Assembly (NCBI GenBank): GCA_951406725.2
Contig: OX597815.1
Span: 185,132,001 to 185,196,000, forward strand
DNA from: Octopus vulgaris
Taxonomy: Eukaryota
Reading direction: 5' to 3'
DNA length: 64,000 bases
Shown here piece by piece: positions 1 through 64,000 of this stretch. The notes under the pieces were generated by a model. It was not told where the DNA came from. It saw nothing but the letters and a program-made list of their open reading frames with translations, and did no database searches. The translations under genes and the position numbers were made by a program. How positions within the stretch are numbered: the first letter of the stretch is position 1; every line of letters starts with the position of its first letter.

Positions 1-189
1 ATTTTGACACATATTAAATTTAAATGTTCAAGTGAAAAATCTAACGGTTTCCGTGTGTTTTTAGATGGTTTACAAACACCTTCCACGCTGCAATTGTTTT
101 TGTTTCAGCACATGATTTCAGACTATGTTACTTGTTATGCAAGTACATCTCCGTAATACATATATATACCGGAGTAAGCACATAAATGT

Positions 190-190
190 G

Positions 191-260
<70 letters not shown>

Positions 261-297
261 ATTATATAAACATATATATATATATATATATATATAA
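190..297. repeat. (TA)n microsatellite, interrupted
   Basis: Direct reading of TA dinucleotide runs; explains the YI-repeat ORFs 125..313 and 128..310. Confidence 0.97.
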
Positions 298-965
298 ACA
301 CATTTCCCATTAACTTCTATCTTTTACTTGTTTCAGTCATTACATTGCTAGTAACATTTTTAGTCGAATGAATCGGCTTCAGTATTTGTTATTTTTTAAA
401 ACTGATAGTTATTCTTATTCTACATCATTTCCAGCCCGTAACACCGGTTTACCGGTGGATGACTTATTTTTCTCTATACCGTAGCACATTTCTACCGGTG
501 GAGTGTATCTTGAAGCCAGGTGTATGATCAAATAAAGTTCAGGAGGTCCGGGCTCAAACGGTTAATATTACTGCTGTTCATATCAAAACATTGTGGTGTG
601 TGCACCTAAAACTTGCTAAAGATGGAGCACAGGTGATAATTTATTCGTTCAAATATAAGCATTTATAAAAAGGAAATTATTAAACCTGTATTCTACAACT
701 TCTAAATCTTTGCTAATTCACAACCAATATTAGCAAGCAAGTTGCTTAAATTATAGTTGTCAATATTACGTCGGGAAACAATTATTCCACTCTGAAAACG
801 ATAGATACAAATTTATGCATAACACTTCAACTAACTGAATCAACCCCACAAAAACCATTATACGCAACTTAAGTAAATACACACACTCAAAACCAGATTC
901 AAGCCTGCTTCTGATTCACACTTATGGAACAAAACTCAGTATTGTACACATAAACAGGAATATTG

Positions 966-1110
966 TTTCCTACTCTAGGCACAAGGCCCGAAATTTGGGG
1001 GGAAGAGACCAGTCGATTAGATCGACCCAGAACCAGTACGCAAATGAAACGTAATTTATCGACCCGGAAAGGCAAAGTCAACCTCGGTGGAATTCTAAAT
1101 ATTAGAACGC
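966..1110 (-). mobile_element. SINE-A partial copy (tail type 2)
   Basis: Contains TTTATCGACCCGGAAAGGCAAAGTCAACCTCGGTGGAATT and the tail AGGCACAAGGCCCGAAATT, matching other copies in the window. Confidence 0.8.
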
Positions 1111-1149
1111 TATAAGGACACTGAAATTCATCTAGTTGGCTTGTAATTT

Positions 1150-2140
1150 TCGATGATGATTCCAGAAAAGTAATGAAGTCCATCGCCAAACACTTCAGGT
1201 GTCAGGTGTGCACGATTACATTCGATACAAGCCGTATGCAGAGAAGGGAGGATAATTCATGTCTGCAATGAGATACGAAAACCGTTTAATCCATGCGTTT
1301 ACGTAAAAAAGGTTAAACACTCTCACGAACATGGCAAGCTCTCGTTTTTCACTGATGAGAAAACTTCGACTAAGACCAGTAGCCTAAGAGAAGAAATGGC
1401 AGATGGCTATGTTCAGATCGTTCTAATGACCTCAGAATGATGCATAATTTGTTTAAAGCAACCATAATTGTTTTAGGAGTGGTAAATAAGACATGCCATG
1501 TCATGATACCTCTCGTTTTTCCACAGGGTCTTAGAATTAATAGCGTTGGATGCATTGAGGTGCTCTGACAGTGGTAAGTCCTGGAAGGATGACGTATCTA
1601 GTAGATGGCCATACTTGCTTCAACAAGATTCCACATCTTTTCGCAAAATCCATGAAGCAGGTATGACGTCAGACAACGTTTATAACCGAATAACACCAAA
1701 CCCGTGGCCTCCAAAACTAACTAGATTTAAATTACACGGATTACTACATCTGGAGGGAGCGTTGGTGAAAGACAGTCTAACCGACATTATGACAATACCT
1801 ATTTCTTTATTATCCACAAGGGGCTAAACATAGAGGGGACAAACATGGACAGACATAGGTATTAAGTCGATTACATCGACTCCAGTACGTAACTGGTACT
1901 TAATTTATCGACCCCGAAAGGATGAAAGGCAAAGTCGACCTCGGCAGAATTTGAACTCACAACGTAACGGCAGACGAAATGCCGCTAAGCATTTCGCCCG
2001 GCGTGCTAATACCACAGTCTCACCAGGGCCGCCTTGGTTCGGGTGATGCTCGAAATGAATAGCGAGCACATAGTGCACGCATGCCAATGCATCCGGTCCC
2101 ACATTTACGCAGTCATCGAAGCTGAGGCTGATTCATAGAA
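1150..2140 (+). pseudogene. Decayed Tc1/mariner-superfamily (maT/DD37D-like) transposase, interrupted by SINE-A
   Basis: Frameshifted remnants FFTDEK (~1345), LQQDS (~1620), PNPWPP..DYYIW (1700-1755), then after the SINE ACQCIRSHI..AVIEAE (2075-2130). Confidence 0.7.
1800..2007 (-). mobile_element. SINE-A (tail type 1), 5'-truncated
   Basis: Near-identical to 4217-4450; flanked by AATACC at 1794-1799 and 2008-2013. Confidence 0.92.
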
Positions 2141-2446
2141 CAGTCTTCTAAGAAGCTTATCGAAAAAACGATCAAAAATTGTTATTGAAATACATTTAGT
2201 TACTGCTAGATTAGAGTTGATTTATTCAATTTCCAAATATGCTCTTATTTAGTCATCCTAAACTGCATATATAGTAAAACAGAGATGGGGATTGACAAAA
2301 GCCGACACAAGTTTTGCAGTAGGTTTTCACAGAAGTGCGAAAACGAGATCTCTAAGATGCTGCTTGTCTATATATTCATGTACATATACATGTGAGAGTA
2401 TGTGTGCGTGAGTGTGTGAATATATCCTCACATGTACGCTTATATA

Positions 2447-2804
2447 CAGGGTGATTCAAAAGTCTCCATACATAGGGAAAATATATTTTTTTTATAAGAA
2501 ACAGTTTATAAGATCCCCGTATCTGACCCCTATCTTTGGGAGCATTTGAAAGGCATGGTGTATTGCGGAAAGAGATAAAAGACAAATCATTTGAAGGAGC
2601 GCATCACCAACTCCTTTGCACAAGTCTCACCAGATGTGATATTAAGAGTTCACAATGAGTGGGGTAAACGTGCTGCAATGTGTATTCAAAACAAGGGTAA
2701 CCATAAATAGAGCCTGTGAAATATAAAAAAAACCAGTTCTTATAAACTGTATCTTATAAAAAAGATAAATTGTTCCTATGTATGGCGACTTTTGAATCAC
2801 CCTG
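2447..2804 (+). mobile_element. Internally deleted Tc1/mariner-type element (MITE-like)
   Basis: TIR CAGGGTGATTCAAAAGTCTCCATACATAGG / CCTATGTATGGCGACTTTTGAATCACCCTG, with TA at left. Interior encodes a transposase C-terminal remnant (YLWEHLKGMVY..HLKERITNSFAQVSPDVILRVHNEWGKRAAMCIQNKGNH). Confidence 0.88.
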
Positions 2805-3027
2805 GATATGCGTGTATGTATGCACACATGCATCTATGTACATATGGATGCCTAGGACTAGATGAATATATGAAATGTTTGAGTAGTCGGCTCAAAAGAT
2901 AGTTTCAAAGCGTTGAGAGTTAATTTTGTGCATCATTCAATCTACTCTTTAACTTAATTCTCCAAATTTATACATAGGTTCCATTCCATTGAGTTATGTC
3001 TTTAAGACACCTATAGATATACGTATA

Positions 3028-3101
3028 TTACGTGTGTGTGAGTGTGTGAGTCTGTGTGTGTATATATACATATATATACACGAATATATATATATATGTG
3101 C

Positions 3102-3132
<31 letters not shown>

Positions 3133-3344
3133 TATGTGGGTGTTTCTGTCTGTCAGTATGAATACATAAAACTTACTTGCGTATGGTAGCACGTGTGTGA
3201 GTGTAGATATATATGTGTGTGTGTGCGTGAGTGCGTGAGTGCCTGTGTGAGTGTGTGTTTGTGAGTGTGTGTGTGCGTAAGTGTGAGTGTGTGTGTGTAT
3301 GTACATATATATTTGCAAAGACATACATATACATTCACATGGAG

Positions 3345-3375
<31 letters not shown>

Positions 3376-3428
3376 TGTATGTATGTATGTATGTATGTAT
3401 GTATGTACGTACGTATGTATGTGTGTGA
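3028..3428. repeat. Compound (TG)n/(TA)n/(GA)n/(TATG)n microsatellite
   Basis: Direct reading. Confidence 0.95.
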
Positions 3429-4216
3429 ATGCGAAATGGCAGAGAGCAAGTTTGAAATTGAAGAAAGATAAATATTCTGTTAATATATTTGAAAAATTTT
3501 CTGTATGATTAGTTCTTTTAATTTAAAATATACCCGCTTGATCCTAGGAGTAATTGAAATCTATGAAAAAACCTTTACTTTTGTAAATAAAATAAAGATT
3601 ATTTTAATAAAATCTGCCATACATTTCAATATATCTCGACAAGGTTTTCATCATATATTATTTTTCAATTTCAGTTTCAATTATAAACGCTTGTATTTAG
3701 GGAAATATTTTACTTTCATTGATCTGCACGAAAAGTAAGTAAATAAGAAAAGAAAAGAAAATCGCAGAACCGTTATTAAAGGAAAACATAATTTTGGTAT
3801 TTTTAACTGTAGCTCATTTTCACGAATGGCAACTTTCCCAAGGATTTTTTCCGCTTGGATTATTATAAATTTATTGACAAGAGATATATATGAAGCAAGA
3901 TACGGTTTCTACCTTGGCATGGCTCAATTTTTTAATAAATCTGTTGGAAAAATGCTTGCATATGCTAACGTATATTTAGTTATTTAATCCAGTGATGAAC
4001 GTCATCACTTGTGGAGCCTTAAATGATTGTATTTCCTGACTTCTTATAAAGCAGGTGCAATCTCATTAAATCCCATCGACTTATAAGCAGAGTCTTTCAT
4101 TCTTTTTGGAGATGATATAAATTCCAAACTATGGCATTGGATTGGTGGAATAATCGAAACATCAAATGAGACTCCTTGCGGAATCGCGTTCCGGCTATTT
4201 GCTGTCTTACAATACC

Positions 4217-4450
4217 TATTTCTTTACTACTCACAAGGGGCTAAACACAGAGAGGGCAATCAAGGACAGACAGACGAATTAAGTCGATTATATCGACCCC
4301 AGTGCGTAACTGGTACTTAATTTATCGACCCCGAAAAGATGAAAGGCAAAGTCGACCTCGGCGGAATTTGAACTCAGAACGTAACGGCAGATGAAATACG
4401 GCTAGGCATTTCGCCCAGCGTGCTAACGTTTCTGCCAGCTCGCCGCCTTA
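4217..4450 (-). mobile_element. SINE-A full-length (tRNA-like head, conserved central domain CTTTCATCCTTTCGGGGTCGATAAATTAAGTACCAG, tail type 1)
   Basis: Multicopy in window; B-box-like GAGTTCAAATTCC; 16-bp TSD GCTGTCTTACAATACC (4201-4216) / GCTTTCTGACAATACC (4451-4466). Confidence 0.93.
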
Positions 4451-4938
4451 GCTTTCTGACAATACCACCAAAACCACTGATGCCAAGATATATCAGATCT
4501 CAAGCCGAAGTATTCCCCACGGAAAACATCAGTAGCATGGATATTTGACTCATACATAAGTGACACTCAGTTTTCCACAAAATAGCTTGTCTAGGCTTGC
4601 AAAAGCAGCAGATAAATGATGAACAGTGTACAAGAGAGGTATCTAGAATTCCTTTTAATCCTGGTAGAGTGGATGCGTATCTTTCTTCTCCATTGCAAAG
4701 TCTGAATTATATAGAGCCAGCTTCCACTTCAGAGTCAGAAAATAATCCAGGACCTAGTAAGCCTCTACAAAGCTCACGTGAGACCCACCGTAGAATGATG
4801 ATCCTACATTTCGAACAGTTTTGCTGCTATGAACACAGTCATACTGAATCACATCCAAAACAAACAAAAAAAAGATCATGTGACTGCTTCCTGGATTTCG
4901 GATTTGCTACCACCTTTTTCCCCTTCCATATTTATCAA

Positions 4939-5170
4939 TTTTTTTACTACCCACAAGGGGCTAAACATAAAGGGGACAAACAAGGACAGACAAACGGATT
5001 AAGTCGATGACATCAACCCCAGTGCGTAACTGGTACTCAATTTATCGACCCCGAAAGGATGAAAGGCAAAGTTGACCTCGGCGGAATTTGAACTCAGAAC
5101 GTAACGGCAGACGAAATACGGTTACGCATTTCGCCCGGCGTGCTAACGTTTCTGCCAGCTCGCCGCCTTA
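4939..5170 (-). mobile_element. SINE-A full-length
   Basis: Matches 4217-4450; ~10-bp TSD ATTTATCAAT / ATTTATTAAT. Confidence 0.92.
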
Positions 5171-5424
5171 ATTTATTAATCGTTACCGCAATTACCCCTC
5201 CCTTATTTATCGTTACCATAATAAACAGTAACCTCTGATTCTTGGTTCTAACTATTTTGCGACACTTTAACTAAGGAATTTCACACTTACTCCGCTATCC
5301 CCGCTCCTCGTGATATTCATATTATGTCATGCGTGACCCGTTTGGGTGATACAGTTTCACGCAAGGCCCGAGACGGAAGATCACTCCAATGCCTGCCTTC
5401 CTGAAGAACATGTATGAAGGTGTG

Positions 5425-5798
<374 letters not shown>

Positions 5799-5799
5799 T

Positions 5800-6888
5800 G
5801 TTAAACAAAGCTGCAAAAATAAATATATTAATGCAGTGCTGAAAAGTGAATTAAGCAACATTGTACGAGTTGGCAGTGAGCTCCTCAAGAAGTGCTCTCT
5901 TCCTGATGATCTCCTATACAACCCCAAAACAGTTGAGCTCTCTTACCTCAGAAAACACTTGGATGGAATGCACCCGGAATACAATAAGAGACCATGCATG
6001 GGTATGTTGCCCGGAAGCTTGAAGAAGACAGTAGAATTGACACCAAGAGCAGCCACTCTTAGACACAAGACAACTACATCACATCACACTTTGAATGCTA
6101 TGCGTTTGCAATCCAGAAACAGGAAATTGCCACCAAGTACCTGGTGAACAAGAGAGATAGCGACGTTCTTGTAATCCCAAGGTGCAACCGCAGGTTGAGG
6201 CTATGTCATGTTTCTGTGGAAGACTTCATGCATTTGATGAGCAGCTGTCCTAAAATGACGTCACGGTATTACCTCTCTATGCAGCACGATGTTGTTGCTA
6301 AAACAATTTACAATGCCATCCGCGAAAAAGACTTCCCTGAAATAAAGGTAGAAAACCCCTGTTATGGAATACATTGATAAACATCAACTCAAAAAATACT
6401 GGTGGAATATTCCCATCAGGACCTCTATCAAATGTAAATATAACAGGTCAGATATTGTTGTTTGTGACAGAGGGACAAAGGTATGTACCATCATAGAGAT
6501 CAGCTTCCCTGCAGATATGAATAACTCTTTGAACATGAAAGAAAAAGAGGATATCTATGGACAACTGCTTTGAAACCTTCAGCTTCTATATCCACACTAT
6601 GAATTCATATTCATACCAGTAATAATTGGAGCACTAGGTTTTGTTAGTAAATGCTTAAAGGAGAATCTGGATAAACTGGGATTTTCAGATAGAGAAATTG
6701 ACCGGCTGACTCGTATATTAAAAGTACAATATGTAAGTGGAACACTAAAAATATGCAAGACTTTTCTCAAGTTCCTAATATGAATTTGTCTGTGTTAACT
6801 ACATCCCAAAGATGGAGCCTTGTACCTTTGTTAGAAACCGGCTCCTTCCTCAGTGGTAGTTTTATAATAATTAAAAAAAGGAGAGATA
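5800..6888 (+). mobile_element. 5'-truncated RLE-type non-LTR retrotransposon (R4/Dong-like) inserted in (TACA)n
   Basis: Frameshifted ORF C-terminus: AIQKQEIATKY, degenerate CCHC knuckle (LRLC..HLMSSC), QHDVVAK (RHD motif), NRSDIVV..IIEI (PD-D/E nuclease), KEKEDIY, IPVIIGALG, ending KICKTFLKFLI* at 6783. Short 3'UTR; (TACA)n on both sides. Confidence 0.9.
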
Positions 6889-6908
6889 TACATACATACA
6901 AACATACA

Positions 6909-6939
<31 letters not shown>

Positions 6940-7348
6940 TTACTGCCATGCAAAACCATGTAAAAACGAGGTTCGGCGCCCGGAACGGTTGATTCTCGTC
7001 TGCTTACGATTTAAGTGAGTACCTATATGCACCAAGCTTATATACATATATACATTGTGAGTGTACCTTTACAGATTACAAAGACATGGGAAGCTTTCCA
7101 CTAAACTATTAATGTAATCGGTTCATTCTAGGGATTATTCAATGAGATTAGGGGGCATTTACATTTTACTATCGTCCGAGGTTACTGAAAGGTTCAGTTC
7201 AGATTAAGGCCTCTAGATACTTGCATTTTAAACCAATGTGAGAATTTCTGTACGGTGGGGTTCATGCAGACACTAAATGTACGTAGTGCCACTAATGTAC
7301 GTAGTCCCACTTAATAAGACAATGTACATTAGACACCTGGTCAAATGC

Positions 7349-7590
7349 AGTGAGGCGGCAAAATAATTAGAATGTCGAAAAAGTGTTTTGTGACTCTTCA
7401 CGTTCTGGGGTCAATTTCATCTAAGTTCATCCTTGCCTTTCATCGTTTCAATGTCGATAAAATCATTGCCTTTCATAGTTTCAATGTCGATGAAATATAG
7501 TTCCGGTCAAGTATTGGTGTCGATGGTATCGGCTAACCCCACCTCCCATCCCACAATACTCCTGGGCTTATTCCTAAATTAGAAACCATT
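7349..7590 (+). mobile_element. Degenerate SINE-A (tail type 2) with a ~31-bp internal duplication
   Basis: TTGCCTTTCATCGTTTCAATGTCGATAAAAT occurs twice (7432-7495); head and tail similarity to other copies. Confidence 0.65.
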
Positions 7591-8948
7591 CCCTAGATAT
7601 TCTTTATTACGTGTGAGTCTGTATGTGTAAGCTAGCATGTATACCCTTCCGTGTGCGATCATTCGCTGTGTACCCAGTGCTTCCATATCTGTGGTAGCAT
7701 CAGGGCAACTACACATGCATATGTAGGCGTGCGCATGTGCAAGCTTATTGTTTGTATGAGTGCCATCACATTCTGTATAGTTGTCTTCCGTCAAAAATGT
7801 CATTGACTTTCTTTTACCTTTGCTTGACATCTGTTCTGCTAAAATTAACAATCAAATACTTCTAAATGGTTGACACATGACATTATATTTAACTTCCATT
7901 ATTGTTCCTCCGGGTCTACGTCTTTTGCTTCTCTCTCCTCCCGAATCACTGCCACTTTCTTTTAGTCTACCATATTTTCGATCAAAGTTTTGTGGGGGAG
8001 CGTTACCTGAAAAATTATTGTCCTTCAAAGATCGATCTCAGAAGAAATCGTTACAGTTACGTCTACCATACATTGTATAACGTACAAATTATCGCATGGA
8101 TCCGCAGTAATAAAGTCCCTTGATAAATGTGAGTGTAAGTGTATGTGACTATATATATACACATCTGTTGAAACCCCATGTTAACAGGAAATATGAATGG
8201 GAAGCTGTCCCTTGTCTAAGACAGCAACAAATCCTAGAATCAGTTGCGAAAGAATTTTTAATTATAATCCCCTTCAGCTTGGCTCACATAAATTGATTTC
8301 TTTATTCCTTTAAAACAATATATATTTCTCAGCGTTACTTTGTCTACAAGTTGAAATATATTTTTTATTTCATCTTTTGTGAAGATCAGTTGTAGTTAGA
8401 GTGCATTTAATGATATTTGAATTGACAAGATGAAATATAATTGTAAAAGAAAACGTGATTGTAATTTGTCTGCCATGAAATATTTTGTCATATACAAAGA
8501 AATTTTCTTCATTTCTGTCTCATTTTGTGGACTGTATTGGTACATCTGACATTCGTGATACCCAAAATAACTGCGGTGCATGACTGAGTTGGTAATCGTA
8601 TTAAAATTACTTATTTCCAATGTTCTTCCTCGGAGTTAGGCTGAGCTGCTCTACAATATATTGGCAATCCAACTCGCATAAGTGACTTGGTCGGTTAAGG
8701 TCATCTCCAAGCCAAAATAACATAATCAATGTATCTGTTTATGAATAAAATAAAGTGTAAATTCTTATAAATGCTATTGGTTAAGCTTAATTTATCATAT
8801 ACTTTTATGTGTAAAGTCATAAGCCAATATGAAAGCTTCTCTCATGGTAACTATCGCCATATTGTGTGTTCTAAATAACATCCAGTTTCAAGTAATTTAT
8901 ACACAAATATTGTTATCAAATAATAGTGAAGTGTCTGATTCTTTACTA

Positions 8949-10221
8949 CGAGGGACGTTCAATAAGTAATGCCTCTGACCCACTTGCAGTTGTTTGATCT
9001 AGCTGAAATTTTTCATGTGCAATTATTTATATCTCTACAGCTCTGAGCTAATTGTGGTTTCTGATTTACAGGTGTTTGAACTGAGTCAAGTGTGAAATGG
9101 AGCCTGTTGAGTGTCGAGCAGTGATCCCGTTTTTGTGTTTGAAAGGACGCACAACACAGGAGACTTTTGATGAAATGAAAGTAACTTATGGTGATGATGC
9201 CCCATCATATGACCTTGTAAAACGCTGGCATCGTGAATTCAAACATGGTCAGAATTCTGTGGAAACAGCTCCCAGATCTGGTCACCCCCTTCTGCCATTG
9301 ATGAGGCATCTGTCCGTCAAGTTCAGGCTGCCATTTTGGAAGATCGATGCATAACTATTCGCCAAATAGCCCATGAGGTCAAGATTAGTACCGGGTCTGT
9401 GGAAACTATCATTCATGACCATTTGCATATGCAAAAGGTGTCTGCCAGATGGATTCCCAGGTTGCTCACACCTTTCCAGAAGCAAGAACGGGTCGAGTGC
9501 TCGAGGATGAATTTGGAGGTGTGCCAAGAAGATGAGTCAAAATTTTTCAAAAGACTGATTACACAGGATGAAACCTGGGTCCATCACTATGATTCAGAGA
9601 CCAAAGCCCAGTCAATGCAGTGGAAGCACCGTGACTCACCTCCTCCAAAGAAGGCAAGGGTGCAGCCCTCCGCTGGCAAGGTCATGCTCACAGTCTTCTG
9701 GGACCAGGACGGAGTAGTAATGACAGATTTCCTGGCAAAGGGTACCACAATTACAGGAGCCTATTATGCTTCACTTTTGAGGAAATTATGAGAAGCTATC
9801 AAAATCAAGAGGCGGGGCAAGATCAGCAAAGGCATCCTCCTCCTGCAGGACAACGCTCCGGTTCACAACTCGCGTGTCGCCAGATCAGAAGCACAGGCGT
9901 GCTGCTATGAACTCCTCCCCCATCCCCCCTACGCTCCTGACCTTGCACCCTCTGATTTTCACCTCTTCCCAGCCTTGAAGTTTCTTTTGAAAGGAAAGCA
10001 TTTCACAGATGATGCAGCCTTGATTTCTAAAGTCACGTCGTGGTTGGAGGACCAAGCTGGGGTCTTCTATAAAAACGGTCTCCAGCGCTGCATCAAACGA
10101 TGGCAGAAATGCGTAACTCTGAGTGGTTCCTATGTAGAAAAAGACTAATAACTGTGCCAAGTTTCGTTGCTCTACTACTATGGGAAGTGAGTCAGGGGCA
10201 TTACTTATTGAACGCCCCTCG
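8949..10221 (+). mobile_element. Full-length mariner element (~1.27 kb, irritans-like TIR)
   Basis: TIR CGAGGGACGTTCAATAAGTAATGCC / GGCATTACTTATTGAACGCCCCTCG; TA duplication at 8947-8948 and 10222-10223. Confidence 0.96.
9097..10148 (+). pseudogene. Mariner DD34D transposase pseudogene
   Basis: Motifs WIPRLL, ITQDETW, LLQDNAPVH, HPPYAPDLAPSDF. One frameshift near 9290, one in-frame TGA at 9789-9791; native stop TAA at 10146-10148. Confidence 0.95.
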
Positions 10222-11205
10222 TACGTTGGTTATAGTGAACAACTAGTACCATAGTATGTTTAAAATTATTAATATATTAATACAAAATTATTCAAACGAT
10301 TTAAAGCGAGATGGAATTGATAAAAACAAAGTGTTAAGAAACACTAACGTTTTAAGAGATTAACGAATTAATATTTATTTAGAATTTGTCATTGAAAGCT
10401 ACTTCTCGTGAATTTTTAAACTTTGTGCCGTAACCAGTATGTCTTCCTCACAGGAAGACCTCAACCTCAATACCAAGATTCCATCAATTACAACCTTATT
10501 TAACTACGTTTATGACTTATGTGCAGATCGCATCTTTCATTCGTGAAATATTATCTTCGCTACATAATATTCAGTTACCGTCGTTTGGTAATCGATTCCG
10601 TCAGTTGAAATTCTGCGCGTTAAGCTTAATGAACCTCTATACGAGGTTCATAATTGGTCGCACGATGTAGGAACTATCAATTTCACTTCTTGCATTAAAG
10701 TTTCTAGCCTCATTGCCATATGAGGAAACCTCCAACAAAGATAATCTTTGACTTGTTGTATCCCAATATTTCAAAAAACCTTTGCGTGTGTAGTTGATCA
10801 TGGACAGAATATCCAATCATTAAGATTTCAGTTCTTTACCCAACTGAAATATGAGGCTCAATGTATGTGAGCAACCGAGTATTCCACAGATATTTCTAGC
10901 TTTCATGTCTTTCTCAGGTAGCATCTGTGTGACATATTGGGGCAAGGTTTGACTTTTGAATTGCAAATACAGCCATCCTACGAGGTTTTGTACAGTTTCC
11001 CCCATCGGAAATTGAGTAAAAACAAGATCCAAGTGCTCTGGAATCTATACAAAATAACATCAGGCCAACGCGCTACAATGTGGGATCGAACCCGAAGACT
11101 AGTGATTGCGAAATAGACTTTTCAAGTATTTTGCCTTATATAAGTGTGCACGTGTTCTTGCATAACACACATACACACGTATTTTTGCAGTTTGCATCGA
11201 CAAAC

Positions 11206-12123
11206 CTATATTTTTTCTGGAAGCTGTTCTAATAGAGCCCGTTCTGTTTGAATTAACAGGTGGACCGTGTTGGAGGTCCAATTTACCTTTTCTGCAACGG
11301 TAGCCTGAAGTTTTGTTATCTCATCTACTCTTTCTGCCAGGACTGCCGCCATCAACCACATAGGGTCGACTTGAGGTGGGACATTTGGTATTTGTATTTG
11401 GGAAGTCCTCATACCAATGTATATTGGTATTAAAATCACATCTTCTGTTTCCAAGGATTTTATCGAGTTCGATTGTGCAGTTTATATGTTTTTTAGGTGT
11501 ACCTCGATGGTACCGAATTTTTTCCCTCTGGCTAGATATGTTATATCCTGCTATAAGGGCTTTAGACATTTTTCTACTTTCTCCTCGCTTAGTCGCTCGA
11601 TTTTTCTTTCTTTTCGGCAGTATGTTTTAAATATAATTGGGTTTTTTTCTTCTCTGTCAATAAAAGCTCTTCTGGGAGTTGAACCTTGACAACGCCGTCT
11701 TGAATTTTTATCATGTCCTTGCACATTAAAACGTCATTTTTCTTCGTCGACAGTTGGCGAGTTCAGTCTCCAGCTGCAGATGCAAAACTTCTTTTCTGTT
11801 TACCCGCCTCCGTTTGAAGTCTTTCCACTTCGACACTCTTCCTTGCAACGGTAGGAATTCGCTCTCAGACGAATCCGAAACATCTTCCAATACTACGTTT
11901 TCCACTTTTGTGGCCTCTAAATCTGTCGAATACAAACTTTTTGACATCTTGCCAGCAATTTAGTATTCCCCCCTACAGGGAAAAAACACAATAGTTTTCG
12001 AACAAAAACTATTATACAAATTTTAACAGCAAATATACATGCAACAACACGGAAACAGCCAACATAAACTACACTTACTATACAGACGCACTTCGGCAGC
12101 AATACCAACACTTCCAACTCACA
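11206..12123 (-). mobile_element. 5' portion of an L1/Tx1-like LINE (5'UTR plus decayed ORF1)
   Basis: ATG at 11947. Frameshifted peptide ARGKKFGTIEVHLKN..VDPMWLMAAVL..IQTERALLEQLPEKI is homologous to the ORF1 at 29300-29790. Confidence 0.72.
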
Positions 12124-12186
12124 CAGACGAAATATCGCTAAGCATTTCAAACGGAGTGCTAACGTTTCTGCCACCTCGCCGCCTTA
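12124..12186 (-). mobile_element. Isolated SINE-A head abutting the LINE 5' end
   Basis: Minus strand AAGGCGGCGAGGTGGCAGAAACGTTAGCAC..GCTTAGCGATATTTCGTCTG, then an abrupt switch to LINE sequence. Confidence 0.88.
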
Positions 12187-13455
12187 TTACGTATAAGATG
12201 AATGGAATAAGAATGCAAAACAAATAAACTAAGCCGGAACTGTTGGACAGATGTAAGTAGATTATATTAAATTTGTGCTTATAGACATTTATTTACAACA
12301 TAACTGTTATATCACGTATTATTGACATAGCGAAGGAGCTTGCCTTGCTCTCTATAATGTGGATGCATATACAGATGTACGGTTATAAACACGTACGTTA
12401 CTACCTTAGGTGAAGGCCTAACATTATAGAAGAGGGCGTTATTCGATTAAATCGAACTCGGAACTTGATTGGTACTATAATTTATCGATTTGGGAATTAT
12501 GAAAAACAATGTTCGCCTCGGTGGGATTTGAACTCCGAAGTTGGAATATTGGAAGACATTTTCTCTGACAGTCAAACGAATCTACTTATCAACAAAATTT
12601 GATTTCTTATTTTCTACATAACATCGTTATAGATAACGCTATGTGAAAGTACAAGAGAAAAATATAGTGTACTTATTACTTATGGAGCGCAGCAGTAAAA
12701 TCACTTTATTAGTACTCACCGTTTATATACTTATGCGTATATTATATTTTTATATTTTTCAGTTTTTATTTTATCTAGTTATTTTCGAAATTTATTTCTG
12801 GTAAACAATAGCAGACATTTTTCAATGACACTTATACTGCGAGCAAAGTCCGAATCAAATAGCTTTAGCACTCGTAGTAACAGAAAAAAATTAAACTTCT
12901 TACTAAATTAGAGCACTTGGTACCTTCTTCAAATCCAATTCATACATTTCTTGCAGACACACTGATACACGGAACACAAACACGCACACACTTATGCAAA
13001 AATCGTATACGAAAAATTATACATTATCATATACAAAGATGGAGCGCCAGGTGTCGTCCTGAAAACCAATTCAAATATTTGTTGCAGACAGACACGTTCA
13101 TAGAACATACACAATCACGCTCACACAAGTACAGAGAAATATACACAAGTAAATTCATACATATACGTCCGTGAATATCCATGTGCGTATATTGTGTAGC
13201 GAGATAAGATTTTCTTTTAAATATATCTTATTGAAAAACGACTATGTTCTAATTCAGTGTTTTTATTAATATTTCTTTGTATCTGAGTATCAGAGTATAT
13301 TTCGTTTAGAACAATAACGTTCCCAAATTCATTGTTATCAACATTTCCAGATTATATCAGCCACATCTTCTTGATAGAGGTGTTCTTTTTACACATACAC
13401 ACACACGCGCGCATATACATATACGTATATATACGTTTGTGTGCGCATATATCTC

Positions 13456-13504
<49 letters not shown>

Positions 13505-13509
<5 letters not shown>

Positions 13510-14370
13510 TAGCAAAAGTTTTCCGGGCTAGTTATGTTTAATAAAAAATAACTTATTTACCCAACTTTTAACATCATCTCCTTCTAAGCACTCACTTTGT
13601 ACAGCAGTACACCGATCCCAGCGCTTCTGCCACTTTTGGAATCCAGACTGCTAGTTTTTTTTTTCCGTAAGTGAGACGAGGACCTTCTGCGATTCGATCT
13701 GGTTCTCGACAACGGTGACCTTTGAACTACTTTTTCATCTTGGAAAGAGTTGGAAGTCTTCAGATGCTAAATCTAGCGAATAAGGCGGGTGCAGAAACGA
13801 TACAATGTTGCTTTTGGAGAGAAACTCGCGGATGAGGAGAGCTCAGACGCAGGTTGCATTGTCGTCGTGAAGAATTCAATTCTTCATGCTCCGTAGATCC
13901 GGTCGCTTTCGCCAGATGTCCTCGCTTCGCCAGATGTCTTCCCTTCGGCAGATGTCCTTCCTTCGCCAGATGTCCTTCCTTCTCCAGATGTCTTTCCTTC
14001 GCCAGATGTCCTCGCTTCAAAATTTCATGCATAAGCTGATGAACTTTCTCCACATGTCCGAGGATGATGCTCGTGGCAGGTTTTCCAGATCGGTCATCGT
14101 CTTTCAGGGATGTACTTCCGCTTTTAAAACGTCCGGGCCACTCAAAACATTACGTACGACCCATTGCCTCAACAGCTTACACCTGCTGAAGCAAGCTCAA
14201 TGTCTCTGTAGCAGACTTTCCAAGTTTAACACAAAACTTCCTTTTTGCTTCTCCCAGCTTCCTGTCAAAGAGAAAATCGCAGACTACAGCATACACGTGA
14301 TCACGAAAATACAAATTCCACAACTTGCGAAGTAAACACAACGATGTCTCTTGGCACACTGTGACATTTT
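13505..14370 (-). mobile_element. Internally deleted, decayed mariner
   Basis: Minus-strand remnants KFCVKLGKSATET, CFEW..RFKSG..DDDRSGKP, RKRPDL, ILHDDNA, HPPYSLDLA, FQKWQKRWDRC. Confidence 0.88.
13908..14015. repeat. 18-bp minisatellite, 6 units (TTCGCCAGATGTCCTTCC)
   Basis: Direct reading; explains the repetitive ORFs 13760..14053 and 13886..14335. Confidence 0.93.
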
Positions 14371-14377
14371 AAAAGCG

Positions 14378-14423
<46 letters not shown>

Positions 14424-14428
<5 letters not shown>

Positions 14429-14605
14429 TAAATAAGGGTATCTAAGAGATACCACTATGCTTGAAATAGCAGTCAAAACTTGACTCTAAAACCACATCAA
14501 CTACTCAATACAGTACAAAATGAAAGGACAAATAGACAAATAGAACAAGGTTTTGACTGCTATTTCAAGCATGATGATATCTTTTAGATATCCTTATTTA
14601 TAATT
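14424..14605. repeat. Small foldback element beside (TA)n, ~55-bp arms
   Basis: TATAAATAAGGGTATCTAAGAGATACC..ATGCTTGAAATAGCAGTCAAAAC versus its reverse complement at 14550-14605. Confidence 0.8.
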
Positions 14606-14849
14606 TCAATAATTATTATAATATATGTTTTTTTCTTTCCATGCTGCCACGTGTTTTGATCGCTATTCAAAATAACGATTTTATCCGTAATTATATAGGG
14701 ATACACACACCCACATACACAAATTAAACACATCAAATATATTTTATACACTAAACATCAGATACAAAGTATGCTGCATGTATGTAAACATGCAAAACGA
14801 GAGGAAGGAAAAAGGGGTGACTTTCAGACGATGAATTTTTAACTATAAA

Positions 14850-15305
14850 TCTGTAGATATTTATTTTTATAATTCCAACTTAAACAGAGTACAAACGATA
14901 AGGAAAGGGGAGGAAGAAAAGTTTTATAAATTCAACAGCTGTTTCTGGAGGCGGTTTCCACTTCTACTCCTACCTTCTTTAGTACAGTCATTATGAACCT
15001 CCTACTCTTCTTGAACTATCTTTTCTCCTCTCACTATTCCCTGTCGTGATACCACCAGCATCCTTCTAATGCAGTTAGATCTCCACATTTACTTATTCCA
15101 TCTTTGAACTTTTCTGCATTAAGATCAGAAATGTAAGATCTCTACCCTGATGTTGTGATCTCTACACAGGATGTTGTGATGTACTAAGTTTAACAACATC
15201 ATTATGGATCACGGAGCCCCAAGAAACAGTTGTAACTTCTTTCTTGCACCCCTTTAATTTTCGCTGTCATTTGCATTTTGTGTAAGTTGGACCTCTAAAT
15301 ATAAA
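14850..15305. mobile_element. Degenerate PLE-type foldback remnant
   Basis: Diverged inverted arms (CCAACTTAAACAGAGTACAAACGATA vs TGTCATTTGCATTTTGTGTAAGTTGG). Both carry GAAACAG(C/T)TGT near their inner ends, like the 3' half of the hammerhead at 30983. Confidence 0.45.
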
Positions 15306-15529
15306 TATATATATATATATATAATAATAATAATATTAGGGAGTAAATCCAAACTTACAGGGAAAAATTAATTAATTTTATTTCTATGTTTTGGTTTATG
15401 TTTTTCACTGTTTGATTTGCCTAGTTGTGGTTTTATCTAATATATATATATAATTTTTCTTGAGAACATTTCTTAGTGGTAAGACCATAGCAGATCGATT
15501 TCTAGCATAAGGGTGTCCACATAGCGGTT

Positions 15530-15578
<49 letters not shown>

Positions 15579-15868
15579 TTATTTATACATAAGAATTCAT
15601 CTGAAGATTTCCAGTTTTTGCTTTCTCTCATTTTGCATGTATACATATAAACATACTTTGTATTTGATGCTTAATATATTGAATATATTTCATGTGTCTA
15701 ATTTGTTTATCCGTATAATTGCCTCTATATCCGCTCAAATTGATCCCTCTTATAACCTTTCTTTACCCCGTGGAATGATCCCCTGTAAAGACATCGGAAT
15801 TTAAGTTTGAATCGTTTGACCATAGTGTCTTCTATACGGAGAGTTTCTGGATCTCATCCGTGAACTAC

Positions 15869-15906
<38 letters not shown>

Positions 15907-15913
15907 GTCAGAC

Positions 15914-15949
<36 letters not shown>

Positions 15950-16794
15950 GCCAGACTGAGAGAGAGAGTGTTCCTATAATTATTTTATCTTCTTACACAG
16001 TCGAGTAGTGTATGGTATGTTGTCATTGACTCTGAATTACGGAAATATAGAGATGATCACTAAGAAGAAAGAAATTTGAACCGTTGAAGAACATGAACAT
16101 TAAAGGCTGTCTCTCTTACAGAAACCTTCATTAAATGTTAGAATGACAAAGCGATAGAAAGCTATACAATAGTGGAGGTCTTCTTGGGAACGCGGCGTAG
16201 CATATTTCGAAGTGTTTCCAAAGATCAAGGTAAAATAACCGAATCAATATCATACACAGGGAATATTTACATGCAAATTAAGTGAAAACTTTTTGTCGCT
16301 TTTGAAATGACTTGACACACGAAAACACATGGATATAACGTGAGATCCATTGTAATATCGCAATACATGTTACTGAGCACTGGAAACTGCTTACTATACA
16401 TTTCTCTAATTCACCTGGCTGTAGGATATCTGTATTATATTATCTTGGAATGACTGGTATTAATTTCAGGTTGAGCATAACAGTTAGTTTGCACCTGGCT
16501 ATTCTACTTTTAAATTATGCAACCTCATGCATCCATCGTATGTGGAAGGATGATTACAGCATATATTATTTATTTGTCTGAATGTGTGTGCTTCTGTATA
16601 AGTAAGTTCAATAAATATAGGAGCTCTCTCTGACAGATATATGTGTGTGTGTATACACACTCACACATATACATTATAGATGTATATAAAATCACATACA
16701 TGCACGCATGTATACATCCGCGCATACATACATACATACAGATCGTTAGCCACTACACACATTTTTTTCTCTCCTTGTTTTTTTTCCTGTGTCC

Positions 16795-16830
16795 CTTTCT
16801 GTAGAAGAGCGTAGGCTCGAAACGTAAAAG
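16795..16830 (+). ncRNA. Minimal hammerhead-like motif (variant core) in a ~180-bp PLE-type repeat (16741-16920)
   Basis: CTTT-CTGTAGA-A-GAGC gtag GCTC-GAAA-CG-TA-AAAG: stems I and II pair, stem III is the palindrome ACGT, and the core is CUGUAGA instead of CUGANGA. Confidence 0.6.
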
Positions 16831-17547
16831 ACTTTTTCTATTCCTGAGCGTTATACTAATACCTTTTTGTACACCACCTATCTTCGTCTTTTGTTGGGTT
16901 TTTTTCGTAAAATCTCCCTACATACAAACATACATATGTATACATACATGTACGTGTGAATATGAATTCGTATAGAAAAAAGAACAGCCGAGAAGCTAAA
17001 ACCACAGAAAATTTTTACTGCATTTTGTATTAAGTATATAGTCGAAATGAGTTTAAAGTTGCACTCATATTGTCCTTTGGAATGTATGCGTATAAATAAT
17101 CTTTTATCTTTTTTACCAGTTATACAGCAGGAATTATATAACCTGTTACAACATTATTTACAAACTCATATGTTTTGATTTATTCAAAAGCGAGTAGAAT
17201 TGATATAATAATATTCTGCTAAGTTGTATCCTGTTAAATCGAAAAATTAAGAGAGACATTAATGCAATTGGTTGATTGCTTTTCTCTATTAGTTCTGGCT
17301 CACTACGCTCTGATATCAAAGTCTTATCAAACCAATTTTGCCTTTTAATCGTTTGGAGGATTGCATGTCAAATACCATTTCTTGGCTGTGAATAAACGGA
17401 CCTGTTAAAGAGAAGAGCATGTTGCTTTGTAGTAAATATTCCGGTTCTTCAAGTTCTTATAGTAACACCTGCGCTGATATCGGGTCAAGCTTTATTGGCC
17501 TAAATCATCGGATCTTTCTTTCGATAAATATCAGAGAGGTGGAGAAG

Positions 17548-17700
17548 GGAGAACAACACCGTTGTCGAGAGCCAGATCGGATCGCAGAAGGTCCTCGACT
17601 CACTTACGGAAGACTTGCAGACTGGATTCCAGAAGTGGTAGAAACGCTAGGGCCGAGGTATTGCTGTGCAAAGTGAATATTTAGAAGATGATCATAAAAG
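17548..17700 (+). mobile_element. Mariner 3' fragment, same family as 13505-14370
   Basis: CACCGTTGTCGAGAGCCAGATCGGATCGCAGAAGGTCCTCG is the near reverse complement of 13677-13718. Confidence 0.82.
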
Positions 17701-17716
17701 GGAGATGACATATGTA

Positions 17717-17947
17717 TTTCTATATTACCCACAAGGGGCTAAACATAGAGGGGACACACAAGGACAGACAAACGGATTAAGTCCATTACATCGACCCCAG
17801 TGCGTAACTGGTACTTAATTTATCGACCCCGAAAGGATGAAAGGCAAAGTCGACCTCGGCAGGATTTGAACTCAGAACGTAACGGCAGACGAAATACGGC
17901 TACGCATTTCACCCGGCATGCTAACGTTTCTGCCAGCTCGCCGCCTT
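17717..17947 (-). mobile_element. SINE-A full-length
   Basis: Matches other copies; ~20-bp TSD AAAGGGAGATGACATATGTA / AAAGGGAGATAATATATGTA. Confidence 0.93.
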
Positions 17948-20900
17948 AAAGGGAGATAATATATGTAATCATTCTTCCTAAACACGAAAATCTTGTGTTC
18001 AGGCACGGACATACATGTACAGATGCTTGTTCAATCTTCACCGACGGATGTCAGATATATTCTGTGAAGTAATTGTTTGATGTGCCCCTACAACAGAATA
18101 TTCTTCCGTTTTGTTCTCTACAGCACATCGGGTCTTGTACTATTTTTCTTGCAAGTTCTTTGTAAGCCAGGAATTTTGTCTCACACTTGTCTCACTCAGC
18201 ATGTCACCTAAATTATGCATTGCTTAGTCCATTTGAAATTTCGTAAATGCAAATTATCATATTTCTAAAAAGAGAGAGTAATGAGCGTTTACGATCTGAT
18301 TAATTAATGGAATGCAGGCGACGGTAAATTGAAATTTGCTTGATGCGTCGAGTTAGAAATTTGTTACGTGTCATCATATGTTGTCGGCAATTTGTTCAAG
18401 GAAATTATGAATGTATTTTAGCAATTTTTCTCCTAATCATTAGCTGAAGCTAATGATTGGGAGGAAAAAATATACTCGTTAAATTTATGAAGGTGCGGCT
18501 GCTTTTCATGAATGATATTTTATTTCTTTCGCTTTTTTTTTTTGTCGTCGGTTCAGTTTGTTTTTCAAATCATGTCAATTTCAATGGATTTCGTATTTTT
18601 AAGCATCCACGAATTCGGTGAAACATTTCTTTGAAAATCCACATAGAAAGTGATTAAATGTTATAAATAAAATCTGAAAGGTCAAAGCGGTGATTGAACA
18701 AAAACGATTTTCATTAAAAAATATTAAATCAAATATAGAAAAAATTTTTTTTTTCCTTTTTTTGGCTGTTAAAGATGAAATTTGACTAAATGTCAAGAAT
18801 TTTTAACTGAAACGCTAATGGATGTTATTGATTCCAATGCGTTTAAAAATGAAAGTATTGAAGTAGCGTATTCTTTTGAACCAAAAAATTTACTGGTTAA
18901 CATTTTAAACTAAAAAAAAATTGTACTAGATTTTCTTAAGTCGTATTTGTAACAAAGTTAAGACGATATCGTTCACACGATCAAGTATATTGTACTTATA
19001 CAATTATTATTGTGAATATTATTAATTGCAACAGAAACGGTATTACTGCCAAAGGGTAATATTTATCCTTAATTAAAAGTAGATGTTTTGTTAGAACACA
19101 AAATACTACGTTATTTACCACGAGAGAATTTGACATGGATTTGTGGTGTATATAAGATCTCGTGTTTACATCGCTAGCGGGAGATAATCCACTGTTATCA
19201 TCACTGGGGCTTCCCGAACATGTGATTTCGGTCTTTTTTTTTTTTTGGCCTTGTCAGTGACAGATTTCCAGGCTAGAGATAGCAGCTATTCCTCCGTCAG
19301 TGATATACATAGAGTGTCAGTGTCCATTCAGGTACCGGCGTTGCAAATAACTAGCGGGCTTATTAAAAACTAATCAATAGCGACAAAAGCAGTATTGATA
19401 GTAAAAGGTAATATTTATCCGTACTTAGCAGTAGATAATAGATATTAGAACAAGTTCACAGGAGAGGTCTTCCCATGGTCAATATACAGTATTCTTTGTT
19501 CTACTGCATTTTTTGACTGAAGTGTCCTTCCCGTTTTTAAACATTAGGGTTATATTGTAATTTCATCGGGATTTGGCTCCAACTACCATCAACCGGAGCA
19601 TCTACGTTGAAGCAGCCTGCTTTTGTTGTCTACATTTAGATATATATTGTCAAGAATTTACTGCACTTAATAACGAATGTTTAAAAGCAATTCAGTTTAT
19701 AAAAGTGTGAAAAATTTTTAGACGTGAAATCGAATGCTTGAGGCTATCGATCTGATGTATAGACAGACAAATTTCCTTTCTCTGTTGCGTTTTAAGCAAT
19801 GAATTCTTTTTAGCTTTAGCAAAGATCCATTTATTGACACTTGATTTTAACTTACGCTCACTGTTAATTCTCGGCACATGCTTCATAAATATCCTTGTGC
19901 ATTACGAAATCTTATTCTTGCAGCCTGTAAATATACGTTCTTGTACTTGAGTTATCAATATATGTGTTCTTTCAACTCATTGATGATTTAGGCCAATATT
20001 TGTGGTTATTGAGCAAAACGTAAATTGTAGAACATTACAGATTTTCATTCGGTAATTTTTCTTCGTACAATTCTTTTCGATTTTATATCTACGACATTGA
20101 AAGCGTCATTGTTGTAGGGTACAATACAGGTTTTGAGTGTCCGCCCTGTATTCAGTATATTTCTTTACACTCGTAAGTACAATAAGGCTATAGGCAGAGG
20201 CTAGCAATTTAAAGTCAGGTTTATGGCAATTTTTATTTCTTTACCTTTATATCTCTTGATTTGCATCCATGAACAGTCTGAACATTATTATATTCATCAA
20301 TATAATAATGATCGGACGTAGCTTATGTCTTTATTTTGAGTGAGTATGGGATTTTTACATTTGTCATAATTTGATGGGGAAATAATTTTCTTAAATAGTG
20401 TTTGGGTTGATGGAGCATATGGACGTTATGGTATGTTCCGGTCGTGCTTGGAAATGACAAAGATTTCTGTTCGCATCCGCAGTACTTCTTTCCTTTACAT
20501 ATATTTCTCATTGTCCATCGGGTATGTGAATGTGATGGATGCAATCTTGTGATAATGCAAAAGTAGATGTGGTTTGAGTTAAAAGGATCTCAATCCAGCA
20601 ATAAATTAAAACCAAATTTCCCCCTAAACTACGTTCCATCTTGACTTTCTAAAGAAGGAAAACCATATTGAAGAATCTAATTCTAAAGTCAGCGTGACAG
20701 AAAAATACGACGAAGAAATCAATATTGTCGAATAACTGGAAAATTCTATAAGATGGGAACGTGTTTATTGGTGATTTACAAAATTGATGACGCTGTTATT
20801 TAACCATTTTCAACAGACTGATTGACATAGATCCATCTTTATATTCTTTAAACAATATTGCGTTAATTTTCTACACAAATTTTACCGAAATGACAGGTAT

Positions 20901-21235
20901 TTGGATCTTTTATGGCCATTTCGTCTTGTTTGTCATGAGAAAATGTGTAAAACCATTAACTTCATTCCTGTCAGTTATTTGTACACATATATCCGATAAA
21001 ACTATCCTAAACTAGGAACCTTCTTGGCTTAAAAATCTCCACTTTGAAGATATATTTATTACACCATAGCAATATTCTTACATCTTTTCATTAGAAATAT
21101 CAACACCCGTTTATTAACAAGAACCGGATGTAATCTGATCGACTTTGTTTCGATAGAATATTATTCGCTATCAGCATGCACGAGTTATTTATACAATGCT
21201 TAAACAGTGATGCAATATCGTAGAAGAAAATATTG

Positions 21236-21365
21236 GTTTCAAATTTTGGCACAATGCCAGCAATTTCGGGGGCGAGGCAAAATCAGTTACATCGACACCC
21301 TGCGCCAAGGGCTCAGCTGGTACTTATTTTATCGTCCCAGTAAGGATGAAAGGCAACGTGACATT
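21236..21365 (-). mobile_element. Degenerate SINE-A 3' half (tail type 2)
   Basis: TTTCAAATTTTGGCACAA..CTGGTACTTATTTTATCG..AGGATGAAAGGCAA. Confidence 0.7.
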
Positions 21366-23625
21366 TAGTAGAGATGACCCGGAAGTTATTCCTCTTTGAT
21401 TACTATTGTAAACAGCAGTAGCATTCTTTAACGGAATATACGTCGTTGATTGGTTGAAATTACTCAAATACGACAATTTTAACACGAAATAACTTCTAAA
21501 ATACGAAATTTTGTCAAAAAGTTCAGAGTAAACCGTGTTCTACGGTTACAAAAAATATTAAAAAATGTGATTGAGCTGGAATAGATCCGGATATAAACTA
21601 TATGCTTAATATATAGCTATTGTTTTAAGGGAATTTAATTCCTCGAACATACCAGGTATTGAAACAGTATTTCTTTCAATGCAACCATCCCTTCACTAGG
21701 TTAACATACCCTCTAATTAAATGCATGTATGTATGTATGTATGTATGTATGTATGTATATCTATATACATTTATATACAAAGTAAGAGAGAGAGAAAGAA
21801 ATCGTGAGTGTGAGGAGAAAACAGCGAGAGAATATGACTCTCATATTATTCTAAATTATCGAATAGTTGCTATTAACATATACAGATATTACAATACAAC
21901 ATTGATACTCCATCTTTATGTATGTTTTTAGCATCAATAATGTGCATATAATATATTTTACCATTAATAGTTATCTAAACTCACACAGTTACGTTTACAT
22001 CCATTGTGAGATGAGAATATTAAAATATTTCCGAGTATTAAGCTTTATATCAAATAATTAATTCCAACTTTCTTTTGGAGTTTCTCTGTAGCAAAACAGG
22101 CATATGCCATATGCCTATGCCATATCGATTGATACTTCATTTGTTCTTTGATGTCTGTTCAAGTGCTAGAAGCTTTTAACAATAACGCATATATATATAT
22201 ACATATATATTGTAAACAATAATTGTTTTAAACGCATGCTAAAATGCTTGGGGTTTAAAAGATGCAAAAGAGAAACTGTAAGTTTTTTAAGAGAAGAGGT
22301 AACCTGGTTTCAGCTTTGTTCTTACTAGGAAACAAGATCAGGTAATGGATTTGGTTTGAAGATAATTTACCTCTAATGTATTGTAGTCGCTAATTTGTTG
22401 GATAATTATTTCTCACATAAAACTAATCCATCATGCATGAAGGTGGGTGAGAAAAGAAAATTGCTTTTTTGCTAATGCCGTTTTTTTTTCTGTCAGAGCG
22501 TCAGAACAATGGTTTGTAACGGAAGAGAAAGCGAAAGTGAAAGTTGAAAGCTTGCATATTATTCACAGATTATGCAAGCAATAGTTATATAAGTTGTTCT
22601 GTAAGAAATATACGACAATACAAAGTATAGTCTTATTAATGACGATGGTAGTGAACTGAAATACTTTAAAAGTCTAATGAAAATTAGTTTCGTGAATTTC
22701 TTTACCTTTCTTTTCAGGAAATATTACGCTTATTGAGATAAGAATTATACTCGAGGGAAAATTCTTTTAACATAGGGCGACACCAAATAGAAACTTTTTA
22801 GCACAATCGGTTGAAGTTAACTTCTATTTCACTATAGACGCCATCTTGCAAAATTCTAATAGAAAACATTTGTTGCCCTAGAGGCAAGATTATATCTTTT
22901 AACTTGGCAGTAATTTGGAAACAAAAATAGAACAAACAAAAGAAGTAGCCATTCTTTCTCCTTGTCTGGAGCAGACATGAGCCTTTTGTTTTCTTGTTAT
23001 TGTGAATGCATATAATAAAGTGAATATAAGCGAAATTATTCTTAAGCCATCTCAAATATTCTATAGGAGAAATCGAAAATCAATACGAATCATATCTAAA
23101 TGAAAAGTGGATAATTTATCTCATTGCATTGTGTTCTATGATAATGTTACTATTTCGTGGTATTAAAGACACAAAAGATATTTCAAAATATATCTTTGTT
23201 ATCGTTCTTTAGAATACACTGAAATGATGTAAATGCTAACCTTTTAAAAAAAGAGAGCCACTCCCCAACGAATTGAGCTTTTCAAGTTAAACCGCAGACT
23301 AACGTAAAAGTTTCTGTTGTTAATCTTTCTCAAAATATAGATATGTATTTTGTCGTTATTGGAGAAGGATTGAACAGATCTTGATAATCATCTAAAATTT
23401 GAAATTTCTAACAAAAGCTAAACTGCTTTACTCTTTTTATTCTTTTTGATGTGCATTATCAGGCTTATTTAATACGAGTTCACTTAGAATTCTATTCCAA
23501 AGCCATGAGAAAAGAAGGTGGAATCAGTCTTGATATAGGTTTAAGGGGAAAAAGATACAGGGTGGTCAGAAAGTTTTGTCACCCCCTATCTAAAAGTAAT
23601 AAGAACGATAGAGGAACAATATAAT

Positions 23626-24021
23626 CCTTTCTACGATAGGCACAAGGCCTGAAATTGGGGGGGGGGGGCAGTTGATTAGATCGACCCATTACGCAACTGG
23701 TACTTAACTTATCGTCCCCCGAAAGGATGAAAGGCAAAGTCGACCTCGGTGGAATTTGAACTCAGAACGTAGCGTCGGGCGAAATACCTATTTCTTTACT
23801 ACCCACAAGGGGCTAAACACAGAGATGACAAACAAGGAGAATCAAACGGATTAAGTCGATTATATCGGCTCCAGTGCGTAACTGGTACTTATTTAATCGA
23901 CCCCGAAAGGATGAAAGGCAAAGTGGACATCGGTGAAATTTGAACTCAGAACGTAGCGGCAGACGAAATACCGCTAAGCATTTCGCCCGGCGTGCTAAAG
24001 TTTCTGCCAGCTCGCCGCCTT
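23626..24021 (-). mobile_element. SINE-A heterodimer (head + body/tail-1 + body/tail-2)
   Basis: Internal junction at 23788/23789; outer 16-bp TSD AGAGGAACAATATAAT (23610-23625) / AGAGGAACACTATAAT (24022-24037). Confidence 0.92.
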
Positions 24022-24288
24022 AGAGGAACACTATAATATCAAGCACATTTAACTGGTTTTAGTATTTTCACTTTCATTGACGCTGATGCTATCACACATC
24101 GTGAAGGTCTGTATGAACACCAACAGCTTCGTCAAGTATCACAAAGGACATGGCTCCGCATCATTCTATGCCACGAAAATGATGGTGTTTATACAGGCCT
24201 TGTTGATATGTGAGAGTGTCAGCGTCAATGAAAGTGAATGTTCTAAAACCAGTTAAATGTGTTTGATATTATTATATTGTTCTTCTGT

Positions 24289-24670
24289 GGAACAGCAATG
24301 GCCTAGTGGTTAGAGCAGCGGACTCGCGGTCATAGGATCTCAGTTTCGATTCCTAGAACGGGTGTTGTAAGTGTTTATTGAGCGAAAACACCTAAAAGCC
24401 ACACGAGGCTCCGGCAGGGGGTAGTTGCGAGCCCTGCTGTACTCTTTCACCACAACTTTCTCTCATTCTTTCTTCTTGTTTCTGCTGTAGTTGTATTTCA
24501 AAGGGACCAGCCTTGTCACACTCTGTATCACGCTGAATCCCCCCGAGAACCACGTTAAGGGTACACGTGTTAGTGGAGTGCTCAGCCATTTGCACGTTAA
24601 TTTCACGAGCAGGCTGTTCCGTTGATCGGATCAACTGGAACCCACTTCGTCGTAGCCGACGGAGTGCCAC
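24289..24670 (+). mobile_element. SINE-C (~380 bp, tRNA-derived head)
   Basis: A box TGGCCTAGTGG, B-box-like GTTTCGATTCC; ends CGTAGCCGACGGAGTGCCAC; TSD ATTGTTCTTCTGT / ATTGTTGCTCTGT; other copies at 37269, 54989, 61283. Confidence 0.92.
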
Positions 24671-25407
24671 GGCGATTGTTGCTCTGTTATTCATATTACT
24701 TTTCGGTAAGGGGTGACAAGACTTTCGGACCACCCGAAAGATTACCAAAATAATAGTAATCCAACAATCTGTCCGCTGTGATTATCAAATGTGAATATCT
24801 ATATTTACGTCTTCCCAAAATTAATAAACGGGTTTCAATCACCAGGCAAGAGTTTTATGATGACAAAGGCGACGGGAATTAACGGAACATGATGACATAA
24901 CATGCCGTTATATGCGTTTTTAATCTGTCGTGCTATTGTTAGTCAGCTGGAATAATAAATAATTGTCCATCCACTTAATCATGAATGGCAGAATATATCA
25001 CGACCACTTCTTAAGTGTAATTCTATAGTCTCCATGGAAATTTCGACATCAAGAGCAATTTTATGAGTTTCACACACACACACATGAAATCGATGATATG
25101 ATCCGTATATCTAAATTGAAGAATAGTATATGCTATAAAATACTAATATTTTACAGCTATAGAGATTGGTGCAGCTTCTTATATTACAAAATCAAGCACA
25201 ATTACATTGCTGTATGCCTGTGATTAGAAACGAAAGAAAGAGAAGAGGCGAGAAGAATAAAAAAAAACTGTGAATGTGAGAGACAAACGGAACAAATGAG
25301 TGAGAAAAGCAGCAAAACGGATGATGGCAGCAAAACATATAATTCCGCGTTGAAGGGAATCAAAGACAAGTAGCTGCTTTCATTCCCGAGAAACATAATT
25401 CCATTAA

Positions 25408-25995
25408 AAGGCGGCGAGCTGGCAGAAACGTTTGCACGCCGGGCGAAATGCTTAGCGGTATTTCGTCTGCGATTACGTTCCGCCGAGGTCGACTTTTCCT
25501 TTCATCCTTTCGGGGTCGATAAATTAAGTACCAGTTACGCACTGGGGTCGATGTAATCAACTTAATCCGTTTGCCTGTCCTTGTTTGTCCTCTCTGGGCT
25601 TAGCCCCTTGTGAGTAGTAAAGAAATAGGTATTTCGTCTGCCGTTACGTTCTGAGTTCAAATCCCTCCGAGGTCGACTATTCCTTTCATCCTTTCAGGGT
25701 CGATAAATTAAGTACCAGTTACGCACTGGGGTCGATGTAATCAACTTAATCCGTTTGCCTGTCCTTGTTTGTCCTCTCTGGGCTTAGCCCCTTGTGAGTA
25801 GTAAAGAAATAGGTATTTCGTCTGCCGTTACGTTCTGAGTTCAAATCCCTCCGAGGTCGACTATTCCTTTCATCCTTTCAGGGTCGATAAATCAAGTACC
25901 AGTTACGCACTGGGGTCGATGTAATCAACTTAATCCGTTTGCCTGTCCTTGTTTGTCCTCTCTGGGCTTAGCCCCTTGTGAGTAGTAAAGAAATA
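25408..25995 (+). mobile_element. SINE-A trimer: one head plus three head-less bodies (184-bp unit)
   Basis: Junction AAAGAAATA|GGTATTTCGTCTG at 25628 and 25812; TSD AAACATAATTCCATTA / AAACATAGATCCATTA. Confidence 0.94.
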
Positions 25996-26331
25996 CAAAC
26001 ATAGATCCATTACTTAGAGCAGATGTCACATTGTACCACATTATTAAATCGCTACAAGAGACGGCTCATTATATAAAACATATTCTTAGTTTATTGGCGA
26101 CATTCACTAGTTCTATGGGTCAGTCCCATAGATCAGATTCCATTTATCACTGTTCTCAATCCATAATCTCAATCTGCAGCAGTTTTTGTTGATGTCGACC
26201 CACAACACTTATCTCAGCCTCTCATGTTGTTATATACTTATCCGTTGCGTGGTAGCTGAATTATCATTTCGGGGTTCACTATGCATGAGTCAAAGATTCA
26301 ATTATTTTTTTATTTTAATAATAGAGAAAAT

Positions 26332-26535
26332 AAGGGCAGTGAGCTGGCAGAATCGTTACCGAGACGGGAAAAACGTTTAGTGACTTCATGTTCTGAGTTC
26401 GAATTCCGCCGAAGTCGACTTTGCCTTTCATCCTTACGGGGTCGATGAAATAAGTACCGGCTCAAAGTACTAGGGTCAATGTAATCAACTTGCCCCCTCC
26501 CCCGAGATTACTGGCCTCGTGCCAAAATTTGAAAG
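26332..26535 (+). mobile_element. SINE-A (tail type 2)
   Basis: Head GGCAGTGAGCTGGCAGAATCGTT, central domain, tail GGCCTCGTGCCAAAATTTGAAA. Confidence 0.85.
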
Positions 26536-26607
26536 TAATAATAGGGAAGATAAAGAAAACAGTTTGACCCAGTAACTAAACAGGTAGATAACGTGCTCAT
26601 ATATATA

Positions 26608-27175
26608 CGAGGGTGAGTCAAAAATTAATGCCATTTTATTTAGGACAGGTATAATTACCAACACAGGAACATTTATCATACATCAAAATGAAGCTGGTCC
26701 TCTGTGAATCACATCCCTACTTCTCAACATATTCACCGTTTCTCTCAATAGCAATATTCCACCTTCCAATGAGAGCATGTATCCCTGCCCCGTAAAATTC
26801 AGTTGACTGTTCTTTGAGCTACTTCTTCACTACAGTTTTCACTTCCTCGTCACTGGAATAATGATTGCCTCTAAAACCTTCTTTCATGAGGCCGAAAAGA
26901 TGGTAGTCTGAAGGCGCTAAATTATTCCAGTGATGAGGAAGTGAAAACTGTAGTGAAGAAGTGGCTCAAGGTACAGTCAACAGAATTTTACGGGGCAGGA
27001 ATACATACCCTCATTCGAAGGTAGAACATTGCTATTGGGAGAAGCCGTGACTATGTTGAGAAGTAGGGATGTGCTCCGCAGAGGACCAGCTTCATTTTGA
27101 TGTATGATACATGTTCCTGTGTTGGTAATTATACCTGTCCTAAACAAAGTGGCATTACTTTTTGTCTCACCCTCG
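26608..27175. mobile_element. Palindromic mariner derivative made of two inverted 3' ends
   Basis: Arms 26608-26860 and 26922-27175 both encode YSSDEEVKTVVKK..QSTEFYGAGIH; the spacer encodes LAPSDYHLFGLMKE on the minus strand; TIR CGAGGGTGAG with TA on both sides. Confidence 0.92.
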
Positions 27176-28029
27176 TACTTGAAAGAAAATAAGTTAAAAA
27201 ATTATCCGCTTCACTAAACTGTTAACTCCTTGTTATTTCACGTGACTTGGGATATTGCTGACCATAGAAACTGTAATTCCAAAGGTTACAGTATGTATGG
27301 ACCAACCCTTTTTCATCATAAACCAGGTCAGATCACTTAAATTTTACTTTATATTCATCGCATGTAGAACTGGGTAACTTTAGTAAATAAGGATGTGAGC
27401 AAGAAAAAGTGTATAAAAAATAGCGAAAGAAATGAAATTGTTTAAATTCATGGAGTGACCTGCAAATAAGGTTACGAAATTTTGAGAACACAGTTTTTAT
27501 ATCTTTATAATTCCATTATACGTGCCATACAGATAGCTATAAAGTGTCACGTGCACCCCAAGCACCACTTATTACATAAGCCTGTTGTAGAATACATAAG
27601 CCTTTTGTTTAGAATGCACAGAATAGCCTCTTTAACACCTGTGTTTATAGAAGCAAATATTTCATCCTCTAAAAATCTATTTGTTTTTATGGAACTTTAG
27701 TAATGAATACATATTTCCAATATGTTCTTCCACGAAAGCGACGAGCTAGCAGAACCGTTAGAACTCTGGGTAAAGGGCTTAAACGACGTTTCGTACGTCT
27801 TTACTTTCAGAGTTTATTTCAAACTGTTTAGTTAAAAAAAAATTGATTAAAAAGTCTGTGATTGAGTTGGAATAGATCCTTATATCCAATTAAAACGAGA
27901 AAAGAAAATGGGGATAAGGAAGTTAATAATAATTGTTTATTAACATCCTTATCTCCATTTTTTCTTCTTATAAGTAAATATGTGAGCTAGCATGATCTCC
28001 CCCATCCTCCCTTCCCAAACCAAATTATA

Positions 28030-28200
28030 TATTAATAAAAAAAACACTTCTATCAGCAAACATTTTTATCAAAAGACATGTATCTTACACTTCATTAGCA
28101 CCACCACCCCAGACAAACACCTAAAACATAGAAAATTACTAAAAGAAAGAATTTGGATCAAATATTTAAATAGCTTCATAAAACATTCCTTTAGAACAAC
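28030..28200 (+). pseudogene. Penelope-like GIY-YIG endonuclease C-terminal remnant
   Basis: KNTSISKHF...RKLLKERIWIKYLNSF resembles the H..F / R..E..WI..L.T pattern of PLE endonucleases; a ~70-bp palindrome lies just upstream (27898-27968). Confidence 0.55.
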
Positions 28201-28243
28201 ACCCACCTCACAACTCCACCACCAATATATATATATACATATA

Positions 28244-28285
28244 TACTTGCATTATGACCCGGCGTTGCCGGGTCATAGTGCTAGT
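28244..28285. mobile_element. Helitron/Helentron-type terminal hairpin with CTAG
   Basis: ACTTGCATTATGACCCGGC gtt GCCGGGTCATAGTGCTAGT: GC-rich hairpin ending in CTAGT. No other part of such an element is visible. Confidence 0.45.
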
Positions 28286-28520
28286 TTGGTATAAATTTGT
28301 TAAATTAAAAATTTGGGGTAATAAAACATACAATGACATATTAAAAAGACGAATTAAAATTCCAGAGAAAAATACATAGAAGATAAATATACAAATTTAC
28401 AAAAATACATAAAAGTTCATAAAAGTTTCGGAGATGCACCAATTAATATGAAACATATCATATATTTAAAATTGACACCCCCCCCCCCGCATCAGGATGT
28501 TTTTTACACAGAACACATCG

Positions 28521-29850
28521 TTTCTTTATTACCCATAAAGAGCTACACAGAGAGGACAATACAAACATTGGGGACATAAAACATCACAATTACATAAATA
28601 TGGAAAATGAAATATGAAATTGATAAATGAAAAATGAAAGTGATGCTAGCGGCCCCATCCGCTAGCATCACTTACCTGTCCTTCATACTTTATCCTGAAT
28701 GTAATACACATTGTGCTCTATTTTCATCTCAAATCTCTTTTCCATTTCCGTTATTATCTCGTTATCTATTTCAAATATAAACAATTTATATTTTTTCTTT
28801 TTACATTTTTCCACGAATTCTTCTATACGTTCTTCCAGATTACAGCGTACCTATCACTGTCCTTGTCACACCAGTGATAGTCATTCAATATTTCTTTTAC
28901 GTCTTTTTTCGCCCATGTTTTTTTACGGTATCTTGTCTGTTTGCCTGTTTTTTTTGTTTTGTTGTTGGTGGCGAGTGGGTGGGTTCACTGTCTACAGGGG
29001 AAGTGTGGGTCTCAGAGGGTGCAGGTGGTGTTGGAATGGATTGGGGTTCAGCACTATTTTTTCCCCTTCTTCTCTTTCTCCTTCTTCTGCCTTCTTCCTA
29101 TTCTTTTTGTACCTCATCCTCTTCCGTTGTGTCTTTCTCCGTTGATTTCTGCTCTTTCTCGTTGGCCACTATCTCTCTTTGAGGTTCCACAAGCTGGAGA
29201 GCAGGCCAAATGGAGAGCAAGCCAAAAAGAGACCAAGCCAAAAGGAGAGCAGGCCAGCTGGTGAGCAGACCATCTGGAGAGCAGGCCAAGTGGACAACCT
29301 GAGAGCAAGGGAAGTTAGCTCTTATGTGACCTTTCAGGCCACACTTGTAGCGTGGGGCTCTGCCCTCCACCCACACTCTCACAATAACGCATCCCATTCT
29401 GATATTCTCAGGCAATTGTTCCAATATTTCAGCCTCTGTTTGCACGTTTATTTCCAAAACTGCACCCTTCAAGCCTTCATATTTCACTGTAGCATGGAGG
29501 ATGTCAACTTCTTCCTCACATCCACTGATTACGGCTGCCACTATCCACTCTCCGTCAACGTTCTCGCTGCCATTTTCCTCGCCACACTTTCATTCTTGAA
29601 TTGGACCACCACGGCACCGAATTTTATGCCTCTTGCATATTATGTCTTCTTCCGTTCTTTTTAATGCTTCTACTATTGTCTCCATACTGACGACTTCTAT
29701 TTTCTTTTTTTCATTGGCATAAACCCGGTACGTGATGGTCCTTCGTTCATGCCACTCTTTTCGTTTAGGTGGCGGTGACAACTCCACTTCACTGCCGACC
29801 TTTTTAATAAATGCCTGGTCGAGAGAAGCATCAAATAAGTCAGTCTTAGT
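28521..29850 (-). mobile_element. ORF1-only (HAL1-like) L1/Tx1-type non-autonomous retroelement
   Basis: Decayed ORF1 (RRTITYRVY..ARGIKFGAVVVQFKN..VDGEWIVAAVI..LEQLPENI..VEGRAPRYKCGLKGHIRAN zinc knuckle) and an acidic/basic linker, then 3'UTR with a hairpin and tail TTGTCCTCTCTGTGTAGCTCTTTATGGGTAATAAAGAAA. No ORF2. Confidence 0.75.
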
Positions 29851-30837
29851 TTAATCAGTAACTGTATTAATATTGTTAAAAATTGCAATTAGATTAAAAG
29901 AGAATATGCAAAAAGCATGACCTTTGCAATGGTGTGATATCACGAAGCCATTAGATATACATCGATATTCTGGTTTGTAGACGTGTATGTTGGAAGTTTT
30001 GATATATACGAACTTATTAAATCACAAATCCATGCACTGTAATGTATTATCCCATCGAGATATTAAATTGCTCATTAGATTCAGGCATTTTAACTAAGCC
30101 AACTCTTGTCTCCTGGGCATGGCCTTGTGTGTACATAATCAATAGCCGCCATATTACGTGCGAAAGCAAAAGCTCTGCTCCGTGAAGATATAAAAATTGA
30201 GCGATCAATAAAATCGAATTGGTAAGGCGGGGAACTTATTACACGATCCTGAAACTTGCAAATGCTGAGATATTGTCGTTCCGTTCTTGTAGGATGGTAT
30301 TAAAAGCCTGTGTGTTTTAATTCTCCGCTCCTGTCTCTTCATCATACTTCTTAAAATCTTTTGACTTATATGAAACATTACGTGTATGACCTTAGGCCAG
30401 AATACGTTCAACCAATCCCTATCACTGCCACCAAGTAAATCATTAAGGCAATCCGTATAGAAACTACAATAGCAATTATAGCAATTGTTATACCAGTCAG
30501 TCGACAAATTTTTACGGTGAACCGTTCTGGTCATCACCATTTGTCATATCATTATTATACAGAGTACACAAGGAATGACTCGAGTAAATTAATTTACAGA
30601 TTTATATCTAAACCACGAGAATTGGATCCAAAATAAAATGAATTTACTCTCATATGTTCTCAGACTTTCGCATTTTGTACGAGAACTTTTCATCGGACAG
30701 AGGAGTTGTCTTGAATAATCCATTTGTTACATCGACAGGCAAAGCCATTGAAATGTATGACTATAGATCCATTTATGATTTTTTTATAGGAAACTAGGTA
30801 GTAATACTAATTACGTTTATCTGTGTATGTGTGCATG

Positions 30838-30892
<55 letters not shown>

Positions 30893-30982
30893 GAGAGACC
30901 CAAAGATGTCAGGTAATGCTGAATAATGTGAATATTTGTATCACATCAAAACTAACTATGACTTAATTTTTTCTCCCATACC

Positions 30983-31034
30983 GTCTCCGATGAAGGGATA
31001 TTATTAATTAATATCCTAGAAACAGCTGTAAGAC
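30983..31034 (+). ncRNA. Minimal hammerhead ribozyme-like motif in a ~200-bp element (30889-31095) flanked by (TA)n
   Basis: GTCT-CCGATGA-A-GGGATATTA ttaat TAATATCCT-A-GAAA-CAGCTG-TA-AGAC: stems I and II pair, stem III is palindromic, core CCGAUGA. Confidence 0.68.
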
Positions 31035-31090
31035 CTTCTATCTATAAATGCTCTAATATCTATACAGCCTTGGTTTTTTTATCTCATTAC

Positions 31091-31144
<54 letters not shown>

Positions 31145-31149
31145 TACAT

Positions 31150-33008
31150 CTCTTTCTATGGTCGTCCCTTGCTGTGGAGGAAGAGCCTATGTGTCCCAAT
31201 GTTCCGAGAGCGATGCTGTCTGGATTCTTAGACTCCTGGTAGGGCCACCCATCGCGGCAAGGTTGAAGATGAGGTCCCAGATTAAACACGACCAAACACC
31301 AACATCAAGACCCCAAAGGCGAAACAAGCAGAGGGGGGCAATCTCAAGCGCCCAAGGATTGATGCCGATGGAAGAGGGAAATGCCTGGCAGACATGCGTG
31401 ACAAAGGCGGATAGATTCCGGCAGCTCGCTGCATCCAGCCTCAACTAGACTGCACGTCTCACTTCTTGAGCCGCAGTGGAGAAGCTCCTGGACAGGTGCG
31501 TGCGCGTGGCCGTTACACAGACACGATCATCTCAAGCAATTCACTCAGCGACTGGCTTTGTCTTTCTACTCTTTGAGTCTCAATAAAATGCTCAATGGCG
31601 ATGGTATCGTGGGCACCGGAGACAAATCGAGAAAGCTGAAAGCTTCTAGTCCGTGACCACACATTGGCGGCGAATCTGATTGTAGGACGGAGGACCTTTT
31701 CAAAGGCTTTCTTTAGATCCCAGAATATGAATATTGCAGGCTGTTATTGTTCTTAACACTTGTCCTTGAGTTGGCGGCACAAACGACCAAGTCGATTGTG
31801 CTGCGAGACGAACGAAAGCCACAGTGGGACTCAAGGAGGACGTCTTCCGCGAGGAAGGGGCGGCGTTTGAGTAGGATAAGGGCGAAGATCTTACTTGCAA
31901 TACTCAGGAGTGAAATGCTCTGATAGTTGTTACAATCATCTCTATTTTCGTCTCGTAGATGGTGGAAGTCATTCGGGAGTGTCTTGCTTTCTCGGATCTT
32001 GAGGATAAGGAGCATCAGCTCATTTCTCAGCTCAGGAACTCCGTGCATGAGAACTCAAACAGAATGTTGTCTGGCCCTGGAGCTTTGCCCGGTTTCATGT
32101 GCTCAAACGCTGTCACGTCGATGTTGAAGCGGGCAAGTTCCTTGCAGACGAGGACTGTACGTCATTCTGGGTGATTAATGTCACTCTTGTCATGGAGATG
32201 TTCCAGGCCCCGAAAGTGGGAGGTTATGAAACAAAGGATTTAGTTGTCGATGATGGATGAGTAGAAGTAGAGTTCCGAGTGCTGGGTGGGAGGTCCGCCA
32301 GCCGCGGTATGCTGGCCAGATCGAGTTGCCGAGTCTTATGTTTACCCCGCTTTTTCTAGGGATTTCCCATTAAGGGGTGGGCTGCGGTAATCCTAAAGAA
32401 GCCAGCCCAGTCATGCTTCCAGCTGCCGAACTCCAATGCCATGACTATTCATTGGAGAGCGACCATCTGAGATTCGCCACGAATGTGTGGTCACGGACTA
32501 GAGGCTTCGAGCTTTCCAGATGTCTCCGACGCCCGCGATATCATCAGCATCGAAGCTACCATTCTCTGCCATCATCTCCGCTGGGCAGGTCACGTCCAAC
32601 GTATAGATCCCTCTCGTTTCCCGAGGATCATGCTCCACGGACAACTTGCAATCGGAATAAGACCCAGAGGAGGTCCGAAATTCCGTTTTAAAGACCAGCT
32701 CAAACGGACCCTGGCTCAAACTAACATCCGGCCATCCTCATGGGAAGAGATTGCCATGGATAGGATAGTCTGCAGAAGTGCAATCCGCAATGAAGCCAGC
32801 TCCTTCGAGCAGAACAGACAACAGAATGAGGGGGCAAAATGCAGAAGAAAGGAGCTTTTTCATGTTTCTCGACCGTCCTGTGCGAATTCTGCCCACGACT
32901 CTTCCACCACCGACTTAGACTGCAAAGTTACATTCGGCACAAACGTCAGCCGCGGAGACTGGATAGAAACTGACAAACCCAATGCTCGGATACGAGCTGG
33001 AGTCGACG
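31150..33008 (+). mobile_element. Rearranged RTE-BovB-type LINE (5'UTR on +, inverted EN/RT segment on -, 3' end on +)
   Basis: Minus strand: FGAWNI..RTVLVCKELARFNIDV (APE start) and CNNYQSISLLSIASKIF..ESHCGFRSSRSTID..FWDLKKAF (RT). Plus strand: LRWAGHVQR..RPRGGPKFRFKDQLK..WEEIAMDR and a terminal CEFC zinc-finger remnant. Confidence 0.9.
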
Positions 33009-33699
33009 ATATATACATATAAATATAAATACACACACATATATAAGAGTTCATGAATTCGAGTGGATCAGGTACCTTGTGCAAGTACAAAGCATTGATC
33101 TTATAAATGTAGGTATGTACGGGTGTATGTTTGTGTTCGAACGAACAATTTCTACTTTCCTTCGTGTAAACGCATTTTATACTTCCTTTCTCAGGCATTC
33201 ACGTATACACACGTTCACGCACGCGTATTCGCGCATACACACATGTGGTAACTCAGGCAAACACACCTTTTTTTTGTTTTTGTTTTCATGCGTATTTGAG
33301 CGAATGTAGGAGTGGTTCATGTATGAGTGCTTTTTGTATGTAAATGGTAAATGAAAAGCGCGAATATAATTGGAAAAGGAATAGCCTAGAACGGTAACAT
33401 GCTTCTTTGGTATAAAGTAAGATGGCAATATTGAGATTCTAAAGAGATGGTTGAAGCAAATTAATGGATTGAATTTATGAAATCAATGTTATACTGTAAA
33501 TGGAGCCATTTCCAATAAAGTAAACTAAAATAAGCATTAATGGAAATAAAGGAAATGCCATTCTGAAATAATTAGAAATATAACGCATCCGAGGTTAATA
33601 TAAAGGCATTGTTGGGAAAGGGACATATTACTGTTGACGTCAGCTGTCCATTTGATACTGATTGAATAAACGCTAAATATAAAAGAAAAAAACATAAAT

Positions 33700-33714
33700 A
33701 GCAACAACGGCAGC

Positions 33715-33761
<47 letters not shown>

Positions 33762-33899
33762 CAGCAGCAGCAGCAGCAGCAGCAGAAATAGTAGTAGTAG
33801 TAGAAGCAGCTGCAGTAGTAGTAGTAGTAGTAGTAGTAGTTGTTGTAATAATAGAAGTAGTAGTGGCAGCAGCAGTATTAGTTGCAGTAGTAGTAGTGA

Positions 33900-33956
<57 letters not shown>

Positions 33957-34086
33957 CAGCAGCAGCAGCAGCAGCAGCAGCAGTTGTTGTAGCAGTACTA
34001 GCAGCAGCAGCAGTAGTAGTAGTAGTAGTAGTCCTTTCTACTATAGGCACAAGGCTGATGCTACTACTACTACTACTACTACTACT
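33700..34086. repeat. Compound (GTA)n/(GCA)n and (CTA)n trinucleotide repeat
   Basis: Direct reading; source of the poly-T/A/V ORFs. Confidence 0.96.
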
Positions 34087-34460
34087 TTTGGCGGGCGTGA
34101 GGTCGAGTTGATTACATTGACACCTGACACCTAATTCCATCGACCCGAAAATGTGAAATGCAAATCCGACCTCGGATCGATTTTTATAGTTAGAACGTTA
34201 AACCGGAAGAAACACTGCCAAGCACTTCATCCGGCCTGCAAACCATTCTGCCAGCTCACCCACCGCCTTCATAATAAAAATCATAATTTCATATTTCGGC
34301 AGAAGGCCAGAAATTTCGGTAAACGGGCCAAGTCGATTACATCGACCCAGTGATTAACTGGTACTTATTTTATCGACTCGAAATGATGAAAGTTGACTCT
34401 ATCGGCTCTTGAATTCAGAATGTAAAGACGAAAGATATAGTGTTAACCTTTCTCTCTTTC

Positions 34461-34521
<61 letters not shown>

Positions 34522-34705
34522 CTCTGGCGCTCTAACAATTCTGCGAGCTTGGTCCTTTCTTACTAAGGATAATATAATTCCTTTCTATTAAAAGACAATG
34601 CCTGATATTTTCGCAGAGTGTTCTAGTAGACTAATTCACCCCCAGTCCCCAACTGGTGTTTATTTTACCGACCCCAAATGATGAAGGCAAATTCGGACTG
34701 AACTC
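34033..34705 (-). mobile_element. Cluster of three degenerate SINE-A (tail type 2) copies
   Basis: Tails at ~34033, ~34290 and ~34580, each followed by central-domain remnants. Confidence 0.7.
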
Positions 34706-35046
34706 ATCTGTCAACAAACTTGCTTAGCGTGGGGGAAGTAATTCTCTGCCTGCCCCTAGTTTCTTTCTGAAAAGTTATCGAAGTTTTTAGCAAAGACATA
34801 AGTATTGCACTTCGGCCCTATCAGTCTGGTCAAGTACACAACTTGTTTCGCCAAGAGCATCTGGTTCGATAAACGTTGCTTGTCCACCTCAGCCAATGGA
34901 AAGCGACGATACGATCTTTATAATAGACTCAGCTGATACCCAAATCCATCCAACACATGGCAGCTACTACAGTTCTATATTTAAGAGATGAGGAATTATA
35001 TACATTATTTACATTTGACGGATATTTATCCTCATCTTGTTTGTTA

Positions 35047-35090
35047 ACACAACTTTTCGGCTGATATACCCTCCAGGCTTCATCAGGTGT
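35047..35090 (-). ncRNA. Minimal hammerhead ribozyme motif
   Basis: ACAC-CTGATGA-A-GCCTG gagggtatat CAGCC-GAAA-AG-TT-GTGT: intact CUGAUGA/GAAA core and stem I; one stem II mismatch; stem III one change away from AACGTT. Confidence 0.72.
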
Positions 35091-35157
35091 CTTGGAGAAA
35101 TTTCGAACCTGGGTTTTTATTCCTAAGGTATTTTTCCATGTGATTATTATTATTATT

Positions 35158-35710
35158 GAGTGAGAGAGCAGTGCATGCCATCAAAGTGACACTGGGATAA
35201 AATATACGGAGCCCAGTATACCCATCATGACTACCCGTCTGATAAGGGTACACCAGGTACATGCATCACAACCATATGTACGCGACATATTGATGTATCA
35301 AGATAAACAGCGCATGACCTTGCAGGGGGGGGGGACAGTTAGAATTTTCTTCAGGTCGAGTAGCCCATCACGCTCAAAAGGTCCATGAATAAGGATTGTT
35401 TAAGGATGTTGAACGAACCACCCATGTTTTCAACGGTGAATTATCCAAACCTCCAAGAATTCCTTTCAACACACGGCTATGATGATACTCCACTACTTCT
35501 GCTCGTGATCAGAGATGCACATATCGTCAGCCACTAAGGGACATGCTCAACTGGTTAAGGTCAAACAACTGACAAGTAAATCTGTGGTATTGAGCAGAAT
35601 ATTTGCTGTAGCCCATCTTTTATACCAAGACAAAACAATGTACATGATAACACTTCCAATCAGTTAAGATCAGAAGCCACGAGAGCCACTGCCTGGTACT
35701 GCATCAGGGC

Positions 35711-35712
<2 letters not shown>
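35158..35712. mobile_element. Non-coding ~555-bp insertion inside (ATT)n
   Basis: Sharp boundaries with (ATT)n on both sides, higher GC than the flanks; single copy in the window. Confidence 0.6.
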
Positions 35713-35757
<45 letters not shown>

Positions 35758-37268
35758 GGTCACTGCTTGGAATCGAACTCAGAATCTTGGGGTTAGTAGC
35801 CCGCGCTCTTAACCCCAACGACATATGCCCGTGGGCATATGGCATAGTGGTTATAACAATAATAATCAGCAGGCAATTCAAGAGTGATGATCTTTCTCTT
35901 GGCGGTGGCTCAAATACTTGGCTGCAACAATTTCAACAGCCACAAATCCACAAACAACAATGAAAAACAATGACAAAATCAAAAACCAATTAAGATTTTC
36001 GTATTCGCTCGTCAACGTTACCTTTGTTTTTAATTGACAGTTTGTTGGATTGGCGAACGTTTAAAATATCCTTCATCTCCGCATATGAGATATCGGGAAT
36101 TTTTTTTCTTCTGTCGCCAATCTCATATATCTGAGCCTTTCGAAGAAGAAGAAGAAGAAGAAGAAGAAGAAGAAGAAACGTGCAACATAGTGACGTTTAG
36201 AAGAATTTTGTAATGTAACGTGGTACAATGAATATTAGATGAAGAACACAGCCATTGTTATCAAGTCAAGTATTCTAATATGTAAACTGTTCTCCTGTCT
36301 CGTGTCTAGACATTTAAATCTCCTGAAGCATCGAAAACAATTCTACAACTTCACAAGTATTTATCTTTCTTTGAAAATGTAAACAGGTATTTTGTTTCTA
36401 TTAAATTCATCCAGTTACAAATTACATTTTCAAATTGGAAATCGGATTCAACTAAGCTAGTTTATAGAATCAAATATATGAAAACCATTTTTTTCTATGC
36501 TGGAATATCTTGAGATATATTAAATTTTATTATCTTTATTTCCGTGATAAATCACCCGAGTTATCCTAAATTTCTTTTACAGATAATTACAAATATATAA
36601 ATTGATTTGTGCAACTTCTAATAAAATCACTAAGATAGCATCGTTCAATTGCTGCTATCGTTCCCTATATTTGATATAGCTCGCAGGAAATTGGCAAACT
36701 ACTGAAGTCATCCTAAGATGTAAGCACTTGTTTCAATATCTGATCATCCTAGCGAGAAAAAAAAATGAAAGATCCAATGGCTTAAGAAGGCCACATTGCC
36801 GGATTGAATTAGCTGAAGGATGTGTTAAAGGGGAGTGTTAAGCAGAAGCTATTATAGCTACAGCTTGGTGCAGCAATTTCGACAATGATAACGTTTTTGA
36901 TGATGATTATGGGAGAAACGTTCGAAATAAGAGCAGTTCAAGATAGCAGAGAGTGTACCAATACTTCAATGGGTTAAGTGCAAAATGAGACACAGCGGAG
37001 ATGGTGAGATGAAGACTACCTAGTCCACTGAGTTCTGCTGACATTCGCTGCAATAAAGTGATCTAATTCAAAAGTTGTAATCCAAGAGATTAAAGACGAG
37101 TGGAAATCACCATTGAGGTAACTTCGCGAGAGTAAATCATTTATTTATATATAGATTGTGAATTTGTGCATCTAAGAGAATTTTCATCGTTTATCACAAT
37201 TGAATTGGTGCTTCTCTACACTCCTTTTTACTTAAAACTGATTCAGGTGCTTAGTATGGTACATGTGT

Positions 37269-37651
37269 GGAGATGCAATGGCCCAGTGGTTAGGACAGCG
37301 GACTCGCGGTCATAGGATCATGGTTTCGATTTGCAGACCGGGCGTTGTGAGTGTTTATTGAGCGAAAACACCTAAAGCTCCACGAAGCCCCGGCAGGGGG
37401 TGGTCCCGAACCCTGCTGTACTCTTTCACCACAATTTTCTCTCATTCTTTCTTCCTGTTTCTGTTGTACCTGTATTTTCAAAGTGGGCCAGCCTTGTCAC
37501 TCTCTGTGTCACGCTGAATATCCCCGAGAACTACGTTAAGGATACACCTTTCTGTGGAGTGCTCAGCCACTTGTACGTTAATTTCATGAGCAAGCTGTTC
37601 CATTGATCGGATCAACTGGAACCTTCGTCGTCGTAACCGACGGTGTTCCAC
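37269..37651 (+). mobile_element. SINE-C
   Basis: Colinear with 24289-24670. Confidence 0.93.
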
Positions 37652-39169
37652 GATAGTACATGAGGTAGACACATGTTCTAGATGAAAGAATTTTGTTTAC
37701 ATAGTATTGAAAGTTTAGGATTTAGTGGTGTCCACCAGTTTTTTAGGTTCGATTCTTATGTACGTTTATCGTGTTAGTCATTTATTTTTAGTCAATAATT
37801 TGTCTTTTTAAGAGTTAGTGACTTAAACTCATAAAATCACTGAGACATGAAAATAACATTTATGTCCTGTAAAATAACAGGAAGTAAATTGTGTAACACC
37901 ATATAAATATTTTTGAAAGAACACTTCTTAAATTGCTAAAATACACGGACATGAATGTTACCAACTTATACATATTAATAGTTTGAAAAAAAAAAACACT
38001 TATGTTTATTATATAGCTTTGCTTATATCAAGCTACAATACCTACGAATGAAACCGAGTGAATCAAAAATGTATTTGTGCCATTGTATAATGACGAAAAA
38101 GCTACTTCAAAAATCTATATTGTTAATATTTTAGGCGCACCTTCTATTTCATTCCTATTCTTGGTCAATTCACACAATATATATTCCTGGAAAATTCATT
38201 GAATCATACACAGCTGCAATGGACTATATGTGTGTGTATATGCGCACATGTGTGCTTGTGTGTGTGTGCTTAACTATAAGCATTACGATTGATACATAAA
38301 TATATGATAACAATATGTCAGAAATTTATACGAGAACTTTCCGCGTTCTTTGACAGTATATTATTCAAGCGACAAATATCATATTTTATCGAAGAGATAT
38401 GCGGATTCTTTTCATATAATAATAACCAGTAACAGCAGGAAAGGCAACTACATCACCCATTCTAGTATCGCTGCGCAGCAACAGATAAGATTAAACAATA
38501 CTTGCTTCTCATTCACATGCAACTCTTTTATCATCGCTTCCATTGTAACATTTTTATTACCTTTATCAGCATTCTGAATTTCAACTCGACGAAGCATGAA
38601 TTTTTATTTTCAAAAATTGTTCTCTGTTACCACAATCCTTCGCAGTTTAGGCCTACACAGCTTACACACTTTGTTTATTTTTATGTAAATTACGCCAAAT
38701 ACACGAATACTAGAAGTGGTTCAGATACCGTAAAAAGGGTTAATTACACTGCTATATTCATCGGTTCCATCACTCGCCTTGTCAATTCGTGACAGTAAAA
38801 TATTTTATTTGGCAACAATGCATCTGTATACGTTTGTTTGCTCAGATTTGGAACGTAGTTTTTGCACGCAATACAAATAGATGATATGTTTTGTAAACCC
38901 AAAACAGTGTCCAACAAATTCGGCTGAAGGATGACAATCGTGGCAAATTTGATATAACTTAACTGTGCAAATAATTCTGAAAATGAAGCGTCCATTCCTC
39001 ATGTATTTGAAATCACGTATGGGACGTCCCTCAACACATACCTACAGTGACAGATAAGGTCTTAAGCTCCTCGTTCTCATTTGTGACAACAAACACGGCA
39101 GGTAATGTTTGTGTTTCTCTACAAATTCTATGACTTGAGAAGTCGTCTTTATCTCTCTTTTACCCTTTT

Positions 39170-39550
39170 TACTCTTTTACTTGTTTCAGTCATTTGACTG
39201 CGGCCATGCTGGAGCACCGCCTTTAATCGAGCAGATCGACCCCGGGACTTATTCTTTTGTAATCCCAGTACTTATTCTATCGGTCTCTTTAGCCGAACCG
39301 GTAAGTAACGGGGACATAAACACACCAGCATCGGTTGTCAAGCAATGCTAGGGGAACAAACACAGACACACAAACACACACACGCATATATATACATATA
39401 TACGACGGGCTTCTTTCAGTTTCCCTCTACCAAATCCACTCACAAGGCTTTGGTCGGCCCGAGGCTTAGTAGAAGACACTTGCCCAAGATGCCACGCAGT
39501 GGGACTGAACCCGGAACCATGTGGTTGGTAAAGAAGCTACTTACCACACT
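39170..39550 (-). mobile_element. SINE-B (CORE-type SINE with internal microsatellite)
   Basis: B box GGTTCAGTCCC, CORE-like CTTGGGCAAGT, tail GGCGGTGCTCCAGCATGGCCGCAGTCAAATGACTGAAAC. Confidence 0.92.
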
Positions 39551-40371
39551 TTTATAGTTTACTTGTTTCTAATCAAACTGCGATCATACTGGAGCACTGC
39601 CTTGATCAGTTTTAGTCGAACGAATCGACCCCAGTACTTATTTTTTAAAACCTGATACTTATACTAAAGTGTCACTATGTCCCTGTCATTTTTTTCTCGC
39701 CCCTCCTTAATTCTTCTGTCCATCTGCTTCTACGACTATCTCTCTCTTCTCTTCTCTTCTCTTCTCTTCTCTTCTCCCTCCTTACTTCTTTTGTTCCTCG
39801 TTTTCTCTCTCTTCTCTTCTCACGTGACCGATAAGCCAGACTGCTAGCCTTCTTTTTACGTCTGGCCGTGTTTGAGAAAGAATTGTATCTCTGCCGTAAG
39901 GCTTCATTTCCACACATGCCAGGTGAATTCAATACGTCCCCAGTCGAAAGAAACCTGTTGTTATGTCTTGTTATTATTATTTTTATTGTATTTTGTATTT
40001 ATATTTGTGTAACATCGCCTGTTTTTCCGTCCTTGTTTCGTATATATTCGATGCTTTTTTCCAAGGAATCTTATGCTCTCAGCTTAGTTTTTCCTTGGGG
40101 ATGGCCAGATTGGAGCAATCTCAAGATTAATCAGCCGAAATTGCGAGGATGATCCGGTTCTTGACTGAGGATAGAAAGCTTCGAATGACCCGTCCTTGTT
40201 TTTTTTTGTATCGTCTATCTGAATGTTTTGTTGCCCCTTTTGTATCACCCAGTTGTCCGGATGTTTTGCGTTCTTGTCCCATTTTGTATTTCATATATAT
40301 ATATATATGAGAGAAAGAGAGAGGGAGAGAGGTAGTGATGGAGATATATCTGTACATACCTATGTGTATAT

Positions 40372-40406
<35 letters not shown>

Positions 40407-41059
40407 TATATATCAAGTTTAATTGTGTTTATCTCCATCACTATCCCCATATTAGTTCAAATGGATTTCTGTTATAACCACTTTTCCCAGTGGACCTGGT
40501 TCTCGATAAATATTTCGAAGTTTAAGTTCAAATCATTAGAGCAGTACGAATGTTCTATACCGACAATGTCTAGCTCTCATCTCTTCGCTTTGTATATATC
40601 AGCGCGCGTGTGTGTGTGTATGTACGTGTGTACATGCATGTACTCTGCATGTTTGCATGTATATGTGCGTATGCGTATGTATGGCTACATTCCTGATACT
40701 TCAAAATTAGGAAATACTTGTATTAAATTATGATACTATTTCTTGATAATTCTCGTTGCCACAAAAGTTCAGTAACCATACTTAATTCTGTATTCATAAG
40801 ACATTAGTACGTATTATTGAATCTTTAAATATGATGGATCGATATTGTTATAGAATTTAGTAATGATATTTGAATTCTTTCAAATACTGGCAAAGCTAAG
40901 ACAGAAATACTGCTAATTGTCCTAATGAGCGGTTCTTTGAAATGCTGAAAATGCAACAAAAGGTTTTATGAGAGTATTTAATTCTGGTATCATTGCGTTT
41001 GCCTTATTCTTAGCCTCATTCATCTTCTTTTATTGAGACTTCAATTTTATCGACGCCCT

Positions 41060-41291
41060 ATTCATATATATATATATATATATATATACAGAAATACATA
41101 TATATGTACATATATATATAAATATATACATATATGTATGTATGCATACATACATATATGTATGTATGCATACATACATATACATATATGTATGTATGCA
41201 TACATACATATACATACACACACACACATATATATATATATAGATACATACATGCATACATATATATATACATATGCACATACATGCATAC

Positions 41292-41335
<44 letters not shown>
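41060..41335. repeat. Compound (TA)n/(TACA)n microsatellite
   Basis: Direct reading. Confidence 0.95.
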
Positions 41336-41336
<1 letters not shown>

Positions 41337-41621
41337 ATACAACTCACTCAATAAGAACTCACTACTTGAATGGGACATAAACAAAACTTGACTTGAACAG
41401 GATTTAGATAATCCTATCAGGTGGCGCTATTAAGTTAGACATAGGTTGGACCAATCTTTGGTCGAAACATATCTAAGTTCATCTAAGCTTATAATAACAC
41501 TCTAATTCATCTGCTTCCACAAATCTTCACTTTTAAGTGGCCCTGTATCTTTTGTATGAAATACGACTTCTTGAGACATCAAAACTGACTGCTACACGTC
41601 TTTCCTATAAATTGATTATAA

Positions 41622-41888
41622 ACTGCGGCCATGCTGGAGCACCGCCTTTAATCGAGCAATTCGACCCCGGGACTTATTCTTTTGTAATCCCAGTACTTAT
41701 TCTATCGGTCTCTTTTGACGAACTGCTAAGTAAAGGGGACATAAACACACCAGCATCGGTTGTCAAGCAATGCTAGGGGAACAAACACAGACACACAAAC
41801 ACACATGCGCATATATATACATATATACGACGGGCTTCTTTCAGTTTCCGTCTACCAAATCCACTCACAAGGCTTTGGTCGGCCCGAA
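41622..41888 (-). mobile_element. SINE-B, truncated
   Basis: Near-identical to 39197-39460. Confidence 0.92.
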
Positions 41889-42229
41889 GCTCAAAACCTT
41901 TTCTAATTGATCTTCACCACGATCTACTTAGCCGCAAGCTCACAGATAATGACTCGTCTATCTGATATGTGTCTAGGCAAAAAAATGCCTCCACTTGCTG
42001 GAGAATCAGGTGAATGCTCAACCACTGCGTTGTCTATCTTGGTGTGTTCCTTGTCTTTAATATTCTTGAATTGAGGCAGAACATTGCTGTTACTAATGTT
42101 GTCATCTCGGTAAACAGCATGTAGCCTAGAGGACACTGATCCATCGAGTAACCGAGGGACTAATCTCAATTACAAAGCAATCTATGCCCGCTTTAGCATT
42201 ATATTGCGAAGAAAACCTCATCTTTTCTC

Positions 42230-42420
42230 TTTTTATCTTTTATTTGCTTGAGTCATTAGACTGCGGCTATGCTGGGGCGGTGCTTTGAAGCGAAACGGCT
42301 GCAGAATTTTTTTAAGCCTCGTTCTAAATCGACCGGTCTCTTTTGACGAAACCGCTAAGGGGACGTATATAATACAAAACCGAATTTCAAGCGGTGTAGT
42401 GGGGAACAAACACAGACAAC
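42230..42420 (-). mobile_element. SINE-B 3' half, degenerate
   Basis: GACTGCGGCTATGCTGGGGC..TTTTGACGAAACCGCTAAG..GGGGAACAAACACAGAC. Confidence 0.78.
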
Positions 42421-42723
42421 ACACACATACACACACGCACACGCACCCACACATACACACACATACATATTTTATATATATATACATATATATATGTATA
42501 TATATGAATGTGTTCTTGAGAACACATTCTTCGTCGAAAATGGCGATTTTGACGTCTATATCTAGGATATAGGCAGTTCATTTTTTAGTGGTAAGTCGTT
42601 TAAATTTTGTATATATACAGATATATGTATACATATATCTATATGTATGTGTGTATGCGTGTATGTGTATGCATATATGTAGCTGTATATGTACACACAG
42701 ACACATACACACATATACATATA

Positions 42724-42767
<44 letters not shown>

Positions 42768-42983
42768 TGAGTGAGTGCGTTTTAAGTTAATTTTAGTTAG
42801 TTAACCTGACTTTGAAAAGCTTACGTTTACAAAGAGGGAAAATGAGCCGATATAAATTGTACGTGTATCCTTCAGAATGCTCCCCCACGCCGCTTCGTCT
42901 ACGCAGGCACATTACTGTGTACTTATATTGCTATTTATAAATACATACATATACAAACACACACACACACACATATACACACG

Positions 42984-43021
<38 letters not shown>

Positions 43022-43924
43022 CATATAACCATACATGCGTGTGTATATGTATATATGTGTGTATGCGTATATGTAAATATATATGCACGCACGCACACAC
43101 ACACACGCACACATATGCATTGACAGTAAACTTAGCTCAAGGGATCCTTTATTAAATTATATGTATTAGAGGAAGTCATACAGCTCGTGCACAATAACAG
43201 TTAATGAACTTTAAACAGTGTACACACATCGCAATTTATATGATTCAAATAGTCACGATGGAGTCTCTACATGGTTGCACGATCTTCTAGAAATAGTAGT
43301 CGAATGTCCCTCAAAACTCCACGCTTCCTGTTCAAAGATAGAGCTACTCTACAAAATATTCCTTGATAGGTACAAAACGGTATAGTTTTGGCTGGCAAGC
43401 TTTTAGACATAGGTTTTTTCTCAAACAAGGCAGACCTGGGGCTAAACAGCAATAGTCAGTTGTTAAAAGTTTATATGGAACTTCCTGTTTGCGACATTAA
43501 ATAATCAATATATTTTTACGCATAGTTACTGTTATTTTTATTATTTTCTATCAGGCATTTTATGAATATTACTGTCGTTTGTTATAAGTGGAAATGACAG
43601 CATTTCGACTATTATAGACATATTGAAATAAATGTCGCCAACCTGAAATATTAAATTGAAAACTAAATTATTGGCAACCTCTGAACTCACAGATTGTTAT
43701 TCACACTGCTTTTAATTTATTGATTCAAAACCAAAACGGTATTCTTGAGTTCTTCTCATTCACAGCCGCATGACAAAATAACAATTTGATTTTACAGTGA
43801 GTGAAATAAGTTCAATTATGTTTTGAAATTAGTTCAGTATAACCGCGGAAGAATTCATAAGTGCTGAGTGTTGTTTTATCTTCATCAAAGTGGTTTGTCT
43901 TTACAAAAATAAAAGAGAAAAACG

Positions 43925-44248
43925 GGCACTCCGTCGGTTACGATGAAGCAGGTTTCAGTTGATCCAGTCAATGGAACAGCCTGCAAGGGAAAATAACGTG
44001 CAAGTGGCTCAGCACACCGCAGACACATGTACTTTTAACGATGTTTCTATGGAGATTCAGCGTGACACAGAATTTGATAAGGGTGGCCATTTGAAATACA
44101 GGTAGAACTCATTTTTGCAAGCTGAATAGACTCGAGCAAAGCGAAATAAAGTTTCTTGCTTGAGGATAAAATGCGCTATCACGTATCGAACACACGGTCT
44201 TACCTTCTTGAGATGAATAACTTAATCACTTAGCCGTGCGCCCTCACT
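43925..44248 (-). mobile_element. Chimeric SINE: tRNA head + CORE-like middle + SINE-C 3' domain
   Basis: 3' half matches SINE-C (GGCACTCCGTCGGTTACGA on +); 5' half differs and resembles 61722-61897. Confidence 0.75.
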
Positions 44249-45509
44249 TCTGCCCTTAAATAGGTTTGACATTTTAATCGATGAACAGACATGAATTCAC
44301 TAAGCTAACGTCTTCTTTATGAAGCCATTATCCTGCTGTGTTTTCGAAATTGTGTTCATTACTTGTCTATTCTTGTCCTGTCATGCCTAAGGGTTCTGAG
44401 CCTGAAATATACGGACATGTTGAAATGAATATTATCTATTTCAAACATGAAAACCTTCTTTGTTAGCGAATTCTTAACAATGCGAGTGTATATTAGAGAA
44501 CATTTGCCTAATGTACGAAGCTATGGGACGGACCTTTTAAACACTGTTGGGAAGTGAATAACTTAAATAACCCAGCTTTGCCTGCGCCCATGATGGTGAG
44601 TATAACTTTGTACAAGTGAATTGTGATATACGATTATATTAGTCAGGGTATCAGCCTTCAACTTTACATAGATATTTCATATAAGCAGTGTATATTTTAT
44701 TATAAACTGCTTGCTGACCGGTTTCAACTCTAATCGATATCAAATATTTTATTCCTCTGTCAGCACCTAATACTCAACTAAATTTGAACTTGCTATTTTC
44801 TATAGGAGAGTAACAAGATTTTTATTTTCTTGATTCTTGACTCGTGAACATTTCTTGCTTCATGACTGCGTGTTTAAGAATTTTACATCGCAAATAAGTG
44901 ATTTGGGATTCCATCACAGTGCACAATTATTTTTAATGGTATAAACTCTGATTAAGAAAGCTGTTGAATAGATCGTACCTGTTTTAGGTGATATGGTTAA
45001 GTTGTCACTCACTTAGACAACACTTAGATGCTGTGCCCTTACGTCCAATTTAGTGGTGATCGCTGCTTTAAGCCAAATCTTCAAGCTGAGAACTTTTTCC
45101 TCAGTCATTATCGAAGGCACTTGAAAAAGGTATTTGAACTGTCCTTCCTCGTCTGATTAAATCACTAAAAAGTTATGTAAATTAACGTTTTAATAAACAC
45201 AGATATACTGAACTATCTTTTTCTGCGCTTCCTGCTTGCGATGCTTCATTTGAATACAGTTGTGAGCTTATATCTTGTAATTATTTGAAAAACGCGCGAT
45301 ACATACATCCAATCCAACACTGGGACTTTTATTCTTTAATAGCAAAATCAGTTTTCTTGAGACCTCTTGAAGTCACAAGCAGGCTATGAGATAATAACAA
45401 ATGCTAGGAAGCCAGTGTTATAACTTAAGGGCTGTTTTTGTAAATAAAAAAGAGAGGTGTTATGATGGTGCCGATTTTGTCGATCTCGTGAGATTAAAGA
45501 AAACCTCTC

Positions 45510-45957
45510 TATAATTTTGGTACAAGATCAGCAAATTTGGAGTCGAAGTAGGTCGAATACACCGATCCCGGTGTTCAACGGTGCTTATTTTATGGATTCT
45601 GTGAGGATGTAAGACAATGCTGATCTCGGCGGAATTTGAACGCAGAATGTAAAGACGGACGAAATGCCGATAATCATTTTGCCCGGAATGTTAACAATTC
45701 TGCCAGTTTGTCGCCATTTCCTTTTTTCATATTGACTTATATTAAGTTCAAATTTCATCCCAAGATCAGTAAATTCGAGGGAGGGGTTAATCGATTACAT
45801 TGACACCAGTACTTAACTGGTATTTATTTTCGCGACATTGAAAGGATGAAATGTAAAGTCGACCTCGGCGGAATTTGAACGCAGAACGTAAAGACGGACA
45901 AAATGCCGCTAAACATTTTGTCTGGTATGCTTACGATTCTGCCAGCTCACCGCCTTA
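45510..45957 (-). mobile_element. Two tandem degenerate SINE-A (tail type 2) copies
   Basis: CTCGGCGGAATTTGAACGCAGAA..AAAGACGGAC occurs at ~45625 and ~45864. Confidence 0.82.
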
Positions 45958-46387
45958 TAGCTATCTTTAAATTTAAGAATAGTTTTAACAACTTATTCGT
46001 CAGCATTGAGCTCTAAACCTACAGACATATCCAGAAAGTACAGTGACGATTGTTTAGTAATCTCATACAATGAGGAAAGCTATACCCTGGAGAGATTTTG
46101 AAAACATTTAATTAGAAAATTTAATGTGTTTGACTTAATTATAATCCATTAGCACAAACTTAATGATTGCCAACTTCTTAGAAATAACACTGGTTTTAAA
46201 CTTAATTACCTAACTATACCATGAACAGAATATGAATATATTTCATTGGAATAATTAATGTGTTTGAATTGAAGATAACTATAAGCATTAACCTAATGCC
46301 AGCCAACTTCTTAGCAGTGACATAATATCAAGATATTATATATGTATACACACACACACACACACACACATATACATATATATATAT

Positions 46388-46891
46388 AATCAGAAAATGG
46401 AGAAAATCTCAGAACAAACAACACAACTGGACTACATCTAAAGCTTATTATTTAATACAAAACATGACATAGCATTTATGTGAGATAACAATTCTTACGG
46501 TCGTTTCCGCTTCCGATGCCAATCAGTAAAAGAGACTCTTTTACCTACGGCCTTCGAAGCCCTATGGTAGCAGTGTGTATGTTATTAATATATTGGGCTT
46601 CCAGACTTCTCTAGGCCATGCTTTTCTTTCTTATTTCCTCTTCTTGTTTACTTGGACGCTTTTGTATTAACTCTGATGAAGCTCCGTGTTTTAGTTCGAA
46701 TGACCAATGAAGATGAAAAAAGAATTATTTTCGCAATTCTTTGTAGGCACTGATTGGCTTCGGAAGCAGAAACGGCCGTAGGAATTGTTATGTGACATTA
46801 ATGTTATGTCATGTTTTGTATCAAATAATAAGCTTTAGATGTGGTCCAATTGTGTTGTTTGTTGCTCTGAGGTTTTCTCCATTTTCTGGTT
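46388..46891. mobile_element. PLE-type foldback (arms 46388-46527 / 46749-46891) with an extended hammerhead-like motif at 46668-46786 (+)
   Basis: ~140-bp inverted arms; CTGATGA-A-GCTCCG...CGGAAGCA-GAAA-CGGCCG-TA; stem I is weak. Confidence 0.7.
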
Positions 46892-47058
46892 ATTCCTATT
46901 TGATTCCTGATAAACTTTTGTTTATTCAATTATTAACAGTTCTCTACGAGCGTAGTGTTCCTGCATACCCATGCCCAGAGATAACACGAGTAGCTGATAC
47001 CGATAGTATATACGGATATTTTATCCCTTAGTCGGTTATTATAAACGCTAACTCTGCT

Positions 47059-47123
<65 letters not shown>

Positions 47124-47132
47124 TATAGAGAG

Positions 47133-47182
<50 letters not shown>

Positions 47183-47245
47183 ACTGCTGTTGATTCACCA
47201 GAAGCGATGAATTACAGGACACAATAGAAAGCAGAGTATTCTTTG

Positions 47246-47455
47246 ATCCATTATAACTGAAAAGCTCCGATTTACCGGATTCAGAGCTACTCGTTTCTGA
47301 TCATCGGCTGATAAACCTTCAAAACCTTCATTTCCTATTTCAAACATATTCAGACAGTGGATATTCAAAAGAAAATCAGGCTCAGATTATCGTCTGATAA
47401 TTGGAAACCAGTAACTCTGAGTATTGGAAAGTGGTGCCTTTCAGTTACAATGGAT
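47246..47455. repeat. Degenerate foldback, ~52-bp arms
   Basis: ATCCATTATAACTGAAAAG..TCAGAGCTACTCGTTTC versus GAAACCAGTAACTCTGAG..CTTTCAGTTACAATGGAT. Confidence 0.6.
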
Positions 47456-47897
47456 TACTCATACATACATATATACGTATATGGATGTGTGCGTGTGTAT
47501 GCATGTATTATTTATGTATATACATACAAACACATATATACACAATCACACAAATAAATAAATAAAAATAAATATATATATATATGCTCCAAAACAGCAA
47601 AGAACCCCACCCGTATGTATGAAAGTTGTAAAGGGCATATATCGTAGATATTCTAATCTTTTCTCAGAAGTGAACATCATTATAAAGGCCACACCTGAAT
47701 CAATAAGAATTAACGTAAGAATGAACGTAAGATGTTATGTATAAGGAAAACACACCCCAGAGCAGAACAGGGATGAAACAGTTATTAGCTTTACGTTTGA
47801 CATAATCACGAAATTTCTAGTTACACTAGTAAAGCATTTTACACTAACACTTCAATACATATAATCCTGTCTTTTTGTCGGGACAAGATCTGAAAAT

Positions 47898-49497
47898 ATG
47901 GCGTAGTGTGTGTTGGTGTCGATGTGTGTGAGAGGGAGAGTAAGAGGAAGAAAATGAGAAAGAGAGAGAGAGAGGACGCTGTGCATTTTGAGTCTCTTGT
48001 ACAATCCACTTGATGGGCTTCTATAAAGTTTCCGTTGACCTAATTTCCCCGCAACATACGGGTTGAACCGAGGTTATAGAAGATGGCATTTGTCCAAGCA
48101 GCAATGCAATGGAATCGCACCCGATATCTCTTGGATCTGAAGCAAACATCTTAAGCCTTCTACCATACAGCAGGTCAGCAAATACACACATACAAATACA
48201 CGCACACACATACACATACACACACACACAAACACACACGCACATACACACATATGATTTCTTTTTCTCTTTTCTGCTTTCTCTCATTCTCTTGACTAGA
48301 ATATTAATTTATCGACCCCCGAAAGGATAACAAGCAAAGTCGACCTTGGCGGAATTTGAACTCAGAACGTAATAACGGATGAAATACCGCTAAGCATTTT
48401 ACCTGGTGTGCTGACGATTCTGACAGCTCGCCGCCTTCTTTTCAGTACATATAACGTAATCGTTTCTCTGAGAATTACAAGTACAGTAATCACTCGCCAT
48501 ATCGCGGTTCACCAATCGCGCACTCAGTCCATCGCGGTTCACCTATTGCGCACTCAGTACATCGCAGTTTACCTATCGTGCTGTCAGTCTATCGTGGTTC
48601 ACCTATCACACACTAAATGCATCGCGTTTCACTTATTGCGCACACAGTACATCGCCGTTCACCTATCGCACACTCAGTACATCGCGTTTCACCTATCGCA
48701 CACACTCAGTACATCGTGATTCACCTATCGTGTACTCAATACATTGCGGTTCACCTATCGTGCACTCAGTACATCATGGATTTTTCTGGCTAATATATGT
48801 AAATTTATATCGGGGACTCCTCTGTATAACCAGTTTTCTGCGACCGATAGGTATTTATATATCTTTTAGATTTTAATTATTTCTGTGGGAGGTTTTGGAA
48901 CGTAACACCTGCAACAGTCGACGGATTACTGCGGATTACACACGCACACAATATTGATCCCAACAGCCAACTTATAACTCTAAAACAGCCTTTGGTGGTG
49001 TCATGAAGAAGCTTCGTTGCTCGGTCAATGAAATTACCTGTTCCTGAATTAACATGTAAGTGGTTAGACGTACTAGAGACAGGTGTACCATTCACATAAT
49101 TCTTAGGGGGAATCAGCATGGCGTAGTGTGTGTAGGTGTCGATGTGTGTGAGGGGGAGAGTAAGAGGAAGGGAACCAGAAAGAGAGTGAGAGAACGCTGT
49201 GCATTTTGAGTCTCTTGTACAATCCACTTGATGGGCTTCGATAAAGTTTCCGTTGACCTAATTTCCCCCGCAACATACGGGTTGAACCGAGGTTATAGAA
49301 GATGGCATTTGTCCAAGCAGCAATGCAATGGAATCGCACCCGATATCTCTTGGATCTGAAGCAAACATCTTAAGCCTTCTACCATACAGCAGGTCAGCAA
49401 ATACACACATACAAATACACGCACACACATACACATACACACAAACACACACGCACATACACACATATGATTTCTTTTCTCTTTTCTGCTTTCTCTC
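47898..49497. repeat. Local direct duplication of ~385 bp (47898-48285 and 49118-49497)
   Basis: Near-identical sequence including an old SINE-B remnant and its unique flanks. Confidence 0.93.
48499..48775. repeat. 30-bp minisatellite, ~9 units (ATCGCGGTTCACCTATCGCGCACTCAGTAC)
   Basis: Direct reading; CpG-rich. Confidence 0.92.
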
Positions 49498-49654
49498 CTT
49501 CACTCTCTTTCCCTCTTTCTCTCTTTTTCCTTTTCTCTCTCTTTCTTCTCTCTCTCTCTCTTTCTGTCTAACATACATATCCCACTTATATAAACAAAAG
49601 CAAAATGCTTTGCTTTGTATTTTATGATGTATGTGTATGTATATATTTAAATAT

Positions 49655-49989
49655 TTGTGTGTGTATATGTGTGTAATTGTGTGTGTGGGATTTTGCATGT
49701 ATATGTATATATGTATAATTGTGTGTGTATCCATGTATAATTGTGTGTGTGTGTGTGTGTTTGATTTTGCGTGTGTATGTATATATGTATAATTGTGTGT
49801 GTGTGTATATGTATAACTGGGTGTATGTGTGTGTGATTTTGCGTGTGTATGTATATATATATATAATTGTGTGTGTGTATATGTATAATTGTGTGTATGT
49901 GTGATTTTGCGTGTATATGTATATATGTATAATTGTGTGTGTGTGTGCATGTATAATTGTGTGTATGTGTGTGTATGATTTTGCGTGTG

Positions 49990-50033
<44 letters not shown>

Positions 50034-50232
50034 TGTGTGTGTATATGTATAATTGTGTGTGTGTGTATGTGTGATTTTGCGTGTGTGTGTATATATATAA
50101 TTGTGTGTATATGTGTGTATGAGTTTGCGTGTGTATGTATATATGCATGATTGTGTGTGTGTGTATGTGTGTGTGTGATTTTGCGTGTGTATGTATATAT
50201 GTATAATTGTGTGCGTGTGTGTGTGATTTTGC
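49655..50232. repeat. Higher-order TG/TA minisatellite (GATTTTGCGTGTG / GTATAATTGTGTG modules)
   Basis: Direct reading; source of the spurious 363-aa ORF. Confidence 0.9.
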
Positions 50233-50340
50233 GTTGTATATGTTGTTTGCTGTAGAAGATGAGGTTGTCCCCATGACATTCACAAGTTCTCCTAGACTCA
50301 TGAAAGTGATGCTGTTTATGTACCCCTTAAAATAGTTATG

Positions 50341-50612
50341 TGGAGGCACATGGCCTAGTTGATAGAGCTGAGGACTCGCGGTCGAGGGATCGTGGGCTCG
50401 AATCTCAGACCGGGCGATGTGTGTGTTTATGAGCGAAACACCTAAGCTCTACGCGTCTCCAGCAGAAGGTAATGGCAAACTTCTCACCTGCATCTTGCAG
50501 CTCACCGGCGACGGACCGGCGTCCCGTCCAGGTGAGGAACCTATACGCCAAGGAAACCGGGAAACAGACACTATGAACCAGGCGTGGCTTGAGAAGGAAC
50601 AAACAATAAAAT
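50341..50612 (+). mobile_element. SINE with SINE-C-type head and a different 3' part
   Basis: Head and first body segment match SINE-C (GAGCGAAACACCTAAGCTC), then switch to GGCGTCCCGTCCAGG..GGAAACCGGG. Confidence 0.72.
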
Positions 50613-50825
50613 AGTTGCAATACAACGACCACCAGAAAAACAAGTGGAGGGAAGGGTTTCGAAAGATCCACTATTGTGGGGTGGAAGGAATGGGCGTTTT
50701 AGTTAATGAACTGGACGATTGGACGCGTGGTATACAGGCCGTATGATTGGCTGATCGTTTACTGGCATCACGGTCAACTGAAGACATTGACTATGAGCCA
50801 ATATAAGTCAATATATAAACAAAAA

Positions 50826-51041
50826 AAGGCAGTGAGCTGGCAGAATCGTTAGCACGTCTGGCAAAAAGCTTAGTAGTATTTCGTCCGTCTTTACGTTCTG
50901 AGTTCAAATTTCGATGAGGCTGTCAATACCTTTCATCGTTTCGGGGTTGATGAAATAAGTATCAGTTATGCAGTGGAGTCGATGTAATCGATTTAAGCCT
51001 TTCATTCGAACTGACTGCTTTGTGCTAAACTTTGAAATCAA
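50826..51041 (+). mobile_element. SINE-A (tail type 2), degenerate
   Basis: Head, B box and central domain all recognisable. Confidence 0.82.
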
Positions 51042-52274
51042 TATAAAAAGAGAAAACGCCATGGGAGAAGTGAAATAGGAAATATTGGACAGATTGTAAT
51101 TGGGGAGACAACTTCAAATCATTTCTCAGAAATTAGAAATACCAGCAGTGAAGCAGTGATTGTGGTGTGGAAGTGAAGTAGTGGGAAGATAGACCAGTGA
51201 ATTATGACGTGCTATTAAAGAGTTTGATAATGAAATACAGAATTCGTGAAATAGTTCGATGGTGGAATGAGATGGGGAAAGACTTATCAAAACTAGATCG
51301 AAATATCAAAACTGATACTGATGTGAAGACAAGTCACGATTCGCTGCTTCATCTTCCCACAGCTTCATTTTCATTCCACATTATTTATTCTAGCTTGTCC
51401 TTTCCTTTAAACTGGCTACGCGTCGAGAAATCTCCAAGGAATACAGAACTGAGTCAGCCGAAATGAATTTTTATAGTCTACAAGGTATCGATTTATCGTC
51501 ACGTATTCATTACTACTAACAGAAATTGCTTGTGTCAGTGCGTTTTTGTCTGTGCTTGTGTGTATATGTGTGAGTGTGTGCGTATGTATGTTTGTATGTA
51601 TCTGTGTATGCATGTATGTACGTATGTATGTAAACCTAGAGCAATATGAAACATTATTTATTTTCTATCATAGCATAAATTATATAATCTTTACATGTGT
51701 TTCACTTGCGAATACAAGCATGTTATAATAGTTGCGTAGACGGTTGTGTAATCACAGTGAATTGCAAAATTTTCGAAGAATATTTTGTTAACTCAAATAT
51801 TTTGTAATATTTTTGTGACTTATTTGCTTTATTCGTCAGGATACAAGAAGAGCAGTCAAACATTCAAGGTCGAGACCATTTTGTTGCTCATTTGAAGCCC
51901 GCTTTCTGCCAGTTTTTGATCGCATACTGGTTCCAGTTCTCGTGCTTCAAGGCGGAGTACTCTTTCATTGCGTGTGTATGTATATATGTATAATTGTGTG
52001 TGTGCGTGTTTGTGATTTTTGCGTTTAATATGTTATTGGTTTGGTGTAGAAGATGAGGTTGTACCCATGACATTCACAAGTTCTCCTAAACTAATGAATG
52101 TGGTGCCGTTTATGTCTCCCTTAAAATGACTCAGCCACAATCATATTACTTACATTCATACATACATACATACATACATACACACATACACACATGCACA
52201 CATACACACATACACACACACATACATACATACATACATACATACATACATACATACATACATACATACATACA

Positions 52275-52385
52275 GAATACCTTGCTGATGTTGCTGAAAC
52301 TCCAATAAAAGAGCCTTGGATCTAGGTTAGAAACCGGCTCTTTCTCTATTGGCAAGAAATCTTAAAATAAAACTGAATAATGACA
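52275..52385 (+). mobile_element. Very short 3' end of an R4/Dong-like element in (CATA)n
   Basis: GAGCCTTGGATCTAGGTTAGAAACCGGCTC matches 6814-6845; (CATA)n on both sides. Confidence 0.75.
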
Positions 52386-53280
52386 TACATACATACATAC
52401 ATACATAAATAAGGTGTGTATGTCAGTATGCAATCCTACAAACGCCATACCTTCTTAAAAAGACAGTATGCTTAGCGATGCACATTGAAACTACACTAGT
52501 AAGCCACCACCAATACATTCTGACTTATCTGCTGAACTAGTCCAAATGTTTTGTTAAAGAACTTCAGTAAAGATGTTGATATCTCTTCGATGATATTTTT
52601 TCCAGTTCGCTTCACATCACTTTATCGACGACAATAAAAATGATAACAAAGAAAAAGAAAAAAAGACCACGAGAACGACAAATGCCAGGAGATAGCGAAG
52701 ACAAGATATGGAAGAAGGAGAAAGCATAAATGTCGAAGTCGAAGCAATGATCGGCGTCAGTAATGTTATTTAAGTAATCTAGAAATGATCTGAATACGAT
52801 TTTAAAAATAAGTTTTTTTCTTTCTCCGCCGCCATTTTTTTCCTTCGGTGGTATCGACAGAATTCAGCCATTTATTGAGCTTTCCATGTTAACTTTTTAA
52901 TTATCTCTCTTTTGGTTGCAACTGTGTATGTAATGTAACGTAAATCTGATTCAGTAGTTATTCACCTGGATATTTTCAATACTTTGTCATCTTACTTCAG
53001 AATGTAGTCAAGAGAAATTATAGAAGGACATCTAGCATAAGACAGCACTCTATGTCGTGCGCGGGCGTGTGTGTATGTATGTGTGTGCATGTCATCGCAA
53101 TACGTCAATGTACTCGAAAAATTGTGACTTTCACACATTTTAGCCAATGTTTTGTCTACTGATTTGATATCAGAACAGGACTTCATAGCAACCGAGGCAA
53201 TATCAGTCACTTCCAAGGCAAAACTTGGGAAATAGTTTGGTGTCTGACAGTCAACTGGCATCATTTACATCACATTTACA

Positions 53281-53401
53281 CCGGGTTCAGTCCCACTGCG
53301 GGGCACCTTGGGCAAGTGTCTTCTACTATAGCCTCGGGCCAACCAAAGCCTTGTGAGTGGATTTGGTAGACGTAAACTGAAAGAAGCCAGTCGTATATAT
53401 G

Positions 53402-53446
<45 letters not shown>

Positions 53447-53624
53447 ATTAGGGCTTAGTAAAATAAATTACTTTGCCACGTGGCAAAGTAATTTATTTTA
53501 CTAAGCCCTAATTATATAATGTAATATTTTGAATTCGCCTTAAATGGTCCTTTTACATACTGAACACTACTTTGGTGAAATTGATTAATAACTAATTAAT
53601 TTTACCCTCAATTGTTGATATATA

Positions 53625-53681
<57 letters not shown>

Positions 53682-54012
53682 TACACACACACACACACAT
53701 GCATACACAGACACGCACACATACACACATTAATACATGAGCGTGCAAAATAGCACAGGTGATTGCTAGAAATGAGAGTGAAAATCTGACTCAGAAGGTC
53801 ACTAAAAACACTATTCTCATGATATATACGGGATTCGGACACAGTAAGCTAAACGATGTTTCCCTTGTGAGATATATATACATACATAGTGGAAGCGCAA
53901 TGGCCTAGTGGTTAGGGCAGCGGATTCGCGGTCGTGGGATAGCACCAGGTGGTGCTATTAAGTTAGACATGGCCTGGGCCAATAATGGCCGAAACCTATC
54001 AAAGTATCAAAG

Positions 54013-54077
<65 letters not shown>

Positions 54078-54286
54078 CTGTGTTTGTCCCCTCCGAACAT
54101 CGCTTGACAACCGATGGTGGTGTGTTGACGTCGCCGTAACTTAGCGGTTCGGCAAAAAAAGACCGATAGAATAAGTACTAGGCTTCCATAGAGTAAGTCC
54201 TGGGGTCGATTTGCTCGACTAAAGGCGGTGCTCCAGCATGACCGCACTCAAATGACTGAAACAAGTAAAACAGTAAAACGGTAAAC
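53281..54286 (+). mobile_element. SINE-B split by ~570 bp of inserted DNA in its internal microsatellite
   Basis: 5' half at 53281-53395, 3' half at 54075-54286. Confidence 0.8.
53439..53520. repeat. Perfect 82-bp spacer-less palindrome
   Basis: ATTATATAATTAGGGCTTAGTAAAATAAATTACTTTGCCAC|GTGGCAAAGTAATTTATTTTACTAAGCCCTAATTATATAAT. Confidence 0.95.
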
Positions 54287-54767
54287 ACGAAATTCTATGT
54301 GAGAAATTGTACTCTGAGACTAAATTAAGATCGATTGCCACTCTACATTTGTGTGAGCATGAACATGTTCTGAACAATGTACACATCGTTATTAAAATCT
54401 CTATTTCAAGCGTGTATAATAAAAATCTATAAACTTGTTACGAGGTCAGACATGCTTGAGGCATATTCAACACCGCAAGAAAGTCATTCATAGTATTTTT
54501 GTCGTGCAGAAAGTTTTCTCGCTGTTGACTAATAAGTGTACATACACCAAATCAATTCGAAGTGTTTCCTACTCCGAATCATGGATGTGTGCATTTCGGA
54601 GTAGATATCTCCCCTAATTTATCAGACACTAGGGAGGGGATGCGCTGCAAACTTACAAGGAGATAGTCTCTCTTCTTATATTCCTGTCAGCCGTAATTAA
54701 CTGCGGATTAGAAGTGCTGAGCAGTGATGTGTACAAATATAAACCGGCTATCAATTCAAACATGAAT

Positions 54768-54806
<39 letters not shown>

Positions 54807-54988
54807 TACACAGACACACACGCATACACACATTAATAAATGAGGGTGCAAAATAGCACAGGTGATTGCTAGAAATGAGAGTGAAAATCTGACTCAGAAA
54901 GTCACTAAAAGCACTATTCTCATGATATATACAGGATTCGGACACAGCAAGCTAAACGATGTTTCCCTTGTGAGATATATATACATAG

Positions 54989-55371
54989 TGGAAGCGCAAT
55001 GGCCCAGTGGTTAGGGCAGCGGATTCGCGGTCGTGGGATAGCGGTTTCGATTCCTAAACCGGGTGTTGTGAGTGTTTATTGCGTGGAAACACCTGTTCCA
55101 CGATGCTCCGGCAGGGAGTGGTGGTGAACCTTGCTGTATTCTTTCACCACAACTTTCTCTCACTCTTCCTTCCTATTTCTGTTATATATGTATTTCAAAG
55201 GGCCAGCCTTGTCCCACTCCGTGTCACGCTGAATCTCCCCGAGAACTACGTTAAGGGTACACGTGTCTCTGGAGTGCTCAGCCACGTTAATTGCACGTTA
55301 ACTTCACGAGCAGGATGTTCCGTTGATCGGATCAACTGGAACCGTCATCGTCGTAACCGACGGAGTGCCAC
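54989..55371 (+). mobile_element. SINE-C
   Basis: Colinear with the other copies. Confidence 0.93.
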
Positions 55372-55580
55372 GAGGATACATACATACATATTTATATATA
55401 ATGATACTTTCAGAAAAATTCCAGAAGCTTCGCTTTCAAAAAATAGTAAGAGAAGGATGCTCAGATCGATGAAAAGATCTCTCTTGATAGTACATATCTG
55501 GCGAATAAAACTTAGAGCGGTTGAGAAAATGTACTTTTGCGAATGAAACTAACTTTTGCCGTTCTGTTTTTGTCTCTTTA

Positions 55581-55615
<35 letters not shown>

Positions 55616-55900
55616 ATTAGTCATTCAGAGTTATATTTATATCGTGTAGCATTCGTTGAAAATCACAATAATTTGCATTTGTCATTGATTTTTTGGCAAA
55701 TATATATTTATTCCAAAATTATCAGTCAGAACGCGTAATATGAAGAAGAACGGCCATTTGTGCTTTCAACGTCAAACGCTTAGAAGTCAGGCTATTGTCT
55801 ACTTAGAGAGTATTTTAGAATTTCGAAATTTCAAATGAATAAATTTGAATTCGGATTACAACCTTCTTCCTTCTCTTCCAGATATAAGAAAGCAAATGAA

Positions 55901-55995
55901 AACACATATACATCTATTTATACACACACGCACACCTATACATCTATTTATACACACACGCACACCTATACATCTATTTATACACACACGCACAC
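55901..55995. repeat. 30-bp tandem repeat, 3 units
   Basis: ACACCTATACATCTATTTATACACACACGC units. Confidence 0.88.
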
Positions 55996-56330
55996 ATACA
56001 TACATACATACATACATACATAACTTATGAGATAAATGGAAAATGGAATTCTTTGTTAATCTTTATTCATTGTTAATCACAACGATCGTTTCGATCCATC
56101 TTGCATCTCTCCCTCGGAAGTGAGATACTATGCAACTAGTTATGGTGGATCCTTAGGTGCAGATGTGTCTCGTTATGTGAGTTTCTAAAAGGTACCTCGC
56201 ACACTAAAGTTGGTTTCGCTTGTTTCGATTATAAAAGATGTCGTTATTTGCCTGTAGGTGGTTGCTTATAGGTCTGTGCCTACACACACACACACACTCA
56301 CACACACACACCACATACACACACACACAC

Positions 56331-56535
56331 AGAGTAAATCCCCCAAAAGAAGAAGAAACACCAAAAAACACAACAACGTGAGGATGTGGTACATGTAAAC
56401 TATTAGCAGACGGTCAAGGAAGGAAAGAAAGATGGTCTAACGTTTCGAGCCTGCGCTCTTCAGCAAAAGGAATAAGAGAAAATAAACAGACAGAGAATTA
56501 AAAAAAAACTTGTGGATTTAGCAGGCACAGGCCTA
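56331..56535 (-). mobile_element. ~200-bp PLE-type repeat with a degenerate hammerhead (56435-56470)
   Basis: Minus strand TGCTGA-A-GAGC gcag GCTC-GAAACGTT; related to 16741-16920 and 59945-60150. Confidence 0.6.
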
Positions 56536-56543
56536 CATATATA

Positions 56544-56631
<88 letters not shown>

Positions 56632-56632
56632 T

Positions 56633-57140
56633 GGGGCAGGACTGGCTGTGTGGTAAAAAATTTGCTTATTAGCTTCCTAACTACATGGTACCGGGTTCAG
56701 TCTCACTGCGTGGCACTTTGGGTGTCAACTACTACAGCCTCAGGCCGACCAAATTCTTGTGAGTGTATTTGATAAACGGAAACCGAAACTGAAAAAAAGC
56801 GTGTCATGTGTGTGCGTGTGTGTGTGTGTTTGAACTATCAACACACGAACTGTGGAACTAGCACGAACTACCCCACTTACTCAGACCACTATTATCTATA
56901 CGTAGTGGTCCAGTCTATTCTCGCCAGGGGACGTCGTAGTCTCGCACAACAGTTCCCCCATCACTGCTTGACAACCGGTTTTTATTTAAGGCCCTGTGAC
57001 AAAGTGATTCGGCAAAAGCATACCAATTGGATAAGTACTAGGCCTTAAAAATACGTCCTGGGGTCTATTTGATGGACTAAAATTCTTCAACGCGATGCCC
57101 CAGTATGGCCTCAGACTGATGAATGAAGCAAGAAAAAACA
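56633..57140 (+). mobile_element. SINE-B, degenerate, with an internal insertion
   Basis: Head TGGCTGTGTGGTAA..CCGGGTTCAGTCTC; 3' part TGCTTGACAACCGG..TGCCCCAGTATGGCC. Confidence 0.78.
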
Positions 57141-57146
57141 AAAGAA

Positions 57147-57209
<63 letters not shown>

Positions 57210-57954
57210 TGTGTGTTTATGCAGACTGACAGACAGATTGATAGGTAGATGTTCAAAGAGACATCTCACTCCGAATTATTTCCAGCCGTTAATTTCTGAA
57301 TATAGATACGCGAATATTCATATCATAGCTATTCAGTCATCTTACTTCAAGAACTACTAAAAACAAATTCTTACTAGAACCTCAGAAATTATATACACAA
57401 ACGACCACACGAAAATCGTTTGTAGCTACACGTACAGTCTTGCGTTTTTCGCCAAACAAGCCGACTTCTCCATTATAGTCAAATAGTTGACTTCTTAGAA
57501 TTTGTTTAATGAACTTCGCGTGACGCCTCGGATAAGCAACGCGTAGCCAGAGACAGTAAGCTTCTTCGTTTTTACAGGGGCGAATGAATGTACACAATAG
57601 TGTTACTTTGGAGTCAGTTAATAAATAACGACTACCAAATCTTCACAGCATGAGATTATCATAAATAAAGATACCACAACACACACACACACATATATAG
57701 ACATATACACACATATATACATATATACATATATCTTTTATTTGGATCCATGTGGTTCGTAAGCAAGCTACTTACCACACAGCCACTCCTACGCCTATAT
57801 ATATACATATATATAAATAATATATACATACATAAATATATATATATATATATACACATATGAGTGTGTGTATCTATTTCTGTGTGTGTATTTGTGTGTG
57901 TGTGTGTGTGTGTGTGTGGGTGTGTGTGTGTGGTGTTTGTGTGTGTACTAAATA

Positions 57955-58435
57955 CATGTAACAAGAGGAGAAATAAAATTAAATTACAACACAGAGAGGA
58001 CATCTTTTTGTAAATCCTGTATTAGTTTAACGTATTAATGGGAGAAGAATGTATTGTAATGTTTCGGACTTTACCTCTTCGTCAGAAGGAAGAGAAAAGC
58101 ATAGGGGAAGTGACGGAGTGGAATAACCAATAAGATTAAAATAGGTGAGATATTAGGAACCAGGTGAGAATGCATTTCTATAGAGGTTGGTGATTAAAAA
58201 GAGGTGAGGTGGGGCGGGACAGTGTGTGTGTGTATATGAGTAGAAATGTGAAAATTCGTTCGTAGAGGGTGTATGTTATTGGGAGCATGGGGGTGCTGGT
58301 ATGCTTAATCGATGAATGAGAAAAACACGGGGGCGAGGAGATGTGCACGGACGTAAGTGTGAGTCAAGAGGATAGGCAACACGAATGTGGTTGATGTAAT
58401 GGAAATGTGTACAAGGGTATAAGTACGAGACGCTT

Positions 58436-58436
<1 letters not shown>
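57955..58436 (-). mobile_element. Penelope-like 3' remnant (GIY-YIG C-terminus + pLTR with degenerate hammerhead ~58050-58090)
   Basis: VFLIHRLSIPAPP resembles the PLE terminal ..I..L.T..P.GLN motif; downstream CTGACGAAGAG..CCGAAAC. Confidence 0.55.
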
Positions 58437-58503
<67 letters not shown>

Positions 58504-58563
58504 ATATATAATTTCAAGAGAGTTAGAGGTTCTGAATCCAACTAACTAAGGAATAATATCTAT

Positions 58564-58606
<43 letters not shown>

Positions 58607-58611
<5 letters not shown>

Positions 58612-59105
58612 TATATAGAAGGAGCTTCTACAGGACTAGTACTGTTTCATTCAAGAGAAATCTTCAGGAAGCTATTTAACAAGAATTGTATTAGCATTTA
58701 TACATTTAGGCAGGTTTAAAGGAGTGGTGGTGGGGGACTTTTTGGGGGTAGGCATAGCGCAAAATATCATACTTGGGGGAGTGGTCAAGGAGTCAGTGGT
58801 AAGTTAGATGAAAGAATAGATAAATAAAAAAATAAAAAAATAAAAAATAAAAAATAAAAAAATAAAAAAATAAAAAAATAAAATAAAAAATAAAATAAAA
58901 AAATAAAAAAATAAAAAATAAAAAATATAAAAAATATATATAAAAAAATATATATATAAAATATATATATAAAAAAATATATATATAAAAAAAGGGGGAT
59001 AGAGTTATAGGTAAATAAGGAGATTCTCACTTATACCTATACACACATGTATACGTATCTACACACACATACATACATACACATATGTGTGTGTATATAT
59101 GTATA

Positions 59106-59150
<45 letters not shown>

Positions 59151-59586
59151 ATGTATGTATGTGTGTGTAGATACGTATACATGTGTGTATAGGTATAAGT
59201 GAGAATCTCCTTATTTACCTATAACTCTATCCCCCCTTTTTATATATATATATTTTATATATATATTTTATATATATATTTTTATATATATTTTTTATAT
59301 TTTTTATATTTTTATTTTTTTATTTTTTTTTTTTTTATTTTATTTTTTTATTTTTTTATTTTTTTATTTTTATTTTTTATTTTTTTATTTTTATTTATCT
59401 ATTCTTTCATCTAACTTACCACTGACTCCTTGACCACTCCCAAGTATGATATTTTGCGCTATGCCTACCCCCAAAAGTCCCCCACCACCACTCCTTTAAA
59501 CCTGCCTAAATGTATAAATGCTAATACAATTCTTGTTAAATAGCTTCCTGAATTTCTCTTGAATGAAACAGTGTACTAGTCCTGTA
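58607..59586. mobile_element. ~980-bp near-perfect palindromic PLE-type element
   Basis: Arms ~58629-59085 and ~59145-59586 are reverse complements around a TA/CA centre; direct repeat TATCTATCCA(TA)n at 58557 and 59587. Confidence 0.9.
58623..58673 (-). ncRNA. Type I minimal hammerhead ribozyme (best-preserved motif in the window)
   Basis: AGCTTC-CTGAAGA-T-TTC tctt GAA-T-GAAA-CAG tactagtc CTG-TA-GAAGCT: all three stems pair, core CUGAAGA/GAAA, GUA cleavage triplet. Confidence 0.8.
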
Positions 59587-59629
59587 TATCTATCCATATA
59601 TATATATATACCCCGAATCAACCGGGACC

Positions 59630-59667
<38 letters not shown>

Positions 59668-59887
59668 AGCTTAGAAAAGAAGAAGAAACGAAACGAAACG
59701 AAACGTATCACATCGAATCGAATCGACGCGAGGGCGCTCAGTCATACAATAGTGTAATAAATAAAATATATGCATACATATAAACATATATGTACGTACC
59801 TACATCTACATGTATATATACATACATATATAAATATATATACGTGTGTACAGAACACCACAAATAGACGTATAACTCAACAAGAAA

Positions 59888-59944
<57 letters not shown>

Positions 59945-59951
<7 letters not shown>

Positions 59952-60150
59952 ACCACGTGTGTACCGTTGGCGATTTTTTTCCTCTGCCTTCCCTTCTCTG
60001 GATCTTTCCTTCTCCTGTGTTTCCGACGAAGAGCTCCGCTCGAAACTTTAAACCCTCCTTCTTTCCTTCTTTCCTGAGCGTCAAATAATACTATATTTGT
60101 TCCACGACCTCGCGTTGTTGTATTTTTTTGTGCTTTCTTGTTTGGATTAA
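59945..60150 (+). mobile_element. ~200-bp PLE-type repeat in (TA)n with a hammerhead-like motif (60019-60053)
   Basis: GTTT-CCGACGA-A-GAGC tcc GCTC-GAAA-CT-TT-AAAC; (TA)n on both sides. Confidence 0.65.
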
Positions 60151-60442
60151 CTATATATATATATATATATACACACTCACGTACAAAGCAATGAATCCTC
60201 GCTCAGCAACCGACTTCCAAATAGTTAACGGCCATCACATCGACCAATTGCGCACATATTTTCGCCATTTCTTTTCCAAGTTTTTTCATCCTTGTATTTC
60301 TTCCTCATTCTCCAGTCTATATTCTACTCTGTAAAAGAACAACATCCGAAATGTTATAAACATTAACGCTTTCCATTTCTCTGCCCATCTACCTAATCCT
60401 GTTTCGCCACCACTCACCTTTGTTCTTCGACTTCTTTACTAC

Positions 60443-60812
60443 TTGTGCCAAACTTTGGCATTGAAAGTTATTCAAACTGCAGAACGGGGCGCTATTGCAT
60501 AGTACCAAGGATCCCAGCCTCGCCATCAAAATACAAGACCAGATACTGCAACAGCTTGGGCTTCAAGGGCACAGCTCTTTAATATCCTTCCAAAATGCTT
60601 GAGAGACCAGCATGGTGTGGACATAAGTGTCTTTAAAACAAAACAGGATCTCTTCCTGTTACGGGTTCCAGACTAGCCTTACCTCACGACAGGAAACACA
60701 AACGAGACCAGCAGCATCAAACTCCCTCATTGACCAAATGCCACATATTAGAGGAGGTTCCAAATAATGGTGTAGCTCAGTAAATGGTGGTGCTCCAGCA
60801 TGACCGCAGCTG
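60443..60812 (+). mobile_element. 3' end of a CR1/L2-group LINE
   Basis: Frameshifted ORF2 end RTGRYCIVP..CNSLGFKG/QLFNILPKCLRD..VFKTKQDLFLLRVPD*P..AASNSLIDQ, then tail GGTGGTGCTCCAGCATGACCGCAG. Confidence 0.8.
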
Positions 60813-61282
60813 GAACATTTTTTTAAAAAATACTTTACCTGATATATATCATCTTGTATTTATACTCTTGTTCGCAAGCTGCACAATATTAGTTTACCGC
60901 GACGAAGAAATAATTTGACATCTCTTGCAGAACTCATCGAAGAAAAGATACTATTTCGTATATAAGCAAACTTATTATTTGATTTAGACAACTAATTTTT
61001 AACAATACGTCTGGCTCAGAAGCAAAAGCTATTTTTATCTCAAATAGGTTTTTATCTATCCGAAGACAACACCATGTGTTGCTATTGTCGCAACTTTTTA
61101 TCTCCAGGTCACATTTGTTCACGTAGAGCTGTTCAAAGGCGATATAACCGTGTCTGTTCCTTTATGTTATGTAGTTCAGTCGGTTAGTCGTAACGAGCAT
61201 AGTATATAACAAAATACGGCATTTGCTGATAAACTTTTTATTTCCAATTTAGATTCTAATGCATTAACTTCGCAGTATAATA

Positions 61283-61645
61283 CAATGGTTAGGGCAGCGG
61301 ACCGCGGTCGTAGGATAGCAGTTTCGATTCCTAAACCGGGCGTTGTGAGTGTTTATTGAGTGGAAACACCTGAAGTTCCACGATGCTCCGGCAGGGAGTG
61401 GTGGTGAACCCTGCTGTATTCTTTCACCACAACTTTCTCTAGTTATTCCTTCCTGTTTCTGTTGTATCTGTATTTCAATAGGGCCAGCCTTGTCACACTC
61501 TGTGTCACGCTGAATCTCCCCGAGAACTACGTTAAGGGTGAATGTGTCTGTGGAGTGCTCAGCCACTTGCACGTTAATTTCACCAGCAGGCTGTTCTGTT
61601 GATCGGATTAACTGGAACCCTCGTCGTCGTAATCGATGGGGTGTG
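61283..61645 (+). mobile_element. SINE-C
   Basis: Colinear with the other copies. Confidence 0.92.
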
Positions 61646-62211
61646 GCGACTAAACACTGCGAACTGGCAAGATCGCTAGCTTGTCGGGTAGAATACGTGT
61701 CAGTATTTGATCCATCCTATGTGAGAAAGCGCGTGGCTTAATGACCATTCGATTCCCGATCGTACAGCTGTGAGTTCAACTCCCGGTGACGCGTTGTGTC
61801 CTTGAGGAAGACATTATTTCTCGTTGCTCCAGTCCACCCAGCTGGCAGAAATGATATGTGCCTGTATTTAAAATGGCTAGCCATGGCACATTCTGTCTGA
61901 GATTCGAACGCGTGATCCATCGATCGCGAGTTCGCCACTCTAACCACAAGGCCATGTGACTCTACAATAATTATATCAGTTTGGTATATATTTCATGGAT
62001 AATTATTTATCGAACCGTTAAGTGATACGTATAAAGGGACCCAACATTAGCAATGGCACACACACACACACACACACAAGCACACATAAACGCACGAACA
62101 TATACATGCATATACAAATATGTACGCACAGACACACACTCTCGTATATACGTATGCATATAAGTGTGTATGAGTGTGTGTGTATTTACACACACACACA
62201 CACACATATTT

Positions 62212-62756
62212 CCAACCACTTGGTCGCAGGTTCAGTCCTACTGCGTGACACCTTGGGCAAGTGTCTTCTACTGTAGCATCGGGCTGACCAAAGCCTTGAG
62301 AGTGAATTTGGTGCATGGAAACTGAAAGAAGCATTTCGTTTATATATATATGCATATATCTAAGTGTGTGTCTGTGTCTTTGCGTCTGTGTTTGTCTCCC
62401 ACGACCGTTTGACAATTGGTGGGGGTGTATTCACGTCTGTTTAACTTAGCGGTACGGCAAAAGAGTCTATGTTTTTAAAAAAATGTCTTGGGGTCGATTT
62501 GTTCGACTAAAACCCTTCAAAGCGGTGCCCCAGCTTGGCCGTAGTCAAATGACTAAAATTAATAACAAAAATAAAAGATAAAGAGACACTACATAGACTT
62601 AGGAGTGGTTGTGTGGTACGTAGCTTGCTTACGAACCACATGGTTTCGGGTTCAGTCCCACTGCGTAGTGCCTTGGGCAAGTGTCTTCTATAGCCTCGGG
62701 CCGATCAAAGCCTTGTGAGTGGATTTGGTAGACGGAAACTGAAAGAAGCCAGTCGT

Positions 62757-62803
<47 letters not shown>

Positions 62804-63030
62804 TGTGTGTGTATATGTTTGTGTGTCTATGTTGTCACCCCAACATCGCTTGACAAACTATGCTGGAGTGCTTACCTCCCCGTTACTTTAGCGGTTCGGC
62901 AAAAGAAACACGATAGAATAAGTACTAGACTTACAAAGAATGAGTCCTGCGGGAGAAGGTCGATCTGCTCGACTAAAGGCGGTGCTCCAGCATGGCCACA
63001 GCCACATGACTGAAACAAGTAAAAGAGTAA
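62212..63030 (+). mobile_element. Two tandem SINE-B copies (62212-62580 and 62600-63030)
   Basis: Each has GGTTCAGTCC, CCTTGGGCAAGTGTCTTCTA, an internal microsatellite and the GCGGTGC(C/T)CCAGC tail. Confidence 0.92.
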
Positions 63031-63615
63031 AAAAATACGCACAACAACACCACACACACACAACACAAACACAAACAAACAAATGCACGCTCAAACAATT
63101 GCACGTGCATGCATGTACATGCACGCACAAAAAACACGCACGCACACGCACACATGCCTTTCTATATTCCTACGTATTCGAATAAAGAATACTTTCTCGG
63201 ATAAGTAGACCTCTACATTTTTCGTTTATTCGGTTTGGGACGACAAATGAATTTTAGGTAAAAACGACGCAATAAACAGGAGAGAAGTTTAAAGCTAGGA
63301 ATTCTTAATATATCTCTCTCTCTCTCTCTATTTTACAAAACGTATAAAGTGGAGAGGATTTCAGAGCAACGCCGACTATATTTTCTTAAAACATACTGTA
63401 ATAGTTGCGCGGATCGATCGCAAAAGTGGGCGACTGGTTTTACAATCCTCCTCCTCCTCCTCCTCCTACTCCTCTCACCTCCTCCCACTGCCTCGCTATT
63501 CCTTCATCAGACGGCTAGAGCGTTATAGCGAGCGTTTAGTTTTCCTTGTTCAATGCCTCTCGCATCTATTCCATTATTTCTCTATATCGCACACACACAC
63601 ACGCACGCATACGCG

Positions 63616-63663
<48 letters not shown>

Positions 63664-63903
63664 CATTATCATGCTGTTTATTTCTTCCTCTCTTTTCTAG
63701 ATTCTCTCTTTCCTTTTAAAATTTTCGTTATTCCGCATTTTGCGTTATTGCTAAGCACGCGCGCGCACACACACACACACATACACACACACATACACAC
63801 ACACATACACACACACATAAGCTTGAAATTTCTATCGATGTGAGTTCCTACTTTATGGTAGAGTATTTTAAAATACAACTTTATTCTTATCATTTTACTT
63901 CTT

Positions 63904-63905
<2 letters not shown>

Positions 63906-63953
<48 letters not shown>

Positions 63954-64000
63954 CATTAAGGCGGTGAGCTGGAGGAATCGTTAGCGCGCTGGAGGAAATA
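63906..64000 (+). mobile_element. (ATT)n followed by the start of a SINE-A head running off the window
   Basis: AAGGCGGTGAGCTGGAGGAATCGTTAGC at 63958. Confidence 0.75.

Follow-up and report, generated by a model that had tools for sequence, protein, structure and literature searches.

A Tx1-like LINE and its likely partner SINE are joined at one fixed site in the SINE head in the genome of Octopus vulgaris

Tx1-like LINEs and a type-1 SINE of Octopus vulgaris have a 3' tail in common and are joined at one fixed site in the head of the SINE, where, probably, the LINE endonuclease cuts and the SINE borrows that enzyme. The parasitic SINE likely supplies the landing site both for itself and for the LINE that carries it. 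A preliminary description of our window, a stretch of 64,000 nucleotides from contig OX597815.1, had proposed such a system from GGTATT motifs following SINE tails, and the genome-wide count bears it out: of 81,580 exact type-1 tails, 38,764 are directly followed by GGTATT (exact-match count), against a background of 2.9e-4 per strand-base in 264 kb of unselected DNA. In 25,622 cases the tail runs into GGTATTTCG, the sequence of the head from position 51, although long arrays inflate these junction counts. In unselected DNA (264 kb, a single region of one contig), 20 of 43 tails were joined at head position 51 and three at position 18, and about a third to a half of the SINE family lies in fixed-junction multimers. 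Outside SINEs the target motif is loose, with GGTATT beginning 16 of 165 junctions; together with the 3,526 type-1 tails followed by GGTATT and a base other than T, this extends the enrichment beyond multimers, as had been predicted.

Within the window, the five tails said to be followed by GGTATT (1794, 4211, 23788, 25628 and 25812) all are, those at 4939 (GATAAAT), 17717 and 25995 indeed lack it, and GGTATTTCGTCTG does lie within the SINE head, starting at 25457. The further claim that the motif recurs in flanking target site duplications (TSDs) holds for the type-1 monomer at 4201..4466 (−), whose site is empty in a related species (organism E) and whose 16-bp TSD beginning GGTATT (4201-4216/4451-4466) carries two mismatches, but at the 5'-truncated type-1 monomer at 1794..2013 (−) the duplication (1794/2008) amounts to the 6-bp motif alone. 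Of the remaining type-1 monomers, that at 4938..5171 (−) is flanked by GATAAAT, a loose version of the motif, and that at 17716..17950 (−), our reference for SINE coordinates, carries a G46/C51 head variant and lacks GGTATT. A heterodimer combines a full type-1 5' unit (23789..24022, −) with a headless type-2 3' unit (23626..23788, −), the whole flanked by a 17-bp duplication (23609-23625/24021-24037); its empty site was not seen in the raw-read check of orthologous loci. The trimer at 25408..25995 (+) consists of a full unit followed by two headless ones of 184 bp, with both joins at head position 51, and lies between duplication copies at 25391..25407 (+) and 25996-26012 that are alike at 14 of 17 positions. 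Both of its junctions are followed by GGTATT as described, but they are not independent events: because its units are 98.0 and 99.4% identical to each other and the orthologous site in organism E is SINE-free (a contig from raw-read run X12 joins 25390 to 25997), the trimer is probably a local expansion rather than three separate landings. Its head target region (25441..25469, +) forms an inverted repeat whose arms match imperfectly around a loop of TAGC, and junctions fall at the boundary of loop and 3' arm. The SINE copies are short and of high copy number, with variable TSDs, 5' truncation and empty orthologous sites; the head has motifs resembling A and B boxes, and neither ARAGORN nor Rfam gave a tRNA match to it. 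We take the Octopus tRNA-derived SINEs OR1 and OR2 to be probably the same or related families, with a common head and core and different tails.

The LINE occupies the same position, at 50|51 of the SINE head. In the window, a ~1 kb 5' fragment of subfamily A (5' UTR and broken ORF1; 11128..12123, −), its 3' part missing, is 72% identical to full-length copy L138, with an ORF1 49% identical to that of subfamily B; no ORF2 was present anywhere in the 64 kb. The lone SINE head described beside it (12124..12186, −; positions 3-65) ends in the target 13-mer as the upstream half of a split SINE, and does join this ORF1-bearing 5' end directly. Elsewhere, all 26 intact LINE 5' ends in a sample of 30 loci follow the head 13-mer (the four loci without a 5' end were left out), four 5'-truncated LINEs are still preceded by a head, and the 30 sampled 3' ends are followed by a headless SINE (26), by the 13-mer and another LINE (one) or by other DNA (three). 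All 40 loci of the young subfamily B, 12 of which overlap the 30-locus sample and two of which are one duplicated locus, adjoin the same head position. Full-length LINEs lie within an older SINE, of which 13-16 bp (head positions 51-63/66) are duplicated, with the outer TSD of the SINE intact around head, LINE and SINE, including in type-2 hosts (L144, L157 and L179); at the 5'-truncated L163, a private variant occurs in both duplicated copies. Across 30 full-length loci, head positions 3-42 diverge by 6-11% and the 3' SINE by 4-7.5%, more than the LINE ends (0.5-0.7%), and the host SINE is therefore older than the LINE inserted in it. Head positions 43-63 beside subfamily B diverge by only ~1%, like the LINE itself, a value from which strict target selection and RNA-derived sequence are not separable.

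The autonomous partner that the preliminary description had postulated was recovered as a ~5.3 kb element with a CCHC ORF1, an open 1,134-aa APE-endonuclease/RT ORF2 and the 3' tail shared with the SINE. ORF1 (519 aa) contains the knuckle CFLCGQLGHIRRNC and its atlas neighbours are zf-CCHC (0.90-0.91); a Pfam scan of ORF1 returned no CCHC match. Domains and catalytic residues of ORF2 were identified from sequence, with Pfam Exo_endo_phos, RVT_1 and zf-RVT in the L169 copy (an APE endonuclease at the N-terminus, RT, and a zinc finger at the C-terminus). The frame is open in L169, L175 and L179, with the endonuclease domain taking up roughly residues 1-245. Its top PDB match is human L1 ORF2p (E 8e-64), with R2 far lower, and its sole named protein match is a 'Transposon TX1' protein (30% identity), at 322 bits vs 219 bits for human L1, scores that come from different databases. 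By its ORF2 domain order and separate ORF1 the partner classifies as an L1/Tx1-type non-LTR retrotransposon, and we infer membership of the Tx1 clade, one trait of which, sequence-specific insertion with TSDs, is displayed by the LINE loci. LINE and SINE tails are 82-87% alike over 41-55 nt and have a predicted terminal hairpin in common (z −2.8 and −2.1 in two of three; not significant in subfamily B, z 0.62). This tail with its predicted stem-loop suggests that LINE and type-1 SINE form a stringent pair; tail and common site together suggest that the SINE depends in trans on the LINE protein for its mobilisation, with an endonuclease presumably specific for the SINE head.

Under the mechanism we propose, ORF2p would nick the bottom strand at 50|51, at the loop of the inverted repeat, prime reverse transcription at that nick, and make its top-strand cut 13-16 nt beyond it. 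By binding the type-1 tail stem-loop it would write type-1, not type-2, SINE RNA into the site. The new SINE cDNA, itself carrying head sequence, could then anneal to the upstream head of the host, leaving a full and a headless unit and no second head; we infer this additional step, which the earlier proposal did not contain, because second heads are kept in <1% of SINE-in-SINE junctions (73 vs 25,622). Those 73 are genome-wide pattern matches to a nested head, full SINE and headless SINE; visual inspection of 29 distinct loci showed this arrangement in 22. Through recombination or slippage at the duplicated sites, dimers would grow into near-identical 184-bp arrays and, away from SINEs, the enzyme would accept a loose (G/A/T)(G/A)TAT site at which monomers are placed.

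The same site could also be used with specificity residing mainly in RNA-DNA pairing, whereby LINE and SINE transcripts reading through into GGTATTT would pair with nicked heads, the endonuclease would be loose (xRTAT), and LINE RNA might begin within the head and replace positions 43-66. We regard this as unlikely, though several observations fit it: the base following the LINE tail is subfamily-specific (G in A, C in B), the hairpin loops of the two endonucleases differ at a single residue, and the 5' copy does not track the host SINE at bases 64-65. Similarly, head positions 43-63 diverge like the LINE, positions 33-42 beside subfamily B diverge by 5.7% vs 2.6% in G46 monomers, and a consensus base occurs solely in the 3' TSD copy at L189, L209 and L312. 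However, such TSD asymmetry was balanced (1 vs 1) in ten unselected pairs, and the choice of hosts argues against pairing: the head preceding each of the four truncated copies of subfamily B has C51, a base carried by about a third of type-1 and 1/32 type-2 monomers, and type-2 hosts make up 3-4 of 40 subfamily-B loci vs seven of 14 for subfamily A. G46/C51 heads are found beside subfamily B in 29 of 30 cases vs 30 of 96 type-1 monomers; no body marker was linked to this variant at p<0.003, so subfamily-B hosts are not typeable from their 3' part. A difficulty for the mechanism we propose is that 16 of 17 multimers with a C51 first head nevertheless carry a junction G; duplicating the host head does not by itself yield this, and the new cDNA would have to overwrite that head in some of the events. 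C-junction matches (n=382; C51 head in 12 of 21 readable arrays) were rejected as proof of a target-derived junction base, since at so low a number many could be G junctions altered by point mutation. A closed coevolving loop is conceivable, which we put forward tentatively and consider rather less probable than its absence: the LINE shelters in its own parasite and splits the SINE's A/B promoter boxes, a SINE that inserts at this base restores both a complete promoter and a fresh target, and the two LINE subfamilies have specialised, A on the T46-G51 and B on the compensatory G46-C51 variant of the hairpin, so that a change of target can be traced within a single genome.

We consider it very unlikely that multimers are products of template jumping or of RNA that is itself multimeric or circular, with reverse transcription breaking off at the hairpin close to position 51 and resuming on the 3' end of another RNA, so that each multimer is inserted whole and self-targeting by the SINE plays only a small part. 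A single TSD does surround whole multimers, the window trimer and dimer included, second heads are rare, inner units of long arrays are 98-100% identical, the trimer site is empty in organism E, and the type-1 SINE is without a T4 terminator and therefore open to read-through. Yet jumping leaves unexplained both the 5.3-kb LINEs inside older SINEs at the same base and the nested loci. Dimer units are unrelated copies (median identity 91.5% in 24 dimers vs 91.4% in 4,560 random pairs) and type-2 units occur solely in last place; none of 196 scanned type-2 tails was directly followed by a headless unit, three regex flags being separate heads further downstream. Type-1/type-2 diagnostic bases in head positions 1-51 are too few to detect chimeric heads. 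Arrays of whole monomers in unique DNA with the form TSD-(SINE-TSD)n (L193-L196) show that DNA-level expansion operates in SINE arrays. The earlier reading of the SINE as a landing pad is supported, all three of the refuting observations it named having turned out in its favour, with the refinement that long multimers, the trimer included, grow mostly by local duplication. That GGTATT is merely the end of the tail consensus and multimers ordinary tandem duplications, to which the G after 77% of tails (62,960/81,580) might point, can be dismissed, since the motif is carried by both TSD flanks (in the 5' copy in 9/11 and 2/2 cases), decays position by position after tails in the unselected sample and is apparently present in the empty orthologous site of organism E, identifying it as target DNA, as the preliminary description had assumed.

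Site-specific LINEs are known in rRNA or snRNA genes, microsatellites and other transposons. A LINE whose site is part of a SINE likely mobilised by that LINE generates new targets for itself, which would explain the fixed-junction stacking of a third to a half of a very large SINE family. Repeat pipelines would split such multimers into many false families. With young copies whose ORF2 is open, and with target variants that differ between the two subfamilies, the question of APE-type specificity (endonuclease or RNA pairing) becomes directly testable.

In the literature searched, which covered papers rather than Repbase entries, we found no LINE that targets its own SINE. For the Octopus SINEs OR1 and OR2 (cited in PMC4758252), we found no partner LINE or target preference described in the text available. 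Tx1L of Xenopus in Tx1D, Keno in U2 and Kibi/Koshi in microsatellites (as summarised in PMC4494074) are likewise APE-type elements with sequence-specific insertion into multicopy sequence, but their targets are DNA transposons, host RNA genes and microsatellites, none of them, in that summary, a LINE-dependent SINE. Squamate SINE-derived satellites (PMC10702118) and bivalve tandem SINEs (PMC11481361) also consist of SINE parts in arrays, for which unequal recombination is held responsible; the portions available describe no site-specific partner LINE, whereas in Octopus the LINE uses the fixed junction as well. Zepp of Coccomyxa/Chlorella is, as here, a LINE-type element nested in its own family, but in the account available (PMC3446292) it is autonomous and nested in copies of itself, each chromosome having one such cluster, with no SINE partner and no fixed base given. 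Also close are the crocodilian Tx1-Mar LINEs and SINEU, which have a common preferred site in Mariner-N4_AMi (PMC4494074): there too, as far as that text goes, a Tx1-type LINE and a SINE prefer one site in a repeat, and tandem SINE insertions have a TSD between them. Their target is a third element, whereas in Octopus it lies within the SINE family itself, the pair is linked also by a common 3' tail, and the multimers are without repeated heads.

The association between this SINE and its GGTATT junctions is real and genome-wide, and is best explained by a sequence-specific Tx1-like LINE that has its site within the head of a SINE with the same tail as the LINE. All the junctions named in the preliminary description are present in the window, G000:C2:185,132,001-185,196,000, where several copies of the 233-bp SINE lie; the copies share head and core and carry either of two kinds of tail (type-1 and type-2; numbering follows the copy at 17948-17716), and at least three distinct type-2 tails were seen on this head and core. 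We take the family to resemble octopus SINEs, the sole support being the mollusc-rich atlas neighbours of the LINE ORF1. The 2.8-Gb genome contains 81,580 exact copies of a 24-nt type-1 tail, followed by GGTATT in 38,764 cases (background 2.9e-4 per strand-base), by GGTATTTCG in 25,622 and by a non-G base in 18,620; GGTATT plus a non-T base follows 3,526 times and GGTAT plus non-T 5,962 times. Of the 43 tails in an unselected 264-kb sample, 20 were joined to head position 51, three to position 18 and 20 to other DNA, and in fetched loci, in part chosen for the motif, 209 of 231 internal junctions lay at positions 51-54. A secondary fixed junction at position 18 (13/231), where the tail is followed by AGAA(A/T)CGTTAGC, is exemplified by loci L071, L078, L169 and L351, and some type-2 tails also seem joined there (L164, L250, L279).

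Of 165 non-SINE junctions whose flank had played no part in their choice, 16 read GGTATT and 30 GGTAT, and the overall profile was (G/A/T)(G/A)TAT(T). Anchored duplications were found at 64 of 157 terminal tails, part of these spurious and in microsatellites; under stricter anchoring, the 5' duplication copy also started with GGTAT in 9/11 flank-selected and 2/2 unselected cases, which assigns GGTATT to the target rather than to the SINE tail. In the related organism E, two runs each gave a contig that joins 4196 to 4447, and none of the differences from the window listed falls in the motif-containing span 4447-4496.

The full-length partner LINE (~5.3 kb) encodes a 519-aa ORF1 and a 1,134-aa ORF2, open in L169, L175 and L179, with APE endonuclease, RT and zf-RVT domains; the nearest named protein to ORF2 is Tx1 ORF2 and its best PDB match human L1. 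LINE and type-1 SINE tails are alike in sequence and identical in the predicted fold of their terminal hairpin. Searching with the window LINE 5' end gave 40 matches; the 5' end was present in 26 of 30 loci, always directly after a GTATTTCGTCTG-like 13-mer, bearing out the earlier observation of a LINE 5' end that adjoins a SINE head. What lies upstream of the 13-mer is a SINE head at nine of these loci, a SINE tail at 12 and, at five that may be related to one another, a LINE tail. The LINE tail has 113 matches, and 30 sampled 3' ends were followed by a headless SINE (starting at position 51) in 26, by the 13-mer and another LINE in one and by other DNA in three. Position 51 or a near variant lay directly 3' of the young subfamily B in 40/40 fetched loci; subfamily A, that of the window, has the same 3' ending in L132, L135, L138, L139 and L140. 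Head-to-tail LINE pairs joined through the 13-mer (L062, L063, L064, L067, L068, L096), mostly with one shared variant base, may have a single origin.

The usual order is SINE head 1-66, LINE, SINE 51-end, and a SINE head also lies upstream of 5'-truncated LINE copies (n = 4). Across 30 full-length subfamily-B loci, divergence was 6-11% in head 3-42 and 4-7.5% in the 3' SINE, with 0.5-0.7% at the LINE ends and ~1% in head 43-63. The SINE's own outer duplication persists around head, LINE and SINE, type-2-tailed hosts included, and the host SINE is older than the LINE inserted into it.

Heads before subfamily B carried G46/C51 in 29/30 loci, a variant found in 30/96 type-1 and 0/32 type-2 monomers; heads before subfamily A carried G51. 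Head ~35-63 forms an inverted repeat in which positions 46 and 51 face each other at the base of the loop, so the T46/G51 and G46/C51 variants are compensatory. These preferences could come from either endonuclease choice or RNA overwriting.

SINEs nest in SINEs as the LINE does: genome-wide, a new full SINE begins after the head 13-mer at 73 places, and in 22 of 29 distinct loci a full SINE stands between a head (or a tail plus 13-16 bp) and a headless SINE. This pattern is rare against the 25,622 tail-head junctions, since the SINE cDNA, carrying the duplicated sequence, likely anneals to the host head, so that a second head is seldom kept. Simple dimers (n = 24), whose units are as unlike (91.5% identity) as random copies (91.4%), therefore look like two independent copies, and long arrays, whose internal units are up to 98-100% identical, look like later local expansion. 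The window trimer (units 98.0 and 99.4% identical; empty site in X12, a raw-read run from organism E) belongs to the latter class. Counting against the simple reading, multimers with a C51 first head still had G at the junction in 16/17. Type-2 units were always the final unit of the arrays read. Other arrangements comprise a TSD-(SINE-TSD)n array in unique DNA, where whole monomers repeat every 247 bp (L193-L196, G000:C1:12,697,586-12,698,357) and head-only tandem arrays of 64-65-bp units (L344/L345 and G000:C10:17,996,024-17,996,504).

A second, internally deleted Tx1-like LINE at 28521-29790 (minus strand; ORF1 26% identical to subfamily B) has a similar tail, after which comes CGATGTGTTC, where a different repeat begins; the terminal hairpin of that repeat (28250-28285) we take to be Helitron-like. 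This related LINE family may have switched target. The window also holds copies of another tRNA-like SINE family (24290-24680 and 61264-61716), 3' remnants of further non-LTR retrotransposons that by eye resemble R2/R4 and RTE elements (5810-6870 and 32471-33022), and, presumably, Mariner-like transposon remnants (8950-10220 and 26608-27175, from the ORF at 9237-9791).

The literature searched, which excludes Repbase, Dfam and subscription papers that may describe the family, yielded no account of a LINE that inserts into its own SINE; it included passages of PMC4758252, PMC11481361, PMC10702118, PMC8967140, PMC3446292, PMC1950540 and PMC3747384. Recently active L1-Tx1 families have been listed for an octopus, the main text giving no target analysis (PMC13282606). 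From the portion available, the closest published system is Tx1-Mar/SINEU (PMC4494074).
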